Shown here: positions 1 through 64,000 of the stretch, one piece after another
Position numbering within the stretch: position 1 is the first letter of the stretch
Layout: every line of letters begins with the position of its first letter
NCBI GenBank assembly: GCA_021800535.1
Contig: JAJYYV010000004.1
Location: 16,007-80,006 of the forward strand
DNA: 64,000 nt
Source of the DNA: a bacterium
Lineage (GTDB): Bacteria; Ratteibacteria; UBA8468; B48-G9; DTJG01
Direction of reading: 5' to 3'
Notes under the pieces: generated by a model
Databases searched by the model: none
Seen by the model: the letters and a program-made list of their open reading frames with translations, nothing else
What the model was told of the DNA's origin: nothing
Translations under genes and position numbers: made by a program

Positions 1-315
1 ATCAAGTAGCTGTTGCTGCTTGGGATTTATATAAACACCATTTATTATAAGTTTTGTACTTTTTGTTATTTTTTTTGATGTTTGAACAGGAGCATAAACA
101 GGAATATAAGACATTCCCATTGAATCTTTCATTGGAACTGGAGATGTGGCTTTAGGATTCATTGGGTCCCTATAATATAAAATCTTTCTTTTTTGTTTTT
201 CAGTTTTTGTTTTTAAAGAAAAACTTTTATGTTTTTCAAAGTGGATAAATGTTAACCCACCAAAAATAATAATAATCAAAAAAATCAATCCGGTAATTAT
301 TGCTTTTTTATTCAT
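1..315 (-). CDS. efflux RND periplasmic adaptor (membrane fusion protein), N-terminal part; the gene continues beyond the window start
   Basis: Minus-strand translation from ATG at 315: MNKKAIITGLIFLIIIIFGG...YYRDPMNPKATSPVPMKDSMGMSYIPVY. This is a TM anchor plus the DPMxP/MGMxYIPV motif typical of CusB/CzcB-type heavy-metal efflux adaptors. The start overlaps the OMF stop (ATGA). Confidence 0.6.
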   Translation of the reverse strand, partial: MNKKAIITGLIFLIIIIFGGLTFIHFEKHKSFSLKTKTEKQKRKILYYRDPMNPKATSPVPMKDSMGMSYIPVYAPVQTSKKITKSTKLIINGVYINPKQQQLLD

Positions 316-1694
316 AATTTTGCTCCTTTGGGAACTATTCCTGCAATGATAAGTGATATTTCATTCAAGTTTATTTCCCTCATTGCCATACTTGAAAAAT
401 AATTAGAATAAAAATTAAAATATGTATTCTGAGCCTTAAGAAATTTTTCAATGCTTGCATTTCCTGTTTGATAAGATGTTGTTTCTATCTGCATTACTGC
501 TTTTATTTCCGGAATAAGACTGGTTTTATAAAGAAGATATGCCCTGTTAGCCTGTCGCCATCTGAAAAGTCCATCTGCAAGCATTGCTGCTAATTCAAGC
601 TGTTGTGCAGAAAAAGATGCTTTTGCCTCCTTTTCCCCGGATTTAGAAGCAGATATTTCAGCCATTATCTTTTGTCTCCATGGTATAGATAATGTAATAA
701 GGGGTTCTGTAAGACTCATTGATGAAAAAATACTTTGCATCAGACTTACACCAAAATTTATTTTTGACTGGCTGTATGCCAGAGAAACAAATGCTTCAGC
801 CTGCTGTATGCCTGTTTTTAGAAGGGCAAGCGTGGGATTATGTTTTTTTACTGTATTCCATATTTTAGATTCTTTAAATTCAGTATTTGTAAATGGAAGA
901 TTCTCAGGCATTGGGGGTAATCTTATATTTTTAAGGTATGGATTTATTCCCAGAACTTGAGCAAATTCAACTCTTAAAACATGTTTATAATCTTTTAGAT
1001 TTGCAAGAATATTTTTAAATTTTTGTATTTCTATCTGGATATCAATAACATCTAAAAGAGAATTATTTCCTGTCTGTATTTTGGTAAGAGTTATATTTTC
1101 CATGGATTCAAGTGTATTTATTATATTTTCAGTAAGCTTTATTTTTTTGTTTGTAATCCAGTACTGGTACGCAAAATATTTAACTGTAAAAGCAGTTTTT
1201 AAAATTTCTTTCTGGAATATATATTGTTTTTCTTTTGCTTTTAAAGCCATTGCTTCTGTTAGAAAGTAGAGCTTTTTTTTGGCAGGATAACTTAACATTA
1301 TCCCGGGCATTGTCATAAGTGGAGGAAGAACATTGTTCATCATTCCGGAAGTAATCTGTTCTTCCAAAGAAAATTGTGGATTTGGGGCGTATCTGTATAC
1401 TGGAAGAATTTTAACATTTTTTTCCCATTGATAAAATGTTTTTTCAATAGCAGGATTATTATAAATGGCATATCTGATATAATCCTGTAAAGTGGATTTT
1501 GAAGTAAGAACAGGCAGGGGAGGTTTTTTCCCTTCAGTCCTATATATATTTTTAATCTCTTTAAATTTCTCTACCTGTTCTTTTTCTGTTTTTGTTGGTT
1601 TCTGAAGATTTGCACAGCCAGAAAGAAACAAAACAAAGAAAATAAAAAACCATTTTCTTATCTTGCTTTTAACAGCAGCATGATTGTTCCTCAT
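312..1694 (-). CDS. TolC-family outer membrane efflux lipoprotein (OMF)
   Basis: 479-aa ORF. Lipoprotein signal MRNNHAAVKSKIRKWFFIFFVLFLSGC from the internal Met at 1694. Two-repeat OMF architecture with an LxxAxxxY-type coiled-coil pattern. Sits in an operon with a YHS protein, CsoR and the MFP. Confidence 0.7.
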   Translation of the reverse strand: MRNNHAAVKSKIRKWFFIFFVLFLSGCANLQKPTKTEKEQVEKFKEIKNIYRTEGKKPPLPVLTSKSTLQDYIRYAIYNNPAIEKTFYQWEKNVKILPVYRYAPNPQFSLEEQITSGMMNNVLPPLMTMPGIMLSYPAKKKLYFLTEAMALKAKEKQYIFQKEILKTAFTVKYFAYQYWITNKKIKLTENIINTLESMENITLTKIQTGNNSLLDVIDIQIEIQKFKNILANLKDYKHVLRVEFAQVLGINPYLKNIRLPPMPENLPFTNTEFKESKIWNTVKKHNPTLALLKTGIQQAEAFVSLAYSQSKINFGVSLMQSIFSSMSLTEPLITLSIPWRQKIMAEISASKSGEKEAKASFSAQQLELAAMLADGLFRWRQANRAYLLYKTSLIPEIKAVMQIETTSYQTGNASIEKFLKAQNTYFNFYSNYFSSMAMREINLNEISLIIAGIVPKGAKL

Positions 1695-1857
1695 CCGTAG
1701 ATTCTCCTGTATACTTTGACGGATTATCATCAAAAGATTTTTTACAACCACGGGAACAAAAATAATATGTTTTATTTCTATAATCAGACTTTAAAATTGT
1801 TGTTGATTTTTCATCTATTTTCATACCACAAACTGGATCTTTTAACATTTTTATCAC
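1669..1857 (-). CDS. YHS-domain metal-binding protein
   Basis: PVCGMKIDEKS...KTYYFCSRGCKKSFDDNP is the YHS/TRASH motif. Cys-rich C-terminus EEQSCCC. Confidence 0.75.
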   Translation of the reverse strand: MIKMLKDPVCGMKIDEKSTTILKSDYRNKTYYFCSRGCKKSFDDNPSKYTGESTDEEQSCCC

Positions 1858-1912
1858 CTCCTGAAAATTTTTTATTATAAAAATTTATAATAATATACTC
1901 AGTACCACTATA

Positions 1913-2191
1913 TTATTTGATAAATTTTTCATACATTTCTATTAATTCTTTGACTTTTTCTTTTATCTGTTTGTCTTTCTTTGATTCTATAGTTTCCTTT
2001 ACACAGGTATTTATATGATTTTCAAGTATAACAGAAGCAATACTTTTTAATGCTCCCTGAGTGGCAGAAATCTGTTGAAGGATATCCATACAATATTCTT
2101 TTTTTTCCACCATTTTCAAAACACCTCTAATCTGTCCTTCTACTCTTTTTATTCTCGGTTTTAATATTTTAATGGTTTTTTCATTAATCAT
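1913..2191 (-). CDS. CsoR/RcnR/FrmR-family metal-sensing transcriptional repressor
   Basis: 92 aa. Family signature ...YCMDILQQISATQGAL...HINTCV (Cys-His-Cys metal ligands, DUF156 fold). Upstream of the YHS/OMF/MFP genes. Confidence 0.8.
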   Translation of the reverse strand: MINEKTIKILKPRIKRVEGQIRGVLKMVEKKEYCMDILQQISATQGALKSIASVILENHINTCVKETIESKKDKQIKEKVKELIEMYEKFIK

Positions 2192-2198
2192 TTTTTCA

Positions 2199-2217
2199 GT
2201 ATACTACCTACCAGTAT
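2199..2217. promoter_or_regulatory. candidate CsoR operator/promoter palindrome
   Basis: TATACTACCTACCAGTATA, an imperfect inverted repeat (TATACT...AGTATA), lies 8 bp upstream of the CsoR start. Confidence 0.3.
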
Positions 2218-2370
2218 TTTTGTCAAATAATTTTTTAGAAATCTTTTTTAGTTGTTAAATTAATATATGAAGTTTTTTAGAAAATTTGTGATTATTCTTT
2301 TGACTTTTTTTATTTCATTTTTTCTTTTTTGAAAATTATTTAATGCCTATTTTTTGCGGAATTTGGGAAA

Positions 2371-2429
2371 TTGTATGCCAGCGTCCATATCCATTTTCCC
2401 TGTATCGCATACTTATGGGTTGGTCTGTT
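2371..2429 (-). repeat. RHS core relic (57-bp fragment)
   Basis: 55/57 nt identical to 10395..10451, which encodes ...QPISMRYRENGYVRWHT of RHS copy B. It is intergenic and has no ORF context. Confidence 0.6.
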
Positions 2430-2435
2430 TTGTTG

Positions 2436-2867
2436 TTAAATAAACTTACTAAAAAATTGACACATTTTTTCTAAATTTTCTTTTTGATTAGATGGCATAA
2501 TTCTAAAAATTCCAATTTTTATTTTTGGAATTTTTATTATATGTGGCTCAGAATATTTTTTAAGTTTGATATAAAAAATTTTAGCAGTTAAAAAATTCTT
2601 GATATCTATTTTTTCTATTTCAGAAAAATCTATAGATGTTAATCTATCAAAAGAATAATATGATGAAATTTCTGCTATTAATAAACGTTGATTAGTTAAT
2701 CCAATCAAAAAATTTCTTACAGGAACAGTTTGTCCAGTTTGTGACAAAATATTTTGTAAAATATAGTTCCAAAAAGAAAAATATTCTAAACCTAAAACAT
2801 ACGAATTTAGAGTTTCTTGTTGATTTAAACATTTTGAAAATTCTTCTTTTATAACTTCGTCTGTCAT
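2436..2867 (-). CDS. hypothetical protein
   Basis: 143-aa ORF downstream of the propeller gene. No recognisable motif. Confidence 0.35.
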   Translation of the reverse strand: MTDEVIKEEFSKCLNQQETLNSYVLGLEYFSFWNYILQNILSQTGQTVPVRNFLIGLTNQRLLIAEISSYYSFDRLTSIDFSEIEKIDIKNFLTAKIFYIKLKKYSEPHIIKIPKIKIGIFRIMPSNQKENLEKMCQFFSKFI

Positions 2868-2879
2868 TTTATATTTTGA

Positions 2880-4358
2880 TTATTTTATAAAATTATTCCC
2901 TACAGTAACAAATATATTATTTCCATATGTAATTCCATTGAGTACATTAGGTATTCTTAAATTTTGCTTTGTCCATTTTATTCCATTTAAAGAAGTTATA
3001 ATTACGCCATATGGGTTTTGTTCAATAATCTGATATGCTCCTCCTACTGCCACAAATTTTCCATCACCATATGTGATACTGTTAAGTATGCTAATAATTG
3101 GTAAATTTTGTTTTTGCCAAGTTTTTCCATTATAAGAAGTTAGAATCGTATCTCCAACAGCTACAAATTTACCACCCCCGTATGTAATAGCAAAAAGATT
3201 GTTAGATATTCCTGAATTTCTATTTATCCATTTTTTCCCGTTAACAGAGGTAATAATTATACCATAAGAATTTCCCATACTTGGACTATAGTTTCCTCCA
3301 ACAGCTATAAATTCATTATTTCCATATGTTATTCCTCGAATAGAATTAATTGTTTTAGAATTTTGTTTAACCCAATTTTTTCCATTAGAAGAAGTAAGAA
3401 TTGTTCCATTATCTCCCACTGCAACAAATTTTTTCTTTCCATATGTGATCCCATTAAGTTGATAATTTATACCAGAATTTTGTTTAACCCAATTTTTTCC
3501 ATTAGAAGAAGTAAGAATTGTTCCATTATCTCCCACTGCAACAAATTTTTTCTTTCCATATACTATTCCGTTAAGCCAAGCAATTGTTCCAGAATTTTGT
3601 TTTATCCAATTTTTTCCATTAGAAGAAGTTAAAATTGCATTTCCAACGGCTACAAATTCCTCATTCCCATATGTAATTGCAGAAAAACTATTAGATATTT
3701 CTGAACTCCTATTTATCCATATGACTCCATTTGAAGAACTTAAAATTGGTGTTAAAATACTTCTTTGGAATTTTTGTTTTTTTAATGGAAGTAAAATTTT
3801 AAATAAGAAAATTAACAAGATAATAATAATGAAAATGCTTAATATAATTCCTATGATTTTTTTAAAATTAAAAGGTTTGATTTTACTCGTAATTGGACTA
3901 TTGAATAATTTTTTTAATTTTAATTTTTCTCCAATAAATCCACCTAATATACCAAAGGGAATAACCAAAAAAAGGGATAATTTAATATAAAAAATATGAG
4001 GAATACTATTCAATGGAAATATCACCGGTAAAGATTCTATCAAAAACAAAAGAATAACAACTACTGCAACAAATTTTGTACCACCTTTTCCTACTATATA
4101 TCCCATAATAAACATGCCTATAAATGTAGGTATAATAGATTCTCCAATCAAACTTAACTTAAGTAATTTATTATAATAATTGAATAAACTCATTGTATAA
4201 TATGTGCTTGATAATTTATTTGATAAATTTGTAATTATAAATTTATCATAAATTGAAAATATAATATTTCTAACGAAATAGCCTATAAAAAAAGCGAAAA
4301 TTCCAATTTTGATTTTATATTTATCTAATATTTTACTTTTAAATAAAGTTAGTTTCAT
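2880..4358 (-). CDS. polytopic-membrane-anchored Asp-box/BNR-like beta-propeller protein
   Basis: N-terminal ~190 aa with 4-5 hydrophobic helices. Then 7 repeats with a 39-aa period: ITYGxxKFVAVGxxGTILTSSNGKNWxKQNSG. The S-x-[DN]-G-x-x-W core is Asp-box like. Confidence 0.7.
   Translation of the reverse strand: MKLTLFKSKILDKYKIKIGIFAFFIGYFVRNIIFSIYDKFIITNLSNKLSSTYYTMSLFNYYNKLLKLSLIGESIIPTFIGMFIMGYIVGKGGTKFVAVVVILLFLIESLPVIFPLNSIPHIFYIKLSLFLVIPFGILGGFIGEKLKLKKLFNSPITSKIKPFNFKKIIGIILSIFIIIILLIFLFKILLPLKKQKFQRSILTPILSSSNGVIWINRSSEISNSFSAITYGNEEFVAVGNAILTSSNGKNWIKQNSGTIAWLNGIVYGKKKFVAVGDNGTILTSSNGKNWVKQNSGINYQLNGITYGKKKFVAVGDNGTILTSSNGKNWVKQNSKTINSIRGITYGNNEFIAVGGNYSPSMGNSYGIIITSVNGKKWINRNSGISNNLFAITYGGGKFVAVGDTILTSYNGKTWQKQNLPIISILNSITYGDGKFVAVGGAYQIIEQNPYGVIITSLNGIKWTKQNLRIPNVLNGITYGNNIFVTVGNNFIK
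3361..3594. repeat. 117-bp tandem duplication (2 copies, 84 nt perfect) inside the propeller gene
   Basis: 3361..3444 is identical to 3478..3561. Period 117 nt = one 39-aa blade (GKKKFVAVGDNGTILTSSNGKNWVKQNS). Confidence 0.85.
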
Positions 4359-4372
4359 TATTTTAATAAAAA

Positions 4373-5299
4373 CTAAAATTTAGCAACTATACCCCACCAC
4401 CATGGCGGAAATGGAATTTGATTTGTTGAACATTGGTATGGGCCAGGTGGTCCTCGCCTATAAAGTGCCCATATTTTACAAGTATCTAAATTAGCTATAG
4501 CTCGACCTTTACAAGCAATAAGTTGAGGTTTCTGCCACCAATGTGAATAGGAAGATTCACATTGACTTATTTGTAAATGATACATTTCATAACATAAATT
4601 TAATCTTATAGATTTCATTCCTGTGGGATCTCTATAATTTATTGGATTATTTCTTTCCACTATGTATAGATTGTTAAGTAAAGAAGAAATAGGTAAAATT
4701 AGAGTTTTTTGATATAGAATAGAGGCAGGTGTGAAAGAAGATAATAAATTTAATTTCATTATTTGAAGCATTGCTATGTAAGTATATATATTCTCAGAAT
4801 TGATTGGGAGTGCTGAAATTGTAGAATTCTCACTCTCTCCCCCACATCCGCATCCTGAATTTCCGTTTGCAGATGGTAAGTTGTTTCCTGTGGCATATTC
4901 TGGCACTTCCCTCAAAAGTGGGTCTACTTCAAGGAAACGGCCAAGAGACGGAGATTGATAGCGGGCACGGAAATAGTAAAGATTACTTTCTCTGTCATAT
5001 TCTCTTCCTTGGTAAGTAATTGTGTTGGTAAAGCCGTTTTCTCTATTAAAAGGTAGTCCCACTCCTATGTTTTCGCCCTCTCTATTCATCATCTCTCCAA
5101 AAGGTAGGTAATTATAACTGGCTATGACTTGCCCCCTTGAATTTGTTAGTTGTCTCACATTTCCTTCTCCATCATAGAGGTAATAAATTGTATGCCATCT
5201 TCCGTGTGTTCTGTATTCCATCTCTATTGGTTGGTATGTTGTGTCTCTGTAGGTGTATATTTTCTTTGCCCTCCCATATTTATTATACACTATAAACAC
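4373..5299 (-). CDS. RHS repeat-associated core + C-terminal tip D (orphan RHS C-terminal module)
   Basis: YLYDGEGNVRQLTNSRGQVIASYNYLPFGE...YQGREYDRESNLYYFRARYQSPSLGRFLEVDPL...NPINYRDPTG, then an 88-aa unrelated tail. The open frame continues upstream to a TAA at ~5405 (IHYNCDCGTKRVYKK...) with no ATG. Confidence 0.8.
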   Translation of the reverse strand: MFIVYNKYGRAKKIYTYRDTTYQPIEMEYRTHGRWHTIYYLYDGEGNVRQLTNSRGQVIASYNYLPFGEMMNREGENIGVGLPFNRENGFTNTITYQGREYDRESNLYYFRARYQSPSLGRFLEVDPLLREVPEYATGNNLPSANGNSGCGCGGESENSTISALPINSENIYTYIAMLQIMKLNLLSSFTPASILYQKTLILPISSLLNNLYIVERNNPINYRDPTGMKSIRLNLCYEMYHLQISQCESSYSHWWQKPQLIACKGRAIANLDTCKIWALYRRGPPGPYQCSTNQIPFPPWWWGIVAKF

Positions 5300-5419
5300 C
5301 TGGTCTATTCCATTTATTGTGTCAAAAAAGTATTGGCTTACTTTACCTCTTACATTTTTCTTATATACTCTTTTGGTCCCACAATCGCAGTTGTAATGAA
5401 TTTAATTTGATAAATATTT

Positions 5420-6538
5420 TTATTTTCGGGGTATCACAACAAATTCATTTTTCCCATATGTTATACCCCACAGCCAATCATTTATTTCAGAATTTTGTTT
5501 TTCCCAATGAATTCCATCTGAAGAAGTTAATATTGTTCCAAAATTTCCAACTACTACAAATTTTTTATTACCATAAATAATACCATTCAATTCATAAGTT
5601 GTTTTAGAATTTTGCTTTATCCATATTTTTCCATTAATAGATGTTATAATTGTGCCATGATTTCCTACAGCAATAAATTTTCCATTTCCATATGTAATAC
5701 TCCAAAGATAATGGAGTATACCAGATTTTTGTTTCTTCCAATGTATTCCATCGTAAGAGGTAAGAATTGTGCCAAAATCTCCTACAGCTATAAATTCTTT
5801 CTTCCCATATGTTATTCCTAAAAGAATTTTATTCATTACAAGATTTTGTTTTTCCCAATGAATTCCATCTGAGGAAATTAATATTGTGCCAGAATTTCCT
5901 ACTGCGACAAATTTTTTGTCTCCATATGTAATTCCATTTAATTCATAAATTGTTTTTAAATTATGTTTTCTCCATATTTTCCCATCAATAGATGTTAGAA
6001 CTATTCCATTATTTCCCACTGCAATAAAAATTTTATTTCCATATGTTATTCCGGAAAGACAATTATTTATTCCTGATCTCTGTTTTAACCATTTCTTGCT
6101 ATTATGAGAAGTGAGAATTATTCCATTTTGTCCAACTGTTACAAATTTATTGTCTCCATATGTAATACCACAAAGAAATTTATTTGTTCCTGAATTTTGT
6201 GTTTGCCATCTTATTCCGTCATAAGAGATTAAAATTGGAAGTATTTTGTTAGTATAAAAATAATTTTGTTTTGTATTCAGAAAAACATGCATTTTAAATA
6301 AAAAGAAAACTGAAATAATAATCAACAAAATTGTACAAAAAGAAAGAAATAAAAGAAATATAAATAATTGTTTCTTTTTTCTTTCTATAAAATAATATAA
6401 AATAAATCCTGCAATTATAAAACTAAAACCTATTATATTTAATGCAGACATTGGTTTACTTAAATAAAACATTATAAATAATCCAATAATAAAAAAGATG
6501 CCACTAATTAATATAGAAAAAATATTTTTTTTATTCAT
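5420..6538 (-). CDS. membrane-anchored Asp-box/BNR-like beta-propeller protein
   Basis: 3 N-terminal TM helices, then 7 repeats of 39 aa (ITYGxxKFVAVGxxGTILTSxDGIHWEKQN). The start overlaps the stop of the RHS module at 6531 by 8 nt. Confidence 0.7.
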   Translation of the reverse strand: MNKKNIFSILISGIFFIIGLFIMFYLSKPMSALNIIGFSFIIAGFILYYFIERKKKQLFIFLLFLSFCTILLIIISVFFLFKMHVFLNTKQNYFYTNKILPILISYDGIRWQTQNSGTNKFLCGITYGDNKFVTVGQNGIILTSHNSKKWLKQRSGINNCLSGITYGNKIFIAVGNNGIVLTSIDGKIWRKHNLKTIYELNGITYGDKKFVAVGNSGTILISSDGIHWEKQNLVMNKILLGITYGKKEFIAVGDFGTILTSYDGIHWKKQKSGILHYLWSITYGNGKFIAVGNHGTIITSINGKIWIKQNSKTTYELNGIIYGNKKFVVVGNFGTILTSSDGIHWEKQNSEINDWLWGITYGKNEFVVIPRK

Positions 6539-7142
6539 ACATAGGTGATGGTTGGCTATGATTTAAAAACCATTCCAGCGCTTTAGTAATAGCTGTTCCA
6601 GAAATACCGCTGCATTCTAATCCTGGTTTTACATTTTTGAACCATTCTTGATATTGGCAATGAGAAAGTTTTTCTGCATCTAAATTATTATAATTAATAG
6701 CTGTAGATATACATTTAAGGCATTGATAACCGACATATTCCAAATAAATAGACCCTGAAATTGTTGAAATCCATCCAAAATCTTCCCAACCAATACCTAT
6801 TATTTCTATTTGTTTACCTGTGGGATCTTTATAATTTATAGGGTTATTTTCCACAAATATATAAGAATTATTAATTGTAACAATTTTAAGTATTGGAGAT
6901 GTTATTTGTTGTGGTTTATTCATCATCTCTCCAAAAGGAAGGTAATTATAACTGGCTATGACTTGCCCCCTTGAATTTGTTAGTTGTCGGACATTTCCTT
7001 CTCCATCGTAGAGGTAGTATACTGTGTGCCAGCGTCCATATCCATTTTCCCTGTACTGTCGCATTTCTATTGGTTGGTCTGTTGTGTTTCCATATATGTA
7101 TATTTTCTTTGCCCTCCCATATTTATTATACACTATAAGCAT
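6531..7142 (-). CDS. RHS repeat-associated core (internally deleted) + C-terminal tip C
   Basis: Same conserved N-part (VYNKYGRAKKIY...YLYDGEGNVRQLTNSRGQVIASYNYLPFGEMMN) joined directly to ...NNPINYKDPTG, then a 95-aa unique tail. The frame is open upstream to a TGA at ~7252 (QYKTEIFRNCSCGTKRVYKK), which matches copy A. Confidence 0.8.
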   Translation of the reverse strand: MLIVYNKYGRAKKIYIYGNTTDQPIEMRQYRENGYGRWHTVYYLYDGEGNVRQLTNSRGQVIASYNYLPFGEMMNKPQQITSPILKIVTINNSYIFVENNPINYKDPTGKQIEIIGIGWEDFGWISTISGSIYLEYVGYQCLKCISTAINYNNLDAEKLSHCQYQEWFKNVKPGLECSGISGTAITKALEWFLNHSQPSPMYE

Positions 7143-7251
7143 TTGGTCTATCCCATTTATTGTGTCAAAGAAATATCGGCTTACTTTTCCTCTGACATTT
7201 TTCTTATATACTCTTTTTGTTCCACAGGAGCAGTTTCGGAATATTTCTGTT

Positions 7252-8067
7252 TTATATTGTCAATTCTTCATTATCTGCAGGGATATAATGAACAAAAGTG
7301 CCTACTTTTTTGTATAGTTTTTCTCTAAAAGATGCTATAGAATTGATTTTATCTAATTTTAACCATGTCAACCAACCGCAAAAAACTCCTATTTCTATTT
7401 TTAATAATAAGAAAAATTGTTCCTGTAAAAAAACGTATCCATTATTTTTTAAGTTAAGTAAAAGATATTCCCAAGAAGAAATACCGGTTAGATTTTCTAT
7501 AATAGTTCTTTTTGTTAAATAAGAATATGTACTACTATAAAAAATATAAGTTTTCCCACTAAAATATCCATTCCAAATGAAAAATATTATTAACCCTACA
7601 ATACTATAAAGTAATCTTTTCTTTCTTATTAAAAATCCTATTGCTAAAGCAAATATATAGCCATACCATAAAATAGAAAAAAAAGTCATCAAAGATTCAC
7701 TTATAGATGATATAGGAATATTAAAATCAAGCGTAATAATACCACTAAAATTTGCCCCTAAATCGCTACAAAAATTTATTAAACCTAATATTAAACTAAA
7801 TAAAAATATTTTTGTTTGTAATTGTTTTTCTGAAATAAAAAGATTTAAAACTATAGATCCACAAATAAAAGGAAGAAATTGTATTATTAATTCAAGTATT
7901 AGATAAACCACGAACAAAAAAAGAGACATAAAAGGAGGGCTTGTTAAAATTTGAGAAGTAAAAAACGAAGGTAGATGATAATTATTAATTAAGGATATAT
8001 ATATTATCTGTGAAATTAGAGTGGCAACGATTAAAGATAAAAAAACAGGGAAATATAATTTTTTCAT
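7252..8067 (-). CDS. polytopic membrane protein (6-7 TM), function unknown
   Basis: 271-aa hydrophobic ORF between propeller 3 and RHS module C. Its 3' end runs into the RHS repeat. Confidence 0.45.
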   Translation of the reverse strand: MKKLYFPVFLSLIVATLISQIIYISLINNYHLPSFFTSQILTSPPFMSLFLFVVYLILELIIQFLPFICGSIVLNLFISEKQLQTKIFLFSLILGLINFCSDLGANFSGIITLDFNIPISSISESLMTFFSILWYGYIFALAIGFLIRKKRLLYSIVGLIIFFIWNGYFSGKTYIFYSSTYSYLTKRTIIENLTGISSWEYLLLNLKNNGYVFLQEQFFLLLKIEIGVFCGWLTWLKLDKINSIASFREKLYKKVGTFVHYIPADNEELTI

Positions 8068-8402
8068 ATTATTTTATTTTTACCACCATGATGGTGCAAG
8101 AAGCTTACATACTTCTTCCTGAGAACGTCCAGCATTTAATAGCCAAAAAGATCTACTAATGGGAATACCTTTTTGTTTCCAAATTGTTTCATTTATTGGC
8201 ATAGTCCACTCATTACTAAAAGTTATTTTTCTATGAAACCCTTGGCATTTATTCCAACATAACCAAGCTGTTTCTCGGGCTTTTATAAGCCAACCTTTTC
8301 TACGAATTTCAGCAGTAAATTCACAAGAGTATAAAAAAGTAGCGCCGGCTTTTTCTATAGAAAGAGAATGAAATTTTACAAATGTTTTTCCTGAAAAAGT
8401 TT

Positions 8403-9449
8403 CTATTTTAGTTTGCTTATGTCATGGGATGTGATATATATACTTTTCCATATTTTTTCATTCTGAGAAGTAATAATTATTCCACAACGATGGTGTGTGG
8501 TGGTATTGTATCCCATACCAACTGCTACAAATTTTCCATCTCCATATGTTATTCCGGAAAAACTTGTCTGAGGAAATTTTATTTCTTTCCAATTAATCCC
8601 ATTAGAAGAAGTTAAAACTATTCCACCTCCTACAGCCACAAATTTTTTATCTCCATATGTTATTCCCCACAAATATGTTTTTGAACCACAACGACCGGGT
8701 TTTATTCCAAAATTTTGTTTTGTCCATGTTATTCCTCCATTTGAAGAAGTTAATATAGTACTATGTTTTCCCACTGCTACAAATTTTCCATCTCCATATG
8801 TTATCCCCCACAAAATATTATTATTTCGTCCAGAATATTTTTTTGTCCAAATTATTCCCTTAGTAGAACTAAAAATACTACTACCACTTCTCGGCCACAG
8901 ATCTCCTACAGCAACAAATTGGTTATCTCCATATGTTATTCCATAAAAAATGGAAGAGGTTTTAATATTGTATCCTATCCAAGTAATACCACTATTAGAA
9001 GAAATTAAAACTTTACCAAAACCAACTACTGCTACAAATTTATTATTTCCATATGCTATTGCAGAAATACCATAATGGCGCGTTGGAAAGTCTAATATTT
9101 TTAGTATTGGAATTTTTTGTTTTGACCAGTGTATCCCATCCGAAGAGGTAATAATTGTACCATATCCTCCAACAGCAACAAATTTTTTGTCTCCATATAC
9201 TATTCCGTTAAGAAATTGGTTTGTTTCAAAATTTTGTTTTGTCCATGTTATTCCATTGGTAGAGGTCAAAATTATACTTCTCATAGTTTTTTTAACATAA
9301 CTTCCAATCCATCCGATAGCAACAAATTGGTTATCTCCATATACTATTTTCGAAAGATTAACAGGCTTACAAAAAGCTGAATGTAAAAAACTAAAAATAA
9401 AAATACTTAAAATTAATTTATTCCAGATTCTAAATATACTTTTATTCAT
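8403..9449 (-). CDS. secreted Asp-box/BNR-like beta-propeller protein
   Basis: Signal peptide MNKSIFRIWNKLILSIFIFSFLHSAFC. Degenerate 39-44 aa repeats (ITYGDxKFVAVG...TSSNGxxW). Starts 12 nt after the stop of RHS module B. Confidence 0.7.
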   Translation of the reverse strand: MNKSIFRIWNKLILSIFIFSFLHSAFCKPVNLSKIVYGDNQFVAIGWIGSYVKKTMRSIILTSTNGITWTKQNFETNQFLNGIVYGDKKFVAVGGYGTIITSSDGIHWSKQKIPILKILDFPTRHYGISAIAYGNNKFVAVVGFGKVLISSNSGITWIGYNIKTSSIFYGITYGDNQFVAVGDLWPRSGSSIFSSTKGIIWTKKYSGRNNNILWGITYGDGKFVAVGKHSTILTSSNGGITWTKQNFGIKPGRCGSKTYLWGITYGDKKFVAVGGGIVLTSSNGINWKEIKFPQTSFSGITYGDGKFVAVGMGYNTTTHHRCGIIITSQNEKIWKSIYITSHDISKLK

Positions 9450-9460
9450 TTTTTTCTATT

Positions 9461-10510
9461 TTATTGAAAAGATTTAATAGGATTACCTCTACTGAGTGCC
9501 CAGTTAGATAAAAGATTATCTTGCTGGGTTATTAAATTAGCAAGTGCATCTTCATTTTCCACTGAAGGTTCTATTAAGTATTTTATTCCAGTAGAACATA
9601 GGGTGGCATCGTATGCTACATCACACACACTTAGTCTTTTATCGCATTCTCCCCGGGTTGGCCATGGAGGACTATAATTTATATTTGGATGTCTCTTTTG
9701 GGCCGCTTCACTGCAAATCTTATTTATGGCTTCATTTAGTGCTTCCTTACCAAGGTTTTTAAGTATGTTTTTATAGGTATTATATATATCGTTTATCCAA
9801 TCTGCCACTTGAGATGAAGGATTTGGAATTCTTTGTGCACCAGAACCAGATTGAAAACCAGTTGGATCATTATTGTTTATTGGATTATTATCACAATAAA
9901 TATAAGGATATTTCAATATATTAGGGAAGGTTGGTAGCATATTTTCAGGAGTATATAGAAAAACTGGTGGTACTGGAATTAAAAGCAAATTTAAAATATC
10001 AGGATTTTCTCTTGGTTCACCACCACCACAAATTGGACATCCACCTAATGAAGTAGTTGGAGATAAAATTATATTTTCTGTATATTCTGGCACCTCTCTT
10101 AACAGCGGGTCTACTTCAAGGAATCTACCTAATCTTAGGTCTTGGTATCTTGCTCTGTAGTAATATAATCCTGCGTCTCTGTCATATTCTCTTCCTTGGT
10201 AAGTGATTGTGTTGGTAAAGCCGTTTTCTCTACCCCAGTCTATTCCTTCTCCTTCGTTTCCCTGTATGCCTTGTCCCTCTCCTCCTCTATTCATCATTTC
10301 TCCAAATGGTAGGTAATTATAACTGGCTATGACTTGCCCCCTTGAATTTGTCAGTTGTCTCACATTCCCTTCTCCATCATAGAGGTAGTATACTGTATGC
10401 CAGCGTACATATCCATTTTCTCTGTATCGCATACTTATGGGTTGGTCTGTTGTGTCTCCGTAGGTGTATATTTTCTTTGCCCTCCCATATTTATTATACA
10501 CTATAAGCAC
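9461..10510 (-). CDS. RHS repeat-associated core + C-terminal tip B
   Basis: GTG-initiated ORF. The in-frame open stretch continues to ~10585 (SGTKRVYKKNVRGKVSQYFFDTINGIDQV...). It carries the core motifs, a ...DNNPINNNDPTG boundary and a 135-aa unique tail. Confidence 0.8.
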   Translation of the reverse strand: MLIVYNKYGRAKKIYTYGDTTDQPISMRYRENGYVRWHTVYYLYDGEGNVRQLTNSRGQVIASYNYLPFGEMMNRGGEGQGIQGNEGEGIDWGRENGFTNTITYQGREYDRDAGLYYYRARYQDLRLGRFLEVDPLLREVPEYTENIILSPTTSLGGCPICGGGEPRENPDILNLLLIPVPPVFLYTPENMLPTFPNILKYPYIYCDNNPINNNDPTGFQSGSGAQRIPNPSSQVADWINDIYNTYKNILKNLGKEALNEAINKICSEAAQKRHPNINYSPPWPTRGECDKRLSVCDVAYDATLCSTGIKYLIEPSVENEDALANLITQQDNLLSNWALSRGNPIKSFQ

Positions 10511-10593
10511 CTGGTCTATCCCATTTATTGTGTCAAAGAAATATTGGCTTACTTTTCCTCTTACATTTTTCTTATATACTCTCTTTGTTCCAC

Positions 10594-10652
10594 TTTATTC
10601 CATTTGGTGAAGTTAGAATTGTACCATTAGAGTCTACTGCTACAAATTTAGG
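10594..10652 (-). pseudogene. fragment of a beta-propeller blade fused upstream of RHS module B
   Basis: Minus-strand translation PKFVAVDSNGTILTSPNGIKW matches the blade consensus. It is out of frame with the RHS cassette and runs into it. Confidence 0.5.
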
Positions 10653-10657
10653 TAGAT

Positions 10658-10912
10658 TTACCCATTTTTATCAAAAATTTTAATCTTCCATTTTTTATGC
10701 AACCAATTTGCAATAATTATTAAAAATACCCCTAAAAAGCCTAATATTAACCCCAAATATCCTATTTTTACCAAATGTATATTTTTATATATTTGAGAAG
10801 GACTTAAACCTAGAATAAATATAGCACTAATAGTAATACCAATAGCGAATCCATAAATTGTACCTACTAAATAAACTTTTTTGGTATTATGTAAATCTGA
10901 TGAATTCTTCAT
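10658..10912 (-). CDS. small 2-TM membrane protein (candidate immunity protein for tip A)
   Basis: 84 aa with two hydrophobic helices, immediately downstream of RHS module A. Confidence 0.45.
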   Translation of the reverse strand: MKNSSDLHNTKKVYLVGTIYGFAIGITISAIFILGLSPSQIYKNIHLVKIGYLGLILGFLGVFLIIIANWLHKKWKIKIFDKNG

Positions 10913-10946
10913 TTTTTGATTTTTTATACAGCAAAATTAAAAAAAT

Positions 10947-12371
10947 TTATTCCTGCAATGGAGGATTATAATAATAAACTCCAGAGTTAACCCCACCTAA
11001 CCCACCACCTTCACTATTTCCACTATTCTTTATGCATTTTATTCCCCATTCTGTACATGATTGCTCTTCACATTCATGAAATGCTACAACAAGAGCTGTT
11101 ACATCAGATGCCCACATTTCAGGTCCTATCCATGGTATATTCCCTCCTGTTCTTTCTATCCACGCCAATATTCCATTAAGCACAACACTTCCCAAATTAA
11201 TCGATAAAGGTTTTGCAGTTAGAGCCAAAGCACAAGATCCTGCGCCAACATATCCCCAAATTTGCCAGTTATACTGATACTTTAAACAAACACTTTTATA
11301 ATGACCATTACAACACAAACCAGTAGGGTCTACATAATTTATAGGGTCATTATTTACGAAAATATAGGCAGGAGTGAAAATCGCATTGGAAGAAGGTGAA
11401 TAGTTATTTATTAAATTATTATTTTGATTGGTATTGCCACAGCATCCACATCCTGAATTTCCGTTTGCAGATGGCAAATTATTCTCTGTGGTGTAGGTAG
11501 GCACTTCTCTTAAAAGCGGGTCTACTTCAAGGAAACGGCCAAGTCTTGGGTCTTGGTATCTTGCTCTGTAGTAATATAATCCTGCGTCTCTGTCATATTC
11601 TCTTCCTTGATAAGTGATTGTATTTCTCATTCCGTTTTGTCCCCAGTTTTGCAGTCCACCGAAAGGTGTCCCGTCTCCTATGTTTTCGCCCTCTCCTGTG
11701 TCTTCTCCTTTATTCATCATCTCTCCAAATGGTAGGTAGTTGTATGTGGCTATGACTTGCCCCCTTGAATTTGTCCGTTGTCTCACATTCCCTTGCCCAT
11801 CATAGAGGTAATAAATTGTGTGCCAGCGGCCATATCCATTTTCCTTGTACTGTCGCATTTCTATTGGTTGGTCTGTTGTGTCTCCGTAGGTGTATATTTT
11901 CTTTGCCCTCCCATATTTATTATACACTATAAGCACCTGGTCTATCCCATTTATTGTGTCAAAGAAATATTGGCTTACTTTACCTCTTACATTTTTCTTA
12001 TATACTCTCTTTGTTCCACAATCGCAGTTATGGAATATCTCTGTTTTGTTGTTCGGGAACTCTATTTGGGTCAGTAGGTTATTGTAGTCATATGTATATG
12101 TTGTGGTGAATGTCCCGCAATTCTGATTTTCATTTCCGCCTATTTCTCCTTTTGTAATCTTAACCTGTTTTGTTGCTATATTCCCATTTGCGTCGTAGGT
12201 GTAGTTTGTTGTTGTTATTGGTATTGTTATCTGATTTCTTGGTGTATTGATTGTTTTTTCGTTTTGTTTCTGTATTAGTTGTTCCTGATTATTGTATGTA
12301 TATATTATTGTTTCTTCTGGCATTACACATTGCGTCATCAAAAATCTATGTGAATTCGCTTTGCTCCTCAA
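10947..12371 (-). CDS. N-terminally truncated RHS protein: YD repeats + core + C-terminal tip A
   Basis: YTYDANGNIATKQ, TYTYDYNNLLTQIEF, YLYDGQGNVRQRTNSRGQVIATYNYLPFGE, YQGREYDRDAGLYYYRARYQDPRLGRFLEVDPL and ...NDPINYVDPTGL, then a 135-aa tail. The frame opens at TTG directly after a stop. There is no RHS N-terminal shell. Confidence 0.85.
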   Translation of the reverse strand: MRSKANSHRFLMTQCVMPEETIIYTYNNQEQLIQKQNEKTINTPRNQITIPITTTNYTYDANGNIATKQVKITKGEIGGNENQNCGTFTTTYTYDYNNLLTQIEFPNNKTEIFHNCDCGTKRVYKKNVRGKVSQYFFDTINGIDQVLIVYNKYGRAKKIYTYGDTTDQPIEMRQYKENGYGRWHTIYYLYDGQGNVRQRTNSRGQVIATYNYLPFGEMMNKGEDTGEGENIGDGTPFGGLQNWGQNGMRNTITYQGREYDRDAGLYYYRARYQDPRLGRFLEVDPLLREVPTYTTENNLPSANGNSGCGCCGNTNQNNNLINNYSPSSNAIFTPAYIFVNNDPINYVDPTGLCCNGHYKSVCLKYQYNWQIWGYVGAGSCALALTAKPLSINLGSVVLNGILAWIERTGGNIPWIGPEMWASDVTALVVAFHECEEQSCTEWGIKCIKNSGNSEGGGLGGVNSGVYYYNPPLQE

Positions 12372-12378
12372 TGACTAT

Positions 12379-12405
12379 GAGGTGTTTTGTAATCTACAAA
12401 ACACC
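12379..12405. terminator. perfect 12-bp-stem hairpin between cysH and the RHS array
   Basis: AGGTGTTTTGTA atc TACAAAACACCT. It is followed by a T-run only on the plus strand, so it is a likely transcript boundary or processing hairpin. Confidence 0.4.
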
Positions 12406-12414
12406 TTGCTTTTA

Positions 12415-13116
12415 TTAAATCTTTGATTTTATAGGATGAAGTCCGCATTCCTTATTTTCTGGTGATTCCCACCACCATCGGCCAGCGCGAATATCTTCCC
12501 CCGGTTTAATTGCCCTGGTGCATGGAGCGCAACCAATACTTGGATATCCATTATCATGCAATTGATTATAAGGCACATTGTTTTTCTTTATATATTCCCA
12601 GACTTGTTGTTCTGACCAATCAGTAATTGGATTTATTTTTATTATTGAGTTATGGGCAATATCAATTTCAACTTTTTGTATATTTGTCCGGGTGACAGCT
12701 TGTTGTTTTCTTAAACCGCAAATCCATGCATCTAAATCTTTTAAAGCTCTGTTTAAAGGTTCAACTTTTCTAATGTTACAGCACAAATGTCTTAATTCAA
12801 TGCTCTTATAAAATAAATTAAACCCATATTCAGATATCATTTTTTCAATAGATGTTGTATCTGGATAATAAACATCCATAGTAATATTATATTTTTCTTT
12901 TATTTTATCCATAATATTATAAGTTTCCGGATGTAATCTTCCTGTATCAATGGTAAAAATTTTAATGGAAGGGGATGTTTTTGATATTATATCTATCAAA
13001 ACAACATCTTCTAATCCAAAACTTGATGCCAATGCGACTTTATTCTTGAATTTTTCACCTGCCCATTGAATTATTTCTTCTGCTTTTTTACTTTCCAATT
13101 CTTCAAATTTTTTCAT
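12415..13116 (-). CDS. cysH: phosphoadenosine phosphosulfate (PAPS/APS) reductase
   Basis: PAPS reductase fold (SFGLEDVVLIDI), C-terminal ECGLH motif and CxxC. Confidence 0.85.
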   Translation of the reverse strand: MKKFEELESKKAEEIIQWAGEKFKNKVALASSFGLEDVVLIDIISKTSPSIKIFTIDTGRLHPETYNIMDKIKEKYNITMDVYYPDTTSIEKMISEYGFNLFYKSIELRHLCCNIRKVEPLNRALKDLDAWICGLRKQQAVTRTNIQKVEIDIAHNSIIKINPITDWSEQQVWEYIKKNNVPYNQLHDNGYPSIGCAPCTRAIKPGEDIRAGRWWWESPENKECGLHPIKSKI

Positions 13117-13221
13117 TTTTTCCTCCTGTTTTTTTTGTTTTATATTTAATATTTTATTTATTCTACTTATTCTATTGAATTAATATTATAATATAAAAAA
13201 ATTTTTGTCAAGACAAAATTT

Positions 13222-13250
13222 TTGACAATATAAAATTTTAATATTATGAT
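13222..13250 (+). promoter_or_regulatory. sigma70-like promoter for rplM
   Basis: TTGACA (13222..13227), 17 bp, TATGAT (13245..13250). SD GGGGGA at 13272. The -35 sits in a TTGTCAAGACAAAATTTTTGACAA palindrome. Confidence 0.4.
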
Positions 13251-13281
13251 ATATCATAATTTAATTTATATGGGGGATTAG

Positions 13282-13719
13282 ATGAGACAGAAGAAAACAT
13301 TTTTACCAAAAGTTGAAAGTATAGAAAAAAAATATTTTCTTATAGATGCAAAAGATAAAGTACTTGGAAGGCTTGCAACAAATGTGGCAACTATTCTTAT
13401 GGGGAAACATAAGCCTTTATGGACACCATTTTTAGACACAGGTGATTTTGTAATTATTATTAATGCTGAAAAAGTAAAATTTACAGGCAAGAAACTTTTA
13501 GAGAAGGCTTATTATAGACATTCCGGATATCTTGGAGGATTAAAAAAAGAAACTGCTTTTTCTCTTCTTCAGAAAAATCCTGAAACTGTAATATTTCATG
13601 CAGTTAAGGGTATGCTTCCTAAAAATCATCTTGGTAGAAAAATGCTTAAAAAATTAAAAGTGTATAAAGGGCCTGAACACTTACATCAGGCACAGAAACC
13701 TGCTCTACTGGAGTTTTAA
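13282..13719 (+). CDS. rplM: 50S ribosomal protein L13
   Basis: ...[20 protein letters not shown]...[12 protein letters not shown]... is the conserved L13 pattern. Confidence 0.9.
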
Positions 13720-13720
13720 T

Positions 13721-14953
13721 ATGCCTAAAATTTATATTATAGATGTTACAAACAGAGATGGGGTTCAAACAGCCCGTCTTGGATTGGCCAAGATTGAGAA
13801 AACAATGATAAATTTTTATCTCAATCAAATGGGGGTTTTTCAATCTGAATTTGGTTTTCCTGTTACAAAACATGAAATAAACTATCTTAAGGCAAATCTT
13901 CAATTAGCCCAAAAAAAGGTTTTGTTTCCTATCAGACTTTCCGGATGGATGAGAGCGATTAAAGAAGATATAGATGTTACCGTTAAAAATCTTCCTGAGA
14001 TTGAATATATAAATATTTCTATTTCCACCTCAGACCAGATGATAGATGGCAAATTTCTTGGTAGAAAAGGTTTTAATGATGTAATTAAGGATACAGTTGA
14101 TGCCATAAAAGCTGCAAAATCATATGGAATAAAATCTGTAGGTGTTAATGCAGAAGACGCTTCCAGGACAGATATAAAAAAACTTATTGATTTTACAATA
14201 GCAGCAAAAGAACAGGGAGCAGAAAGAGTTAGATATTGTGATACTCTTGGATATGATACGCCGTTTTCTATATACGATAAAATTTATAAAGTTGCAGAAA
14301 AAGTCAAAATACCTATAGAACTTCATTGCCATAATGACCTTGGTATGGCAGTGGCATGTTCTATTGCAGGAGCAAAAGCAGCAAATGATGCTGGAGTGGA
14401 TGCTTATATTAATACTACAATAAATGGTATGGGTGAAAGGGCAGGTAATGCAGACCTTATTTCTGTGATATTGGCAATTAAGTATGGGGATGGTTTAGAT
14501 GGGCACTATAGGCTTGATAGTAATATTAACCTTTCTATGGCATGGAAGATAGCGCATTATGCTTCTTATGCTTTGAAGGTTCCCATTCCTATTAATCAGG
14601 TAGGGGTTGGAGCAAATGCCTTTGCTCATTCTTCAGGAATTCATGTTGATGGAGCATTGAAAGACAGAAGAAATTATGAATTATATGATTATGAAGAATT
14701 GGGAAGAGGAGAACCTGAAATTATAGAAACAGGAAGAATGATATTACTTGGTGAATATAGTGGAATAAAGGGTTTAAGAAATATTTATGGAAAACTTGAA
14801 ATAGAATTTAAGAATGATGAAGAAGCAAGAAAAATACTTGAACTTGCCCGTTATGCCAATGTTCATAAACAAAAGCCTGTAACAGAAGATGAGCTAAGAT
14901 TTATTGCTCAATATCCTGAAGAATGCAGGCTTTTAATGACAACAATACCATAA
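13721..14953 (+). CDS. homocitrate / 2-isopropylmalate / citramalate synthase family enzyme (short form)
   Basis: HMGL-like TIM barrel with HCHNDLGMAVA and GMGERAGNA motifs. 410 aa with no LeuA regulatory domain. Confidence 0.8.
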   Translation: MPKIYIIDVTNRDGVQTARLGLAKIEKTMINFYLNQMGVFQSEFGFPVTKHEINYLKANLQLAQKKVLFPIRLSGWMRAIKEDIDVTVKNLPEIEYINISISTSDQMIDGKFLGRKGFNDVIKDTVDAIKAAKSYGIKSVGVNAEDASRTDIKKLIDFTIAAKEQGAERVRYCDTLGYDTPFSIYDKIYKVAEKVKIPIELHCHNDLGMAVACSIAGAKAANDAGVDAYINTTINGMGERAGNADLISVILAIKYGDGLDGHYRLDSNINLSMAWKIAHYASYALKVPIPINQVGVGANAFAHSSGIHVDGALKDRRNYELYDYEELGRGEPEIIETGRMILLGEYSGIKGLRNIYGKLEIEFKNDEEARKILELARYANVHKQKPVTEDELRFIAQYPEECRLLMTTIP

Positions 14954-15003
14954 TATTATATATTGTAACCACTCAATGAAGTCTATAGTAATAAAGTCAG
15001 CCG

Positions 15004-16275
15004 ATGACTGAAATTATCATGGGACAAACAATAGCAGAAAAAATTCTTTCATTTCATTCAGGTAAAAAATTAGAATCTGGTGATATTTGTATTGCCAATG
15101 TGGATTTTGTAATGGGCCAGGATGGAACAACCCCTCTGGTTATAGAAGCATTTAAAAATCTTGGAGCAAAACAGATTTTTGATTGTGAAAAAACTTGTTT
15201 TGTTTTTGACCATAGTGCCCCCAGTCCAAATATGGGTGTTTCTGCTCTTCATAAACTAATGAGAGATTTTATTTCTAACCATAAAATACAAAAAATGGAG
15301 ATTGGAGAGGGGATATGTCATGTTCTTGTTCCTGAAAAAGGTTTTTTAAAACCCGGAAATCTTGTCGTTGGAGCAGATAGTCACACTCCTACTTATGGCG
15401 CATTAAATATTCTGTCCTGTGGGATGGGTTCAACAGATATTGCCATAGCTTTAATGACAGGCAAGCAATGGTTTAAGGTTCCCAGGACAACAAAGGTTGT
15501 GTTTGAAGGAAAACTTCCTTTTGGAGTATATGCAAAGGATTTAGGTTTGCTAATGGTAAAAACTATTACTGCTTCCGGAGCAATATACCATTCTTTGGAA
15601 ATTACCGGAGATACTATAGCTGCTCTTTCAATGGATGGAAGATTTACTATTGCAAATCTTGTTACAGAGGTTGGAGGTAAGACATGTTGTATGGAATATG
15701 ATAAAAAAGTTGAAGAATATCTTAAGCCATTTTATTCTCCGGAATCTTTAAATCCTGTGTTTTCTGATAAAGATGCAAAATATGACAATGAAATCCATCT
15801 TAATATAGAAAACCTTAATCCTCTTGTTGCAAAACCTCATACAGTGGATAATGTGGACCAGGCTCAACATTTTAAAGGGACTAAAATTAATCAGGCATTT
15901 ATTGGGACATGTACAAATGGCAGAATTGAAGATCTTGAAATTGTCGCCGGTATCTTAAAAGGGAAAAAGGTCAACCCTGATGTTAGAACAATTATTACCC
16001 CGGGTTCAAGAAAAATTTTTCTTGAAGCATTAGAAAAAGGTTTTATTAAAATTTTTCTTGAAAGCGGCTGTTGTGTTACAAATCCAGGTTGTGGTGCCTG
16101 CGTGGGGACTCATCAGGGAATTCCTTCTGATAATGATGTTGTAATTTCCACTGCCAATAGAAATTTTAAAGGCAGAATGGGAAATCCAAATGCATTTATA
16201 TATCTTGCTTCTCCAGCAACAGTCGCGGCCAGTGCAATAACAGGAGAAATAACTGACCCAAGAAATTTTTTATAA
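15004..16275 (+). CDS. aconitase-family dehydratase large subunit (3-isopropylmalate dehydratase / homoaconitase LeuC/HacA type)
   Basis: GADSHTPTYGALN, GTCTNGRIEDL, NPGCGACVG. ~420-aa archaeal-type LeuC. No small subunit is adjacent. Confidence 0.85.
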   Translation: MTEIIMGQTIAEKILSFHSGKKLESGDICIANVDFVMGQDGTTPLVIEAFKNLGAKQIFDCEKTCFVFDHSAPSPNMGVSALHKLMRDFISNHKIQKMEIGEGICHVLVPEKGFLKPGNLVVGADSHTPTYGALNILSCGMGSTDIAIALMTGKQWFKVPRTTKVVFEGKLPFGVYAKDLGLLMVKTITASGAIYHSLEITGDTIAALSMDGRFTIANLVTEVGGKTCCMEYDKKVEEYLKPFYSPESLNPVFSDKDAKYDNEIHLNIENLNPLVAKPHTVDNVDQAQHFKGTKINQAFIGTCTNGRIEDLEIVAGILKGKKVNPDVRTIITPGSRKIFLEALEKGFIKIFLESGCCVTNPGCGACVGTHQGIPSDNDVVISTANRNFKGRMGNPNAFIYLASPATVAASAITGEITDPRNFL

Positions 16276-17712
16276 ATGGATATACTTAAGAATTCAATTT
16301 CACAGTTAAAAAATCTCTATATAAAAAAAGAAATATCCCCTGTAGAAGTTTTAAATCAGATTATAAATGAGATATCACAAAGAGATAAAGAAATACATTC
16401 TTTTCTTTATTTGAATGAAAAAGTGGTTGCTGAGGCAAAATCTGCAGAAAAAAGATATATAGAAGGAAATTATAGAAAATTAGAAGGTATACCAATAGCA
16501 GTAAAAGATAATATATGCACCATTGAGCAGCCAACAACATGCGCTTCAAAAATTCTTCAGAATTATATCCCCCCTTATGATGCCACAGTAATAAGAAATT
16601 TAAAGGAAAATGGGGCAATTATTATAGGTAAAACCAATATGGATGAATTTGCTTTTGGTTCTTCTACAGAAAATTCATTTTTTGGTCCAACCAAAAATCC
16701 TTTTGATACATCTTATGTTCCTGGGGGTTCAAGTGGTGGTTCTGCTGCAGCTGTGGCGGCAAATCTTACTTTTGGAGCACTTGGTTCAGATACCGGGGGT
16801 TCAATAAGACAACCTGCTTGTTTTTGCGGAGTTGTTGGATTAAAACCAGGCTATGGCAGGGTATCCAGATATGGACTGGTGGCTTTTGGTTCTTCTTTGG
16901 ACCAGATAGGGCCCATAACAAAAGATGTAAAAGACAGCGCTATTATCTTGCAGATTATTTCAGGTCAAGATAAAATGGATTCTACCTGTTTGGATATTGG
17001 TGTTTTGGATTATGAAAAAGAAATAGAAAAAGAGATAATACCATCAAAGTATAAAATAGGTATTCCCAAAGAATATTTTATTGGAGGAATGGATAAACAA
17101 ATAAAAGATAGGGCAGAATCCATAATTAAACAATTGGAAAAACAAGGTTTTATTTTGGAGGAAATCAGTCTTCCGCATACTGAATATGGTATTGCTGCAT
17201 ATTATATTATTGCTACTGCAGAGGCAAGTACAAATCTTGCAAGATTTGATGGGATAAGATATGGTTATAGAACCAAAAACTATTCTAATGTGCAGGAATT
17301 GTATTTTAATACGAGGCAGGAAGGTTTTGGTTTTGAAGTAAAAAGAAGGATTATTCTTGGTACATTTGTTCTTTCTTCAGGATATTATGATGCTTACTAT
17401 ATAAAAGCTCAAAAGGTACGTTCTCTTATAAAAAATGATTTTCAGAAAGCATTTGAAAAAGTGGATATTATTCTTACTCCTACAACTCCTGAATTACCTT
17501 TTAAACTTGGAGAAAAAACATCTGACCCTTTAAAAATGTATCTTTCTGATATATTTACTGTAAATGTGAATCTTGCAGGGCTTCCTGCGATTAATATTCC
17601 TGTTGGATTTTCCAGGGAAAATCTTCCGATAGGGGTCCAACTCATTACTAAATCTTTTACAGAAGAAAAGATTTTACAAATGGCTTATTATATTGAGAAT
17701 AATATAAAATAA
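16276..17712 (+). CDS. gatA: Asp-tRNA(Asn)/Glu-tRNA(Gln) amidotransferase subunit A
   Basis: Amidase signature GGSSGGSAAAVAA and overall GatA pattern. Confidence 0.9.
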   Translation: MDILKNSISQLKNLYIKKEISPVEVLNQIINEISQRDKEIHSFLYLNEKVVAEAKSAEKRYIEGNYRKLEGIPIAVKDNICTIEQPTTCASKILQNYIPPYDATVIRNLKENGAIIIGKTNMDEFAFGSSTENSFFGPTKNPFDTSYVPGGSSGGSAAAVAANLTFGALGSDTGGSIRQPACFCGVVGLKPGYGRVSRYGLVAFGSSLDQIGPITKDVKDSAIILQIISGQDKMDSTCLDIGVLDYEKEIEKEIIPSKYKIGIPKEYFIGGMDKQIKDRAESIIKQLEKQGFILEEISLPHTEYGIAAYYIIATAEASTNLARFDGIRYGYRTKNYSNVQELYFNTRQEGFGFEVKRRIILGTFVLSSGYYDAYYIKAQKVRSLIKNDFQKAFEKVDIILTPTTPELPFKLGEKTSDPLKMYLSDIFTVNVNLAGLPAINIPVGFSRENLPIGVQLITKSFTEEKILQMAYYIENNIK

Positions 17713-17716
17713 GATT

Positions 17717-18751
17717 ATGAAAAAAATATTAGCAGAAAAAATACTATCTTTAGAGGATACAAAAAAGTTTATTGAAACAGTAAAACACTTAAAGATTCTT
17801 GTTATTGGAGATATTATTCTTGATAAATTTACATGGGGAAATGTTAGAAGAATTTCTCCTGAAGCTCCTGTTCCTATAGTAGAGGTAAAAAAAGAAACCT
17901 TTACTGCAGGAGGAGCAGGAAATGTATGTTTAAATATAGTTGATATAGGTGGAAATGTTTCTTTTTGTGGGAAAATAGGCAATGATATAAATGGGCAGCT
18001 TCTTATAAAAATGTTAGATACCAAAAATATACAACATTATTTAATTTCAGAAGATGATTATTACACAATTACAAAAACAAGGATTATTGCCGGTTCTCAG
18101 CAACTTGTAAGGATTGACCATGAACAGATTAAAGAACTTACTGTTTCAGAAGTGAATAAGATAAAATTTTTTTTAAAGAAAGAAATTGAAAAAAGTGATG
18201 GTGTCCTTATTTCTGATTATGGAAAGGGAATGATTACACCTTATCTAATGAAATTTATAATTAAAGAATGTTTATCTCAGCATAAAATTATAACCATTGA
18301 CCCAAAAATCAAACATTTTTTATACTATAAAAAATCTACCTGTCTTACCCCCAATCAATATGAAGCAAGTGGCGGAATTGGTCAGCATGAACCAGAAAAT
18401 CAACAGGATATAAATAAATTGGGACTTAAGATAAATCAAAAACTAAAAAGTAAAAATCTTATAATTACCCAGGGGAAGGATGGTATGAGTGTTTTTACAG
18501 AAAATAAAGAAATTTATCATCTTTCTGCCATAAGCAAAGAGGTCTATGATGTAACCGGGGCAGGAGATACTGTAATATCCATTTTAACTCTTGCATTAGC
18601 AATTGGTTTTGATATAGTAAAAGCAGCATTGCTTTCAAATTTTTGTGCGGCAGTAGTTATTCAAAAAATAGGAACAGCCACTGTTAACCCGGCAGAATTG
18701 GGAACTATTATAAAAGAAAACATTGGAGAGATTTCTATAACAAAGTATTAA
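17717..18751 (+). CDS. D-glycero-beta-D-manno-heptose-7-phosphate kinase (RfaE/HldE domain I, PfkB sugar kinase)
   Basis: GDIILDKFTWGNVRRISPEAPVPIV...TAGGAGNV, then GAGDT. Confidence 0.75.
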   Translation: MKKILAEKILSLEDTKKFIETVKHLKILVIGDIILDKFTWGNVRRISPEAPVPIVEVKKETFTAGGAGNVCLNIVDIGGNVSFCGKIGNDINGQLLIKMLDTKNIQHYLISEDDYYTITKTRIIAGSQQLVRIDHEQIKELTVSEVNKIKFFLKKEIEKSDGVLISDYGKGMITPYLMKFIIKECLSQHKIITIDPKIKHFLYYKKSTCLTPNQYEASGGIGQHEPENQQDINKLGLKINQKLKSKNLIITQGKDGMSVFTENKEIYHLSAISKEVYDVTGAGDTVISILTLALAIGFDIVKAALLSNFCAAVVIQKIGTATVNPAELGTIIKENIGEISITKY

Positions 18752-18753
18752 AA

Positions 18754-19497
18754 ATGAAAATAATAGGAGTTATTCCTGCAAGGTATGGTTCAGAAAGATT
18801 TCCTGGGAAAGTTTTACAGAAAATAGGTCCTCATACAGTGTTAGAACTTTGTTATAATAATGCTAAAAAAAATAAGATCCTTGACAGACTTATTATTGCC
18901 ACTGACAGTGAAAAAATTGTTGATGAAGCCAAAAGAATAGGTGCAGAAGTAATGCTTACTTCTTCTCAATGCCGGTCAGGAAGTGATAGGGTTTTTGAAG
19001 TATCCCGGCAAATAGAATCGGATATATTTATAAATATTCAGGCAGATGAACCATTTATGCCTCAATCTGCAATTGAAAAACCTGTATCTTTTATGGTCTC
19101 TGATAAGAGTATACTATGTGCAACAGCTATAACAAAAATAAGAAATATGGAAGAACTATATAATCCCAATATTACAAAGGTTGTTTTTGATAAAAATGGT
19201 TTTGCTTTATATTTTTCTGCCAGTGTTATTCCTTATCCCAGGGCATATCAATCAATCAAGGAGGCGTTTGATTCAAATATTTTATTCTATAAACACATAG
19301 GACTATATTCCTATAGAAAAAGTTTTCTTGATATTTATAATAAAATGCCAACAGAAAATCTTGAAAGACTTGAAAAACTTGAGCAGTTGAGAATTATGGA
19401 AAATGGATATAAAATAAAAGTGGTAATTGTGGAACAGGATTCTGTTTCCATAGATACTTTAGATGACCTTAAAAAAGTAAATACTTTAGAATTATAG
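18754..19497 (+). CDS. kdsB: 3-deoxy-manno-octulosonate cytidylyltransferase (CMP-KDO synthetase)
   Basis: MKIIGVIPARYGSERFPGKVL N-terminus and overall length. Confidence 0.85.
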   Translation: MKIIGVIPARYGSERFPGKVLQKIGPHTVLELCYNNAKKNKILDRLIIATDSEKIVDEAKRIGAEVMLTSSQCRSGSDRVFEVSRQIESDIFINIQADEPFMPQSAIEKPVSFMVSDKSILCATAITKIRNMEELYNPNITKVVFDKNGFALYFSASVIPYPRAYQSIKEAFDSNILFYKHIGLYSYRKSFLDIYNKMPTENLERLEKLEQLRIMENGYKIKVVIVEQDSVSIDTLDDLKKVNTLEL

Positions 19498-19501
19498 AAA
19501 A

Positions 19502-21106
19502 ATGGCCAAATTTATTTTTATTACAGGAGGGGTGGTTTCTTCCCTGGGAAAAGGAATTGCTTCTGCTTCAATTGGAGCATTGATGGAAAGCCATGGATAT
19601 AAGATAACTATTTTAAAATTAGACCCCTATATAAATGTAGACCCAGGTACAATGAGTCCTTTTCAGCATGGAGAGGTTTATGTTACAGATGATGGTGCAG
19701 AAACAGACCTGGATTTGGGTCATTATGAAAGATTTACAAATACAAAGACAAAAAAATTAAATAATACCACCAGCGGCCAGATTTACTATTCTGTTATTCA
19801 AAAAGAAAGAGAAGGAAAATATCTTGGTAAAACAATTCAGGTTGTTCCTCACATAACAGATGAAATTAAATCCAAAATAACAGATTTATCAAAAGATGTG
19901 GATATTGTTATTTGTGAAATAGGCGGTACTGTAGGGGATATAGAAAGTCTTCCTTTTTTAGAATCTATCAGACAGCTGCATCTACAATCAGATTCTCATG
20001 ATACACTATTTATCCACCTTACTCTTGTTCCTTATATTAAAGCAGCAGAGGAAACAAAAACAAAACCAACCCAGCATTCAGTTGCTATTTTAAGACAGAT
20101 TGGTATACTGCCCCAGATTCTTTTATGCAGAACAGAAAAACCTCTTTCAGATGATATAAAAGAAAAAATAGCACTTTTTTGCAACATAAAAAAGGAAGCA
20201 GTTATTGAAGCGATAGATACAGACCTTATATATGAAATACCTCTTATATTTCACAGACAAAACCTTGATAAAATAATTTTAGGGTTTCTTAATCTAAAAA
20301 TAAAACCAGACCCTGACCTTTTAAAGTGGAAAAATATTATTCACACATTAAGAACAACAAAAAATAGTGTAAAAATAGGTGTGGTAGGTAAATATATTAA
20401 ACTGCAGGATTCTTATAAATCCATATATGAAGCGTTAACACATGGTGGGATTGCAAACAAATTAAAAATAGAATTTATAAAAATTGATTCTGAAGCAATG
20501 GAAAAAGAAGGTCCTGGAAAATTATTAAAAAATGTTGATGGAATAATTGTTCCTGGAGGTTTTGGGATCCGTGGGGTGGAGGGAATGATAGAAACGGTAA
20601 AATACTGTAGAGAAAATAAGATACCTTTCTTAGGTATATGTCTTGGTTTGCAATGTACAATAATTGAATTTGCCCGTCATGTATGCGGATTGAAAAATGC
20701 CCATAGTACAGAATTTATTCCTGAGTGTCCACAACCTGTTGTATGTCTTCTTGATGAACAGAAAATGATGACAAAATTAGGGGGAACAATGAGGTTGGGG
20801 GCATATCCATGTAAAATCATCAAAAACTCTTTTTCTTTTAAGGCATATAGAGAAGAACTAATTTATGAAAGACATAGGCATAGATGGGAATTTAATACTT
20901 CATACTTTGATGAGTTTAAAAAAAATGATATGGTATTTGCAGGACTTTCTCCTGATGAAAAACTTGTTGAGATTGTGGAACTTAAAAATCATCCATTTTT
21001 TGTAGCAACACAATTTCATCCTGAATTTAAATCAAAACCATTTGCCCCTTCCCCATTGTTTTCTTCTTTTATTAAAGCATGCTGGAAATATAGAAAAAAA
21101 TTATGA
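19502..21106 (+). CDS. pyrG: CTP synthase
   Basis: FIFITGGVVSSLGKGI...GHYERF, plus a C-terminal GATase domain (GICLGLQ). Confidence 0.95.
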   Translation: MAKFIFITGGVVSSLGKGIASASIGALMESHGYKITILKLDPYINVDPGTMSPFQHGEVYVTDDGAETDLDLGHYERFTNTKTKKLNNTTSGQIYYSVIQKEREGKYLGKTIQVVPHITDEIKSKITDLSKDVDIVICEIGGTVGDIESLPFLESIRQLHLQSDSHDTLFIHLTLVPYIKAAEETKTKPTQHSVAILRQIGILPQILLCRTEKPLSDDIKEKIALFCNIKKEAVIEAIDTDLIYEIPLIFHRQNLDKIILGFLNLKIKPDPDLLKWKNIIHTLRTTKNSVKIGVVGKYIKLQDSYKSIYEALTHGGIANKLKIEFIKIDSEAMEKEGPGKLLKNVDGIIVPGGFGIRGVEGMIETVKYCRENKIPFLGICLGLQCTIIEFARHVCGLKNAHSTEFIPECPQPVVCLLDEQKMMTKLGGTMRLGAYPCKIIKNSFSFKAYREELIYERHRHRWEFNTSYFDEFKKNDMVFAGLSPDEKLVEIVELKNHPFFVATQFHPEFKSKPFAPSPLFSSFIKACWKYRKKL

Positions 21107-21780
21107 AAACCATTGCGATTATAGAAGATGAACAGGATATTGCAAATCTTATTTCAATAAATCTTCAAAAATCAGGATTTAAGACTGTTATATTTTATGA
21201 TGGAACATCTTTATTTTCTTATCTTAATAAAAAACAGGTTCCTGACCTTGTTATTTTGGATATAATGTTGCCTGATATGGATGGACTGGAAATATGTAAG
21301 TTGTTAAAAAAAAATCCTGATTTTTCCATGATTCCTATTATTTTTCTTACAGCAAAAGGTGAAGAGATTGATAAAATTTTAGGACTTGAATTAGGAGCAG
21401 ATGATTATATTACAAAACCTTTTTCCACAAAAGAACTTATAGCAAGAATAAAAACTATTTTAAGAAGAAGCGAAATGTCCAAAGATTATGGAAATAAAAA
21501 GATTGTGATAAAAAATATTACTATTGACCCTGAAAAATATGAGGTTTTTATAAATAATAAAAAAATAGAACTTACCCTTACAGAATTTAAAATTCTTTAT
21601 TTGTTAGCCTCTAAAAATAGTTTTACTTTTACAAGACGGCAAATTTTAGAGTATCTGTGGGGAAATGAAAAAGCTGTAATAGACAGAACAATAGATGTAC
21701 ATATAAAGCACCTAAGAGAAAAAATGGGTAATAATATAATAAAAAACATTCGTGGTGTTGGCTATAGAATAAATTTATGA
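21103..21780 (+). CDS. OmpR/PhoB-family response regulator
   Basis: Receiver domain (DLVILDIMLPDMDGLE) plus winged-helix output domain. Confidence 0.85.
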   Translation: MKTIAIIEDEQDIANLISINLQKSGFKTVIFYDGTSLFSYLNKKQVPDLVILDIMLPDMDGLEICKLLKKNPDFSMIPIIFLTAKGEEIDKILGLELGADDYITKPFSTKELIARIKTILRRSEMSKDYGNKKIVIKNITIDPEKYEVFINNKKIELTLTEFKILYLLASKNSFTFTRRQILEYLWGNEKAVIDRTIDVHIKHLREKMGNNIIKNIRGVGYRINL

Positions 21781-23087
21781 AAAAACCTTTATTTTTTAAA
21801 AGTATTGTAATTTATTTTTCTATTTTATTTGTTTTGTTATTATTTCTTATCCCTGTAGTTAAAAAATCCATTCCTATATTTATTTTTTTATTTCTTTTTT
21901 TAGCCATAGGATTGTTTATACTTGTTTTTTATTCTTTTTCAAAAACCTTGCATGAGATAGAGGATTCCATAAAAAAATTAGGTAATGGAAAATTTGATAC
22001 AAGAGTTTATTTAAAACCTGGCAATCAATTTGAATTTCTTTCCCAGTCTTTTAATTATATGAGTCATAATATAGAAGAAAAAATTCTACAGATTACCAAT
22101 GAGATGCAGGATGTTAAAAATATTATACACTCTTTAGAAGAACCATTTGTAATAATTGATGAAAAAGATAATATTATTGTTACAAATGAACAATTTGAAA
22201 ATATAATAAGTTTTTCTGATGTAAAAAACAAAAAATATTGGGAGGTTTTAAGAGATATATTTTTTGATAATTTAATAAAGGAAATACGGGATAAAAAAGA
22301 AATAGAAACAGGAAAAGTTTATTTTGATGAAAAAATTTTTATGTGTAAAGGAATCTTTCTTTCTTCAAGTAAAACAGTGGCAATAATTTTTTATGATATC
22401 ACAGAAAAAAATAGTTTTGAAAAAATTAAAAAAGATTTTGTTGCGAATGTTTCACATGAGTTAAAAACCCCCCTTACAGCAATAAAAGGTTATGTAGAAA
22501 CTCTGAAAGAAGAAACCAATGAAGAACAGAAAAAATTTATACAGATAATAAAAAAACATCTTGAAAGAATTACAAATATTGTTAATGGGCTTTTGACTTT
22601 ATCAGAAATAGAATCTACAGAAATAATCAAAGAAAAAGAAATTGTTGATATTAATAATCTTATTAAGGATATAACTTCAATATTTGAAAAAGATATCAGG
22701 GAAAAAAATCTTTTTTTTAGAGTGGAGCCTGGGAAAAATATTACTCCAGTAATGGCTGACAGGTTTAAGATTGAACAGGTTTTTATAAATCTTATAGATA
22801 ACGCTATTAAATATACAGATACAGGCGGAATAACAATAAGGCTGAATAAAGAAAAAAACAGTTTTATTATAAAAGTGGAAGATACAGGTATAGGGATACC
22901 CAAAGAACATTTAGATAGAATATTTGAAAGATTTTATGTGGTGGATAAGGCAAGATCAAGAAAATATGGAGGAGCAGGTTTAGGTCTTTCAATTGTAAAG
23001 CATATAATTTTACAGCATAATGGAGAGATTCATGTAGAAAGCCAATATGGTAAAGGAACAAGATTTACTATCATTCTTCCTATATAA
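21777..23087 (+). CDS. sensor histidine kinase (PhoR-like)
   Basis: 2 TM, HisKA (VANVSHELKTPLTAIKGY), HATPase_c (GGAGLGLSIVK). Overlaps the RR gene by 4 nt. Confidence 0.85.
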   Translation: MKKPLFFKSIVIYFSILFVLLLFLIPVVKKSIPIFIFLFLFLAIGLFILVFYSFSKTLHEIEDSIKKLGNGKFDTRVYLKPGNQFEFLSQSFNYMSHNIEEKILQITNEMQDVKNIIHSLEEPFVIIDEKDNIIVTNEQFENIISFSDVKNKKYWEVLRDIFFDNLIKEIRDKKEIETGKVYFDEKIFMCKGIFLSSSKTVAIIFYDITEKNSFEKIKKDFVANVSHELKTPLTAIKGYVETLKEETNEEQKKFIQIIKKHLERITNIVNGLLTLSEIESTEIIKEKEIVDINNLIKDITSIFEKDIREKNLFFRVEPGKNITPVMADRFKIEQVFINLIDNAIKYTDTGGITIRLNKEKNSFIIKVEDTGIGIPKEHLDRIFERFYVVDKARSRKYGGAGLGLSIVKHIILQHNGEIHVESQYGKGTRFTIILPI

Positions 23088-23133
23088 TAAAAATATGATA
23101 TAATTTATTATTAATACCCAGTTTTAACTTAAA

Positions 23134-23637
23134 GTGGAGGGACAAATGGTTCTTAAATATCTTAATGAAGATGAAATTTTAAAGGTTGCCATTAATGTGG
23201 AAAAAGAAGGAATAGAATTTTATAAAAAATCAGCTTCTTTTTCTAAAGTTGAGAAAGCAAAAAATGTTTTTCAATATCTTGTTGAGGAAGAAGAAAAACA
23301 TCTGGAATATTTTACTAAATTGGATAAACAAATTGAGTTTATAAAGTTTATACCAGAAGATATTGATGAGGAAGTATCAATGTACTTAAGAAGTTTGATA
23401 GATACAGGTATATTTTCAAAAAAATTTTCTGATAATGATTGGGCAGGTTTTACTGATAAAAAGGCATTGGAATTTGGTATAAATGTTGAAAAAAATTCAA
23501 TACTTTTTTATTCTGAAGTTTTAAAAATTACAGAAAATGAAAGTGCTGTTAAATCTTTAAAAAAAATAATAGAGGAAGAAAGAAGACATCTTATTGCATT
23601 AACAACACATTGGAAAGAATTAGATAATAACATTTAA
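23134..23637 (+). CDS. rubrerythrin/ferritin-like domain protein
   Basis: Two ExxH-containing helical repeats (EEEEKHLEYF, EEERRHL). Confidence 0.55.
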   Translation: MEGQMVLKYLNEDEILKVAINVEKEGIEFYKKSASFSKVEKAKNVFQYLVEEEEKHLEYFTKLDKQIEFIKFIPEDIDEEVSMYLRSLIDTGIFSKKFSDNDWAGFTDKKALEFGINVEKNSILFYSEVLKITENESAVKSLKKIIEEERRHLIALTTHWKELDNNI

Positions 23638-23669
23638 TAATCCATAAATATCAAATGGAGTAAATAATT

Positions 23670-24793
23670 ATGGCAGCAAAAGTTTATCATATATTACCAC
23701 AGTCAAAAGATTTTAATTATGAGTCAGGTCTTCAGGGAAAATTTGAAAAATTTCTAAAAGAATTTGATTTTTCTTCCTATATACCGGAAAATGAGATTGT
23801 TCCTTTAAAGATGCATCTTGGTGGTAGAGGGGCTTTCCGTACAATACGGCCCCAATTTGTAAGATTAGTGATTGAATCTGTAAAAAAAATTCCAGCAAAA
23901 CCTTTTGTTACAGATTCTGTAAGGGCTCCCGGATATGAATATCTTGAAATTGCCAGAGATGCAGGTTATACACATCTTACATTAGATGCTCCGGTGATTA
24001 TGGCTGATGGAATATTTGGTAGAGATTCTATAAAGGTTTATGCAGGAAAAACAATTGGAGAAATAGCTATAGCCTCATCTATTCATGATGCCCAGTCTAT
24101 GATTGTTCTTACACATGTTAAAGGACATATTCAGGCTACATTGGGAGGAGCCATAAAAAATGTATCAATGGGTGGGGTTTCTGCATCTCCAAGAGGTTCT
24201 GATTGGCATGAAGGCAGAGGTAAGATGCATTTTCTTATGGGGGATTTAATGCAATGGAATCAGGAAAAATGTATACTTTGTTTTAATTGTATGAAGATAT
24301 GTCCTACGCAGTGTATTACATTTCCTGATAATAAATATACAGTAGACAAGGAAAAATGCTGGAGATGTGGTCGTTGTGCAAGGGTATGTTCTACTGAAGC
24401 TCTTACAGTTCCTGTTAGTCATGAAATGTTTATGAAAGCATTGGCAGAGGGGGCTAATGCTGTATTGTCTACTTTTCAGCCTCATAGAATTGTATATATA
24501 AGTTTTTTGTTGGAAATGCAGCCTGAATGTGATTGTATGCCTTTTGCAGATACGCCGGTTGCTCAGGACCAGGGGATTTTAATATCGGATGATATTGTAG
24601 CAATTGATACAGCCCCACACTTGATATATTAAGTAAAGTTAAACCTTTGCCGGATTCCAGGGCACAGGATATTAAACCAAAAGAGGGCTGGGATATATTT
24701 AGTCTTATCCATAAAAAGGATGCAAGATTTCAGATAAAAGAAGCAGAAAGATTAGGATTAGGAACAAGTAATTATGAATTGATTACTATTTAA
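23670..24793 (+). CDS. DUF362 family protein with 2x[4Fe-4S] ferredoxin domain; apparent -1 frameshift near 24610-24630
   Basis: CILCFNCMKICP and CWRCGRCARVC. The ORF stops at 24632. The DUF362-like C-terminus (AQDIKPKEGWDIF...FQIKEAERLGLG) continues in the -1 frame to 24793. Confidence 0.65.
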
Positions 24794-24808
24794 AAACTGG
24801 AGGATGAA

Positions 24809-25048
24809 ATGGTTAAACAGGTAAAATCTTCATTGGTTGAAGAAGTGGAAAAAGCAACAGTATCCTTTTGGTATGTAAAAGAAGGTTCAGAAATTAAAAA
24901 AAGTGAATCTTTGGTAGAACTTGTTACAGAAAAAACATCATTTACCTTTGAATCTCCATTTTCAGGTAAAATAACAAAAATTCTGGTAGAGGAAGGTAAA
25001 GAAATATCCAATAATCAGGTGATTGCAGAAATTGAAACAAATGATTAA
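24809..25048 (+). CDS. biotin/lipoyl-attachment-like domain protein
   Basis: 79 aa with the hybrid-barrel pattern ...LVELVTEKTSFTFESPFSGKITKILVEEGKEI... Confidence 0.45.
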   Translation: MVKQVKSSLVEEVEKATVSFWYVKEGSEIKKSESLVELVTEKTSFTFESPFSGKITKILVEEGKEISNNQVIAEIETND

Positions 25049-26216
25049 ATTTGAATCAGAAAGAATAAAAAATTTAGGAACATATATTTTTCAGTCTATC
25101 AATGATAAAAAAGCCAAGGCCCGTAAAGAAGGAAAAGATATTATAGACCTTGGAATGGGAAATCCGGATTTAAAACCTCCCCAGCCTGTTATAGATAAAT
25201 TAATAGAATGTGCAGGTTCATCAAAGGTTCATAGATATAGTGCATCAAAAGGCATAAAAAAATTAAGGGAAGAGATTTGTAAATGGTATAACAGAAAATA
25301 TGATGTTCAATTAAATAGTGAAGAGGAATCTGTTGTATGTATTGGTTCCAAGGAAGGAATTAATCATCTTGCTCTTGCTATTTTTGATAATGGGGATACT
25401 ATTTTAATTCCAAATCCAACATATCCCAGTCATTTTTATGCTGTGCTGATAACAGGAGCAAACATATTTGAAATTCCACTCAGTCAGGAAAATTCTTTTA
25501 TCCCTGATTTAGGAAAGATTCCTATTTCAGGTATTTGCAATCCTACTACATTAATACTTAGTTATCCTAATAATCCGACAACACAGGTTGTAGAAATAGA
25601 TTTTTTTAAAGAGGTTGTTAAATTTGCCAAAAAACATAATTTAATTGTAATTCACGATTTTGCTTATGCAGAAATATGTTTTGATGGATATAAAGCTCCA
25701 AGTTTTCTTCAGGTGGAAGGAGCAAAAGATGTAGGAATTGAATTCTATTCTCTTTCAAAAACATATAGTATGGCAGGATGGCGTGTTGGTTTTGCTGTTG
25801 GTAAAAAAGAAATTATTAGTTCGCTTGCCAAGCTTAAAAGTTATTATGATTATGGAATATTTACCCCTATTCAGGTCGCTTCTATTACAGCTTTAAAATT
25901 GGATGATAAATATGCAAGACAAACTGCGGAAATCTATAGAAAACGGAGAGATACTTTTATAGATGGATTAAATAGAATTGGATGGCAGACAGAAAAACCA
26001 AAAGCTACAATGTATGTATGGGCAAAAATACCGGATAAATTCAAAGAAATGGGTTCAATGGATTTTGCCATGATGCTGTTGGAAAAATGTGAAGTTGCCG
26101 TTTCTCCGGGAATAGGATTTGGGAATCATGGAGAAGGTTATGTAAGAATTGCTCTTGTTGAAAATGAACAAAGATTAAAACAAGCTATACAGAATATAAA
26201 AAAAATATTCAAATAA
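25041..26216 (+). CDS. class I/II PLP-dependent aminotransferase
   Basis: SLSKTYSMAGWRVGF (Schiff-base Lys) and GNPD near the N-terminus. Start taken at the internal Met that overlaps the upstream stop (ATGA). Confidence 0.85.
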   Translation: MIKFESERIKNLGTYIFQSINDKKAKARKEGKDIIDLGMGNPDLKPPQPVIDKLIECAGSSKVHRYSASKGIKKLREEICKWYNRKYDVQLNSEEESVVCIGSKEGINHLALAIFDNGDTILIPNPTYPSHFYAVLITGANIFEIPLSQENSFIPDLGKIPISGICNPTTLILSYPNNPTTQVVEIDFFKEVVKFAKKHNLIVIHDFAYAEICFDGYKAPSFLQVEGAKDVGIEFYSLSKTYSMAGWRVGFAVGKKEIISSLAKLKSYYDYGIFTPIQVASITALKLDDKYARQTAEIYRKRRDTFIDGLNRIGWQTEKPKATMYVWAKIPDKFKEMGSMDFAMMLLEKCEVAVSPGIGFGNHGEGYVRIALVENEQRLKQAIQNIKKIFK

Positions 26217-26221
26217 AATTT

Positions 26222-26295
26222 GGGCGGTTAGCTCAGATGGCTAGAGTGTCACGTTGACATCGTGAAGGTCGCAGGTTCAAGTCCTGCACCGCCCA
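26222..26295 (+). tRNA. tRNA-Val (anticodon GAC)
   Basis: Cloverleaf: acceptor GGGCGGT/ACCGCCC, anticodon stem TCACG/CGTGA, loop TTGACAT, T-arm GCAGG-TTCAAGT-CCTGC, discriminator A. 74 nt. Confidence 0.9.
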
Positions 26296-26370
26296 GTATT
26301 TTGGTATCTTTGAAAAAGGACTTGAACCTATAGAATGTATTTTTAAAGAAATTTAAAAAGGAGTCTCACC

Positions 26371-27435
26371 ATCATTAAGAAAAAATTTCCCTGGCAATTT
26401 AAAATAGCAAAGATTTATGGAATAGATATTTATCTGCACCTTACTTTTATTCTTTTTATTTTATTCCTTATCTTTTTAGGAATAGACCAGTATGGGGTTT
26501 CCAAAGGAATTCAAAGTGTCATTTTTATACTTGCTATTTTTCTTACAGTAATTATCCATGAACTTTCACATAGTATTGTAGGAATAAAATTAGGCGGAAA
26601 GGTTAAAAATATTCTTTTGCTTCCTATAGGCGGGGTTTCTCAAATGGAGAAAATTCCTGAAACCCCTTTATCAGAATTAAAAATGACAGTTGCCGGACCG
26701 GCAACAAATTTTGTTATAGCCGGACTGGTATATCTTTTTACACATCCTGGATTTGGAAAAAATTTTTCCACTTCTTTTTCCCGTGATTTTATAGAGATTA
26801 ATCTTTTATTGGGGGCTTTTAACCTGCTGCCGGCTTTTCCAATGGATGGTGGAAGGATATTAAGGTCAATAATAGCAATTAAAAAAAATTATTATTATGG
26901 AACCAAAATTGCCATTTTAGTTGGTAAAATATTTTCTATCTTAATGATTTTTGGCGGATTATTTTTTAATCCATGGATTTCATTTATTGGTCTTTTTGTA
27001 TTTTTTGGTGCGAATGCAGAGGAAAAAGTTTTTCTAATGCATAATTTTCTTAAAGATGTTAAAGCACAGGATATTATGAGAAGTAATTTTTGTATTGTAG
27101 GTTCTGAAGAGACTTTGAATAATGTTATAGATAATTGCTTTAAACAGGGTGGTAGCATTGCTATATATAACATAGAAAATCAGATTTTTTACCTGACAAA
27201 AAATATGGCAATAAATTTAAATAAAAAATCTTTTTCTCAGGAATATGTAAAAAATCTTGGCAAACAGTCCACACTTATTATTCCTTTGGACTATCCTGCA
27301 GAAAATGTTGCTAATATTATTTTTTCCAGAAAATCTGAAGTGGCAATTGTTATAGATGAAGGACAAATAAAAGGTGTTATTCTTCAGGAAGCAATATCTG
27401 ACTATATTTCTTTTAAGGAATCTATGATGAGATAA
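26371..27435 (+). CDS. site-2 protease (M50 family) with CBS domain pair; no canonical start codon
   Basis: HELSH at 26557 and NLLPAFPMDGGR. C-terminal CBS pair. Only ATC/ATT codons in frame between the upstream stop (26344) and HELSH. AAGGAG SD at 26358. Confidence 0.7.
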   Translation: MIKKKFPWQFKIAKIYGIDIYLHLTFILFILFLIFLGIDQYGVSKGIQSVIFILAIFLTVIIHELSHSIVGIKLGGKVKNILLLPIGGVSQMEKIPETPLSELKMTVAGPATNFVIAGLVYLFTHPGFGKNFSTSFSRDFIEINLLLGAFNLLPAFPMDGGRILRSIIAIKKNYYYGTKIAILVGKIFSILMIFGGLFFNPWISFIGLFVFFGANAEEKVFLMHNFLKDVKAQDIMRSNFCIVGSEETLNNVIDNCFKQGGSIAIYNIENQIFYLTKNMAINLNKKSFSQEYVKNLGKQSTLIIPLDYPAENVANIIFSRKSEVAIVIDEGQIKGVILQEAISDYISFKESMMR

Positions 27436-27491
27436 TAATTATATGATAAAATGTAATAAAAAAAGCTCATAATAGGAGGAATAGGAAAGAT

Positions 27492-30062
27492 ATGAATTTT
27501 GAAAAATTTACAGCTAAAAGTCAGCAAGCCATTGTTTCTGCACAAAATCTTGCAATGGAACGACATCATCAGCAGATAGATGTTGTCCATTTAATGCTGG
27601 GAATGCTTTCAACAGATTTTATTCAGGATTTTTTAAAATCTCTTAATGTGAATATTAAAATTTTAGAAAAAACCCTTACAGAACAGATTGATAAAATTCC
27701 ACAGGTTTCTACTGTTGGAGAACAATTATATATTACTCCTACATTAAACCATGTATTTATTCAGGCAGAAAAAGAGGCAAAAAATCTTAAGGATGAATAT
27801 ATCAGTCTTGAGCATCTTTTACTTGCTTTATGTGAAGTTGAAAGTCCTGTTAAGAAAATCCTTAGGGATGTAGATGTATTTAAAGAAAGAGTCCTTAAAA
27901 ATGTAGAACAGATACGGCAGGGGGAACATGTGACTGAAAACAATGCAGAAGAAAAATATGGTGCCCTTGAAAAATATACACGAAATCTGACTGAGTTGGC
28001 AGCAAAAGGTAAGGTGGACCCGGTTATTGGAAGAGATGAGGAAATTAGAAGAGTTATACAGGTTCTTTCCCGTAGAACCAAGAACAATCCTGTATTAATT
28101 GGTGAAGCAGGTGTGGGAAAAACAGCGATTGTTGAAGGTCTTGCAAAAAGAATTGTAATTGGAGATGTTCCTGAAAGTTTAAAAAAGAAATCTGTATTAT
28201 CACTTGATTTGGGTTTGTTAATTGCCGGTGCAAAATTCAGGGGGGAATTTGAAGAAAGATTAAAATCAATTTTAAAAGAAATTGAAAAAAGAGAAGGGGA
28301 GATAATAATATTTATAGATGAAATCCACACTCTTGTTGGAGCAGGAGCTGCTGAAGGGGCTATAGATGCTTCAAATATGCTTAAACCTGCTCTTGCCAGG
28401 GGAACATTACAATGTATTGGAGCAACAACATTAGATGAGTATAGAAAATACATAGAAAAAGATAGAGCTCTTGAAAGAAGATTTCAGCCTGTGTATGTTG
28501 GAGAACCTTCTGTGGAAGAAACGATTTCAATATTAAGAGGACTAAAAGAAAGATACGAGATACATCATGGTGTAAAGATTACAGATAGTGCTCTTATTTC
28601 TGCGGCTGTTCTTTCCAGCAGATATATTACAGACAGACATCTTCCTGATAAAGCTATTGACCTTATAGATGAGGCTGCCAGTAAATTGCGTATGGAAATG
28701 GAAAGTAAACCCCAGCCTATTGATGAACTTGAAAGAAAAATCATGCAGTTAAATATTGAAAAACAGGCTCTTAAAAAAGAAGATACCAAAGAATCCAAAG
28801 AAAGACTTAAAAAAATAGAAAATGAACTTGTTCATCTTACCAAAGAAAAAAATACTCTTGAGCTACAATGGAACGAAGAGAAAAAAATTATTGAAAAAAT
28901 AAAAAAAATAAAACAGAACATTGAATCAGCAAAACATATTATTGAAGAGTCTGAAAGAAAAGGGGACCTTGATAAAGCGGCAGAATATAAATATGGTAAA
29001 TTAATTGAACTTCAAAAACAGTTAGACAAAGAAAGTAAAGAATTAAACAATAAAGACAAAGCCGGGAAATTTCTTAAAGAAGAGGTGGACCAGGAAGACA
29101 TTGCTGCTATTGTTTCCAAATGGACAGGAATTCCTGTTGCCAAAATGCTTGAAGGAGAAATAGAAAAACTGATTTCTCTTGAGGATAATCTTTCTAAAAG
29201 AGTTATAGGACAGTCTACAGCTATATCTATTATTTCAAATGCTATAAGAAGAAACAGGGCGGGTCTTTCAGATTTTAAAAAGCCTATAGGTTCTTTTATT
29301 TTTATGGGCCCTACTGGGGTAGGAAAAACAGAACTTGCAAAAGCATTAGCAGAATTTTTATTTAATGATGAAAACGCTATAGTTAGGATAGATATGAGCG
29401 AATACATGGAAAAATTTTCTGTTTCCCGGCTTATAGGGGCTCCCCCTGGTTATGTAGGATATGAAGAAGGAGGGCAATTAACAGAAAAGATTAGAAGAAG
29501 ACCTTATAGTATAGTGCTTCTGGATGAAATTGAAAAGGCTCATCCAGAGGTATTTAATGTGTTATTGCAGTTACTTGATGATGGAAGATTAACAGATGGA
29601 CAGGGTAGAACAGTAGATTTTAGAAATACTATAATAATAATGACTTCCAACCTTGGCAGTCAATACTTCCAGCTTTTTAAAGATTTTTCTGATATTTCAA
29701 AGAAGATAGATGATTTATTAAAAACAAAGTTTAGACCTGAATTTTTAAATAGGATAGATGAGATTATTATATTTAATCAGTTAACCGAGGAAGACTTAAT
29801 TAAAATAGTGGATATACAGATTTCTTATTTAAAACAACGGCTCGCTTTGAAAAATATAAATATTAACCTGACTGATTCAGCGAAGAAATATTTAGCAAAA
29901 AAAGGCTATGATGTTAATTATGGGGCAAGACCATTAAAAAGACTTATTCAGAGAGAAATAGAAAATGTTTTAGCAATGAAAATACTTAGTGGAGAATTTA
30001 AAGAAGGGAATACTATAACTATTGATGAAAAAGATAAAGAGATAATTTTTATCAAAAAATAG
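27492..30062 (+). CDS. clpB: ATP-dependent chaperone ClpB
   Basis: Clp_N, two AAA+ modules ([16 protein letters not shown]), long middle coiled coil. 856 aa. Confidence 0.95.
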
Positions 30063-30069
30063 AGATGTG

Positions 30070-31362
30070 TTATTTTTGTTTTTCCCACTTTAAAATTTCT
30101 GTAATCTGGCTTAATGTTCCGCCTTTGTCTATTTCTTTTCTAAGTCTGTTTTCTTTTTCCAAAACATCCATTGCTCTATTTGCAATTTCAATTACATTAT
30201 CTTTAGGAATACAAACTATTCCATTGTCATCTCCAATAATCCAATCACCAGGAGAAATAGAAATTCCGGAAATAACAATAGTAATGTTAATCTCCCCAAA
30301 ACCTTTAGGTTCTCCTGCTTGAGGGCATATTATACTTGAAAAAGATGGAAATTTAATTTTTTTTATTTCTTCCACATCCCTTATTGCCCCATTTATAACA
30401 ACCCCTGAAATTTTTTTTATAACCGCACTATGGGTGGCAAGTTCCCCCCATACAGCAGGGGCTACTCCGCCGGCATCAATTACTATAATACTTCCTTCTG
30501 TTGCTATATCAACAGCTTCTACAGGTTTTGCCCAGTCTCCAGGATAGGTTCTTACAGTTACAGCAGGCCCAAACAATTTCATAATTGGTATTATAGGCAT
30601 TATTCCTTTTATCCATCCTTTTCTGTGCATTGCGTCAGATATATTGGATGTAGAGACTTTTTTAAAAATTTTATGAATATTTTCCAGGGAATCTACTCTT
30701 TTATACAATTCTGTGGGTATCTTAATTCTTTTGGAAACAGCCTCTTTTATTTTTTTTGTAGATGATATAGCATTTTCTGATTTGGTTATTGCCCCGCCAA
30801 TAATAAGAATTTTTGCGCCAGCTTGTATAGCATCAACAATATTTTCTGAATTTAATCCTCCGGCAACAGCAAGAGGTATGTCAATATTTTCAGTAATCTC
30901 TTTAATTTTTTCAAAATTTGTTTTTCCTGTCATCTGCTGGTCTATGGGAATATGTGTTCCAATATAATCAGGTTTTAAATCTGCCACCTGTTTTGCTCTT
31001 GTTAGATTATAGGCAGATTCCATTAAATCAACCATTATTTTTATCCCATAATTTTTTCCTGCTTCAATAGATTCTTTAATTGTTTCATCAGAAGCATTAC
31101 CCATTACAACAACAATATCAGCTCCGCTTTTGGCTGCGATTTCAACTTCTGTTCGTCCTGCATCCATAATTTTCATGTCTGCTACGATGGTTTTATCAGG
31201 AAATAATTTTTTTAATTGTCGGACAGATTCCAGACCACATGATTTTATTAAAGGGGTTCCTGCTTCAATCCAGTCTATACCACCTTCAACAGCTTCTTTT
31301 GCAACATTTATTGCTCTATGTAAATCAATAAAATCAAGTGCTACCTGCAATATAGGTTCCAT
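30070..31362 (-). CDS. 3-hexulose-6-phosphate synthase (HPS) fused to an RraA/MenG-like (class II aldolase-like) domain
   Basis: N-terminal half OMPDC/HPS-like (LQVALDF...GTPLIK...VADMKIMDAG). C-terminal half RraA family (GDW...IDAGG...GELATH...RDVEE...GDW). Confidence 0.75.
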   Translation of the reverse strand: MEPILQVALDFIDLHRAINVAKEAVEGGIDWIEAGTPLIKSCGLESVRQLKKLFPDKTIVADMKIMDAGRTEVEIAAKSGADIVVVMGNASDETIKESIEAGKNYGIKIMVDLMESAYNLTRAKQVADLKPDYIGTHIPIDQQMTGKTNFEKIKEITENIDIPLAVAGGLNSENIVDAIQAGAKILIIGGAITKSENAISSTKKIKEAVSKRIKIPTELYKRVDSLENIHKIFKKVSTSNISDAMHRKGWIKGIMPIIPIMKLFGPAVTVRTYPGDWAKPVEAVDIATEGSIIVIDAGGVAPAVWGELATHSAVIKKISGVVINGAIRDVEEIKKIKFPSFSSIICPQAGEPKGFGEINITIVISGISISPGDWIIGDDNGIVCIPKDNVIEIANRAMDVLEKENRLRKEIDKGGTLSQITEILKWEKQK

Positions 31363-31467
31363 TTGACTTTTCCTTATTTTTAAATTATAATAAAATATCT
31401 TTTTTTAGTATATTTTATCATATTATTGAAAACTTTATACATTTAAAAAGGAGCAATAAAAGGAGCA

Positions 31468-32652
31468 ATGAAAATGCCACAAAGACTAACCAAAACTGCA
31501 AATGAAGTATTTGCAGAGGCAATGAGACAGATAAATCCCGATGTTGTTGCAGCATATCCAATAACTCCGGCAACAGAAGTAGTCCAGATTTTTTCTCAGT
31601 TTGTAGCAGATGGAAAAGTAAAAACAGAATTTGTAGCAGTTGAAAGTGAGCATAGTGCAATGAGTGCCTGTATTGGGGCATCTGCCTGTGGTGTTAGAAC
31701 ATTAACAGGAACATCTTCCCAGGGGCTTGCATATATGTGGGAGATGCTCTATATTGCTTCAGGATTAAGACTGCCTATTGTAATGGCTGTAGTTAATAGG
31801 GCTCTTTCTTCTCCAATTAATATTCATTGTGATCATTCTGATACAATGGGAGCAAGAGACTGCGGATGGATACAAATATTTTCTGAAAATGTTCAGGAGT
31901 CTTATGATAATTTTTTACAGGCAGTAAGAATAGCAGAACATCAGGATGTCAGACTCCCTGTAATGGTGACAACAGATGGTTTTATTTTAAGTCATTGTCT
32001 TGAGGTGGTTGAAGTTTTGGAAGATGAAACAGTGAGAAAATTTATAGGGGAAAATCCTGAAAGAAAAAGTATTCTTGATGTTGAAAATCCCTTTACACTT
32101 GGTGCTCTTGACCTACAGGATTATTATTTTGAACATAAACGACAGCAGGCTGAAGGGATGAAAAACAGTTTAAATTTAATACCTTTAATAGGTAAAGAAT
32201 TTGGAGATAAATTTGGCAGATATTATGATTTTGCAGAATCATATAAACTTGATGATGCAGAAATTGCTATTGTTATTATGGGTTCAACTGCAGGGACAGC
32301 AAAAGATGTGGTGGATCAATTAAGAGATGAAGGGAAAAAAGTTGGTCTTTTAAAATTAAGAGTTTTCAGGCCTTTTCCTGCAAATGTTATACAAAAAGCA
32401 TTAGAAAATATAAAAGTTGTTGGTATAATGGACAGAGCAGATAGTGTAAATGCAATATCTGGACCTCTTTATCCAGAGATATGCACCAGTCTTTATGATT
32501 CTGACAAAAAACCATTACTTGTAGATTATATTTATGGACTTGGTGGAAGAGAAGTTAGAGAAGAAGATATACAACTTGTTTTTTCAGAATTGTTTAATAT
32601 TCTAAAAACAGGTAAAACATATAATCTTAAATATATTGGTGTACGAGAATAA
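31468..32652 (+). CDS. 2-oxoacid:ferredoxin oxidoreductase alpha subunit
   Basis: NEVFAEAMRQINPDVVAAYPITPATEVV and transketolase-like domains. Confidence 0.85.
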   Translation: MKMPQRLTKTANEVFAEAMRQINPDVVAAYPITPATEVVQIFSQFVADGKVKTEFVAVESEHSAMSACIGASACGVRTLTGTSSQGLAYMWEMLYIASGLRLPIVMAVVNRALSSPINIHCDHSDTMGARDCGWIQIFSENVQESYDNFLQAVRIAEHQDVRLPVMVTTDGFILSHCLEVVEVLEDETVRKFIGENPERKSILDVENPFTLGALDLQDYYFEHKRQQAEGMKNSLNLIPLIGKEFGDKFGRYYDFAESYKLDDAEIAIVIMGSTAGTAKDVVDQLRDEGKKVGLLKLRVFRPFPANVIQKALENIKVVGIMDRADSVNAISGPLYPEICTSLYDSDKKPLLVDYIYGLGGREVREEDIQLVFSELFNILKTGKTYNLKYIGVRE

Positions 32653-32670
32653 AATAAGGAGATTTTAAAA

Positions 32671-33588
32671 ATGCCTACATTAAAAGATCTTTCAAAAAGA
32701 GAAGAAAGATTTGTAAGTGGACACAGGCTATGTCCTGGTTGTGGGGCCGCAATTGTTGTAAAACTTGTATTATCCGCTATTGAAAAGCCTGTTGTTGTTG
32801 GTTGTGCTACTGGTTGTTTAGAAGTGGCTTCCACCATATTTCCATTTTCAAGCTGGACATCTCCATTTATTCATTCTGCATTTGAAAATGTTGCTGCTAC
32901 AATGAGTGGGGTGGAACCTGCTTATCGGTCATTAAAAAAACAAGGAAAGATGGATAAAGATATAGTATTTGTTGCTTTTGGAGGTGATGGAGGAACTTAT
33001 GATATAGGATTACAATCCCTTTCCGGAGCTGCTGAAAGAGGCCATAAAATTATTTATATCTGTTATAACAATCAGGCTTATATGAATACAGGTATTCAGC
33101 GTTCCGGAGCTACACCAAAAGGAGCTTCCACATCAACAAGTCCTGCCGGTAAAGTAATACCGGGAAAAGTTCAATTTCAAAAAGACTTAACAGAAATAAT
33201 GGTTGCTCATGAGGTTCCATATGTTGCCACTTCTATTATTGGTAGATGGAATGACCTTGTGTCAAAAGTTGAGAAAGCATCAAAAACTGATGGATTTTCT
33301 TTTATTAATGTTTTATCTCCATGTAGACTCGGTTGGCCGCATGACCCGGTTTTAACTCTTGAAATTACAAGGGTTGCAGCTGATACATGTGTTTGGCCTG
33401 TCTATGAAGTAGTCAATGGTAAGTATAAAATTACATATAAACCAAAAGAGAAAAAACCTATAACAGAATGGTTAAAGATGCAAGGAAGATTTGCCCATTT
33501 ATTAAAACCGGAAAATGAGTCTTTATTAAAATCTATCCAGGATGAAGTGGATAGAAAATGGGAGATTTTATTAAAAAAGTCTGAATAA
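32671..33588 (+). CDS. 2-oxoacid:ferredoxin oxidoreductase beta subunit (TPP-binding)
   Basis: LCPGCGA... and GGDGGTYDIG TPP motif. Confidence 0.85.
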   Translation: MPTLKDLSKREERFVSGHRLCPGCGAAIVVKLVLSAIEKPVVVGCATGCLEVASTIFPFSSWTSPFIHSAFENVAATMSGVEPAYRSLKKQGKMDKDIVFVAFGGDGGTYDIGLQSLSGAAERGHKIIYICYNNQAYMNTGIQRSGATPKGASTSTSPAGKVIPGKVQFQKDLTEIMVAHEVPYVATSIIGRWNDLVSKVEKASKTDGFSFINVLSPCRLGWPHDPVLTLEITRVAADTCVWPVYEVVNGKYKITYKPKEKKPITEWLKMQGRFAHLLKPENESLLKSIQDEVDRKWEILLKKSE

Positions 33589-33603
33589 AAAAGCAAGGAG
33601 GAG

Positions 33604-33900
33604 ATGAAAGATATGCCTACTTATGAATATTTATGTTGTGATTGTGGGGAAAAGTTTGAAATATTTCAAAAAATTACAGATGAACCAATAAAAAAGTGTT
33701 CTAAATGTGGTGGTAAAGTTAAAAAATTAATCAGTTTAGGTGGTGGGGTAATATATAAGGGGTCTGGATTTTACACTACAGAATATAGAAGTGAGGAATA
33801 TAAAAGAAAAGCGAAAGAAGAAACCCCGGTTTCTTCTTCCACTGCGTGTAATGTGTGCAATAACAAAACCCCAAGCTGCCCTGTCAGCAAGCAGCAATAA
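33604..33900 (+). CDS. FmdB-family zinc-ribbon protein
   Basis: YEYLCCDCGEKFE...CSKCGG. Confidence 0.7.
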   Translation: MKDMPTYEYLCCDCGEKFEIFQKITDEPIKKCSKCGGKVKKLISLGGGVIYKGSGFYTTEYRSEEYKRKAKEETPVSSSTACNVCNNKTPSCPVSKQQ

Positions 33901-33918
33901 ACATGGATATAAAATAAT

Positions 33919-33980
33919 TCCGGCGTAGCTTCAGCCAAAGGCTGATCCGCCGTGGCGGACAATGAAGCGTGGAGCATCCG
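33919..33980 (+). pseudogene. tRNA-Asn 5'-half-like fragment with a 41-nt two-hairpin insertion replacing the D-loop
   Basis: TCCGGCGTAGCT[TCAGCCAAAGGCTGA TCCGCCGTGGCGGA ...]GGAGCATCCG, compared with intact TCCGGCGTAGCTCAATGGTAGAGCATCCGG. 20-nt identity (AAAATAATTCCGGCGTAGCT) with the start of the real tRNA. Confidence 0.4.
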
Positions 33981-34228
33981 TGAAGTATTATATATATGTA
34001 TTAAAAAGTACAGTTATTCAAAAGAGATATATTGGATATACATCAAAAGATCCTTGGAAACGATTAAAAGAACATAATCAGGGTGGTAATAAATGGACAA
34101 GAAGTGTTCGGCCTTTAGAATTAATTTATTATGAAACTTATGACACTTCTCAAGAAGCAAGAAAACGGGAAAAATTTCTCAAAACAGGTAGGGGCAGAGA
34201 GTTTCTTTCTAAAATAATTCCGGCGTAG
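33962..34228 (+). CDS. small GIY-YIG nuclease (YhbQ/UPF0213-like)
   Basis: KYYIYVLKS...YIGYTS...RLKEHN...RPLELIYYE...EARKREKFLK. Probable true start is GTG at 33980. The last codons are the 5' end of tRNA-Asn. Confidence 0.7.
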   Translation: MKRGASVKYYIYVLKSTVIQKRYIGYTSKDPWKRLKEHNQGGNKWTRSVRPLELIYYETYDTSQEARKREKFLKTGRGREFLSKIIPA

Positions 34229-34530
34229 CTCAATGGTAGAGCATCCGGCTGTACAATTGCAGCTTCCACAAGAAATTGTGGTTGAAAAATCAGGTGAATT
34301 CAGGGGAATCCATTTTTTTAATGGACAATCCTGAGCCAAGTTCTGAGTATATCTCAGAAAAGGTGCAGAGACTATCCCAGAAGGGAGTACTCTCCGTTTA
34401 TAACGGAGCGGAAGCGCCTGACACCTTATTTTCAAAACTTTGAAAAAAGGTGAAGATATAGTCCAAGCCTTAAAGTAATTTAGGGGCACTTGTAACCGGA
34501 GGGTTGTAGGTTCGAATCCTACCGCCGGAG
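34219..34530 (+). tRNA. tRNA-Asn (anticodon GUU) interrupted by a group I intron (exons 34219..34252 and 34493..34530)
   Basis: Acceptor TCCGGCG/CGCCGGA with discriminator G. D-arm GCTC-AATGGTA-GAGC. Anticodon stem TCCGG/CCGGA. Spliced loop CUGUUAA. T-arm GTAGG-TTCGAAT-CCTAC. Confidence 0.8.
34253..34492 (+). ncRNA. group I (IC3-like) self-splicing intron in the tRNA-Asn anticodon
   Basis: 5' exon ends in U. P1 pairs exon GGCUGU with IGS GCAGCU (34259..34264) and closes with U.G. P2 is CCACAA-GAAA-TTGTGG. GAGCCAAGTTCTG and AAGGTGCAGAGACTA closely match Azoarcus tRNA-Ile intron GAGCCAAGCUUCG / GAAGGUGUAGAGACUA. The intron ends in G. Confidence 0.8.
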
Positions 34531-34552
34531 CTATGAAGTTATACTTTGAAAG

Positions 34553-34653
34553 GTAGGATTCGAATAGAGCGAAGTAAGGGATTATGAGCGAGCGTAACAA
34601 TCCCAGCGAGTGGCCGACCCCAAGTGTAGTGAGAACGAGGGGCGCCGAATCCT
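34553..34653 (+). pseudogene. tRNA-Asn 3'-end duplicate (T-arm + acceptor) with a 79-nt insertion in the T-loop
   Basis: GTAGGATTCGAAT[...79 nt...]AATCCTACCGCCGGAG. The insertion is flanked by a CGAAT direct repeat. Confidence 0.5.
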
Positions 34654-34673
34654 ACCGCCGGAGTTTTAATCTC

Positions 34674-34695
34674 TAAATACTCAGTGAATATTTAC
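34674..34695. repeat. 22-bp palindrome TAAATACTCAGTGAATATTTAC, the fused version of the MITE-like terminal repeats
   Basis: Equals rc(right IR of 41658..41673) overlapping rc(left IR of 41494..41509) by 8 nt. Confidence 0.5.
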
Positions 34696-34698
34696 TAT

Positions 34699-35115
34699 TT
34701 ATTGAAGATTTGTTCCTGTACTGGACATACTTAAGGTTGAATGTTTTATACCCTTTAAGGATTTTAATGTATCTGTAAGTTTTATTATTAATTGAGGCAG
34801 ACCTTTAACTGCAACAATTTCTAAGCAATTATCATGGTCTAAATGAATATGTTGTGTTGATATAATTTCTTTTTGAAAATTATGTTGAATATCAAGGACT
34901 TTATTAACAACTTCTCTTTTATGATGATTATAAATAAGAGTTATTGCTCCTACAACCTCTTTATTTTCACTCCATTCTTTTTTTATCAGTTCCTGTCTTA
35001 TCATATCCCTTAATGCTTCGGAACGGTTGTTGTACTTTTTATTTTTTATAAGTTTATCAAATTCCTCAATAAGCTCTTTAGGTAAAGAAACCCCAAATCT
35101 AAATATTTTTGACAT
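34699..35115 (-). CDS. nikR: nickel-responsive regulator NikR (RHH + metal-binding ACT-like domain)
   Basis: N-terminal RHH (RFGVSLPKELIEEFDKLI...YNNRSEALRDMIR). C-terminal His/Cys cluster (HHKRE...H..HLDHDNC). Confidence 0.8.
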   Translation of the reverse strand: MSKIFRFGVSLPKELIEEFDKLIKNKKYNNRSEALRDMIRQELIKKEWSENKEVVGAITLIYNHHKREVVNKVLDIQHNFQKEIISTQHIHLDHDNCLEIVAVKGLPQLIIKLTDTLKSLKGIKHSTLSMSSTGTNLQ

Positions 35116-35150
35116 GTTTTATCTTCCTCTTTTCATATTATAATATATAT

Positions 35151-35663
35151 TTACCAGTAAATAAATCTTGTAAATATTTTATAGTCGTATGGGTGGAGTT
35201 TTTCAACATTTGGAATAACATATCTATCCTCAAATATATCAATAAGAATTTTCCCTTTTGCTCCATAATCAATCGCCTTACTATGTTCCCATCTCATAAC
35301 AAATTTTTTATGGCCCTTATCTGTTTCAACATCAAAAAAAAGCATTCCAAATTCTAATTTTACAGAAAATATTTGAAATATTTCATAAGAAAAATAATAT
35401 TTATTTAAAGAATCAAGAATGAGTTTTTTTTCTTCTTCGGGAAAAGCATCTATTTGTTCTATAATTCCTATTTCAATAATCTTTTCTGTTATATCCTGAT
35501 AAAAAAGAGATATAAATTTATAGATATTTGTTATAGGAAAAAGTGAAGAAGCAAAGACTCCATAATATTTTTTATTCTCATCAGGGATTTCTACTGTGAG
35601 AGAATCATAATTATCTTTTTCTATTTTTATATTTTCGGGTGTTAATTTTTTTATCTCATCCAT
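35151..35663 (-). CDS. hypothetical protein, ABC-exporter associated (possibly DUF1854-like)
   Basis: 170 aa, 1 nt downstream of the ABC gene. No catalytic motif. The family assignment is from memory only. Confidence 0.35.
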   Translation of the reverse strand: MDEIKKLTPENIKIEKDNYDSLTVEIPDENKKYYGVFASSLFPITNIYKFISLFYQDITEKIIEIGIIEQIDAFPEEEKKLILDSLNKYYFSYEIFQIFSVKLEFGMLFFDVETDKGHKKFVMRWEHSKAIDYGAKGKILIDIFEDRYVIPNVEKLHPYDYKIFTRFIYW

Positions 35664-35664
35664 T

Positions 35665-37863
35665 TTATTTAAATTCTTCTATTTTTGTAAGTTCAGTTTG
35701 TATTTTTATAAGTTTATAATAAACTCCTTTTAATTCCATAAGATTTTGGTGAGAACCCCATTCAATAATTTTTCCATCATCAATAACATATATTCTATTT
35801 ACATCTTTTAAGGTGGAAAGTCTATGTGCAATAATAATTGAGGTTTTTCCTTTAATAAGATTATAAAGGGCATCCTGTATCTTTTTTTCACTTTCTGTAT
35901 CAACAGAACTGGTCGCTTCATCAAGAATAAGGATGGGAACATCACATAAAAGAGCTCTGGCAATTCCAATTCTTTGTTTTTCCCCACCAGAAAGTCCCGA
36001 GCCGCTTTCTCCAAGCCATGTATCATAACCATGCGGTGTTTTCATTATAAATTCATGCGCATTGGCATACATTGCTGCCTGAATAATTTCGTCCATATTG
36101 GCATTGGGTTTCCCATATCTTATATTATCAGCAATAGTTCCCCGGAAAAGGAATGGTTCCTGAAGAACCAGCCCTATATGTTTTCTTAATTCGTAAGAGG
36201 ATATTTCTTTTAAGTTTACTCCTTCAATATATATATTGCCTTTTTGAACTTCATAAAATTTACATATAAGATTAATAAGAGTTGTTTTTCCGCTTCCACT
36301 TTTTCCAACTATTCCAATAGCTTCACCGGCATTTATTTTAAATGAAACATCTTTTATGATAGGAAGGTAAGGGTCATAACCAAAATGAACATGCTGGAAT
36401 TCAATATTTCCTTTAATATCCGGAATATTTTTTGCGCTTAATTTTGATTCTTCCAAGGTTGGTTCAGTATCAAGAATTTCAAATATTCTATGCGTGGCAG
36501 TACTAAAAGAACTAAACCATGTTGAAAGAAGAGCAAGGCTTGATAATGGAGCATAAAACATCCCTATATAACTTAAAAATGCCATTAGGTCTCCTAAAGT
36601 TAGGGAACCTGTAAGAACTTTTTTCCCTCCAGCATACCAGACAATAAAACCTCCAACACCAAATAAAAAAGTCATTATTGGATTAAAAATAGCTGTTTTT
36701 ATTTGGACTTCTCTCAGGGCATCCATATATTTGCCTGAGGTTGCGGAAAATCTTTCTATTTCTTTATTTTCCTGGGAAAAAGCTTTAACAAGTTTCATTC
36801 CGGATAGAATATTATCAAGAAGATTAGACATTTTTGAACGACTATCCCATACCTGAAAATTTTGTGGATATATTTTTTCCCAGAAATATAATGTTCCAAA
36901 GATTACAAAAGGTATGGGAATTATAACATAAATGGCCAGTCTGACATTAATGGAAAATAACATAATTCCTATACCAATTATTAAAATAATATTTAATAAA
37001 AATCCTTGACCTGCCTGTGTAACAAATCCATTAAATGCTTCTATATCTGATAAAAATCTGGCTATTAATGAACCGACTGAATGCTGGTCGTAATAATCTA
37101 TAGATAATTCCTGAAGTTTTTTAAAAAGTTTTTCTCTTAATTCATAAGTGACTTTTGTTCCGACAGAGGTGGAAATAGTTCCTACAATCATAGTTATTAG
37201 AGCGCTTAAAAATGCAGCGCTTACAAGAGCAATTACTATAAAAGGAAGCCAGGATATATGGTCTTTGGTTGTAAGAACATCATCAATAAGTATTCTTATT
37301 AATTGTGGTGGCAGAAGACTTAAACCCACACCAATGATTGTGAAAAAAAGAAGGATAAAAATCCATCCTGTTTGTGGTCCAATAAGAGTAAGCACCCGTT
37401 TCATTATATTACCCTGTTGTAAACATTTCGGACAACTGGACAATTTTGATTGCAGAGGAAGTCCGCATATAGGACAAAGAAGTGGAGGGTGCCCATTTAT
37501 TATTTTATCTGAAACCTCTTTTTTATTTTTGAGATTTTCTATCTGAAGAATAAGGTCTTCAAATCTATACCTTAAAGAGTTGGAAAATCTTATAACATCT
37601 ATAAACAAATTATCAATATTTACCTGTAAAAAAGCGCTCCCAACAGTTTGGCGTATTTTTAAAGATTGTATTCTGGAAAGATCTAAAATAATTTCATCCT
37701 GCATGCCTGATTCAGGAAAAACAATAAATTTATTTTCAGTGATAATAATCCATATCTTCGCAGGATTTCCTGAAATATCCAAATCTGTATATGTTTTTAT
37801 TTTTATATCAGATTTTTTTACATCTGATGTATTTAATTTTTTAAATAAATAATCATTATCCAT
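35665..37863 (-). CDS. ABC exporter, fused permease/ATPase with an N-terminal ~150-aa extra domain containing a zinc ribbon
   Basis: CPICG...CPKC, 6 TM, Walker A GKSGSGKTT, signature LSGGEKQRIGIARAL, Walker B ILILDEATS. Confidence 0.85.
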   Translation of the reverse strand: MDNDYLFKKLNTSDVKKSDIKIKTYTDLDISGNPAKIWIIITENKFIVFPESGMQDEIILDLSRIQSLKIRQTVGSAFLQVNIDNLFIDVIRFSNSLRYRFEDLILQIENLKNKKEVSDKIINGHPPLLCPICGLPLQSKLSSCPKCLQQGNIMKRVLTLIGPQTGWIFILLFFTIIGVGLSLLPPQLIRILIDDVLTTKDHISWLPFIVIALVSAAFLSALITMIVGTISTSVGTKVTYELREKLFKKLQELSIDYYDQHSVGSLIARFLSDIEAFNGFVTQAGQGFLLNIILIIGIGIMLFSINVRLAIYVIIPIPFVIFGTLYFWEKIYPQNFQVWDSRSKMSNLLDNILSGMKLVKAFSQENKEIERFSATSGKYMDALREVQIKTAIFNPIMTFLFGVGGFIVWYAGGKKVLTGSLTLGDLMAFLSYIGMFYAPLSSLALLSTWFSSFSTATHRIFEILDTEPTLEESKLSAKNIPDIKGNIEFQHVHFGYDPYLPIIKDVSFKINAGEAIGIVGKSGSGKTTLINLICKFYEVQKGNIYIEGVNLKEISSYELRKHIGLVLQEPFLFRGTIADNIRYGKPNANMDEIIQAAMYANAHEFIMKTPHGYDTWLGESGSGLSGGEKQRIGIARALLCDVPILILDEATSSVDTESEKKIQDALYNLIKGKTSIIIAHRLSTLKDVNRIYVIDDGKIIEWGSHQNLMELKGVYYKLIKIQTELTKIEEFK

Positions 37864-37871
37864 TTAAACTA

Positions 37872-39389
37872 TTATACCGGAAGTGTAAAATAAAAAATTG
37901 CACCTTCATTTTCTTTTGATTCAGCCCATACCTTTCCAGCATGTCTTTTAATTATTTTGTTAACTATGGCTAATCCTATTCCGTCTCCATCATATTCTTT
38001 TTTATTATGGGCTTTTTCCAGAATATTAAAAATTTTATTTGCATATATTATATTAAATCCAATACCATTGTCTTTAACATAAAAACATTTTTCATTTTCT
38101 TTTTCCCATCCCCCAATTTCAATGATAGCCGTTTCTTTGTTTTTAGTAAATTTTATTGCATTTAAAATAAGATTATATAAAACTTCTTTGACACTTACAA
38201 TATCTCCTCTGGCTTTAGGTATTGATTTTATATTTAAAATAATATTTCTGTCCGGACATGAAAGTCTGATTTCTTCAAAAATATCTCGAGCTATTATTTC
38301 AATTGAAATATCCTGAACTTCCAATTTTTTCATACTTGACCTGAAAAAATGAAGTAGTTCTTCAATAAGTTTTTGTCCTTTTTTTGATTCTTCTTTAACT
38401 ATTTCAAGATATTTTAATGATTTTTCTGAAATTAAATTTTTAGAGTCTTCTATTATATTTTTTGTGGCTATACCAATAATATTAAAAGGTGTTTTTAAGT
38501 CATGAGATATTGACCAGTTAAAATCTTCAAGGTCTTTATTTATTATTTCAAGGTCTCTTATATTTTGTTGAAGCTGTTTATTTAAATCGTTTAATTTGTC
38601 ATGATTGTCTTTTAATTCTTTAAAAAGCATAGTATATGGTTTGGTTAGAGTGGTTTCAATTATCCCTTTATATAATAAATAAAAAGCAAGAATAGTTATT
38701 GTAGATGCTAAAAATATAAAAATTTCAGGAATATCTTTCTGAATTGAAAATATAGGTATTGTAATTATAAATAAAATAATAGATATTAACAAAAATTTAA
38801 ATATTTCCTTATCAAAAATATTCTTTTTTTTATAAAGCAGCATGATGGAAATTATTAATAGTCCTGAAATAATATAATCACTTAATTCATTAAAGTCTGT
38901 AAGTCCCAAATTATTTTTCCAGTTTGCCGGAAAAATTCCTTTGTATATCAGAAAAAATATAATAAAAATAATTCCTGCCCAGATTGGGATTACTATATAT
39001 GTTTTTATCTTTTTGTTTATAAAATAAAAAGATAATATTAAAGATAATGCCAAAAAATATTCTGAAACAAGTTTAACCTGTTGGTGAATATTGGCAGTTT
39101 TTAACACCACAGGCATTGGCATGCTGCTATATAAAATTATATGAACAATATGAACCACTCCAATAAAAAATAAAGAAATTCCCAGAAAAACAAAAAAATT
39201 ATTTTTTATAAAGACTCTTGAATTCCATGTTACAAAGAAAATTCCAAGACATATAACCACAGCAAAAATTTCTGATATGGTTTGAAAAAGTATAACACTA
39301 TATTGATTTATAATATAAAGAAATAAGAAAATTAAAAATCCTGTTAAAATCCTGACAGAAACTTCCTCAGAAAAATTAAATTTGTTCAT
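37872..39389 (-). CDS. membrane sensor histidine kinase (multi-TM N-terminal sensor domain)
   Basis: ~7 TM, then HisKA (SISHDLKTPFNIIGIA) and HATPase (YVKDNGIGFN...GDGIGLAIV). No adjacent response regulator. Confidence 0.8.
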   Translation of the reverse strand: MNKFNFSEEVSVRILTGFLIFLFLYIINQYSVILFQTISEIFAVVICLGIFFVTWNSRVFIKNNFFVFLGISLFFIGVVHIVHIILYSSMPMPVVLKTANIHQQVKLVSEYFLALSLILSFYFINKKIKTYIVIPIWAGIIFIIFFLIYKGIFPANWKNNLGLTDFNELSDYIISGLLIISIMLLYKKKNIFDKEIFKFLLISIILFIITIPIFSIQKDIPEIFIFLASTITILAFYLLYKGIIETTLTKPYTMLFKELKDNHDKLNDLNKQLQQNIRDLEIINKDLEDFNWSISHDLKTPFNIIGIATKNIIEDSKNLISEKSLKYLEIVKEESKKGQKLIEELLHFFRSSMKKLEVQDISIEIIARDIFEEIRLSCPDRNIILNIKSIPKARGDIVSVKEVLYNLILNAIKFTKNKETAIIEIGGWEKENEKCFYVKDNGIGFNIIYANKIFNILEKAHNKKEYDGDGIGLAIVNKIIKRHAGKVWAESKENEGAIFYFTLPV

Positions 39390-39433
39390 CTAAATAATTA
39401 TACTATTTCATAGAGTCTTTTTAAATAGATTAC

Positions 39434-40453
39434 TTATAATTTTCCAGCTAATTGTCCACATGCGGCTTGTATTTCTGAACCTTTAGAGTTTCTGATAGTA
39501 AATCTAACATGATTATTCAGAATAATATCTGTAAACTTTTTTATTGATTCTTTTGTGGGTGCATACATCTCTTTTCCTTGTATGTGTTGGTAAGGTATCA
39601 AATTTATGCTTGCTTTTAATTGTTTCGCAATATGTGAAAGTTTTATGGCATCATCAATAGTATCATTTATATTTTTGATAAGAATATATTCAATTGTAAT
39701 TTGTCTTCCTGTATTTTGTATATAATCCTGGCATGTTTTTATAAGTGCTTCAAGGGGATACTTTTTATTTACGGGCATTAAAAGATTTCTTATTTTATTG
39801 TTTGTGGCATGAAAAGATATAGAAAGTCTGACCTGCAGTCCTATTTTTGAAAACTGTTTGATTCCTGGAATAATCCCACAGGTTGATACGACTATTTTTC
39901 TTGCTCCTATATTTATTCCATATTTGGAATTTAAAATTTTAATAAATTTTATAAGGTTGTTAAAGTTATCAAATGGTTCCCCCATTCCCATAACTACAAT
40001 ATTATTTATTTGTGTTTTTAAAGAAAATAAAGGATATATAACCTGATTTATCATTTCCGCTGATGTAAGATCTCTTATAAACCTTTTACCGCTGGCGCAA
40101 AATTTACATCCGTATTTACATCCTACCTGAGTGGAAATACATATAGTATTTCTATCATGGGAAGGAATTAAAACTGTTTCTATGAAATTATTATCCTGTA
40201 ATTTAAAAACAAATTTTTTTGTTCCATCAATTGATGTAAAAACAGAATGAATTAAAGGGAAACTTATATGAAAATTTTGTTCTAATTCATTCCTGGTTTT
40301 TTCAGAAATATCAGACATTTCCTTAAAAGATAAAGAACCCTTTTGATATAACCAATGAAATATTTGTTTTGCCCTATATGGTTTTTCGCCTGTTTTTATA
40401 AGAATATTTTCAATTTCTTCAAGGGTAAAATTTTTAATATCTGCTTGTATCAT
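39434..40453 (-). CDS. rlmN: 23S rRNA/tRNA m2A methyltransferase RlmN (radical SAM)
   Basis: CISTQVGCKYGCKFCASG radical-SAM cluster plus the C-terminal Cys of the RlmN/Cfr family. Confidence 0.85.
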   Translation of the reverse strand: MIQADIKNFTLEEIENILIKTGEKPYRAKQIFHWLYQKGSLSFKEMSDISEKTRNELEQNFHISFPLIHSVFTSIDGTKKFVFKLQDNNFIETVLIPSHDRNTICISTQVGCKYGCKFCASGKRFIRDLTSAEMINQVIYPLFSLKTQINNIVVMGMGEPFDNFNNLIKFIKILNSKYGINIGARKIVVSTCGIIPGIKQFSKIGLQVRLSISFHATNNKIRNLLMPVNKKYPLEALIKTCQDYIQNTGRQITIEYILIKNINDTIDDAIKLSHIAKQLKASINLIPYQHIQGKEMYAPTKESIKKFTDIILNNHVRFTIRNSKGSEIQAACGQLAGKL

Positions 40454-40456
40454 AAA

Positions 40457-41470
40457 TTATATTAATACTTCTTTATCTGTTTCTAAAGATTCTTTTTCTT
40501 TTGATACTATTTGTAAAGAGGTTAGTATATTATTGGAATTTACGACCTGAAAAGGTTTGTTGGCAATAGTGTGTTCTATTAAATATCTAAGTTTATAAAA
40601 ATATCCGCCAAGGTTTATAGTATTGCCTTCCGGAGTTTGAATGGTTTTTGTTTCAATTAATGGCCGGTCTGTTTTTCCATCTGCATAATAAATTATTAAA
40701 GAGGGTTTATTTCTGGAATTATATTCTACTACTGCTTTTTCAAAAATCCCTGTAAAAGATGTTAAAGAAGGATAATTTCTTGGTAAATCCCATCCACACT
40801 CTGCATTGGCAATGATTCCATCAGAGAATTTATATGTGGTGTAGATATGTTCATATATATTATCAGTTTTTTTGCCTGCAGTATAAACCTTTTCAGGTTT
40901 TTTACCTGTCAGATATAAAAGAAAATCTATATCATGAATATGAATGTCCAGTAGAGGACCTCCAGAGTAATCATTGTTTAAAACCCAATTATCTGCGGAT
41001 AAGAGCGGTTTTGAAGATAATCTTGTAAATGTTATAGATAATAAATTGCCGAATCTTTTTGTATCGTAGACTTTTTTTAGATAGCTATATTCAGGCCAGA
41101 ATCTGATTATATCTCCAATCATTAATCTTATTTTTTTTTCCTGACATTTTTTTATCATTTCTTCTGCATCTTCAATTTTTAATGCAATAGGGTCCTCGCA
41201 TATTATATCCTTTCCGCTTTCTGCTATTTTTAAAACAAATTCTTTATGAAGATATGTAGGTATACATAAATCAATTATTGTTATATCGGGTTTGCTTAAA
41301 AAACTATCTATAGAATAAAAGGGGATAGTTCCTGTTTTTTCAGCAAGATATTTTGCTCTATCCCCTTTAATATCTGCTATACCTGCAATTTTTATGTCAG
41401 GGAACTGTTTATAAACTTCTGTGTGCATATATCCTGTAAAACCAGCTCCAACTATTCCAATTTTTACCAT
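40457..41470 (-). CDS. Gfo/Idh/MocA-family NAD(P)-dependent oxidoreductase
   Basis: MVKIGIVGAGFTGYMHTEVY Rossmann N-terminus and a C-terminal alpha/beta domain. Confidence 0.8.
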   Translation of the reverse strand: MVKIGIVGAGFTGYMHTEVYKQFPDIKIAGIADIKGDRAKYLAEKTGTIPFYSIDSFLSKPDITIIDLCIPTYLHKEFVLKIAESGKDIICEDPIALKIEDAEEMIKKCQEKKIRLMIGDIIRFWPEYSYLKKVYDTKRFGNLLSITFTRLSSKPLLSADNWVLNNDYSGGPLLDIHIHDIDFLLYLTGKKPEKVYTAGKKTDNIYEHIYTTYKFSDGIIANAECGWDLPRNYPSLTSFTGIFEKAVVEYNSRNKPSLIIYYADGKTDRPLIETKTIQTPEGNTINLGGYFYKLRYLIEHTIANKPFQVVNSNNILTSLQIVSKEKESLETDKEVLI

Positions 41471-41493
41471 TTTTTTATCCTTTCTGTTTTAAA

Positions 41494-41673
41494 GTAAATA
41501 TTCACTGAACCCCATTTATATTTACAGGCACAGAGGCACTAAGGCACATAGGCACAGAGTAAAAACTAAAATACTTTAAATACTTTGTGCCTTTGTGCCA
41601 GAGTTTTGCACTCTTCTTTGTCAAGTAGTAACTTTGTGCCTACTTATTAATACAGGCTTCACTGAGTATTTAC
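41494..41673. mobile_element. MITE-like 180-bp element: 16-bp imperfect terminal inverted repeats flanking a GC-richer core of GGCACA/TGTGCC inverted repeats
   Basis: Left GTAAATATTCACTGAA. Right TTCACTGAGTATTTAC, whose reverse complement is GTAAATACTCAGTGAA. Core GGCACAGAGGCACTAAGGCACATAGGCACAGAG ... CTTTGTGCCTTTGTGCCAGAG ... TTTGTGCC. Confidence 0.35.
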
Positions 41674-41700
41674 GTTTTAAAAGAGAAGTGGGTTTATTTT

Positions 41701-43566
41701 TTATTTCCAGATAATACGATATGCAAAAACAGAATTCTTTTTTGCAGCAACCAAGAAATTAGCATTTATATTGGAATCTGCGAAATCAACATTTTTTCCC
41801 AGAGTATATGTCCATATATTTGTGTTATTTTTATTTGGAAAATAAAAATATTTATTCCAAACACCACAATCTGCAAGTAAATAGTTTTTTTGAAAAGAAA
41901 AAAGTGTGGCTTTTTCTCCTGCAACAAATTTAGATATGGATATTCCTTTATTATTATAAACAAAAACGCTATTATTTTGCGTTCCTATGGATATATATTT
42001 ATTATTTGAATGAAATAAAATTTTAGTGGCAGGACTTGCAGGATTTTTTTTCCATAAAAGATTTCCTTCATCACTATAAAGATAAAATTGCCCATTATAA
42101 CAGCTTACAGCTACCATTGAAGCATCAGGACTTATTTGAATATTTTCTATCCAGTCAGGTAATGTTTTTTTCCAGAATAGTGTGTCAGATTTATTTAAAT
42201 AATATATCTTTTTATTTAGTGCATATACCCAGAATTTACATTTTGAACTTATAGATATTCCTTCAATTTGATTGCCGAGTTGTTTGCTTAATATTATTCC
42301 ACTGTCTGTTGCAAGTGTTATTTTTCCATTTAAAGATGCCCAGGCATAATATTTTCCATCAGGGGAGACAGTAACTTTGGTTATTTCATCTGAGGATTTA
42401 TATATGTTTTTTATCCATCCTGAAGAGGAAAAAATATATACAGAACCATTCTTATAACCAACAATAATAGAAGAACCATTATTTGCCATTTTAAGAGCAG
42501 AAACCCAGTTTGATAGGTCCTGATAAGTATATGCCCATACATAAGAATCCACAGGTAAAAGATATGTGGCAGGTATAGATTCTTTTAAAAAATTATAACC
42601 AAATCTTTTAAAATATGTAGGAAGGAAATTATAGTTTGTCATTTTATATTGATAGGTTTCATAAGGGATCTTTTCCTCTTTTTTATATATATTAACCTGT
42701 AAAATATAATTGCTTTCTGCTTTATATAATATTGGCTCAATAATATAGTCAGCATTTAAAAGTTTTATTACTTTGGTTCTATCATCTCTATCACTTATAA
42801 TATTTGCCATTGTCAAATTATTTTCTTGAAGCATTTGGTTAATATCATTTTGCGAGATAATTTGATAATGTTTATTACTTAATATTAAGGGACTTATATT
42901 ATTTTTAAATAGTTCATTTATATTGGAAAAAAAGTTGGGAACATTCACGGTTTTTATGTCCAGTATAAGTATTTTTTGAGGTTTAAGTATTGCTTTTAAA
43001 ATTCTTATTCTTCTGTTTATCTGCCAGATTGATGGGGCTTGACCATAGAAATCTTTCATTAAAATATCTTCTTTTAGTTGTTGATAAACAGAAATAGCAG
43101 AGGTATATAATTTTTCTTCAGTCATAATTTCACCAAGTTTATAAAGATATCCGGCATCTGGAATTATGGATTCTGAAAGATATTTTTGAAAAAATAAAAT
43201 AGCCTGTTTGTTTCTATTATTATCAAGGGCATAATCCCCAAGAATTTTATAAATATAGGCTTGTGGAGTGGCATATTTAAGTATAGAAAGAGCCTGTGGG
43301 GTTCTTGGCCAGCCAGAGGGCCAATTTTTAGGGCCGAAAGGTCTGGACTGTAAAGTTATATCTTCTGCTTTTCTAAGAAATTGTTGCGCTGTTTTTATGT
43401 GCCCCTGAAGCTGGTTTTGGTGAGCTAATCTTATACACTGCCATACAGAAGGGGAAAATATTTGAGATAAATATTTATTCTGGGAATACCAATCAGCATG
43501 AGCAATCTGAGTAAAAAATACTATATTAAATAAACCAACAAATAAAATATAAAAAATTTTTTTCAT
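41701..43566 (-). CDS. secreted protein with TPR-like N-terminal region and C-terminal beta-propeller (PQQ/WD40-like) repeats
   Basis: Signal peptide. The C-terminal 300 aa has repeated ...DG...Y..S.DG.L.W... units. Confidence 0.45.
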   Translation of the reverse strand: MKKIFYILFVGLFNIVFFTQIAHADWYSQNKYLSQIFSPSVWQCIRLAHQNQLQGHIKTAQQFLRKAEDITLQSRPFGPKNWPSGWPRTPQALSILKYATPQAYIYKILGDYALDNNRNKQAILFFQKYLSESIIPDAGYLYKLGEIMTEEKLYTSAISVYQQLKEDILMKDFYGQAPSIWQINRRIRILKAILKPQKILILDIKTVNVPNFFSNINELFKNNISPLILSNKHYQIISQNDINQMLQENNLTMANIISDRDDRTKVIKLLNADYIIEPILYKAESNYILQVNIYKKEEKIPYETYQYKMTNYNFLPTYFKRFGYNFLKESIPATYLLPVDSYVWAYTYQDLSNWVSALKMANNGSSIIVGYKNGSVYIFSSSGWIKNIYKSSDEITKVTVSPDGKYYAWASLNGKITLATDSGIILSKQLGNQIEGISISSKCKFWVYALNKKIYYLNKSDTLFWKKTLPDWIENIQISPDASMVAVSCYNGQFYLYSDEGNLLWKKNPASPATKILFHSNNKYISIGTQNNSVFVYNNKGISISKFVAGEKATLFSFQKNYLLADCGVWNKYFYFPNKNNTNIWTYTLGKNVDFADSNINANFLVAAKKNSVFAYRIIWK

Positions 43567-46223
43567 CTATTGTCTCCTGCAAATATAATCCTGCCAAACT
43601 GGTATGGATTATCTATTTTACCTGTCCATGTAACATCTGGTAAATGGTTTGATGTTCTTTGAAAATTTATGCCCCAATAATGGCCTTTACTTATTTTACC
43701 ATCTATATCTTTTAAAGGAATAGACATTTCAACAATCCATCTATTAGACCTGATAGATGTTGTACTTGTCCATGAAGAATTCCATCTTTCATCCGAGCTA
43801 TTATTATTTTTATATCTATAAAATCTCCATACATATGCATATCTGATGATATTTGTGGGTTGAACAGTAAATTGATACCATCTTGATGTGGAATTAGATG
43901 GATTAATGGCAACAGTAAAGAAATCCTGACTATTATAATTTAAAGTATTTGCCTGCGGGTCATAACATACAGCAAGAATATAAAGATTTTGATTATCATA
44001 ACCAGCAAAAACCTTGGTTTGAATCTGGGAAGGCACTCTTTCTTTTTCAATATATATAAATGTATCACTTGCTGTCATATTAGACCAAGGAGTCTCATTA
44101 TCATTCGCGTCCATAACAGGAACCGTTGAGAAATTTTCTGCTATTATTTGTTTATGAATTATTTCTCTTATCCCCTGTTTATTAACATAAAGTTTTTGTT
44201 TTATTTCCGGGATATAATATTCAAAGTTATTTAATACATTCCTGCTATAAAGATATAACCGGGCTTTTGTTCTGATAGGTTCAGTATCTGTCTGGCTTAA
44301 ATCTACAAGAGTATAAAGTCCTTTTTTTACTCCCATTTTTGCAAGAGCCCATGCAGAATTGAGTTTTACTTCAATATTAGAGCTTTGAAGTGTTTGTAAA
44401 AGTTCTGGAGAAGATGAGGTATCACTTAAAAGAGCGAGTGTTTTAATTGCCAACAATTGTATTTTAGGATTAGAATTAAAAATATTATTCCTTGCAATAG
44501 AAATTCCAGAGTTGTTTTCAAGCAAAGCAAGGGCATAAACCGCTGTAACCTGTAGATATGTATCAGGACTATTTAAGTAAGGATATATAAGACTTTCTGC
44601 ACCAGGTGTTCTGGTTTTTGCTGCTGCTATAAGGGCCAATCTTTTTGTTTTTTCTGAAGAAGAAGATAAACAATTTCTTATTAATGTATAGGAAGATGAT
44701 TCTGGTTGATATATAATAAATCTTAATCCTGCATTTTGGACATCAGGATAAGGGCTTGTTAACATTTCTTTTATAGAACCAGAAATTTTACTACTTCTTT
44801 TAATCAGTGATAGTTCTTCTATAGCCTGGATTCTTTGGGAATTATGAGATGAGTCTATCTGTTCTTCCATGTTTCTATTAATTTGTTCAAGGATATTGTC
44901 TGCTGTATTTCTTGCCCGATAATTACTATCCATTCTGGATTCATATACAAGAAATTTAAGGAAAGTGGCATTTGAAGAATCTAATTTATACCATGCTCTA
45001 ATAAGATGTGTTCTTATTTGTGGTTGAGGAGTTCCTATTAAAGATTTAAAAAATTTATTTACAGCATTTGTTTTGGCAGTTCCGATTTTTCCTAAAAGGT
45101 TTAAGGCTAATATCTTAGAATAAATTGGGGTTTCCGGAGAAGAGACAGCAGATTCTAAAAGAGGAATAAAAGCCGGATTTTTTAAGGAAAGGATTGTCTG
45201 GTAGGCAGTCTCTTTTACCAATTCAGAGCTATCAGATAATTTATTTACAATGTAAGAATAAGATGCTATATTATTAAATTTTTCCAATCCCCAGAGAGCA
45301 TATATTCTAACATTTTTATCTGGACTATCAATCTGAGATATAAGAGCATCTACACTATTTGTGTCATTAAGTCTGACTAATGCTTTTATTGTTTCAATTT
45401 TTAATTTTACAGATGGTTCTGAAAGTAGTTTGGCAAGATTTGTAAAACCGGATTTTGATTTCATTTGCTCTAAAGCCCATACAGCCTGTATTTTTACACT
45501 ATTCCATTTACTATTAAGTCCATTAATAATAAAAGGTATTACTGATGGGTCATCAGTTTTTTCCAATGTCCATATTGTGTTAATCTGTATTTCCTTGTTT
45601 TTGCTTGTACTAAGACTTTGAAATATGGAAGTATCAACATTAAGATTATGTTTAAAATTGTACTTGCCCATATCTGAACTTAATAAATGTTGCAGCGCCT
45701 GAAGAATGGCAAGTTGGACTTCTGTATTAGAATCATTAAGATGAGAAATAAGAGTATTTAAAGAATCAGGATTTCCAAATTTTTCAAATCCAACCGCAGA
45801 CCAAAATCTTACCTGCCAGTAGCTGTCAGTAAGACCTGTTTTAAAATCAGATAAGATGTTATTGTTTCTTCCCCATTTTACCAAACTTTTTATACCATAA
45901 AGTCTTACCTGCCAGTATGGGTCATTAAGTTCCTGTTGATATGTGTTTGTAAAAGAATTATCTCCTAATACATAAAGAATTTTGGAAGCAAGAACTCTTA
46001 TTTCTGTTGATTCTATAGAAGGATTAAGCAGGCCCGGGACCTCAGGAACCGCAGAAAAATTTCTCTGGTATAGTATCTGGTTTAAAAGTTCAATTTTTTG
46101 TTGTTTTGTCCCAAAAGAAAACACAGATTTTATATGATTTTCCTGGGCAAAAGATGTAAAAGTACAAATAAAAATAGAAATAATTATAATATAAATAAAT
46201 TTACTTAATCTAAATTTGTTCAT
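43563..46223 (-). CDS. secreted HEAT/PBS-lyase-repeat protein
   Basis: Signal peptide. More than 10 repeats of the type D..W.VR..A...L... Confidence 0.55.
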   Translation of the reverse strand: MNKFRLSKFIYIIIISIFICTFTSFAQENHIKSVFSFGTKQQKIELLNQILYQRNFSAVPEVPGLLNPSIESTEIRVLASKILYVLGDNSFTNTYQQELNDPYWQVRLYGIKSLVKWGRNNNILSDFKTGLTDSYWQVRFWSAVGFEKFGNPDSLNTLISHLNDSNTEVQLAILQALQHLLSSDMGKYNFKHNLNVDTSIFQSLSTSKNKEIQINTIWTLEKTDDPSVIPFIINGLNSKWNSVKIQAVWALEQMKSKSGFTNLAKLLSEPSVKLKIETIKALVRLNDTNSVDALISQIDSPDKNVRIYALWGLEKFNNIASYSYIVNKLSDSSELVKETAYQTILSLKNPAFIPLLESAVSSPETPIYSKILALNLLGKIGTAKTNAVNKFFKSLIGTPQPQIRTHLIRAWYKLDSSNATFLKFLVYESRMDSNYRARNTADNILEQINRNMEEQIDSSHNSQRIQAIEELSLIKRSSKISGSIKEMLTSPYPDVQNAGLRFIIYQPESSSYTLIRNCLSSSSEKTKRLALIAAAKTRTPGAESLIYPYLNSPDTYLQVTAVYALALLENNSGISIARNNIFNSNPKIQLLAIKTLALLSDTSSSPELLQTLQSSNIEVKLNSAWALAKMGVKKGLYTLVDLSQTDTEPIRTKARLYLYSRNVLNNFEYYIPEIKQKLYVNKQGIREIIHKQIIAENFSTVPVMDANDNETPWSNMTASDTFIYIEKERVPSQIQTKVFAGYDNQNLYILAVCYDPQANTLNYNSQDFFTVAINPSNSTSRWYQFTVQPTNIIRYAYVWRFYRYKNNNSSDERWNSSWTSTTSIRSNRWIVEMSIPLKDIDGKISKGHYWGINFQRTSNHLPDVTWTGKIDNPYQFGRIIFAGDNR

Positions 46224-46293
46224 TTTTATTTAAAAAAAAATTTTGTTATATATAACTTTTATTTTATCCCAAAACAGAAATTTGTAAAAAAAA

Positions 46294-47691
46294 TTAGTTT
46301 ATATTTTTTGTATTTGAATATATTTTTTCTATTTCCTCTTTAAAATCATATGCAACCTGATTAATTGGTCCGGCTCCAATAGTTAAAATAATATCTTCTT
46401 TTTTCACTTCCTTTAAAAGATATTTTACTATTGCCTGAAATGTGGGTATATATTTTGCTTTTATTCCATTTTTTGATATTTCATGGACAAGGATTTCACT
46501 GTTTACTAATTTTTTTTCTATTTCACTATCTCTGACAAAATATATATCAGGAACTATTACTTCATCTGCAATAGAAAAAGAAGAAGCAAATGATTTTAAT
46601 AAAAATCTTGTTCTGCTATACTGGTGTGGTTGAAAAACAACTATTAATCTTTTTTGAGGATATTTTTGCCGGATGCCTTTTAATGTTGCTTCTATTTCTG
46701 TTGGATGGTGTCCATAATCATCTGCAATTATAACTCCATTAATATTTTTTATTTCCTGAAATCTTCTATTAACTCCAGGAAATTTTTTTAAAGAAGCTTT
46801 AATATCTTTTAAGGATATTTGAAGAGTAATTCCAACTGATATACAAGCCAAGGAATTTAAAACATTATGAAGTCCGTATAAATTTGTCTGAAATTTTCCG
46901 ATTTTTTTATCTTTATATATACAATCAAAAACATTTCCCTTTTCAGAAAGAACAATATTATCTGCTTTGATATCTCCATTGTTTATTCCATAAGTTAATC
47001 TATCTCCGGAGTATTCCCTGATTACAGATTGAATATTTTTATCATCTATGTTGGCTATAAGCATTCCTTTGTTCTTTATCTTTTTTGAAAATTCTTTAAA
47101 GGCAGATACTATATCATTTATATCTTTATAATAGTCTAAGTGGTCTTCTTCTATTGCTGTTATAATTTCAATTTCTGGTTGATAATTAAGAAAAGACCTT
47201 TTATATTCACATGCTTCAATTACTAAATAATTACTTTTTCCTATTCCTGAATTTCCCAATCCTGTAATTTCTCCTCCTATAACAAAATTTGTTTCAATTC
47301 CGCTTGAATTTAAAAGATTTACTATAAGAGCGGAAGTTGTTGTTTTCCCATGAGTCCCGGAAACAGCTATTGTTCTTTTTTCTTTTGTTAGTTTACCAAG
47401 TGCTTCTGGATAGGAAATGGCAGAAATTCCATATTTTTTTGCTTTTTTATATTCCGGATTTTCTTCAGTGATTGCCTGGGAATAAATTACAAGGGATATA
47501 TCCTTTGTAATATTTTCTTCTTTTTGCTCATAAAAAACTTCTATACCTGTGCTTTTAAGATTTTCTGTAAGTTCTGTTTTTATTAAATCTGAGCCCTGTA
47601 CTTTTTTCCCTGTGGAATTAAGAATTTTTGCTAATCCACTTGCTCCAATTCCACCTATTCCAATTATATGTATTATTTTTCCTTCAGGCAT
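46294..47691 (-). CDS. murC: UDP-N-acetylmuramate--L-alanine ligase
   Basis: IHIIGIGGIGASGLA...GTHGKTTT and Mur ligase domains. Confidence 0.9.
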   Translation of the reverse strand: MPEGKIIHIIGIGGIGASGLAKILNSTGKKVQGSDLIKTELTENLKSTGIEVFYEQKEENITKDISLVIYSQAITEENPEYKKAKKYGISAISYPEALGKLTKEKRTIAVSGTHGKTTTSALIVNLLNSSGIETNFVIGGEITGLGNSGIGKSNYLVIEACEYKRSFLNYQPEIEIITAIEEDHLDYYKDINDIVSAFKEFSKKIKNKGMLIANIDDKNIQSVIREYSGDRLTYGINNGDIKADNIVLSEKGNVFDCIYKDKKIGKFQTNLYGLHNVLNSLACISVGITLQISLKDIKASLKKFPGVNRRFQEIKNINGVIIADDYGHHPTEIEATLKGIRQKYPQKRLIVVFQPHQYSRTRFLLKSFASSFSIADEVIVPDIYFVRDSEIEKKLVNSEILVHEISKNGIKAKYIPTFQAIVKYLLKEVKKEDIILTIGAGPINQVAYDFKEEIEKIYSNTKNIN

Positions 47692-47693
47692 TT

Positions 47694-48767
47694 TTATCTA
47701 ATCAATTTTATACACAATTCAGCAAAATTACCTTTGGTATCTGCAATATTAATATTTTTAAAATTTAATTTAAATTCTTCAATATTTTCTTTTACTTTTT
47801 CAATTAAATCAAATAATTTCTGTGGGGTTATCTCTTTTTCTTTTATTACAACACAGGCTTTTTTTTCATCACAATATCTGCCATTAAAAAATTGATGTCC
47901 TCCTGCAAATTTGAAAGGAATAAGTATAGCCGGTTTTTTTATTGATGTAATCTCAGCTATAGTTCCTGCCCCGCATCTGCTTATTATAATATCAGAAATT
48001 TTCATAAAATCATAAATTTTTAAAGAAAAATCCGTAATATAGCAGTTAATATTAAATTTTTTATAAGAATTTTTTACATTTTCAAAATCTTTTTTGCCTG
48101 TTATATGAATAATTTGATATTTTAAAGGATTTAGCAAAGGAATAGTTTTTATTATAAGACTATTGATAAATTTAGCTCCCTGGCTTCCGCCTGTAACAAG
48201 TATTGTGGTTTTATTCTCTTTTAGATTTAAACTATTTAAAGAGATAGAACTTTTTTCAGAATAAAATTCTTCTCTTATAGGAAAACCTGTAATATAAAAT
48301 TTTTTCTTTAAAAGATATTTTTGCGTTTCTGAAAAACTTAAAGCTACAGGTGCTCCAAAGAAATTAAGAATCTTAGTTGTAATGCCGGCAACATAATTTT
48401 GTTCATGGATTATAAGATTTTGTTTTAACATAATGCCAGCTAAAATTGGTATTGCTGTGGTATAACTTCCAAAACCAACAATAAGATTGGGTTTTTGTTT
48501 TTTTATAAGAAGCAGAGAAACAATACCTACATATATTAATTGAAAAGGAAATAAAAAAAAGTTTAATTTTTTTGGTCTTTTTATAACAGGTATTTTAATA
48601 AATCTAAAATGTTTTTCTTTCCAGATTTCCAGATTTTTAATTTTTTTTTCTCCTGCAAAGATAATTGAAATTGAAGGTGAAATTTTTCTGATTGTTTCTG
48701 CTAAAACCGTTGCGGGAATATAATGTCCACCTGTAGAACCCACAATAATCAATATTTTTTTATTCAT
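47694..48767 (-). CDS. murG: undecaprenyldiphospho-muramoylpentapeptide beta-N-acetylglucosaminyltransferase
   Basis: GGTGGHYIPA-like N-terminus (VGSTGGHYIPA). GT28 fold. Lies between murC and the downstream genes. Confidence 0.9.
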   Translation of the reverse strand: MNKKILIIVGSTGGHYIPATVLAETIRKISPSISIIFAGEKKIKNLEIWKEKHFRFIKIPVIKRPKKLNFFLFPFQLIYVGIVSLLLIKKQKPNLIVGFGSYTTAIPILAGIMLKQNLIIHEQNYVAGITTKILNFFGAPVALSFSETQKYLLKKKFYITGFPIREEFYSEKSSISLNSLNLKENKTTILVTGGSQGAKFINSLIIKTIPLLNPLKYQIIHITGKKDFENVKNSYKKFNINCYITDFSLKIYDFMKISDIIISRCGAGTIAEITSIKKPAILIPFKFAGGHQFFNGRYCDEKKACVVIKEKEITPQKLFDLIEKVKENIEEFKLNFKNINIADTKGNFAELCIKLIR

Positions 48768-49480
48768 TTATTTTTTTGCTTTATTGCCTCATAACAGAAA
48801 ATAGATGCCGCAATAGCAACATTAAAAGATAAAGATGCTTTAGCCATAGGAATAGAAACTTGTAAATCTGTATATTTTAATAAATTTTGATGAATTCCTT
48901 TGTTTTCTGAGCCTAAAATAATACCTAATGGAAAAAGAAAAGAAGTTTTAAAAATACTTGTTCCTTTATTTAGAACAGAACCCATAATCCAGTATCCATG
49001 ATTTTTGGCTTCAATAATTGAATATGTAAGATTTGAGACTCTGCATATATCAACATAATTTTCTCCACCTTCAGCCACAGCTAAAACAGTTTCATTAACT
49101 TCACATGCTCTTTGTTTTGGTATAATAATTACAAAATCACCAAGACATCCTGTAGCTCGTATAATACTTCCGAAATTTTGCGGGTCTGTTATATTATCAA
49201 GAAAAATCAGAACAGGTTTTTTATCATCGGCTAAATTTATTATTTCTTTAAATGGCATGTATTGAAAATCCTTAACCTCAGCAAGTATTTTAGGTGTTCT
49301 GTTTGAAAATTTTTTAAATTGTCCATCCGGTATATGTTTAAATACAACTGGAATATTTGCATTTTTTATTTCCTTTAAAAGATTTTCATCATTAAAATCT
49401 TTCTGACAGAATATTTTTTTTATACTTTCAGGATTTCTTTTTATTCGTTCAAAGATTGAATTTTTACTATATAAAAACAT
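48764..49480 (-). CDS. TrmH/SpoU-family RNA 2'-O-methyltransferase
   Basis: DPQNFGSIIR, LGSENKG and SLNV motifs. Confidence 0.8.
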   Translation of the reverse strand: MFLYSKNSIFERIKRNPESIKKIFCQKDFNDENLLKEIKNANIPVVFKHIPDGQFKKFSNRTPKILAEVKDFQYMPFKEIINLADDKKPVLIFLDNITDPQNFGSIIRATGCLGDFVIIIPKQRACEVNETVLAVAEGGENYVDICRVSNLTYSIIEAKNHGYWIMGSVLNKGTSIFKTSFLFPLGIILGSENKGIHQNLLKYTDLQVSIPMAKASLSFNVAIAASIFCYEAIKQKNK

Positions 49481-49604
49481 TTTTATTTTCTCCTATTTTT
49501 TATGAAACTATTAAATTTTATCATAAATTTTCAAATAATATATTTTATAATAAGTAATTGACATGGCAGAATAGTTAATATATAGTTTATTTGGGAGAAA
49601 AATT

Positions 49605-50858
49605 ATGGACACACAGGATATAGAAAAAAATTACCAGTCTGCAAAAAAAATATATATGGATTTTGGAGTGGATACGGATAAGGTTCTTGAAATAATGAAA
49701 CAAATCCCTGTTTCTGTTCATTGCTGGCAGGGAGATGATGTGGCAGGATTTGAAAAAACAGAAGGTTTATCCGGCGGATTAGTTGCAACAGGCAATTACC
49801 CCGGAAAAGCAACAACCCCGGAGCAGCTTCGTCAGGATATTGAAATGGCTTTATCTCTTATTCCGGGAAAACATAAGATAAATCTTCATTCCATCTATGG
49901 AGAAAATTATAAAGAAAGAGATAAAATTAGTATAAATAATTTTAAAAACTGGTTGAATTGGGCAAAACAGAAAGAACTGGGAATTGATTTTAATCCGACA
50001 TTTTTTTCTCATTCTATGGCAGATTCAGGTTATACACTTTCCAGCCAGGATAAAAAGATAAGAGATTTCTGGATATCGCACGCAAAAGATTGTAGAGAAA
50101 TCGCTTATTATATTGGGAAAGAATTAGGAATAATCTGTATACATAATATATGGATTCCAGATGGTTCAAAAGATATTCCTGCAGATAGAATAAGTCATAG
50201 AAAAATATTAAAAGATTCTCTGGATGAAATATTGTCAGAAAAGTATGATAGAAAATTTATGAGAGATTCTCTTGAAAGTAAATTATTTGGAATTGGTTCT
50301 GAAAGTTATGTGGTTGGGGCTTTTGAATTTTACTATGGATATGGTTTGAAAAATAATATTATGTTGTGTCTGGATACAGGGCATTTTCATCCTACAGAAA
50401 GTATTGCTGATAAAATCTCTTCAGTTCTTCTTTTTCAGGATGAAATGCTTTTACACATAAGCAGAGGAGTAAGATGGGACAGCGACCATGTTGTTATATT
50501 AAATGATGATATTATTTCAATTACACAAGAAATAAAAAGATATAATGTATTTGATAGAGTTCATTTTTCTCTTGATTATTTTGATGCCAGTATAAATAGA
50601 ATTACTGCATGGGTAATTGGAGCTCAGGCTCTTTTAAAAGCAATATTATTTTCTCTTCTTGAGCCAACACATTTAATCCAGCATGAAGAAAAAAATGGAA
50701 ATTTTGGCAATAGACTTGCTCTGATGGAGAATTTTAAGATGTTACCATTTGCTTTTGTGTGGGATAAATTCTGTTCTTTGTATAATGTTCCTATAAGAAA
50801 TAAATATCTGGACAATATAAAAGCCTATGAAGAATCCGTTCTCTTAAAGAGAAAATAA
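49605..50858 (+). CDS. rhaA: L-rhamnose isomerase
   Basis: HCWQGDDV, TGNYPGKA, NPTFFSH, IWIPDG, CLDTGHFHPTE, RWDSDHVV, DYFDASINRI, AWVIGA. Collinear with E. coli RhaA. Confidence 0.9.
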   Translation: MDTQDIEKNYQSAKKIYMDFGVDTDKVLEIMKQIPVSVHCWQGDDVAGFEKTEGLSGGLVATGNYPGKATTPEQLRQDIEMALSLIPGKHKINLHSIYGENYKERDKISINNFKNWLNWAKQKELGIDFNPTFFSHSMADSGYTLSSQDKKIRDFWISHAKDCREIAYYIGKELGIICIHNIWIPDGSKDIPADRISHRKILKDSLDEILSEKYDRKFMRDSLESKLFGIGSESYVVGAFEFYYGYGLKNNIMLCLDTGHFHPTESIADKISSVLLFQDEMLLHISRGVRWDSDHVVILNDDIISITQEIKRYNVFDRVHFSLDYFDASINRITAWVIGAQALLKAILFSLLEPTHLIQHEEKNGNFGNRLALMENFKMLPFAFVWDKFCSLYNVPIRNKYLDNIKAYEESVLLKRK

Positions 50859-50862
50859 ATCT

Positions 50863-51201
50863 TTATTGTTTTATCATAACAAGCATCATTTTAAATCTTT
50901 TTTTTGCTTTTAATGCATGAGGTTTTTTGGCAGGCATAATTATTAACTGCCCTTTTTTCAATATATATGAAACACCTGAAATTATAATCTCTGCCTCGCC
51001 ATCAAAAATATAAACAAGAGCATCAAAAGGAGCAGAATGTTCACTTAGTCCTTCTCCTTTATCAAATGAAAAAAGGGTAACTGTTCCTGTTTTCTTTGTT
51101 ATTATCTCTTTGCTTACAACAGATTTTGCCTGATAAGAAATTATTTTATCAACATCCATAGGGAAAGTTTCTATGGAATTTTTATTCTCTTTTGTATTCA
51201 T
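50863..51201 (-). CDS. cupin-domain protein
   Basis: 112 aa with G.H.H.....E.FYV..G cupin-like motifs (EHSAPFDALVYIFDGEAEI). Confidence 0.55.
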   Translation of the reverse strand: MNTKENKNSIETFPMDVDKIISYQAKSVVSKEIITKKTGTVTLFSFDKGEGLSEHSAPFDALVYIFDGEAEIIISGVSYILKKGQLIIMPAKKPHALKAKKRFKMMLVMIKQ

Positions 51202-51338
51202 TGATTTTTCCTTTTTTTTAGTTTTTAAAAGGTATTTATTTTTTAATAATATAATTTTTTATATGAATTGTCTAATAATATTTTCTCTTTCTCTAAAATA
51301 TTTATATTTCTTTCTTTTATTTTTTTTACATCACTTAT

Positions 51339-53018
51339 TTAAAAGACGGATTTTGCCGGGGGTGGATTTTTAGAAGAATCATCATCTTTATTTTGGTCTT
51401 TTCTTTGTCTTTTTTCAGGCAGAGGTTCATTCTCTACATTTTCCAAGTTAGGATTTAAAACTGTAAAAGAAGATTCTTCCTTATGGATACAAATTGCCTG
51501 AAAAGTTTTTAATTTCATAAATATTTCAGGAGGGAATATTCTTTTGTTCACTACTTTTTCCATTATTGAATGTAGTCTGGAAAAAATTCTATCAACTATC
51601 GTTTGATGAGTTTTTTCTATTGCTTTATAAGTCCCTGCCATTTTGCTGAAAACTTCAGCTGTTTGAGGGTCATTGATTTTTAATATAATATGTGTATTGA
51701 TACCCTGTAAAATTTCTGAACGGATACCTATTTTATCTAAATTCCCTATTGATGAATAAGAAATAGTTAGCATAAATTTACTTCCTCTTGCTTTTTCAAG
51801 AAAATTTGTAAAAGATGGTGTTATAAAAGATTGACATTCATCAATAAAAATTCCCATATATTTTTGATCTGGATTTTGTAAAAATTCTTTATTTTGAATC
51901 TCTCCACTTATGGTTGTTAGGTCTTTAATTATTATTTTACCTAACATTTTTCCAATTTTTTCATAAGATTGTGTATCTAATGCAAAATATATAATTTTAT
52001 TATTTTGATAGGCATCAAGCAGATTTATTTCACCCTTGGGGGATTCAAAAAGAAAACCAAAATTTGAATGTATAATACGGGATAACCATGCTGTAAGTGA
52101 ACTTATATCCTTTGAGTGGTTTTTAAGAAAGAATGCAAGTTCAGGATATAAAGTTCTGTCTGGATTTTGTAATATTTTATAAACCTGTGAAAAGGTTAGT
52201 TTTTCTTTGGAGTGTTTTTCATGGTCATTAAATAAATTCTGTAAGGCAGTTTCACAAAGAGATATATAGTGCCTGGAATCTGTTTCTTTATATTCTGCCC
52301 AATCCATAGCTCCTATTATTTTATCTGTTAACTGGCTTGAATTACCAATCTCAAATGGATTATATGTGAATGACCTTTCTAACTCTGATAAGGAAAGAAT
52401 GTTATAATCTTTTTCTCTATTGTGTTTTCTTATAAGATAGGATATTTTTTTTATATTATCTAAATTGGCTTTTGCATCTATAAATATAAGAGGTCTTCCA
52501 TTTTTTATATCATCTTCAATTAATGGCTCAAGTACTGCTATAGTTTTTCCTGAGCCTGTTGAGCCTACGACCTGACAGTGAAGTAGTCTTTCTTGTTCAG
52601 ATACATAGAGAGGAGTAATATTTTTGAATGTTTGATGCCATGGGATAGGTATTTTACAACCTAAATAGGCTCCCAATTTTTTCTCTTCACCTTGTTTTAT
52701 AAATTTTTCCACAGGGATGTTTTTAGGGATTTTTATTTCATATTCATCTACTTGTTTTTTTAAATTATCCGGAGGTAGAAAATAATTTATTAATCCTGTT
52801 AGTAATAATACTGTCATAACAAAAATAAAAACATAGAGATAGGTTGTTGAAAGTCTTTCAAAATTATAAACAATTCTTGCAAATAAAATAGTAGATAAAA
52901 TAAATATTGTAAAAAGGTTGATTTTCTTTATTTTTGTTTTCCATAAATATTTTATAGAGTTTAGTAGAAATTCAAAAAAATTAGTTATAAATATAAATAT
53001 TAATTTTAATATTGTCAT
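51339..53018 (-). CDS. type IV coupling protein-like (TraD/TraG/VirD4-family) membrane ATPase
   Basis: 2 N-terminal TM helices. Walker A VVGSTGSGKT. Walker B MGIFIDECQSF. ~560 aa. Confidence 0.6.
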   Translation of the reverse strand: MTILKLIFIFITNFFEFLLNSIKYLWKTKIKKINLFTIFILSTILFARIVYNFERLSTTYLYVFIFVMTVLLLTGLINYFLPPDNLKKQVDEYEIKIPKNIPVEKFIKQGEEKKLGAYLGCKIPIPWHQTFKNITPLYVSEQERLLHCQVVGSTGSGKTIAVLEPLIEDDIKNGRPLIFIDAKANLDNIKKISYLIRKHNREKDYNILSLSELERSFTYNPFEIGNSSQLTDKIIGAMDWAEYKETDSRHYISLCETALQNLFNDHEKHSKEKLTFSQVYKILQNPDRTLYPELAFFLKNHSKDISSLTAWLSRIIHSNFGFLFESPKGEINLLDAYQNNKIIYFALDTQSYEKIGKMLGKIIIKDLTTISGEIQNKEFLQNPDQKYMGIFIDECQSFITPSFTNFLEKARGSKFMLTISYSSIGNLDKIGIRSEILQGINTHIILKINDPQTAEVFSKMAGTYKAIEKTHQTIVDRIFSRLHSIMEKVVNKRIFPPEIFMKLKTFQAICIHKEESSFTVLNPNLENVENEPLPEKRQRKDQNKDDDSSKNPPPAKSVF

Positions 53019-53045
53019 TTTTATTCCTTTTGTAAAAATAAAAAA

Positions 53046-53834
53046 TTAAAAAAGAGGGATGATAGTATCATTTATGTCATAGGCAATGCAATTTTTTTTA
53101 TTTTGAATGATATCAATATCCTGAATAAAAAAGAAATTGGATGGAGGAAAGATTTCTATTTGTTTGATGGTATTTTGCCAGTTTTGTTTAATCCCTATTA
53201 GATTATATATTATTATAACAGAATTATATCTGGCTTTTGATTGAGATAATAAATCATGTGCATTGTTCATAAGAATTTTTTTTGATTTAGGGGTAAGTTC
53301 TATTTCTATAGCAGCAATTTTATTCTGGGGTTTGTTATCATTATCATGTTTTATATAATGAATTTCGGCATCACATATTTTTTCTGTTTGTTGATTTGCC
53401 AGTCTATAGGAAGAAATATATCTTTGTAGACTATTTCCTAAAATCTCCTCCAGTATAATATGTATTTTAATCATGGTGGTATGATGATAAAAGGTAATAG
53501 GTTTATATTTACTTGAAATAAATGGTCGTATAAATTCCACCAGTCCTGATTGTGTAATTAGGATTTTCGTTGAAGTAGTAAGTATGTAGGCATAAGCTGG
53601 GTTCATGTGTGTTTTAAATGAGGATATAATCTTTTTACTTGACATATAATATAGAATATTTTGAGCTTTTTCTTCTGAACCAGAAAGTAATAATTTTATT
53701 TCGCTGCTTGTTATATATCCATATTCTGCTATAATTTTAATAATTTTTTCCTGAATATAAGATTGAAATACAATTCCTTTTTTTTGTTCCATTTTTTCAT
53801 ATAATAAATTTTTAAATAGGTGATATAATATCAT
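53046..53834 (-). CDS. hypothetical protein, possibly replication-relaxation family (N-terminal wHTH)
   Basis: 262 aa, adjacent to the T4CP-like gene. The N-terminal wHTH-like region is the only hint. Confidence 0.3.
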   Translation of the reverse strand: MILYHLFKNLLYEKMEQKKGIVFQSYIQEKIIKIIAEYGYITSSEIKLLLSGSEEKAQNILYYMSSKKIISSFKTHMNPAYAYILTTSTKILITQSGLVEFIRPFISSKYKPITFYHHTTMIKIHIILEEILGNSLQRYISSYRLANQQTEKICDAEIHYIKHDNDNKPQNKIAAIEIELTPKSKKILMNNAHDLLSQSKARYNSVIIIYNLIGIKQNWQNTIKQIEIFPPSNFFFIQDIDIIQNKKNCIAYDINDTIIPLF

Positions 53835-53919
53835 AAATAATATTTTGAATTAAATTTGACCTGCATTTTTTTATATGAAAATATCAGAAAATAGAGTGGA
53901 AGACTTAACCATAAATTAA

Positions 53920-54891
53920 ATGGAGATAAAAAATATGACCCCAAGAGAAAAATTTATTGCTGCTTTAGAAAGAAAACCAATAGTAGGACGCGTTCCACAT
54001 TTTGAACTTGTTTTTTTCCTTACAATGGAATCTTTTGGAAGGGTTCATCCTTCACATCGCAACTATGGACAATGGAATCAAATGAGTGAAAAAGAAAGGA
54101 ATCTTCATAGAAACGAGATGGCGGATATTTTTATTATGACAGCTGAAAGCTTTGGACATAGTGCCATCTTTATTCATCCAAATCCATGGGATATTGAAGA
54201 AATTTTTAAAATAATTGACATTATAAGAGAAAAAACGGGTAATAAATATTTTTTAATGATACATGGAGATGCTACTTTTGGTGTTCCGGATGGCAATCAC
54301 ATGGTAGAATTTGCTTATAAACTACAAGATGAATCTGAAAAATTAAAACAAGAAGCAGAAGATATGGTGAATAAAGCGCTTGAAAAAGCTGAAAAGATAA
54401 AAAAACATGGTGGGCTTGATGGTTTTGCTTTATGTTCTGATTATTGTTATAATACAGGTCCTTTTTTAAGCCCGGCACAATTTTCAGAATTTATTACACC
54501 ATATCTTGCAAAATTAATTAAAGGATACAGAGATATGGGTTTTTATGCAATAAAACATACTGATGGAAATATAATGCCTATAATAGACCAGTTAGTTCAA
54601 GCCAATCCGCATGCTCTTCATTCTCTTGACCCGCAGGCAGGAGTGGATATTGCAGAAGTGAAAAAGAGATATGGAGATAAAGTATGCTTAATAGGCAATG
54701 TCAATTGTGGATTTTTAGATACAGGAACAGAACAACAGGTAATAGAATCCTGTAGATATGCTTTAAAATCTGGTATGCCGGGTTATGGGTATATCTATTC
54801 AACAAGCAATTGCATTTATACTGGAATGAAACTTGAAAGATACCAGCTTATGCTTTCTGTATGGAGATTGGAAGGAAATTATTTAGGTTAG
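53920..54891 (+). CDS. uroporphyrinogen decarboxylase (URO-D) superfamily protein (MtaA/CmuA-like methyltransferase or decarboxylase)
   Basis: URO-D-like TIM barrel pattern (IHGDATFG, HTDGNIMPII, SLDPQAG). Confidence 0.65.
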   Translation: MEIKNMTPREKFIAALERKPIVGRVPHFELVFFLTMESFGRVHPSHRNYGQWNQMSEKERNLHRNEMADIFIMTAESFGHSAIFIHPNPWDIEEIFKIIDIIREKTGNKYFLMIHGDATFGVPDGNHMVEFAYKLQDESEKLKQEAEDMVNKALEKAEKIKKHGGLDGFALCSDYCYNTGPFLSPAQFSEFITPYLAKLIKGYRDMGFYAIKHTDGNIMPIIDQLVQANPHALHSLDPQAGVDIAEVKKRYGDKVCLIGNVNCGFLDTGTEQQVIESCRYALKSGMPGYGYIYSTSNCIYTGMKLERYQLMLSVWRLEGNYLG

Positions 54892-56111
54892 GTGTCAGGG
54901 AAATCATATTTTTTAAATAATTTTCTATAATAAACTACATATAAAGCTTGTAATCCTGCAGCTAAAAAGAAAGGAAATTCAAAATATCCGGAATCCATTA
55001 AAAGTCCTACCAGGTATGGCCCCAAAGATCGGGGAATCTGCATAGAAAATGCATTTAAACTTGTGGCAAATCCTCTTCTTTTATCTCTCACAAGACTTAT
55101 TACAACAGCCTGTCTTGGTCCTGCGGAACTTCTGTTAAATATTTGGTGTAAAACATATACAATTGCCGCTAAACTATAAATAGGCATAAAAGGAAGAATA
55201 AAAAGAAAAACAACCCCTATGGTTCTGGAGATTGTTGCTAATTTTATAAGTCCCATGGTTTTTGTAAGTTCTCCTGTATAAAAAGAAAGAATACCTGTTG
55301 AAAAAAATGTTGCAGCCAATACAGGCGCTATTAAACCTGCTCCAATTCCAAATCTTACAGCAAACCAGTAAGCAATCAGAGGGCTTTTTAAACCTATAGC
55401 AAGACCATTTAAAGAATTCAAAAAAATTAATTTTTTTAAGTTGCGGTTTTCTTTTTTATGTATTTCTATTTCTTCATTATGTGGAATTGGTTTGTTTTCT
55501 TCTTTTATTTTTGCAGGTTTAGATTTATATTCTTCGGTAGTTGTTATTAAAATAGGTAGAGTAATCAGGGCTATTAAAATAATAATAATAAAAAATGGTT
55601 TATAGGATAAGATATTATTATGATAAATATGGTTTAGTAGAGGATGTAGCATCGCTATCATTGAACCTATAGCCATTCCAAATGCACTTAGAGAATTTCT
55701 TAAACTAAGAATATGTCCTCTTTCTTTAGCCTTTATTTTTTCTGCAAGCCATGCAACCTCTGCAGGAGTAAAAATTCCTGCGCCTCCCATTTGTCCAAGT
55801 CCAAAACTTCCAAACGCAGAGGCTATTAATAAAAAATAATAGTTTGTTGTAAAAAGCATTATTGTTGCAGCTAAAAATAAAAGAAAGGTATATACTATTA
55901 AAAATGGTTTTCTTCTGTATTTATCACTTAACAATCCTATAGCTAATGTTCCACCGGCGCTAAATAAACTTGTAAAAGCATAAAGAATACCAATTAAAAC
56001 TCCACTATAATGGAGAGATTTTAAATATAGTGCAAAATTTACTATTAAAATTCCCTGGCCTATGCTTCTAAGAACCCTTGCAGTTAATAATTTTTTTATA
56101 TCTTTGTTCAT
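54888..56111 (-). CDS. MFS transporter
   Basis: 12 predicted TM helices. G..SD...RRKP-like motif between TM2 and TM3 (LLSDKYRRKP). Confidence 0.8.
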   Translation of the reverse strand: MNKDIKKLLTARVLRSIGQGILIVNFALYLKSLHYSGVLIGILYAFTSLFSAGGTLAIGLLSDKYRRKPFLIVYTFLLFLAATIMLFTTNYYFLLIASAFGSFGLGQMGGAGIFTPAEVAWLAEKIKAKERGHILSLRNSLSAFGMAIGSMIAMLHPLLNHIYHNNILSYKPFFIIIILIALITLPILITTTEEYKSKPAKIKEENKPIPHNEEIEIHKKENRNLKKLIFLNSLNGLAIGLKSPLIAYWFAVRFGIGAGLIAPVLAATFFSTGILSFYTGELTKTMGLIKLATISRTIGVVFLFILPFMPIYSLAAIVYVLHQIFNRSSAGPRQAVVISLVRDKRRGFATSLNAFSMQIPRSLGPYLVGLLMDSGYFEFPFFLAAGLQALYVVYYRKLFKKYDFPDT

Positions 56112-56127
56112 AGGTTTAAGTTAAAAA

Positions 56128-56153
56128 TTAACACAAAATTAACACAAAATTAA
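56128..56153 (+). promoter_or_regulatory. candidate Pho box: TTAACACAAAA direct repeat (2.4 copies, 11-bp period) upstream of pstS
   Basis: TTAACACAAAA TTAACACAAAA TTAA. An 11-bp periodic direct repeat, ~75 bp upstream of the pstS start. Confidence 0.4.
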
Positions 56154-56228
56154 TAATTTCTTAACTTTTTGTATTTATCATAATAACATAGAGAATAAAA
56201 ATATAATAATTACCGGGAGGATAAAAAT

Positions 56229-57332
56229 ATGAAAAAATTTTGGACTATATTAATAATTCTTTTGATAATAATTATCATTGGTTTAACCTTTGCGCATAAA
56301 CATTCTTTTTCGTCTAAACCTACGGAAGAAAAAGTATTGCTTGGAGCAGGTTCAACATTCGGATATCCGCTTTATTCTAAAATTTTTGATGTTTATTATA
56401 AAAAATATGGAATAAAAATCAACTATCAGCCTATTGGTTCAGGCGGAGGTATAAGACAGCTTAAAAATCATACTGTGGATTTTGGTGCTTCTGATGCCTA
56501 TTTATCAAAGACAGAATTATCTGAAATGGGTGCTCCTGTAGTCCACATTGCTACTTGTATGGGCTCAGTTGTTATTATGTATAATCTTCCAGCCTTACAG
56601 GGGAAACCACCACTCAGGTTTACTCCGGGTATTCTTGCTGATATATTCCTTGGAAATATCAAGAAATGGAATGACCCAAGAATTCAGAAAATCAATCCGG
56701 GAGTAAAATTACCGGATATGAATATAATTACCGTCCATAGGGCAGATGGTAGCGGAACAACTTTTATATTCAGTAATTATTTAAGTAAGGTAAGTCCGCA
56801 ATGGAAGAAAAAAGTGGGATATGGCATATCTTTAAATTGGCCTGCTGGATTGGCAGGAAAAGGAAGCCCTGGTGTGTCAGGTCTGGTAGAACAAACACCT
56901 GGAAGTATAGGGTATGTGGAACTTATTTATGCTTTACAGAATAATATCTCTTATGCATTAATCCAGAATAAAAGTGGTAAATTTATAAAGGCAACCCTTT
57001 CTTCCACCAGTATATCTGGCAATGTAAAACTTCCTGCTGATATGAGAGTTTCTATAACAAATACACCAGAAAAAGATGGCTATCCAATCAGCGGATTTAC
57101 ATGGATACTTGTTTATAAAAATCAGGATTATGCAGGACGAACTTTACAACAGGCAAAACAGGTAGTAAGTCTTTTATGGTGGATTATTCACCAGGGACAG
57201 AAATGGACAACTCCACTTTCCTATGCTCCTCTTTCTAAGGCTGCTGTTAAAAATGATGAGTCTATTATTAAATCAATAAACTATAATGGCAAATCTGTCT
57301 GGCAAAATAATCATAAAAACAATTTGAAATAA
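56229..57332 (+). CDS. pstS: phosphate ABC transporter substrate-binding protein
   Basis: GAGSTFGYPLY...GSGGGI PstS signature and a signal anchor. Confidence 0.9.
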   Translation: MKKFWTILIILLIIIIIGLTFAHKHSFSSKPTEEKVLLGAGSTFGYPLYSKIFDVYYKKYGIKINYQPIGSGGGIRQLKNHTVDFGASDAYLSKTELSEMGAPVVHIATCMGSVVIMYNLPALQGKPPLRFTPGILADIFLGNIKKWNDPRIQKINPGVKLPDMNIITVHRADGSGTTFIFSNYLSKVSPQWKKKVGYGISLNWPAGLAGKGSPGVSGLVEQTPGSIGYVELIYALQNNISYALIQNKSGKFIKATLSSTSISGNVKLPADMRVSITNTPEKDGYPISGFTWILVYKNQDYAGRTLQQAKQVVSLLWWIIHQGQKWTTPLSYAPLSKAAVKNDESIIKSINYNGKSVWQNNHKNNLK

Positions 57333-57334
57333 AA

Positions 57335-58273
57335 ATGAATAATCTTAATGCGGATATATTCATTAAAAAGTCTCACAGGAATATACAAATTAGAGGAAAT
57401 AAATTTTCCGGTGATGTAGTTTTTAAAAAATTTCTTTTTTTCTCTGGGTTATGCATTATAATTCTTTTTCTTGCAATTTTTCTTTCTCTTGTTTTAAATT
57501 CCATTCCATCTATCAGGGCATTTGGTTTGAATTTTTTTATCACAAAGGTATGGTCTCCTCCTGATAGACAGTTTGGTGCTTTACCTTTTATTGTTGGCAC
57601 ACTTGCCACTTCATTTTTGGCTATAATAATAACAATTCCTTTTTCTTTTTCTATTTCAGTATTTACAGGAGAGTTTTATAAAGAAGGAGTTTTATCAAAT
57701 ATTTTAAAAAGTATGATTGAACTTCTTGCTGGAATTCCTTCAGTTGTGTATGGATTTTTCGGATTATTTGTTCTTGCGCCGGTAATAAGAACTCTGGAAA
57801 TGAAAATTGGTGTTTTACCCTATGGAGTTGGAATTTTTACATCATCTCTTATTCTTTCAGTTATGATTATACCATTTTCTGCTTCAATTGGCAGGGAAGT
57901 GATTAATATGGTTCCTGCAGATATTAAAGAAGCAGCTTATTCTTTAGGAGGAACACATTATGAAGTTATCAGAAGTACTGTAATTCCTTATGCCAAAAGT
58001 GGTATTTTTGCCGGAATTTTACTTGCTCTTGGAAGGGCATTGGGGGAAACAATGGCAGTTACAATGATAATTGGTAATTCAGATTTTTTACCACATAGCA
58101 TTTTTAGTCCTGCAAATACAATGGCAAGTGTTATAGCCAATGAGTTTACAGAGGCAACAGGAACACTTTATCTGTCAAGTTTAATAGAAATAGGGGTCGT
58201 TCTTTTTATTATTACAGGAATTATTAATATTCTTGGTAAAATTATAATTAAAAAATTAATGGTGGAAATCTAA
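57335..58273 (+). CDS. pstC: phosphate ABC transporter permease PstC
   Basis: 6 TM with the EAA-like loop (LGGTHYEVI). Operon position. Confidence 0.9.
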   Translation: MNNLNADIFIKKSHRNIQIRGNKFSGDVVFKKFLFFSGLCIIILFLAIFLSLVLNSIPSIRAFGLNFFITKVWSPPDRQFGALPFIVGTLATSFLAIIITIPFSFSISVFTGEFYKEGVLSNILKSMIELLAGIPSVVYGFFGLFVLAPVIRTLEMKIGVLPYGVGIFTSSLILSVMIIPFSASIGREVINMVPADIKEAAYSLGGTHYEVIRSTVIPYAKSGIFAGILLALGRALGETMAVTMIIGNSDFLPHSIFSPANTMASVIANEFTEATGTLYLSSLIEIGVVLFIITGIINILGKIIIKKLMVEI

Positions 58274-58276
58274 AAA

Positions 58277-59119
58277 ATGAATAATATTTTTAAAAGAACT
58301 GTTAAAGACAAAGCATTCAAATATATTATAGTATTGTTTTCCTTTATTTCTGTTGTTCCTCTTATTTTTATTCTTTTATATATTTTTAAAAATGGTATTT
58401 CCGCTATAAATTTAAAATTTTTTACCCATCTGCCAAAACCTGTTGGTGAAAAAGGCGGTGGGATATCAAATGCAATTATAGGAACCTTTATGATTGTTAT
58501 TATTGCTTCTTTAGTGGCTATTCCTATTGGTATAATAGTTGGTGTTTTTTTATCAGAAAATAAAAAAAGCAGATTTGCTGAATTTGTAAGAACCAGTACG
58601 GATATTTTGTTAAGTATTCCTTCAATTGTTATAGGTATAGTAGCCTATATATGGCTGGTTAAGTCTATGGGTGATTTTTCTGCTTTATCAGGAGGTATTG
58701 CTCTTGCAATTATGATGCTTCCTGTTATAATAAAATCTACGGAAGAAACATTAAAACTTATTCCTGACCATTTAAAAGAAGCATCTCTGGCTTTAGGAGT
58801 CCCTTATTACAGAACAATTTTAAAGGTTATTCTTCCTGCAGGAATAAGTGGTATTATTACAGGTATTTTGCTTGGCATTGCCCGTATTGCCGGAGAGACT
58901 GCTCCACTGCTTTTTACAGCCTTTGGGAATCCGTTTATGAACATAAATATTTTAAGGCCGGTCAATGCTTTGCCGTTATTGATTTATAATTATGCAATGA
59001 GTCCCTATCATCAATGGCATAAGATTGCCTGGGGTGCTGCTCTGGTTCTTATAATACTTGTTTTAATATTAAATATTATAGCCAAAATAGTGATAAAAAA
59101 ATGGAAAGTGCAATTTTAA
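58277..59119 (+). CDS. pstA: phosphate ABC transporter permease PstA
   Basis: 6 TM permease following pstC. Confidence 0.9.
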   Translation: MNNIFKRTVKDKAFKYIIVLFSFISVVPLIFILLYIFKNGISAINLKFFTHLPKPVGEKGGGISNAIIGTFMIVIIASLVAIPIGIIVGVFLSENKKSRFAEFVRTSTDILLSIPSIVIGIVAYIWLVKSMGDFSALSGGIALAIMMLPVIIKSTEETLKLIPDHLKEASLALGVPYYRTILKVILPAGISGIITGILLGIARIAGETAPLLFTAFGNPFMNINILRPVNALPLLIYNYAMSPYHQWHKIAWGAALVLIILVLILNIIAKIVIKKWKVQF

Positions 59120-59859
59120 AAATTGAGAATTTTTATGCATATTTTGGGGAAACAGAAATTTTAAAAAATATTAATCTTTCAATATTTCCTAATCAGACTA
59201 CTGCTATTATGGGTCCTTCAGGATGTGGAAAAACAACCCTTATAAGATGTATAAACAGAATGCATGAATTTGTTCAAAATGCAAGAGTTTCAGGGAAAAT
59301 TTTTTTATATGACCAGGATATTTATTCTTCAAATCCCATAGTAATAAGAAGAAAAATAGGAATGGTATTTCAGAAACCAAATCCTTTTCCAACAATGAGT
59401 ATATATGAAAATGTTATATCCGGTTTTACGCTTAATGGAATAAAACTAAAAAAAAGTGAAAAAGACAGAATTGTAGAAGATTCCTTAAAAAAAGCAGAAC
59501 TATGGGATGAAGTAAAAAATAATATTTATAGAAAAGGAACATTTTTATCAGGGGGCCAGCAGCAAAGACTATGTATAGCACGAGCGCTGGCAATGAATCC
59601 GGATATTTTGCTCCTTGATGAACCAACATCTGCTTTAGACCCAAAATCAACATCTGCAATAGAATCATTAATAATAGAACTAAAGAAAACTGTTACTATT
59701 ATTATTGTTACACATAATACTGCCCAGGCAGCACGTATTTCTGATAGAACAGCATTTCTTTATTTAGGGGAAATGATTGAATATGATATAACAGAAAAAA
59801 TGTTTACTGTTCCCAAAGATAAAAGAACAGAAGAATATCTTACAGGGAAATTTGGATAA
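59101..59859 (+). CDS. pstB: phosphate ABC transporter ATP-binding protein
   Basis: GPSGCGKTT, LSGGQQQRLCIARAL, LLLDEPTSALD. Confidence 0.95.
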   Translation: MESAILKIENFYAYFGETEILKNINLSIFPNQTTAIMGPSGCGKTTLIRCINRMHEFVQNARVSGKIFLYDQDIYSSNPIVIRRKIGMVFQKPNPFPTMSIYENVISGFTLNGIKLKKSEKDRIVEDSLKKAELWDEVKNNIYRKGTFLSGGQQQRLCIARALAMNPDILLLDEPTSALDPKSTSAIESLIIELKKTVTIIIVTHNTAQAARISDRTAFLYLGEMIEYDITEKMFTVPKDKRTEEYLTGKFG

Positions 59860-59871
59860 GGAGAAAACACA

Positions 59872-60540
59872 ATGATTATAGAAGAAAAAATAAGCCAGTT
59901 AAAAAAAGAAATAATTGAATATGCAAATCTTATAGAGAGAATGATTCAAAAGAGCATAGATGGTCTCCTTAAAAGAGAAAACAAATTACTAAATGAAGTT
60001 ATCCAGGATGATGAACCAGTGGCAAACAGATGGGAGATTGATATTGATGAGTTATGTACTGCAATTATTGCGCAGTTTGAACCAAAAGCAAAAGATTTAA
60101 GAACAATTCTGATGGCTTCCAAAATGAATAATGACCTTGAAAGAATGGGGGACCATGCTGTAAATATATCAGAAAGTGGTATTTTTCTTATTGATAAGCC
60201 GCCAATAAAACCTCTTATAGATATACCAAGAATGGCAGAAGAAGCGACAAAAATGTTAAAAGACAGTATAGAATCTTTTATCAGTGAGGATGCAAAGTTA
60301 GCAAAAAGTGTTTGCGAAAGAGATGATATTGTAGATGGTTTACATGACCAGATTTACAGGGAACTTATAACTTTTATGATATCAAATTCCTCTATAATTG
60401 AAATATCTTTACATCTCATCAGAATATCAAATAATCTTGAACGAATAGCAGACCTTACAACAAATATATGTGAAGATGTAATATTTATGACAGAAGGAAG
60501 GGTTATCAAACATCATGTAGAAGAAAATGGGAAAATATAA
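59872..60540 (+). CDS. phoU: phosphate signalling complex protein PhoU
   Basis: Two PhoU repeats (DLERMGDHAVNI and NLERIADLTTNI). Confidence 0.9.
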   Translation: MIIEEKISQLKKEIIEYANLIERMIQKSIDGLLKRENKLLNEVIQDDEPVANRWEIDIDELCTAIIAQFEPKAKDLRTILMASKMNNDLERMGDHAVNISESGIFLIDKPPIKPLIDIPRMAEEATKMLKDSIESFISEDAKLAKSVCERDDIVDGLHDQIYRELITFMISNSSIIEISLHLIRISNNLERIADLTTNICEDVIFMTEGRVIKHHVEENGKI

Positions 60541-61291
60541 AGCAATAATTACATATAAAGGAACAGAATTTTCTGGTTTACAGAAACAGAAAAATAAAAA
60601 AACCATCCAGTCAATTATAGAGCAATGTTTTAAGGGAATATTTAATAAACCTGTTTCCATTCAGGCCAGTGGAAGAACAGATAGCGGTGTCCATGGCCTT
60701 TCACAAATCATTTCTTTTCAGATTGACACAAAGATGGCGGTTTCTGAGATAAAAAAAGCCCTTAACAGTCAGCTTAAAAAATATGATATCTATATTAAAA
60801 AGGTGTCAGGGGTAAAATCTGTTTTTCACCCACGATATGATGCAAAAGGTAAAATTTACAGATATCTGATTTCCCAGAATTTTTCTCCGTTTTTAAAAAA
60901 CTTGGTCTGGTTTATCAGTCCAGATTTATCCCTTGAGAAAATGAAAAAAGCCAGTCAATATCTTATTGGAAAACACGACTTTTCATCTTTTTGTTCCACC
61001 GGTAGTTCTGTAAAATCTTATATACGGGAGATATACTGGATAAAAATAAAAAAAGAACGATTTACCATAGACCCGGATATAAAACTTATTTCCATTGAAA
61101 TATATGCATCCGGATTTTTGTATAAAATGGCACGGACAATTATAGGAACATTAGTGGATGTTGGGAAAAACAGATTATCTCCTGAAGAAATTAAAAAAAT
61201 TCTTGAAAGTAAAGACAGAAAACAAGCCTCACAAACAGCACCAGCTTGTGGCTTATATCTTAAAAAAGTATTTTACAGACAAATTATCTAA
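60527..61291 (+). CDS. truA: tRNA pseudouridine(38-40) synthase
   Basis: GRTDSGVHGLSQI catalytic Asp motif. Confidence 0.85.
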   Translation: MGKYKAIITYKGTEFSGLQKQKNKKTIQSIIEQCFKGIFNKPVSIQASGRTDSGVHGLSQIISFQIDTKMAVSEIKKALNSQLKKYDIYIKKVSGVKSVFHPRYDAKGKIYRYLISQNFSPFLKNLVWFISPDLSLEKMKKASQYLIGKHDFSSFCSTGSSVKSYIREIYWIKIKKERFTIDPDIKLISIEIYASGFLYKMARTIIGTLVDVGKNRLSPEEIKKILESKDRKQASQTAPACGLYLKKVFYRQII

Positions 61292-61388
61292 TTCATTTAG
61301 AGGGATGCTTTTTTATAAAAGGTGGTATAATAATAAAAAGGAAAATATATAATTATTTAAGTAAGAAATTAAATAAAAGGTCAAATAA

Positions 61389-62663
61389 ATGGAATATAAA
61401 ATTTTAAAACATGATATGGATGTATTAAGAAAATTAGCAAAAAGAAAAATGGAAATTGCAAATGACCCTGTTAATTTAGAAAGAAAAGATTTATGGAAAT
61501 CCCTTCATAACCTTAATCCAAAAAGGCCCATGGTTCTTGCAGAACACGGTGGTGTACAGGATAAGAAAAAACCATTTGATATTATTTTTGAATGTGAAGA
61601 AAAATGGGCTCAGGATGTTGAAAGAAGATTAAAAGAAGAAATATGGATATTTGAAACTCTTAAAGATGACCATTGTGTAGAGCCATATTTTAATATAAAC
61701 TGGTTTTTTAATATAAGCGGATATGGGGTTGAATCAGTTGTTCATCATATAAATGCAGAATTTATGACTTCAGTAAAGTATGATTCGCCAATAAAAGACA
61801 TTAAAAAAGATTTTCATAGGCTTCATCCAAGAACATATTCTGTTGATGAGGAAGGGACACTTGAATATAAAAAAACACTTGAAAATGTTTTTGAAAATAT
61901 TATGCCTATAAGGATTAGAGGGGCTTTCTGGTGGACAATGGGATTGACAATTGTTGCAGTAACTTCACTTATAGGTCTTGAAAACCTTATGCTCTTTATG
62001 TATGATGACCCTGAAGGATTACAAATGCTTATGGAGTTTCTTAAGGAAGACCATATTGCTTTTGCAAAGTGGTTGGAAAAAAATGGTTATTTTTCTTTGA
62101 ATAATGAAAATGATTATATTGGTTCTGGTAGTATTGGATATGTAAGCGATTTACCATCTCCAACTTATAAAAAAAATAGCCCTGTGTCTACCAAAGACAT
62201 ATGGGTGCTTCTTGAAAGTCAGGAAACTGTTGGTGTAAGCCCTAATTTATTTGACAATTTTGTATTTAAATATCAAAAGGATATAGCTAAAGAATTTGGC
62301 CTTGTATATTATGGATGCTGTGAACCTGTTCATACCAGATGGGATGTTATATCCAGATTGAAAAATTTACGGGCTGTTTCTATTGCACCACTTTGTAATC
62401 AGGAAATAATGGCAGAGAAAATGAGGAATAAATATGTATTTTCCAGAAAACCCAATCCCACACTTATAAGCACAGAAAAATTTAATGAAGAATTGATAGA
62501 TAAGGATATTAAATATACCTTAGGACTTGTAGAAAAATATAATATTTGTCTGGAAATGATTATGAAAGATGTTCATACCCTTTCAAATCAACCTGAAAGA
62601 CTTGCAAGATGGGTAAAAATGGCAAAAGACTTAATTGGCGCAAAAGAATTAATTAGTACATAA
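61389..62663 (+). CDS. hypothetical protein (possibly URO-D-like fold)
   Basis: 424-aa ORF. Only weak resemblance to URO-D-like methyltransferases. Confidence 0.35.
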   Translation: MEYKILKHDMDVLRKLAKRKMEIANDPVNLERKDLWKSLHNLNPKRPMVLAEHGGVQDKKKPFDIIFECEEKWAQDVERRLKEEIWIFETLKDDHCVEPYFNINWFFNISGYGVESVVHHINAEFMTSVKYDSPIKDIKKDFHRLHPRTYSVDEEGTLEYKKTLENVFENIMPIRIRGAFWWTMGLTIVAVTSLIGLENLMLFMYDDPEGLQMLMEFLKEDHIAFAKWLEKNGYFSLNNENDYIGSGSIGYVSDLPSPTYKKNSPVSTKDIWVLLESQETVGVSPNLFDNFVFKYQKDIAKEFGLVYYGCCEPVHTRWDVISRLKNLRAVSIAPLCNQEIMAEKMRNKYVFSRKPNPTLISTEKFNEELIDKDIKYTLGLVEKYNICLEMIMKDVHTLSNQPERLARWVKMAKDLIGAKELIST

Positions 62664-62821
62664 TATCTGAATTTCTATTTATTTTTATAACCACCAATGA
62701 ACTTTTTCAAAAATCTTATTACTTAACATAATTAACAAATTTGTATATTATAATAAAATGTTGAATCTTAAAATATTAATTTTATTGTTTAAGTATAAAA
62801 TATAGTTTATGATTAATAATT

Positions 62822-63733
62822 ATGGAAAAAATAAAAAAATACCTGAAAAAGATTTTTGAAAAAAGAATTTTCTTTGATTGTGAAGCCTCAAAGATTACAA
62901 GTTTTAAAACCGGAGGGAAAATATCTATTCTTTTATTCCCTGAGAATAAAGGAGATATAGAATCTTTGTATCATATACAAAATCAGTATAATATTCCTGT
63001 AAAATTTTTAGGGCATGGTTCAAATGTTCTGATAAGTGATAAAGGATATAATGGTATCATTGCATTGACTGAAAAATTTTCAGATATTTCATTTGAAAAT
63101 AGAAATGTTTATGTTCAATCCGGAGTAAAAATAAATACTTTTCTTAAATTTTTAATAAATAACAACCTGAAAAATGGGGAGTTTATGTCCGGCATTCCAG
63201 GTTCTATTGGTGGAGTAGTAATTATGAATGCAGGGACAAAAGACAGATTTATCAGTTCCATAATTAGCAGAGTGGATATTTTTGACAGAAAAGGTAATTG
63301 GATTGAAAAGAATATTTCACAGATTAAAACAGAATACAGAACATCTTCATTAAAAGAGGATGCATTTTTTATTTATTCAGTTTTATTTAATCTTGAGCCT
63401 GGCAATTCTGTGGAAATAAAACTAAAAATGAAAGAAATGATGAATTATCGTATAAACACACAGCCGCTTGGTTATCCTTCTGCAGGCTCGGTTTTTAAAA
63501 ATCCAGAAGGATTTTCTGCGGGAAAACTTATTGAAGATGCAGGTCTAAAAGGGACCAAAATAGGAGATGCAAAAATTTCAGAAAAACATGCGAATTTTAT
63601 TATAAATACAGGAAAAGCGACCTCCTCTGATATTTATAGCCTTATTCAGATAGTAAAGGAAAAAATTTTCCAGAAATATGGTATAATTCTTGAAACAGAA
63701 ATAGAACTTATTGGTTTTGGGAATAATAAATAA
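62822..63733 (+). CDS. murB: UDP-N-acetylenolpyruvoylglucosamine reductase
   Basis: FAD-binding N-terminus (FKTGG...GHGSN). C-terminal YPSAGSVFKNP...KIGDAKISEKHANFIIN. Confidence 0.85.
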   Translation: MEKIKKYLKKIFEKRIFFDCEASKITSFKTGGKISILLFPENKGDIESLYHIQNQYNIPVKFLGHGSNVLISDKGYNGIIALTEKFSDISFENRNVYVQSGVKINTFLKFLINNNLKNGEFMSGIPGSIGGVVIMNAGTKDRFISSIISRVDIFDRKGNWIEKNISQIKTEYRTSSLKEDAFFIYSVLFNLEPGNSVEIKLKMKEMMNYRINTQPLGYPSAGSVFKNPEGFSAGKLIEDAGLKGTKIGDAKISEKHANFIINTGKATSSDIYSLIQIVKEKIFQKYGIILETEIELIGFGNNK

Positions 63734-63754
63734 TAATAAATTTGTTGTATTTTA

Positions 63755-63949
63755 TTGTTAAAAATCATAGATGCAAAAATCTCAGAAAAACATGCAAATT
63801 TTATTATAAATACAGGAAAAGCAACCTCTTCTGATATTTATAAACTTATCCATTTGATAAAAGAAAAAATTTTTCAGAAATATGGTATAATTCTTAAAAC
63901 AGAAATAAAGATTATTGGAGAGGAGCAAAAATGGGGAAAAACAGAATAA
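63755..63949 (+). pseudogene. tandem partial duplicate of the murB 3' end (encodes a diverged copy of the last ~55 residues)
   Basis: DAKISEKHANFIINTGKATSSDIY[K/S]LI..KEKIFQKYGIIL.TEI. ~85-90% nt identity to 63571..63730. Confidence 0.6.
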
Positions 63950-64000
63950 TAGTTGATCCTAAAGTACATTTTGGTAAGCCTTATATAGCGGGTACAAGAA
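63929..64000 (+). CDS. DUF433-like protein, N-terminal part (continues beyond the window)
   Basis: MGKNRIIVDPKVHFGKPYIAGTR matches the D-P-x-x-x-x-G-K-P-x-I-x-GTR motif of DUF433. Confidence 0.4.

Follow-up and report, generated by a model that had tools for sequence, protein, structure and literature searches.

Envelope-anchored seven-bladed beta-propeller genes as putative immunity partners in an array of orphan RHS cassettes from Candidatus Omnitrophota

The stretch of DNA analysed in this study (hereafter the window) comprises 64,000 nucleotides (GCA_021800535.1 JAJYYV010000004.1:16007-80006) from the metagenome-assembled genome of an uncultured bacterium, Candidatus Omnitrophota. Between positions 2369 and 12371, the minus strand of the window carries an array of 5'-truncated RHS cassettes, which are built in the order RHS core fragment, DPxG motif, tip and downstream gene (Table 1). 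The core DNA is 87-95% identical between cassette copies, and this high identity is confined to the core; similarity between cassettes ends sharply at DPxG, with NNPINyxDPTG being invariant and the tips unalignable beyond it. The upstream ORFs had been described earlier as RHS pieces, which is supported by TIGR03696 (Rhs_assc_core) matches in fragments A (E 4.3e-17), B (E 1.2e-11) and D (E 4.7e-13), while fragment C scores below the cutoff but has 90% identity with A in the core region common to both. At its decayed end, the array closes with a fifth RHS remnant.

Table 1 Features of the RHS-propeller array, in window coordinates.
Feature	Coordinates	Strand	Remarks
RHS core remnant, fifth	2369..2449	-	~27 codons; 95% DNA identity with matching part of module B; family D8
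143-aa soluble protein, bacterial PH domain (bPH_3)	2436..2867	-	12 nt past propD; last gene of module D
propD, 492 aa	2880..4358	-	~5 TM helices and predicted seven-blade propeller; start 14 nt past tip D stop
RHS fragment D, 308 aa	4373..5299	-	homology to A from 5401, 18 nt past propC stop; DPTG; tip
Tip D, 81 aa	4376..4618	-	5 Cys
propC, 372 aa	5420..6538	-	3 TM helices and perfectly regular 7 x 39 aa predicted propeller; ATG overlaps tip C end by 8 nt
RHS fragment C, 203 aa	6531..7142	-	homology to A from 7253; internal core deletion; DPTG; tip
Tip C, 94 aa	6534..6815	-	4 Cys
271-aa polytopic membrane protein	7252..8067	-	~7 hydrophobic segments; last gene of module B; RHS C homology begins at its stop codon
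40-aa ORF (NCBI call)	8080..8202	-	in 335-nt spacer of module B; coordinates mapped from L001
propB, 348 aa	8403..9449	-	signal peptide or N-terminal anchor and predicted seven-blade propeller; start 11 nt past tip B stop
RHS fragment B, 349 aa	9461..10510	-	core homology to A from ~10591-10600; DPTG; tip
Tip B, 131 aa	9464..9856	-	4 Cys
Frameshifted blade remnant, KFVAVDSNGTILTSPNGIKW / KFVAVDSNGTILTSPNGIKWNKESI, then stop	10575..10652	-	tblastn with propC: 54% over 26 aa
84-aa ORF, two TM segments	10658..10912	-	34 nt past tip A stop
RHS fragment A, 474 aa	10947..12371	-	few YD repeats (PF05593), RHS-associated core, DPTG, tip; 5'-truncated
Tip A, 123 aa	10950..11318	-	Cys-rich (5.7% Cys), partly hydrophobic
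Hairpin	12378..12408	.	14-bp stem; between PAPS reductase stop (12415) and first RHS A codon (12371)

All RHS ORFs of the array are 5'-truncated fragments; a full-length RHS gene is absent from the 64-kb window, which carries no RHS sequence besides those of the array, and no full-length close RHS relative of this lineage was found among 5.8 billion proteins. RHS A starts 7 nt past the hairpin, which probably terminates the upstream gene, and the stop codon of the PAPS reductase lies within 43 nt upstream, so that neither an RHS N-terminus nor a promoter can fit in between. Consensus promoters are no commoner in the array than in shuffled sequence. In a sister assembly, representing one natural strain, a SNP at 5131 changes Gln57 of RHS D to a stop codon. 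Given the lack of a full-length RHS, the hairpin before RHS A and the nonsense SNP in RHS D, the array tips may never be produced.

The tips themselves (A-D, 81-131 aa) are mutually unrelated and Cys-rich, with a Cys content of 3.1-6.5% against 0.9% in the housekeeping proteins of the window. No homologues of the tips were detectable in database searches: tip B has no Pfam match and no real homologue, and tip C has none among 5.8 billion proteins. The tips paired with an intact propeller (B, C and D) lack hydrophobic character, their maximum KD19 being 0.63-0.92; stretches of moderate hydrophobicity occur in tips A and X, with a borderline maximum KD19 of 1.37-1.48.

The three propeller ORFs reported in the preliminary description are present on the minus strand, and each encodes seven repeats of the type ITYGxxKFVAVG...ILTSxDGxxW, whose basic period is 39 aa, in agreement with the blades proposed there. 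The proteins are paralogues, as had also been stated, and are 45-54% identical; blade number, which was said to vary, is seven in all three. Variation between the paralogues lies instead in the B-C and D-A loops, the ring-closure register and the membrane anchor. The variable loops cluster on one face of the propeller, with insertions of up to 10 residues between paralogues, and the membrane domain, not the propeller, is the least conserved portion. propB has long loop insertions in five blades, blades 2 and 3 of propD share 89% DNA identity, and a [TS]Sx[DN]GxxW motif is found at the C-D turn of the blades. The propeller ORFs (348-492 codons) are intact although the stop-codon probability is 0.089 per codon; the probability of meeting no stop over such lengths in this AT-rich DNA is 1e-15 to 1e-20, indicating that they are not chance ORFs.

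The AF2 model of propC (7 x 4 strands, pLDDT 97-98, plus N-terminal helices) predicts a seven-bladed beta-propeller fold whose four-stranded antiparallel blades are closed in a ring. In a Foldseek search of the PDB, Ycf48 ranks first (E 2e-11, 15-16% identity); by sequence, the propellers have no PDB match at E<=0.01. Ycf48, a lumenal propeller that acts as an assembly factor, uses one of its faces to bind a peptide. The array propellers share seven predicted blades, Asp-box-like turns, a predicted extracytoplasmic location and a membrane tether with Ycf48/HCF136, PF23366 and DUF6242/DUF6242_C. Membership in the Ycf48/HCF136 family was nevertheless rejected, considering the absence of a PF14870 (PSII_BNR) match, the structural-alignment identity of 15-16% only and the Omnitrophota host, which offers no photosystem context. 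Among other families, PF02012 (BNR/Asp-box) matches propB only (17 bits vs a cutoff of 27); PF23366 reaches 33.1 bits in propC and 28.2 bits in propD (cutoff 27), though with no individual stretch above the cutoff, and does not match propB; and DUF6242 (PF19755, PF25852) stays at 17.6-23.3 bits, below the cutoff of 29. The precomputed PF23366/DUF6242 matches are flagged faint or weak.

Hydrophobicity scans gave approximately three TM helices for propC, five for propD and one N-terminal signal or anchor for propB, consistent with the anchoring proposed in the preliminary description. A membrane segment is present in each downstream protein of the array. The membrane domains of the propeller proteins are mutually non-homologous, ranging from a signal peptide to 2, 3, 5 or 6 TM helices. 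A topology prediction, which the preliminary description had advised, puts the propellers outside the cytoplasm, on the predicted periplasmic side, according to the positive-inside rule. The genome encodes a TolC-like OEP, MurC and MurG, indicating that an outer membrane and a periplasm are present.

The distance from the tip stop to the start of the next gene is +14 nt in cassette D, -8 nt in C, +11 nt in B and +34 nt in A, which corrects the gaps of 12-14 nt or 8-nt overlap given earlier. Propellers had been assigned to three of the four tips, but cassette A also bears traces of one. Its 84-aa two-TM ORF is read as the anchor stub of a decayed propeller gene, and the frameshifted blade remnant sits directly between this ORF and the start of RHS module B, which indicates that all four cassettes once had a propeller. 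RHS homology resumes directly past this remnant, and 0-20 nt past the final genes of cassettes B and C. Two modules contain further genes. The 271-aa polytopic protein of module B, without Pfam or PADLOC match, is an alternative or additional immunity candidate, and the 143-aa bPH_3 protein (PF14470, E 8.6e-5, 23.4 bits vs a cutoff of 23) is a further candidate gene in module D.

A similar arrangement occurs in a second Omnitrophota species (GCA_023484085.1, GCA_023380855.1), in which an RHS tip is followed, after a 25-nt gap, by a 6-TM propeller and then by another RHS fragment. The RHS core of this module is 70% identical, its Cys-rich tip is new and its propeller is 52% identical to propC; the genome neighbourhood is unrelated, yet both loci have CxCGTKRVYKK as their left cassette boundary. 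One second-species cassette holds only a 150-aa 4-TM protein, an ordinary small ORF follows another Omnitrophota RHS, and the RHS-propeller arrangement is carried by these two species only. The wider propeller family is very large (1699 matches at E<1e-5), and its members normally have no connection with toxins. No RHS gene lies beside related propellers at 22 GTDB loci or 79 metagenome loci (0/101), where the tightly linked upstream genes encode TonB-dependent receptor, TPR, DUF3015, DUF4116 and FliJ proteins. Moreover, P0057 is the sole multi-TM-anchored protein among the 120 best database matches, and the multi-TM propeller architecture was seen only beside RHS. The tight boundaries, the second species, the 0/101 other loci with RHS and the rarity of the multi-TM anchor establish that the tip-propeller linkage is real and that the propellers belong to the RHS cassettes. 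The earlier suggestion that the propellers are cargo hit by RHS fragments is disfavoured by the tight RHS restarts, the second-species recurrence, the 0/101 other loci and the uniqueness of P0057.

Immunity proteins of orphan RHS/CdiA cassettes are small and usually cytoplasmic. The Omnitrophota array resembles the orphan RHS/CdiA arrays of Proteobacteria (PMC3482391) in its tandem core fragments, each with a DPxG motif, a polymorphic tip and a linked downstream gene, and in its DNA identity, which is high in the core alone and sharply lost at the tip. It differs from them in its phylum, in lacking a full-length RHS at its head (within the 64-kb window) and in its downstream genes, which encode 348-492-aa envelope-anchored propellers and are homologous to one another. 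The preliminary description suggested that beta-propeller immunity proteins of this kind had no precedent, and Zhang et al. 2012 indeed wrote that beta-propellers had then not been found among immunity proteins (PMC3482391). Later work on Proteus mirabilis demonstrated that PefE, a predicted beta-propeller, provides immunity against the PAAR effector PefD (PMC5714391), and Tsi1 of Pseudomonas aeruginosa is a periplasmic partial-propeller immunity protein against Tse1 (PMC3391265). Propeller immunity is therefore not without precedent.

The array resembles the PefD-PefE pair (PMC5714391) in that a predicted propeller gene lies directly downstream of a disulfide-rich toxin; the specificity residues of PefE lie on one face, and an orphan copy, pefE2, adjoins an rhs fragment. 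PefE has 320 aa, no membrane anchor is mentioned for it in that text, and PefD belongs to the PAAR proteins and bears a putative nuclease tip rather than an RHS tip (PMC5714391). The Tse1-Tsi1 pair offers a periplasmic beta-sheet partial-propeller immunity protein for a periplasm-acting toxin (PMC3391265), but Tsi1 is a small three-sheet fragment without Asp-box-like repeats, not a closed seven-blade repeat propeller, and Tse1 is no RHS tip but a T6SS amidase. Tsi5, a 2-TM inner-membrane immunity protein for the pore-forming RHS tip of Tse5 (PMC9637101), recalls as an integral membrane protein the 84-, 150- and 271-aa proteins and the TM anchors, but it has no periplasmic domain, and hydrophobicity is lacking in tips B, C and D of the array.

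The preliminary description placed the propellers in the immunity position. Their linkage to the RHS cassettes is supported; that they function in immunity is what we infer, and the best reading is that the propeller proteins are immunity partners of the RHS tips, with a probability of about one half. This reading is favoured by the cassette anatomy and tight junctions, the traces of a propeller in all four cassettes, the recurrence in a second species, the lack of RHS genes at the 101 other loci, the rarity of multi-TM anchors, the predicted fold, the clustering of variation on one face, the intact ORFs, the match of compartments, with Cys-rich tips and propellers predicted to face the periplasm in a diderm genome, and the precedents of PefE, Tsi1 and Tsi5. 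Against it, unrelated toxins usually have cognate immunity proteins that share no relationship either, and the propellers are 45-54% identical while the tips are unalignable. Also against it are that the membrane domain, not the propeller, is least conserved, that modules B and D hold further candidates and one second-species cassette only the 150-aa 4-TM protein, that no full-length RHS was found and RHS D can carry a nonsense SNP, and that the arrangement occurs in two species only, with another Omnitrophota RHS preceding an ordinary small ORF.

Some of these observations would fit downstream proteins that confer immunity through their variable polytopic membrane domain, as do Tsi5 and immunity proteins against pore-forming colicins, with the propeller being a periplasmic module of generic use, for instance in anchoring, sensing or stabilising, without tip recognition. 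Like the tips, which are unrelated, the anchors share no homology, and they vary in their number of TM helices, while the propellers remain 45-54% identical; polytopic proteins without a propeller (the 84-aa stub, the 271-aa and the second-species 150-aa proteins) occur in cassettes, tips A and X have moderately hydrophobic stretches, and Tse5/Tsi5 pairs an RHS tip with a 2-TM immunity protein (PMC9637101). We consider this fairly unlikely, as hydrophobicity is low in the tips that have an intact propeller (maximum KD19 <1), propB has merely a signal peptide or single anchor, the one-face loops diverge strongly between paralogues, which a generic module would not need, and TM anchors evolve fast anyway.

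A quite improbable alternative is that the propeller assists the toxin in folding, disulfide maturation, activation or export, or serves as a targeting or receptor-binding lectin. PefE loss abolishes PefD activity, Tli activates its lipase (both PMC5714391), and genes for beta-propeller lectins accompany the polymorphic toxins of the umbrella particles of Streptomyces; the closest fold, Ycf48, is a peptide-binding assembly factor. However, a polytopic inner-membrane anchor is ill-suited to a lectin that is secreted for targeting. The cassettes of the RHS and CDI orphan arrays described so far consist of toxin and immunity genes, and accessory genes stay with the full-length gene. Intact propellers beside truncated RHS fragments, one with a nonsense SNP, follow the pattern of immunity genes, not of helpers of an unmade toxin. 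Highly improbable is the lack of any functional link, with ordinary envelope propellers interleaved with decaying RHS, or the whole island being a non-functional relic: the family is large and normally toxin-unrelated, every RHS piece is a fragment, consensus promoters are no commoner than in shuffled sequence and the propeller of module A has decayed, but the order of tip, propeller and RHS is repeated at another locus of a second species, cassette boundaries are tight, the multi-TM architecture is confined to the RHS neighbourhood and reading frames of 348-492 codons have stayed open, for which the chance probability is <=1e-15.

The array consists of displaced (orphan) RHS C-terminal cassettes, each with a cognate downstream gene for an envelope protein with a variable N-terminal anchor and a conserved C-terminal Ycf48-like propeller predicted to face the periplasm. 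Under the preferred immunity reading, the disulfide-rich tip would act outside the cytoplasm, where the membrane-tethered propeller may capture it via its variable face, formed by the B-C and D-A loops, and thereby protect the cell. Since all RHS pieces are 5'-truncated, the array today is most likely a store of silent tips and standing immunity genes. The presence of a propeller in the antidote position points to an unusual class of putative immunity protein. A further, tentative and rather doubtful possibility is that one repeat scaffold provides immunity receptors that are adaptable almost in the manner of antibodies: tethered seven-blade propellers, rebuilt by blade amplification and loop insertion, would bind and neutralise unrelated disulfide-rich periplasmic toxins. 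If this is true, a single protein family would protect Omnitrophota against many RHS tips that share no homology.

The four RHS ORFs of the array (A-D) all contain the RHS-associated core and share the motif NNPINyxDPTG, downstream of which they cannot be aligned with one another. The tips beyond this motif are 81-131 aa long and contain 3.1-6.5% Cys, versus 0.9% for a set of 17 housekeeping proteins encoded in the window. Searches of Pfam at E<=1 with five tips, these four and that of the closest relative, returned nothing meaningful. No real homologue of tip C was found among 5.8 billion proteins, and tip B gave two marginal matches and no real homologue among 1.84 billion cluster representatives. 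AlphaFold2 (AF2) folded tip B alone into a low-confidence helical bundle (pLDDT 66, with disagreement between models), the best Foldseek match of which was no better than E 0.85. PADLOC matched none of the module proteins, and an alignment of the RHS core found no relative in metagenomes.

None of the four RHS ORFs is complete, the longest being A, which starts 7 nt past a 14-bp hairpin that itself follows the stop codon of the PAPS reductase gene. No full-length close RHS relative is present in the protein database of 5.8 billion entries. In a tblastn search with RHS A, homology resumes near 10591-10600 for module B, at 7253 for module C and at 5401 for module D, followed by a fifth remnant of 27 codons, and no further RHS sequence occurs in the 64-kb window. 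One cassette therefore starts directly behind the blade remnant in cassette A, and the others start 0-20 nt past the terminal genes of cassettes B and C. For module C, RHS homology takes over at the stop codon of the gene for the 271-aa protein, and the 3' end of the bPH_3 gene overlaps the fifth remnant by 14 nt. Such a layout is that of an orphan toxin-immunity array. Simple tandem duplication of the whole module was rejected because the tips are unalignable though both flanks are still similar.

Features of the RHS-propeller array and other loci in the window
Feature	Coordinates	Strand	Remarks
PAPS reductase gene	12415..13116		array flank
RHS A	10947..12371	-	474 aa
84-aa ORF	10658..10912	-	two TM; after tip A
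Blade remnant	10575..10652	-	cassette A
RHS B	9461..10510	-	
propB	8403..9449	-	propeller after tip B
40-aa ORF	8080..8202	-	module B, beside propB
271-aa polytopic protein	7252..8067	-	~7 hydrophobic segments, no family match; module B
RHS C	6531..7142	-	
propC	5420..6538	-	propeller after tip C
RHS D	4373..5299	-	
propD	2880..4358	-	propeller after tip D
bPH_3 protein, 143 aa	2436..2867	-	E 8.6e-5, 23.4 bits vs cutoff 23; last gene of module D
Fifth RHS remnant	2369..2449		27 codons
tRNA-Asn(GUU) gene	34219..34531	+	anticodon loop split by group I intron
Group I intron (RF00028)	34243..34485		100.7 bits
159-aa ORF	34121..34600	-	probably spurious
WD40-type protein (621 aa) and 886-aa protein	41701..46223	-	4-nt overlap
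TraG-D_C protein, 559 aa	51339..53018	-	E 1.9e-10

The three propeller genes proposed in the preliminary description are real ORFs at the positions it gave, open frames of 348-492 codons having a chance probability of 1e-15 to 1e-20 (stop probability 0.089 per codon on this strand). Its account of 39-aa Asp-box-like blades is likewise confirmed: every protein contains seven ITYGxxKFVAVG-loop-ILTSxDGxxW-loop units, which repeat at a basic interval of 39 aa. The sequence variation it described among the paralogues (45-54% pairwise identity) stands; the variation in blade number does not. AF2 modeling of propC from a 35-sequence alignment gave 28 strands forming seven four-stranded blades (pLDDT 97-98), with the membrane helices N-terminal to the blades. 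Pfam matches are weak, PF23366 lying just over threshold for propC and propD, and DUF6242 and BNR under threshold; a profile search of PDB sequences with the propeller found no match. As read from the sequences, with an AF2 model for propC only, the register of ring closure differs. In propC and propD, strands C-D come first and A-B last, giving a 2+2 'velcro' closure; propB and the propeller P0057 of a second species run from strand A to strand D.

Hydrophobicity scans detected one (propB), three (propC) and five (propD) N-terminal segments, in agreement with the signal peptide or 3-5 TM helices expected earlier, and by our own reading of Lys/Arg counts in the loops all three propellers and P0057 are predicted to lie outside the cytoplasm. 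Relative to the tip stops, propD starts at +14 nt, propC at -8 nt and propB at +11 nt; the previously reported overlap and 14-nt gap hold, and the lower gap is 11 rather than 12 nt. In four-stranded blades, the B-C and D-A loops lie on one face and the Asp-box turns on the opposite face. The B-C and D-A loops are where the paralogues diverge, different blades carrying insertions that reach 10 residues; conserved parts are the A-B strands and the Asp-box-like C-D turn. An all-against-all comparison of the membrane domains detected no homology. At the DNA level, recent blade amplification is visible in propD as a 117-nt period (89% matches, window 3357..3637), and propC has a three-blade period of 351 nt (75% matches, window 5439..6208). 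Same-index identity of blades between paralogues is about the same as all-against-all identity, that is, blades lack positional orthology, a pattern suggesting repeated re-amplification or concerted evolution.

The tip-propeller arrangement recurs independently in a second Omnitrophota species (GCA_023484085.1 and GCA_023380855.1), which contains the closest RHS relative, P0138, with a core 70% identical. Its tip is different again (108 aa, 6.5% Cys), and 25 nt past it lies the gene for P0057, a seven-blade propeller with a six-TM anchor and 52% identity to propC. Then follow another truncated RHS fragment, cut off after about 110 codons (locus L026, 2541..2876), and unrelated HTH and shikimate-pathway genes. 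The upstream cassette of this species has a 150-aa four-TM protein without a propeller in the downstream slot (locus L108, 184..636), after which RHS homology starts at CSCGTKRVYKK, which is also the left boundary in the window. The RHS-propeller association is also specific within a very large propeller family (1699 matches at E<1e-5): no RHS gene was found near propeller relatives of 29-48% identity in 22 GTDB and 79 metagenome loci with fetched flanks of up to 10 kb. Nearly all of these relatives have a signal peptide only, and their tightly linked upstream genes encode TonB-dependent receptor, TPR, DUF3015, DUF4116 and FliJ proteins. Among the best 120 matches, P0057 alone has a multi-TM anchor.

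Cassette A, counted previously as a module without a propeller, carries the trace of one. After its 84-aa two-TM ORF, another frame reads KFVAVDSNGTILTSPNGIKWNKESI up to a stop, which is one blade of the same propeller family and ends exactly where module B begins. The ORF and the remnant indicate that all four cassettes once had a membrane-anchored propeller, one of which decayed. The bPH_3 protein of module D is a candidate for a further immunity or accessory role.

The window belongs to an uncultured Candidatus Omnitrophota genome, and the locus is present, as an exact match, in the NCBI MAG GCA_027425495.1, a JGI assembly and an ENA assembly. Over 11.4 kb, a single SNP separates three assemblies of the window species, a C-to-T change at window 5131 (ENA ERZ27237044) that introduces a stop at Gln57 in RHS fragment D and leaves the propellers unaffected; as one event, this is just an anecdote. 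The G+C content (window 2001..9500) is 0.24-0.28 in the propeller genes, versus 0.34-0.39 in the RHS core pieces and about 0.29-0.36 in flanking housekeeping genes. A promoter/terminator scan, uninformative in this AT-rich DNA, gave 75 promoter-like sites versus 63 expected. On the side away from the PAPS reductase gene, the array is flanked by a CsoR/Cus-type copper efflux operon. Genes for a TolC-like outer-membrane protein, MurC and MurG in the window imply a cell with an outer membrane, peptidoglycan and periplasm. Elsewhere in the window, the tRNA-Asn(GUU) gene is interrupted by a 240-nt intron, missed by default ARAGORN and recovered with introns allowed, which makes the 159-aa ORF there probably spurious. 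A WD40-type beta-propeller protein unrelated to the RHS-linked propellers is encoded with a partner named 'HEAT repeat protein' by one source, the pair adjoining MurC and MurG. The protein with a TraG-D_C (coupling-protein-like) domain may be what is left of an element for conjugation or secretion.

The preliminary description regarded propeller immunity as without precedent. This agrees with the 2012 survey of polymorphic toxins, in which beta-propellers were unseen among immunity proteins (Zhang et al., PMC3482391), and is overtaken by PefE, a predicted beta-propeller that confers immunity against the disulfide-rich effector PefD; the residues determining PefE specificity lie on one face, and an orphan copy of PefE adjoins an rhs fragment (PMC5714391). 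Tsi1 is a periplasmic partial propeller (PMC3391265), and Tsi5, a two-TM protein, confers immunity against the pore-forming RHS tip Tse5-CT (PMC9637101). As far as literature searches show, PefE is the sole predicted beta-propeller immunity case reported since 2012, PefE and Tsi1 are the sole propeller-like cases, and nothing is reported on RHS immunity in Omnitrophota. The system is an RHS orphan toxin-immunity cassette whose candidate immunity proteins form an unusual class specific to the lineage; it is not a new type of system.

The linkage between tips and propellers is well supported and very probably genuine. Recurrence, tight boundaries and specificity disfavor the earlier alternative that RHS fragments had landed among unrelated envelope genes, and it is very improbable that tips and propellers lack a functional link. 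Teneurin and TcB proteins carry propellers; that each propeller here forms, in their manner, the N-terminal portion of the RHS protein encoded after it was rejected because every propeller gene has its own stop codon, RHS homology after a propeller starts in the last part of the core, no propeller precedes the first cassette and only the 27-codon remnant follows propD.

Propeller-mediated immunity is the most economical functional reading, a candidate role to which we assign a probability of roughly 0.5, since the propeller occupies the immunity position of a mobile cassette, is predicted to face the compartment where a disulfide-rich tip would act, varies on one face and is still intact, unlike the truncated toxin fragments. 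Against a simple version of it, the propellers are homologous and the tips are not, no delivering RHS is known for the lineage, and the ORFs downstream of another Omnitrophota RHS are small and ordinary. The membrane domain, moreover, is the most variable part of the propeller proteins; a reading in which this domain provides the immunity and the propeller is generic is nevertheless unlikely, the propeller itself being variable on one face. The extra genes in two cassettes (for the 271-aa polytopic and bPH_3 proteins) also count against simple propeller immunity. That the propeller is an accessory or targeting factor is less likely still.

If protective, the propellers would represent a new class of immunity protein, large, membrane-anchored and periplasm-facing, such as annotation pipelines seeking small downstream ORFs would miss, and would indicate that a single repeat scaffold can be adapted to toxins with no relationship to one another. 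Each of the five orphan Cys-rich tips is a candidate for a new toxin fold with its site of action in the cell envelope. Omnitrophota is a phylum of tiny, uncultured, possibly predatory bacteria, and protective propellers would provide a first handle on interbacterial conflict in it.

Follow-up and report, generated by a model that had tools for sequence, protein, structure and literature searches.

Three unrelated insertions, including a tRNA-linked GIY-YIG nuclease cassette, at a single tRNA-Asn(GUU) gene

A single tRNA-Asn(GUU) gene in the 64-kb stretch of DNA analysed here (the window) is the site of three separate and unrelated selfish insertions: a cassette with a GIY-YIG nuclease gene, a group I intron and a downstream element of about 130 bp (Table 1). 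The features that flank the intron-bearing tRNA do not form one unit; the intron and the downstream element are independent passengers on the tRNA-Asn gene, and the cassette belongs to a widespread family linked to tRNA genes across phyla. Without its 240-nt intron the gene folds as a canonical tRNA-Asn(GTT), and ARAGORN calls the spliced sequence tRNA-Asn gtt. An earlier note, made from the letters of this DNA, had already named the main features of the locus, and each one was found in the sequence with only small slips in the coordinates.

Table 1. Features at the tRNA-Asn(GUU) locus, in positions of the window
Feature	Position	Strand	Description
Displaced 5' copy (21-nt repeat, copy 1)	33910..33930	+	9-nt flank TAAAATAAT plus tRNA-Asn positions 1-12 (33919-33930)
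Double-hairpin (DH) module	33931..33959	.	TCAGCC-AAA-GGCTGA / TCCGC-CGTG-GCGGA; 29 nt
Resumed tRNA	33960..33980	+	positions 13-17 CAATG; AAGC; positions 18-29 GTGGAGCATCCG
GIY-YIG nuclease gene (predicted)	33962..34228	+	minimal SLX1/UPF0213 type; Pfam PF01541
21-nt repeat, copy 2	34210..34230	+	right end of the cassette; rebuilds the tRNA 5' end
tRNA-Asn(GUU) exon 1	34219..34252	+	34 nt, 3' end CUGU; intronless orthologue in L110
Group I intron	34253..34492	+	240 nt, in the anticodon loop; RF00028, 100.7 bits, E = 2e-26
tRNA-Asn exon 2	34493..34530	+	38 nt, through discriminator G; CCA not encoded
Downstream element	34531..34663	+	insertion of about 130 bp after the tRNA; followed by TTTT
Spacer	start of 34531..34663		21 nt after the discriminator base
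Inverted copy of T loop and 3' T stem	34552-34565		
Interior with conserved hairpins	34566-34645		80 nt
Direct repeat of the tRNA 3' end	34646-34663		18 nt, exact

The cassette is 300 bp long (33931-34230) and interrupts the gene between tRNA positions 12 and 13. Its parts follow one another in the order DH palindrome, short resumed tRNA, GIY-YIG gene and second copy of the tRNA 5' end. An exact repeat (TAAAATAATTCCGGCGTAGCT; 100% identity, spacing 300 nt) stands immediately before the cassette and again at its right end; the earlier note had recognised it at a length of 20 nt, one short of its actual 21 nt. The same note had described a 41-nt insert of two hairpins in place of the D-loop. The two hairpins are there, but the stretch resolves into the 29-nt DH, CAATG, AAGC and GTGGAGCATCCG. 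The DH is a nested palindrome (fold -15 kcal/mol, z = -2.05) inserted cleanly between positions 12 and 13, and AAGC is a 4-nt insertion (33965-33968) within the resumed tRNA. When both are removed, the displaced copy matches positions 1-29 of the real tRNA except for G versus A at position 20, where G is the state found in relatives.

In the closest relative (L110; PorB 94% identical), an intact tRNA-Asn that lacks both intron and cassette comes after ZnR, and there the identical 9-nt flank directly abuts the uninterrupted tRNA. L110 has the empty cassette site and the window the filled one. The nuclease gene is also free-standing: it lies outside the intron, is present in the window and is absent at the conserved L110 site. 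The cassette brings with it the part of the tRNA 5' of the insertion point, so that the old 5' end is displaced upstream and an intact gene is rebuilt downstream.

The species genomes of GTDB contain at least 528 related loci, and we surveyed 80 loci or genomes from many phyla, which hold 89 copies of the ORF. We observed directly the shared architecture and its recurrence, clean DH insertions, an empty site, a mirror form and tandem arrays. For sixty of the 89 copies, a complete tRNA on the same strand follows within 250 nt; these tRNAs represent 15 isotypes (Asn in 24 copies), and the ORF stop falls anywhere between 38 nt within the tRNA and 148 nt ahead of it. The order is mirrored (tRNA, ORF, DH, 3' fragment) in another arrangement found in 11 copies. 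In most loci the tRNA's own first 12-37 nt recur upstream of the ORF, and the DH is a clean insertion within this displaced partial copy, with tRNA sequence resuming at x+1 in 35 of 41 upstream modules. Insertion sites include 17|18, 12|13, 28|29 and 36|37, and tRNA homology stops 3-11 nt past the DH nearest the ORF. The end of this homology at the intron site (CTGT|) in many Asn loci is a by-product, as the rule of 3-11 nt holds for all isotypes. The tandem arrays of L024, L028, L040 and L081 have a repeating unit exactly as predicted, and one metagenome-assembled genome (MAG) has two cassettes at different tRNAs (L032 and L035). At L074, the downstream partial tRNA and the complete tRNA beside the ORF differ in the T arm and acceptor stem, so that their histories are different. 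The recurrence at 15 isotypes, the arrays and the empty site agree with the earlier suggestion that a tRNA fragment and a GIY-YIG gene together make up a mobile unit, as far as the upstream half of the locus is concerned. A search of a cultured-phage collection returned only three weak protein matches.

The ORF has two candidate starts, ATG 33962 (88 aa) and GTG 33980 (82 aa), with a common end at 34228. A YhbQ-type ORF of 83-88 aa beginning at the GTG had been described before; the ORF and its type hold, but the shorter form has 82 aa and the ATG is an alternative start. The product matches PF01541 (E = 2e-15; 57.2 bits against a cut-off of 22.6) over residues 8-75, which places it by sequence in the GIY-YIG nuclease superfamily. 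Across 23 aligned homologues, Y12, Y23, G25, R34, H38 and E70 vary little or not at all, in keeping with the conserved Tyr, Tyr-x-Gly, Arg and Glu of a GIY-YIG catalytic domain; the invariant Y23, G25, R34, H38 and E70 are residues of the catalytic type. Most homologues begin with MYYIYVLKS. The nearest solved structures in a PDB profile search are the UPF0213 chains 1ywl (1.9e-11) and 1zg2 (4.4e-11), followed more weakly by SLX1 (1.5e-5) and by I-TevI at only 9e-3. Like these prokaryotic SLX1/UPF0213 proteins, to which it is closest in sequence, the protein is a minimal stand-alone GIY-YIG domain and the alignment has no conserved Asn after the catalytic E70, a C-terminal Asn whose absence is among the marks of the SLX1 branch (PMC1564403). 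We therefore assign it to the SLX1/UPF0213 (YhbQ-type) branch as a minimal, stand-alone member. A separate DNA-binding domain is absent from the protein (82-88 aa) and from its homologues (79-93 aa). The identical protein is encoded on 22 contigs.

As noticed earlier, the last codons of the ORF are the first bases of the tRNA: the overlap is 10 nt (tRNA positions 1-10), and the stop codon TAG occupies positions 8-10. GGAG (33971-33974) and both candidate start codons lie within the resumed tRNA sequence, and a promoter scan found nothing exceeding the shuffled expectation. Reliance on read-through from the tRNA promoter would suit a housekeeping YhbQ/SLX1-like repair nuclease that is co-transcribed with the tRNA and not mobile at all, the tRNA fragments being debris of local duplication and the hairpins stabilising or regulating the mRNA. 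Prokaryotic SLX1-like proteins have been proposed to be repair factors passed on by vertical descent, with selfish GIY-YIG enzymes derived from the other (UvrC+) lineage (PMC1564403), a proposal that favours a housekeeping role and weighs against homing. The common arrangement also places the DH in the 5' UTR, and in viral contigs it stands before start codons. We nevertheless consider this explanation very unlikely. The site is empty in the closest relative, and the cassettes are spread over 15 isotypes and unrelated phyla, come in two mirror-image forms and build tandem arrays; moreover, the mirror form has the DH downstream of the ORF, and a role in RNA only does not predict the symmetry of the DH loops on both strands. 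Unlike SLX1/UPF0213 proteins as described, the family members behave as parts of a mobile cassette.

The intron in the anticodon loop appears to be an element independent of the cassette. Homologous introns at the same site occur where there is no GIY-YIG gene (L098 and L157), and the nuclease stands beside an intronless tRNA-Asn in 24 loci. The two are found together in the window and in L012, L020, L033, L047 and L089 (RF00028 matches), and in L034 by sequence only. This distribution bears on a functional tie between nuclease and intron, which the earlier note had touched on and which is not supported: each occurs alone in relatives, although they co-occur in at least five other loci. That note had also reasoned that relatives with the nuclease next to an intronless tRNA-Asn and no duplicated fragments would speak against its proposal; the intronless neighbours exist, but they come with the duplicates.

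Collaborative homing of a free-standing endonuclease and an ORF-less intron is an established concept (e.g., F-CphI/psbA and mobE/I-TevIII; PMC3984707). By analogy, the nuclease here would cut intronless tRNA-Asn genes at or near the intron site, the intron would protect the neighbouring gene and the two would spread jointly. The window does resemble such systems in having a free-standing nuclease gene beside a conserved gene with an intron; the cassette lies directly upstream of the intron-bearing tRNA-Asn here and in the six loci named above, and 28|29, where the DH is commonly inserted in tRNA-Asn, lies just 6 nt away from the position of the intron. Unlike those systems, however, relatives carry intron or nuclease singly, and an intron is missing from most cassette loci, including the 24 at tRNA-Asn and those at 14 other isotypes. 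Introns are not clearly more frequent with the cassette (about 7 of 31) than without it (2 of 17), and the DH of the window, at 12|13, is distant from the anticodon loop. We regard collaborative homing as quite improbable.

The DH modules form a family of 79 members of about 30 bp. In 356 kb of GIY loci there are 77, against none in 440 kb of control loci; the module is therefore not a chance structure. Loop 1 follows RRA (final A in 67 of 68) and loop 2 TYY (initial T in 64 of 68), so that the DH reads identically on both strands. Consistent with this symmetry, both orientations of the DH pattern match the same viral loci on opposite strands. These viral modules are solo copies, distant from any such nuclease gene or tRNA, and occupy short intergenic gaps upstream of start codons and, once, an in-frame position within a gene. 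A conserved nested palindrome that also stands alone in viral contigs fits the earlier idea that tiny mobile elements may account for the small inserts. In Rfam 15, only the intron and tRNAs were matched in the window region (nothing else at E <= 1), and neither the DH nor the downstream element had a supported match (E <= 0.5) in 11 related loci; a weak match to BTnc005 in L081 is an artefact of a terminator and AT-rich sequence.

These properties could also mean that the palindrome came first, as a mobile element of its own (a REPIN- or MITE-like miniature) that the GIY-YIG protein would cut and paste in trans. Several observations lean this way: the DH insertions are precise and lack target duplication; a single partial tRNA copy can hold more than one DH (L013, L039 and L071); two solo modules lie in non-tRNA sequence of GIY loci (L058 and L074); viral solos have no GIY-YIG gene near; and two-fold symmetry suits a dimeric DNA enzyme. 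Short G+C-rich palindromes with precise intergenic, intronic or coding insertions are familiar from the double-hairpin elements of Allomyces mitochondria and from REPIN-RAYT systems, where they accompany a single enzyme gene or mark the borders of mobile endonuclease ORFs. Those elements differ in host compartment, sequence and enzyme, since RAYTs are HUH transposases; the DH has a single consistent partner gene, the GIY-YIG ORF, and not the HUH (Y1) transposase that goes with IS200/IS605-PATE or REP-RAYT hairpin elements, and the DH sits in partial tRNA copies by that gene. Furthermore, about 72 of the 77 modules are found no further than 450 nt from the ORF, so that a large dispersed population is missing, and the 64-kb window has a single DH. 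GIY-YIG enzymes only hydrolyse, and the ligation would have to come from the host. An origin of the system in the palindrome, which we hold to be unlikely, would also leave unexplained why the ORF is constantly flanked by partial and complete copies of the same tRNA; the associated proposal that the nuclease adjoins tRNAs only since DH insertions pile up in dispensable partial copies is just as doubtful.

The downstream fragment is a separate and older insertion with its own polymorphism of filled and empty sites. It had been described as a copy of the T arm and acceptor 22 nt from the tRNA (34553..34653). The copy is present, but it spans 34552-34663, with 21 nt between it and the discriminator base. 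The 18-nt repeat does reproduce the tRNA 3' end, yet the left arm is more than a directly copied 5' T stem: in reverse complement, GGTAGGATTCGAA matches the T loop and 3' T stem without a mismatch (13 of 13). The CGAAT repeat reported to bound a 79-nt insertion does enclose an interior of 79/80 nt, and the element has a fold z score of -2.78. Homologues follow tRNA-Asn in nuclease-free relatives (L092, L094, L111 and, truncated, L110), with at least two tandem copies in L094, and one follows tRNA-Leu in L066. Furthermore, L105 is the empty site to the filled L092. The T-loop inserts of L055 and L059 likewise combine an inverted and a direct copy of the target; homology of their sequence with the 80-nt interior was considered and set aside, the architecture being alike and the sequence similarity unconvincing. 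We also rejected the 21-nt spacer (ATGAAGTTATAC...) as the remnant of a second ORF, as relatives with the same element have unrelated spacers.

At this locus, the direct repeat of the tRNA 3' end and the empty site that characterise tRNA-targeting integrative elements are found together only for the downstream element. Integrative elements of this kind are well known, as are elements that exploit Xer recombinases, such as CTX-phi with its folded-hairpin attP. The downstream element shares with them the 3'-end repeat, tandem copies, filled and empty sites and inverted plus direct target copies about 80-90 nt apart, but it is tiny, lacks a recombinase gene and has the tRNA T loop rather than dif as its putative target. 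We found neither an ORF nor a recombinase gene in its approximately 130 bp, and its neighbours are the nuclease cassette and nikR. "Integrase-like events", as the earlier note put it, are the best available description of this fragment, whereas the upstream half fits a mobile unit with a nuclease gene instead. Both fragments could in principle be att scars of elements whose tyrosine or serine recombinase is encoded elsewhere, with the 18-nt repeat, the L092/L105 pair and the L094 tandem expected of repeated integration at the 3' end of a tRNA. However, what is duplicated upstream is the tRNA 5' end, a part that integrases do not restore; the upstream unit holds a nuclease gene and not a recombinase gene; and no recombinase gene lies between the repeats of an element so short. 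Two pattern scans of viral contigs for the downstream element also gave nothing convincing: GAGCGAAGTAAGNGRATT had 11 matches, all attributable to chance by context and mostly in apparent coding sequence, and the looser TGGCCGACC...GGCGCCGAR had at least 120, judged uninformative on expectation alone. A common origin of both fragments as att scars is highly improbable.

The reading we favour, with somewhat better than even confidence, is that of a nuclease cassette of the homing type, which targets tRNA genes and leaves its target in working order. We infer nuclease activity, target and homing from sequence and gene arrangement. The nuclease gene would be transcribed by read-through from the tRNA promoter, and RNase P cleavage, by stripping the stop codon from the ORF, would keep the enzyme scarce. 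It may break tRNA genes at conserved positions of the D arm, anticodon or T loop, whereupon host recombination would mend the break from a cassette-bearing copy, with the tRNA sequence on either side serving as homology arms. The rebuilt tRNA would stay a target, which would account for the tandem arrays and the spread across isotypes. The DH, which marks the junction, is probably a cis-site of the nuclease or an immunity mark that disrupts the site. The same architecture at 15 isotypes, the arrays, the empty L110 site and the two cassettes in one MAG are consistent with such homing, as is the precedent of SegB, a GIY-YIG enzyme that cuts within tRNA genes (PMC13096335). For site-specific cleavage and gene conversion, the clean junctions at conserved tRNA positions and the tandem arrays are indirect signs.

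Several observations fit homing less well. The protein has no DNA-binding domain, and its cleavage and target are putative. The rebuilt tRNA equals the displaced copy at the putative site, which leaves self-immunity without an obvious basis. How a conserved 30-bp palindrome comes to be placed without target duplication is not accounted for by a hydrolytic nuclease, and the DH is also found alone in viral contigs. An upstream flank of at least 4 nt is common to both tRNA copies in 12 of 39 loci (null 1.4%), three of the 12 being tandem-array artefacts (L039, L059 and L087), and in the window the shared flank is 9 nt; this fits duplication or conversion in situ better than foreign import. Finally, co-variation between DH loop type (long versus short) and protein clade, which looked plausible in a neighbour-joining ordering, was dropped after a negative permutation test (p = 0.5).

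SegB of phages T4 and T6 appears to be the closest characterised analogue of the cassette. It is much larger (~220 aa), with a DNA-binding part at its C-terminus, and its lineage would be HEase/UvrC, whereas the window enzyme is a domain of 82-88 aa of the SLX1/UPF0213 type whose family resides on bacterial/CPR chromosomes. SegB is described as a free-standing GIY-YIG homing endonuclease in a tRNA gene cluster (PMC2330249; PMC13096335) that cuts at the T-loop motif RAWTSGAAC, drives recombination-dependent tandem amplification of tRNA and segB, and is statistically associated with tRNAs of many isotypes (PMC13096335). The location beside tRNA genes, the many isotypes and the tandem copies are thus shared with the cassette; unlike the cassette, SegB is described in the sections consulted with no double-hairpin module and no displaced partial tRNA. 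Full-text searches of the literature on the cassette, the protein family and the analogues found no description of the cassette.

A more speculative possibility, to which we give limited credence, is that the SLX1-like nuclease of about 80 aa and the 30-bp DH constitute an undescribed minimal mobile system. The nuclease would recognise the extruded or duplex palindrome together with conserved boxes of tRNA genes. It would move the DH, as solo insertions that reach even phage genes, as well as its own gene, which would bring along a piece of tRNA that repairs the target. In a more extreme variant, the adjoining tRNA-derived segment would act as a nucleic-acid guide.

Cassettes of this kind affect genome annotation, as they yield partial tRNA copies, overlapping ORF and tRNA calls, and tandem repeats at which assemblies break. 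One such case is a Melioribacter contig of 666 nt with a coverage of 753x.

For the homing-type cassette that we favour, the findings would mean that the SLX1/UPF0213 lineage, regarded as one of repair enzymes, includes a large cross-phylum group of selfish, tRNA-linked cassettes (at least 528 loci in species-representative genomes). The conserved DH is tied to an enzyme without a DNA-binding domain, and how so small a nuclease finds its target becomes directly testable. The cassette would also exemplify a harmless way of invading an essential gene, in which the insertion carries the piece of the gene that it displaces, distinct from the concealment of self-splicing introns and inteins.

The intron-bearing tRNA-Asn(GUU) gene of the window lies directly 3' of a GIY-YIG ORF, and partial tRNA copies carrying inserts flank the pair on both sides. 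This layout, described in the earlier note, was borne out by sequence checks with slight corrections to the coordinates (see table). A double-hairpin (DH) module, resumed tRNA bases, the ORF and a second tRNA 5' end make up a 300-bp cassette (33931-34230). The last 10 nt of the ORF lie within the tRNA, whose positions 8-10 form the stop codon (TAG). Both ATG 33962 and GTG 33980 are possible starts, because most homologues open with MYYIYVLKS and a GGAG motif lies 5 nt before the GTG. After the DH, the tRNA resumes with CAATG, a 4-nt insertion (AAGC) and GTGGAGCATCCG to position 29. This displaced copy differs from the real tRNA only at position 20 (G versus A); G is the state of the relatives, a single site being too few to build on.

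Coordinates of features in the window and at the compared loci (L-numbered loci of other genomes)
Feature	Locus	Coordinates	Strand	Evidence
21-nt exact repeat (9 nt flank + tRNA 1-12)	window	33910-33930 and 34210-34230	+	repeat comparison
DH, 29-nt hairpin pair after upstream repeat copy	window	33931-33959		fold -15 kcal/mol, z = -2.05
GIY-YIG ORF	window	ATG 33962 (88 aa) or GTG 33980 (82 aa) to 34228	+	PF01541, E = 2e-15
tRNA-Asn(GUU) exon 1	window	34219-34252	+	spliced form is canonical tRNA-Asn (ARAGORN)
Group I intron, 240 nt, after CUGU in the anticodon loop	window	34253-34492	+	Rfam RF00028, 100.7 bits
tRNA-Asn(GUU) exon 2	window	34493-34530	+	spliced form is canonical tRNA-Asn (ARAGORN)
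Group I intron after CUGU, tRNA-Asn(GUU) anticodon loop	L012	2704-2939
As above	L020	2759-3003
As above	L033	2769-3036
As above	L047	748-1102
As above	L089	1406-1648
As above	L098	4384-4672
As above	L157	1902-2232
Downstream element family	window	34531-34663
As above	L092	2694-2826
As above	L094	3907-4260
As above	L111	3670-3791
As above	L066	2984-3089

Relatives of the window locus were located via the neighbouring PorB gene. Many have the order PorB, ZnR (in many of these) and an intact, intronless tRNA-Asn. The closest relative, L110, whose PorB is 94% identical, shares the window's 9-nt upstream flank and carries no nuclease, hairpins or 5' fragment at this locus. L110 represents the empty site for the cassette. 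Two other loci (L098 and L157) contain a homologous intron at the same position without the nuclease, and the tRNA-Asn of 24 cassette loci is intronless. The cassette is followed by an intron-containing tRNA-Asn in five loci confirmed by Rfam (L012, L020, L033, L047 and L089); a sixth, L034, resembles them in sequence and falls below the Rfam gathering score. Since intron and cassette each occur alone, they are independent, though often found together. The tRNA-Asn(GUU) intron after CUGU recurs across several unrelated uncultivated lineages, with ~85 extra nt close to the 5' end in L098. tRNA-Asn is not known as one of the classical hosts of tRNA introns in bacteria (Leu, fMet, Arg and Ile).

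The insert 3' of the tRNA has a history of its own. After a 21-nt spacer that follows the tRNA, it comprises a left arm, GGTAGGATTCGAAT, exactly reverse-complementary to the T loop and 3' T stem, then 80 nt and a right arm, CGAATCCTACCGCCGGAG, whose final 18 nt exactly repeat the tRNA 3' end. The same element follows tRNA-Asn in relatives without the nuclease (L092, L094, L111 and L110), with arms matching the local T arm in each. At a single position of a hairpin in its interior, three different Watson-Crick pairs occur. L094 has at least two tandem copies plus the truncated start of another, and the L110 copy is cut short where synteny breaks down. Compared with L092, L105 represents the empty site. 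The element is thus a ~130-bp insertion of its own, older than the cassette and carrying att-like repeats. A related element follows tRNA-Leu in L066, with a common right-end motif (TGGCCGACC...GGAGGCGC). The family comprises ~110-135-nt insertions after tRNA genes with a conserved interior, a left arm reverse-complementary to the local T loop and T stem, and a right arm directly copying the T loop through the 3' end. We found no Rfam match or recombinase gene for the family.

The cassette is widespread. The identical nuclease protein occurs on 22 contigs with the same neighbours, and a 60% identical homologue (L010) has the same layout at an intronless tRNA-Asn in unrelated surroundings. A scan of one genome per GTDB species recovered at least 528 related loci. 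The best 80 of these are from Omnitrophota, many Patescibacteria, Planctomycetota, Bacteroidota, Ignavibacteria, Elusimicrobiota and others, and 60 of their 89 ORF copies have a complete same-strand tRNA just 3' of the ORF. These tRNAs represent 15 isotypes (Asn 24, Lys 7, Arg 5, Val 4, Ala 4, Pro, His, Ile and others). ORF and tRNA overlap in 25 of the 60 copies; in 12, the stop codon is, as in the window, a TAG in tRNA positions 8-10. Most loci duplicate the first 12-37 nt of the tRNA 60-100 nt upstream of the ORF. Eleven copies have the mirror order: complete tRNA, ORF, hairpins and the tRNA 3' end from the T loop on. Read descriptively, the unit is a DH, a few tRNA bases, the ORF and tRNA positions 1 to x, placed between x and x+1; the mirror unit is tRNA from x+1 to the end, the ORF, a few bases and the DH. 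The unit so described accounts for the ORF always lying between a partial and a complete version of one tRNA. It is also the exact repeating unit of the tandem arrays (L024, L028, L040, L052, L076, L081, L085 and L087). Partial copies flank the ORF and its adjoining complete tRNA on both sides in L010, L053, L074 and L088, and one MAG has two cassettes, at tRNA-Ala and tRNA-His (L032 and L035).

Some loci depart from this form. In Melioribacter (L052, L085 2400-2830 and L051 2290-2730), mirror-form cassettes repeated in tandem at tRNA-Cys have a single hairpin (CCCGCC-TTA-GGCGGG) in place of the tRNA segment from anticodon to T loop. L052 is an entire 666-nt contig of Melioribacter sp. OK-6-Me whose name gives a coverage of 753x, and the assembly of L085 has a gap, a run of N, at the cassette repeat. 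In L058 (2745-3015), the cassette is followed by a tRNA-Ala copy cut at the anticodon (…CATTTG), a second GIY-YIG-like ORF of lesser length (MFYCYILKSQADKSFYVGSCKDL…) and a further tRNA-Ala; a single tRNA may thus accumulate nucleases of different subfamilies.

The DH module, a conserved nested palindrome of two hairpins (~30 bp), is specific to the GIY loci: it was found 77 times in 356 kb of them versus none in 440 kb of control loci, and once in the 64-kb window. It is a clean insertion, with the tRNA resuming at the next base, in 35 of 41 upstream modules. Sites cluster between tRNA positions 17 and 18 (9), 12 and 13 (8), 28 and 29 (8) and 36 and 37 (4-5), with T-loop sites in the mirror form, and tRNA homology stops just 3-11 nt past the ORF-proximal DH. 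Solo modules are present in 11 viral contigs, none of them within 800 nt of a tRNA; when the ORFs of these contigs were searched with the family profile, a single borderline GIY-YIG match emerged (E = 0.0015), in L173 and several kb away from the DH. These solos occupy short gaps between genes and, in one case, lie in frame within a 137-aa phage ORF (L179 6540-6569 and L180 826-855). The in-frame insertion adds 10 codons (…FPPEADQPSAEK…) and is reminiscent of Rickettsia palindromic elements. Other solos precede start codons by 10-20 nt.

In all, 79 modules were found, the window's included. The pattern of both stems is YCMGCC/GGCKGR. Loop 1 is RRA (AGA 22, AAA 21, GAA 10, GGA 7), A-final in 67 of 68 modules, and loop 2 is TYY (TCT 18, TTT 16, TCC 12, TAT 8), T-initial in 64 of 68; exact complementarity between the loops occurs in only 3 of 68. 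The reverse complement of a DH therefore keeps the same format. Consistent with this, the pattern in either orientation matched the same viral loci on opposite strands. In the outer pair, T.G mismatches (19) are as frequent as C.A mismatches (18), with no preference for either strand. Such symmetry suggests a role at the DNA level rather than an RNA-only one. Variants with 9-11-nt loops retain the stems, as would be expected of extruded hairpins more than of a duplex site with fixed spacing. DH type was also compared with protein distance, with a negative outcome.

A homing-type cycle is the most likely way in which the cassette operates. The putative nuclease would break tRNA genes at conserved positions and host recombination would copy the cassette, with tRNA sequence serving as both homology arms. 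The tRNA piece carried by the cassette would restore the gene, leaving the site open to further attack and yielding arrays. We infer this cycle from the catalytic-type residues kept in the protein, its similarity, which is greatest to UPF0213 structures and the structure-specific nuclease SLX1, and the experimental precedent of phage SegB. SegB cleaves tRNA genes internally, at a motif of the T loop, and causes the tRNA plus segB to be amplified through recombination (PMC13096335). The ORF would be expressed by tRNA-promoter read-through, and cleavage by RNase P would cut off any stop codon that sits within the tRNA, so in such loci the protein should stay scarce. A sigma-70-like match (TGGACA-16-TAGAAT, 10/12) lies within the ORF, ~100 nt before the tRNA (34094-34121), and carries little weight, such matches being no commoner in the region than in shuffled sequence.

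Several observations, however, fit the homing-type cycle poorly. The rebuilt tRNA matches the displaced copy around the junction, which leaves self-immunity unaccounted for. A hydrolytic enzyme does not explain a conserved palindrome placed without target duplication, and the DH can be solo. Furthermore, both tRNA copies have at least 4 nt of upstream flank in common in 12 of 39 loci (three of them tandem-array artefacts) and in the window (null 1.4%).

A 2006 survey of the GIY-YIG superfamily described the SLX1-like proteins of prokaryotes as minimal repair enzymes that are mostly inherited vertically, derived the selfish enzymes from the other lineage and made no mention of tRNA-gene linkage (PMC1564403). 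Rfam has no model for the DH or the downstream element. Full-text searches on the cassette, the protein family and its analogues, and an Rfam hit to BTnc005, in a literature set without most subscription journals, gave no description of the cassette or the palindrome, and an earlier description is possible. We regard the cassette as a putative free-standing GIY-YIG endonuclease unit that targets tRNA genes, with the double-hairpin module and the target-regenerating architecture as its new features.

Follow-up and report, generated by a model that had tools for sequence, protein, structure and literature searches.

A tRNA-Asn(GUU) gene very probably split at position 35/36 by an endonuclease-free subgroup IA group I intron in an uncultivated Ratteibacteria/Omnitrophota-like bacterium

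Published introns at position 35/36 of tRNA-Asn

Williams (2020; bioRxiv 10.1101/2020.01.27.920355) raised the number of intron-bearing bacterial tRNA types from the four classical ones to 21, and introns at position 35/36 of tRNA-Asn are cited from that catalogue under the name 'Asn.4Ug' (PMC13011429). Nakagawa et al. (2026, mSystems; PMC13011429) reported group I introns at 35/36 in 15 tRNA-Asn(GUU) and 3 tRNA-Asp genes of Patescibacteria and demonstrated precise self-splicing at 35/36 in vitro for the intron of GCA_016700035.1, with a control in which a change of omega-G to C blocked exon ligation. Among 4,934 complete genomes there were 28 introns at 35/36, of which 9 lay outside Patescibacteria and 25 belonged to subgroup IA, and tRNA-Asn 35/36 introns were tabulated for Bipolaricaulota, Nitrospirota and Cyanobacteriota (PMC13011429). 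Here we describe an intron of this kind in the window, by which we mean the whole 64-kb stretch of DNA that was analysed. The first-pass annotation had proposed that its host tRNA and its insertion site are both new for the intron family; since both the 'Asn.4Ug' catalogue entry (Williams, 2020) and the self-splicing data (PMC13011429) came earlier, this claim of novelty is refuted, and the window intron belongs to the class already described.

The window intron and the 'Asn.4Ug' class have in common the host tRNA, the insertion site, U(-1), omega-G and the internal guide GCAGC. Core helices P1-P9 are shared with covariation, an extra element lies between P7 and P3' in both, and the blocks GGUGAAUU, CAGAGACUA, AGCGCC and AUAGUCC are invariant. 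Over aligned columns, the window intron is 64-72% identical to nine published tRNA-Asn introns, with long invariant blocks, and the self-splicing GCA_016700035.1 intron is among the 13 introns aligned. It differs from the class in that its host is not a member of Patescibacteria and in that its P1 loop consists of 6 nt (ACAAUU) without an HNH endonuclease gene. Whereas Saccharimonadia members carry a single long P7.1/P7.2 hairpin, the window intron has two separate hairpins, like the Paceibacteria and Microgenomatia members. The introns of Nitrospirota GCA_951812745.1 and Bipolaricaulota GCA_004102645.1, classified as IA1 (PMC13011429 Table S5), are nearly identical to the window intron in the P1 3' strand, P2, J2/3 and P3, as seen in the shared stretch gcagcttccacaGgaaaCtgtggttgaaaaatcGggtgaattcaggg, in which letters that differ from the window are capitalised; at its 3' end, the Bipolaricaulota intron reads ggggcacttg/TAACCGG (slash at the junction), exactly as in the window. 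These two introns differ from it in longer P5/P6 extensions and a single-hairpin P7.1 region, and overall identity is about 70%.

tRNA-Asn gene, splice junction and intron fold

Re-reading of the coordinates confirmed that the window sequence at 34219..34530 agrees with its earlier description. By default, ARAGORN did not call the tRNA-Asn gene in the 64-kb window, a tRNA-Val at 26221..26296 being the sole call; when introns were allowed, it recovered tRNA-Asn(gtt) i(35,240) with the two exons listed in Table 1. The 72-nt joined exons form a canonical cloverleaf in ARAGORN, with discriminator G and the anticodon loop CUGUUAA that the first-pass annotation had read from them, and CCA is not encoded at the 3' end. 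Upon testing all 8 possible anticodon-loop junctions, we found U(-1) and G(omega) together only at 35/36. The exon junction GGCTGT/TAACC is also that of nine tRNA-Asn genes which lack an intron and occupy the syntenic position in related MAGs; these uninterrupted orthologues, located downstream of porB, read GGCTGTTAACC over the junction, identical to the window exons when joined. The earlier proposal that tRNA-Asn(GUU) is split at 35/36 by a 240-nt intron is thus upheld by ARAGORN, by the junction test and by the intron-less orthologues.

Table 1. Features of the tRNA-Asn locus in window coordinates.
Feature	Position	Strand	Basis
GIY-YIG ORF, bare 88-aa domain, overlaps tRNA start	33962..34228		
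tRNA-Asn 5' exon: acceptor 5' strand, D arm, anticodon stem 5' strand	34219..34252	+	ARAGORN with introns allowed, orthologue alignment
5' exon loop bases C32 U33 G34 U35	within 34219..34252	+	alignment with intron-less orthologous tRNA-Asn genes
Group I intron, 240 nt, assigned to subgroup IA	34253..34492	+	Rfam RF00028, covariation on 13 homologues
P1: exon GGCUGU 34247..34252 / internal guide GCAGCU 34259..34264	34247..34264	+	window sequence, 13-intron alignment
P2 hairpin CCACAA-GAAA-UUGUGG	34266..34281	+	6/6 pairs compensatory across homologues
P3 5' strand UCAGGUG, partner 34415..34421	34290..34296	+	7 bp, 13-intron alignment
P4 (34300..34305 / 34329..34334) around P5 (34309..34314 / 34320..34325)	34300..34334	+	
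P6 (GCC/GGU) and P6a (UUCUGAG/CUCAGAA)	34335..34364	+	13-intron alignment
P7 5' strand G-(A bulge)-GACUA, partner 34459..34464	34368..34374	+	invariant in 13/13 introns
P7.1 UCCC-AGAA-GGGA 34375..34386 and P7.2 CUCCGUU-UAU-AACGGAG 34392..34408	34375..34408	+	predicted fold
P3 3' strand CGCCUGA	34415..34421	+	13-intron alignment
P8 hairpin ACCUU...AAGGU	34423..34451	+	4 outer pairs counted, 3 compensatory
P7 3' strand UAGUCC, J8/7 GAAGAUA just before	34459..34464	+	13-intron alignment
P9 hairpin CCUUAAA-GUAA-UUUAGGG	34468..34485	+	7/7 pairs compensatory across homologues
omega-G, final intron base	34492	+	window sequence, junction test
tRNA-Asn 3' exon: U36, A37, A38, anticodon stem 3' strand onward	34493..34530	+	ARAGORN, orthologue alignment
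3' exon remainder: variable loop, T arm, acceptor 3' strand, discriminator G	within 34493..34530	+	
tRNA-linked repeat element, independent of intron	34552..34666	+	covariance model, 112 bits
Inverted repeat (IR) GGTAGGATTCGAA, complementary to T loop and T-stem 3' strand	34552..34564	+	
Direct repeat (DR), exact copy of tRNA 3' end 34513..34530, then TTTT	34646..34663	+	

The Rfam covariance model RF00028 (Intron_gpI) matched 34243..34485 on the plus strand with 100.7 bits (E 6.7e-25 in the 64-kb window; gathering score 50) over the whole model (positions 1-253), and just one other Rfam match in the window passed its gathering score; the full-length match to RF00028 bears out the group I identity proposed earlier. 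We then read the helices on the window sequence and projected them onto an alignment of 13 introns, comprising the window intron, the introns of three relatives (L013, L026 and L045) and nine tRNA-Asn 35/36 introns taken from PMC13011429 Tables S3 and S5. Eight further loci (L001-L008) were left out of the covariation analysis since they are 100% identical to the window and therefore uninformative. Across the 13 introns, standard pairs occupied 93.6% of 689 cells, compared to 32-45% for slid controls in which the 3' partners were moved by 1-3 columns; compensatory (two-sided) changes were seen in 32 of the 54 pairs, and the observed covariation score was reached by 0 of 500 shuffles. In the window intron itself, every tested position of every helix is paired.

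Closing P1 at the 5' splice site is the wobble pair U34252.G34259, and the four pairs nearest the splice site, this U.G included, are invariant in 13/13 introns, with the fifth paired in 12/13. P3 is paired in 100% of the introns with 3 covarying pairs, P4 in 98.7% with compensatory changes in 4/6 pairs, and all 7 pairs of P6a show compensatory changes; in P6, a C-G pair of the window is replaced by G-C in the Nitrospirota and Bipolaricaulota introns. Pairing across the alignment was weak in two helices, 69% for P5, which was taken from the window sequence with only its C-G pairs counted, and 78% for P8, in which shorter homologues are poorly aligned, mainly because MAFFT misaligns length-variable peripheral hairpins. 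As sequence positions only, the guanosine site comprises G34368-(A34369)-G34370 with C34463-C34464, and by the established group I structure G34370-C34463 would occupy the position of the guanosine-binding pair. The omega base is G in 17/17 other introns compared. The helix pairing and the invariant P7 therefore indicate that the P3/P7 pseudoknot, the bulged-A P7, J8/7 and omega-G are intact. Inspection by eye did not find a convincing P10 pairing, and P1 is only 6 bp long. The U.G-ended 6-bp P1, the P2 hairpin, the core segments and the terminal G described in the first-pass annotation are all present, and the P3/P7 pairing with its putative guanosine site is borne out at the sequence level, with P3 fully paired, P7 invariant and G34492 in place.

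Subgroup assignment, splicing and competing explanations

The architecture between P7 and P3' places the intron in subgroup IA, as judged from its sequence: this segment of 38 nt is predicted to form two hairpins, the P7.1/P7.2 hallmark of the subgroup. Two hairpins are found at the same place in L013 and in published Paceibacteria and Microgenomatia introns, with stem sequences that differ from those of the window except for the first hairpin (UCCC/GGGA) of L013 and Paceibacteria. For its closest published relatives, the subgroup models used in that study gave IA1 or IA2 (PMC13011429). With regard to subgroup IA introns of phage genes, the window core pattern CAGAGACTA-N-AGCGCC-N-GANATAGTCC matches at least 120 IMG/VR contigs, and only 4 of 124 matches, among those listed, lie in split tRNA genes.

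Our preferred reading, to which we give a probability of roughly 0.9, is that the locus is a tRNA-Asn(GUU) gene split at U35/U36 by a 240-nt subgroup IA intron of the 'Asn.4Ug' class, without an endonuclease gene, in an uncultivated Ratteibacteria/Omnitrophota-like bacterium. One may suppose instead that an IC3 intron of the Azoarcus/cyanobacterial type has spread to a tRNA, and to a position within it, that were both new for such introns. [quoted passage not shown] The likeness to the Azoarcus and cyanobacterial introns noted in the first-pass annotation is therefore real; it is not diagnostic, since this sequence is a core common to bacterial tRNA group I introns generally and IC3 fails on architecture. 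IC3 introns pass from P7 straight into P3' without P7.1/P7.2, whereas the window intron has its two-hairpin insert there, and P7 and P7' are 33-44 nt apart in four published tRNA introns of the IC3 type, against 85 nt in the window and 60-88 nt in Asn-type IA introns (one of these values being a measurement artefact). In alignments with the window intron, IC3 introns scored 116-130, less than the Asn-type IA introns, which reached 201.5, and less than L013 (320), and the classical IC3 introns interrupt their hosts at 33/34, 34/35 or 36/37. We rejected the IC3 class on the 38-nt insert and the lower scores; the nearest published relatives carry IA labels, and host tRNA and site both have precedents in the literature, leaving a new IC3 colonisation very improbable.

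Two further explanations concern the tRNA. The junction might be shifted, making the gene a tRNA-Thr(UGU) with an intron at 33/34 or a tRNA-Tyr(GUA) with an intron at 36/37, calls that annotation tools often make for the 35/36 intron class: the two-base-shift Thr(UGU) miscall is documented (PMC13011429) and was also seen on IMG/VR locus L185, and ARAGORN accepts a Tyr(GUA) cloverleaf after the junction is moved by one base. Either shift would turn the -1/omega bases from U/G into T/T (Thr) or A/T (Tyr) and abolish the U.G wobble closing P1, while the tRNA body and the junction as read here are exactly those of the intron-less tRNA-Asn orthologues; we rejected both junctions for lacking U(-1)/G(omega) and for their conflict with these orthologues, and regard a shift as hardly credible. 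Alternatively, the locus could be an inactivated tRNA-Asn pseudogene with a dead intron, a working tRNA-Asn being encoded elsewhere. The search covered the 64-kb window, in which tRNA-Val is the only other tRNA, so that a second, uninterrupted tRNA-Asn gene may exist in the genome, and a second inserted or duplicated element sits at the 3' end of the locus; both points would suit a pseudogene. Against this, the helices of the catalytic core all pair perfectly, the invariant P7, J8/7, U(-1) and omega-G are intact, and the exons agree with intron-less orthologues at the same syntenic locus. Moreover, 7 independent metagenome assemblies carry this locus with 100% identity, which argues that it is not a decaying copy. 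We thus consider a pseudogene improbable.

The split gene is real and very probably functional, and from homology to a validated ribozyme we infer that the window copy would splice in vivo. In the folded precursor, P1 would form between GGCUGU at the end of the exon and the guide GCAGCU inside the intron, presenting U34252.G34259. An exogenous guanosine, held at the P7 G-C pair, would attack after U34252; the terminal G34492 would then take the place of the guanosine in P7, and the freed 3'-OH of U35 would attack after G34492. Joining of the exons would yield the 72-nt tRNA with loop CUGUUAA and a free intron. CCA would be added after splicing, as it is not encoded in the gene and must be supplied afterwards.

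Host lineage, intron history and a repeat element in the 3' flank

The window encodes ClpB, a hexulose-phosphate synthase/RraA-like fusion, NikR, and the alpha and beta subunits of a pyruvate:ferredoxin-type oxidoreductase. The gene for the 2-oxoacid:ferredoxin oxidoreductase beta subunit (here PorB) lies at 32671..33588, about 630 bp upstream of tRNA-Asn. Upon scanning GTDB species genomes with PorB, the closest matches (73-78%) came from MAGs labelled Candidatus Ratteibacteria, Candidatus Omnitrophota or TA06, and MAGs with a PorB 67-78% identical keep tRNA-Asn downstream of porB. By these sequence comparisons, the host is not a patescibacterium and is Ratteibacteria/Omnitrophota-like.

Presence of the intron varies among these relatives. 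The nearest intron, that of L013, is 83% identical to the window intron, and L012, L014 and L022 lack an intron while their exons are almost the same; likewise, L026 and L045 carry the intron and L025 and L029 do not, the exons of L045 being identical to those of L025/L029 and those of L026 differing by one base. The occurrence of sister species with (almost) identical exons, with and without the intron, argues for gain or loss within the lineage. The P1 loop of L013 carries a 79-nt insert whose translation, LDKRIM*CANCHREVHARLQLPREIVVEK, represents the C-terminal part of the HNH endonucleases of published Patescibacteria tRNA-Asn introns, interrupted in L013 by a stop codon. In the window intron we found no homing endonuclease ORF: its sole internal ORF (55 aa, plus strand) had no Pfam match at E<=1, and a 159-aa minus-strand ORF across the intron had no Pfam match. 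The window copy descends from an intron that was once mobile and has no endonuclease gene left, and the patchy intron together with the broken HNH gene of one relative is consistent with the familiar course in which an intron invades, its endonuclease decays and the intron is finally lost. The GIY-YIG ORF overlapping the start of the tRNA gene was also considered as the homing endonuclease of the intron and rejected, because ORF and intron are distributed differently among the relatives: the intron-less L014 holds a remnant of this ORF, and no GIY-YIG match was present in the intron-bearing L013, L026 and L045. We therefore regard the ORF as unrelated to the intron.

Downstream of the gene lies a tRNA-linked repeat element with a conserved two-hairpin core between IR and DR that shows some compensatory changes. 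Its covariance model found one copy in the window and one in L022, in which the intron-less tRNA-Asn is accompanied by a homologue of the element with arms corresponding to the T arm of that tRNA. A 26-base core pattern occurred in 37 metagenome contigs, 17 of them from one metagenome. In 29 of 39 loci (the 37 contigs, the window and L022), a tRNA gene lies 26-37 nt upstream on the same strand, and these genes represent 14 isotypes. Both repeats correspond to the cognate tRNA between C56 and its 3' end: the IR, with a median length of 11 nt, is complementary to the T loop and T stem, and the DR, lying at a fixed distance, is an exact copy of 17-21 nt. The element is about 115-130 nt long, and in several contigs it is repeated in tandem at a spacing of about 128 nt. 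Downstream of the tRNA-Val gene of the window we observed the spacer motif of the element and a matching inverted repeat, with no core.

The element had no match in Rfam at a permissive E-value (34100..34800), gave 0 matches in viral contigs, and came with no mobility gene shared by the contigs that bear it. Comparable structures are the tyrT repeats of E. coli. A description of the element was not found in the searchable literature, which held only general accounts of partial tRNA fragments at integration sites, and such a fragment left at an integration site (PMC9897764) is the nearest known thing. The family is thus apparently undescribed. It is possible, although we put this forward only tentatively and think it rather doubtful, that it constitutes a mobile or templated element of a new kind that targets tRNA genes, or a 3'-trailer RNA with a structure able to re-pair with the tRNA body, rather than an ordinary att-site remnant of integrated islands. 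This repeat family is the more unusual thing at the locus and may merit its own follow-up.

What is new in the intron itself is modest: a Ratteibacteria/Omnitrophota-like host, the lack of a homing endonuclease gene, and a presence that varies in relatives. Default tRNA finders miss the gene, so that a genome of the lineage would look as if it had no tRNA-Asn and would be given too low a completeness score, an annotation problem already documented for Patescibacteria. With the host placed as above, the known range of 35/36 tRNA-Asn introns is extended to a Ratteibacteria/Omnitrophota-like lineage.

A tRNA-linked element on the 3' side of tRNA-Asn

We noticed that the tRNA-Asn(GUU) gene is followed immediately at its 3' end by a multi-copy element of ~115 nt, which recurs immediately 3' of other tRNA genes. 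Each copy is tied to its own tRNA in two ways: an inverted repeat (IR) complements the T loop and the T-stem 3' strand of the cognate tRNA, and a direct repeat (DR) is an exact 17-21-nt duplicate of that tRNA from C56 to the 3' end. Between the repeats lies a conserved core of two hairpins, and the spacer that leads into the element is conserved as well (..ATCTTCTTTGAAAAG). In total, 37 metagenome contigs carry the element, with 14 tRNA isotypes upstream, and some copies stand in tandem with a unit spacing of ~128 nt. A search of Rfam gave no match to the element, a scan of viral contigs gave none either, and no mobility gene was found near it in the contigs that carry it.

Coordinates of the features (window positions unless a locus is named)
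Feature	Location	Strand	Remarks
tRNA-Val	26221..26296		3' flank examined: 26296..26330
GIY-YIG ORF, 88 aa	33962..34228	+	Pfam E 2e-15
Element with spacer	34531..34667		3' flank of tRNA-Asn
IR of element	34552..34564		complements T loop and T-stem 3' strand
Core of element	~34565..34645		two hairpins
DR of element	34646..34663		identical to tRNA-Asn 3' end, 34513..34530
TTTT	34664..34667		after DR
Further element copies	L022:7379-7512; L089-L125		L022, intron-less relative; L089-L125, metagenome contigs
Motif GCTGGTGCGAAGAATAATGAGCACCG	L102 (~5250-5330), L104, L100, L122		downstream of or within element copies
P1-loop insert of L013 intron	L013:7361-7440		JAMWCD010000005.1, MAG labelled Candidatus Omnitrophota
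Two ORFs, 89 aa and 980 aa	L022:7751-10967 (MWDQ01000107.1)	opposite to tRNA-Asn	downstream of tRNA-Asn and its element

The spacer motif, ATCTTTGAAAA, is also present 3' of tRNA-Val (26306..26316), where it is followed by AGGACTTGAA (26317..26326), which complements the T loop and the 3' strand of the T stem of tRNA-Val itself. The examined flank contains neither the core nor the 3'-end repeat, and its sequence resembles an incomplete unit of this element family. Separately, a second short repeated motif, GCTGGTGCGAAGAATAATGAGCACCG..., with the hairpin GGTGC/GCACC, adjoins the elements or nests within them; in the metagenome contig L102 it splits the second hairpin of the core.

Nuclease sequences and further intron-bearing tRNA genes

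The 88-aa ORF upstream of tRNA-Asn consists of a GIY-YIG nuclease domain and nothing more, ends 10 nt into the acceptor stem of the tRNA and contains a promoter-like site for tRNA-Asn (34094..34121). Among relatives its occurrence does not follow that of the tRNA-Asn intron: a GIY-YIG remnant persists in L014, which lacks the intron, and no GIY-YIG match was obtained in L013, L026 and L045, which have it. The L013 intron (319 nt, 83% identical) is the closest relative of the tRNA-Asn intron in the window. Judged by its translation, LDKRIM*CANCHREVHARLQLPREIVVEK, the L013 P1-loop insert is a remnant of an HNH homing endonuclease broken by a stop, whereas published Patescibacteria tRNA-Asn introns carry this endonuclease intact.

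Another tRNA-Asn(GUU) with a group I intron at 35/36 was observed at L185:1926-2227, on a 436-kb contig filed as viral (IMGVR_UViG_3300032782_000001). Its 5' junction runs from ..GGCTGT into cgataagg and its 3' junction from cttcgtg into TAACC.., and the ARAGORN label Thr(tgt) i33 is a miscall, a two-base-shift error known from the literature. In L102 (6956-7455, minus strand), ARAGORN also proposed a tRNA-Gln(ttg) split at loop position 39 by an intron of 407 nt. This candidate may be one more tRNA gene with an intron, or a spurious prediction.

The tRNA-Asn flank as a possible island site

Beyond the element copy in L022, the 89-aa ORF looks by eye like a putative small metal-dependent hydrolase and the 980-aa ORF like a putative type I restriction enzyme R subunit. 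If these readings are true, islands of this lineage may insert at the 3' flank of tRNA-Asn.
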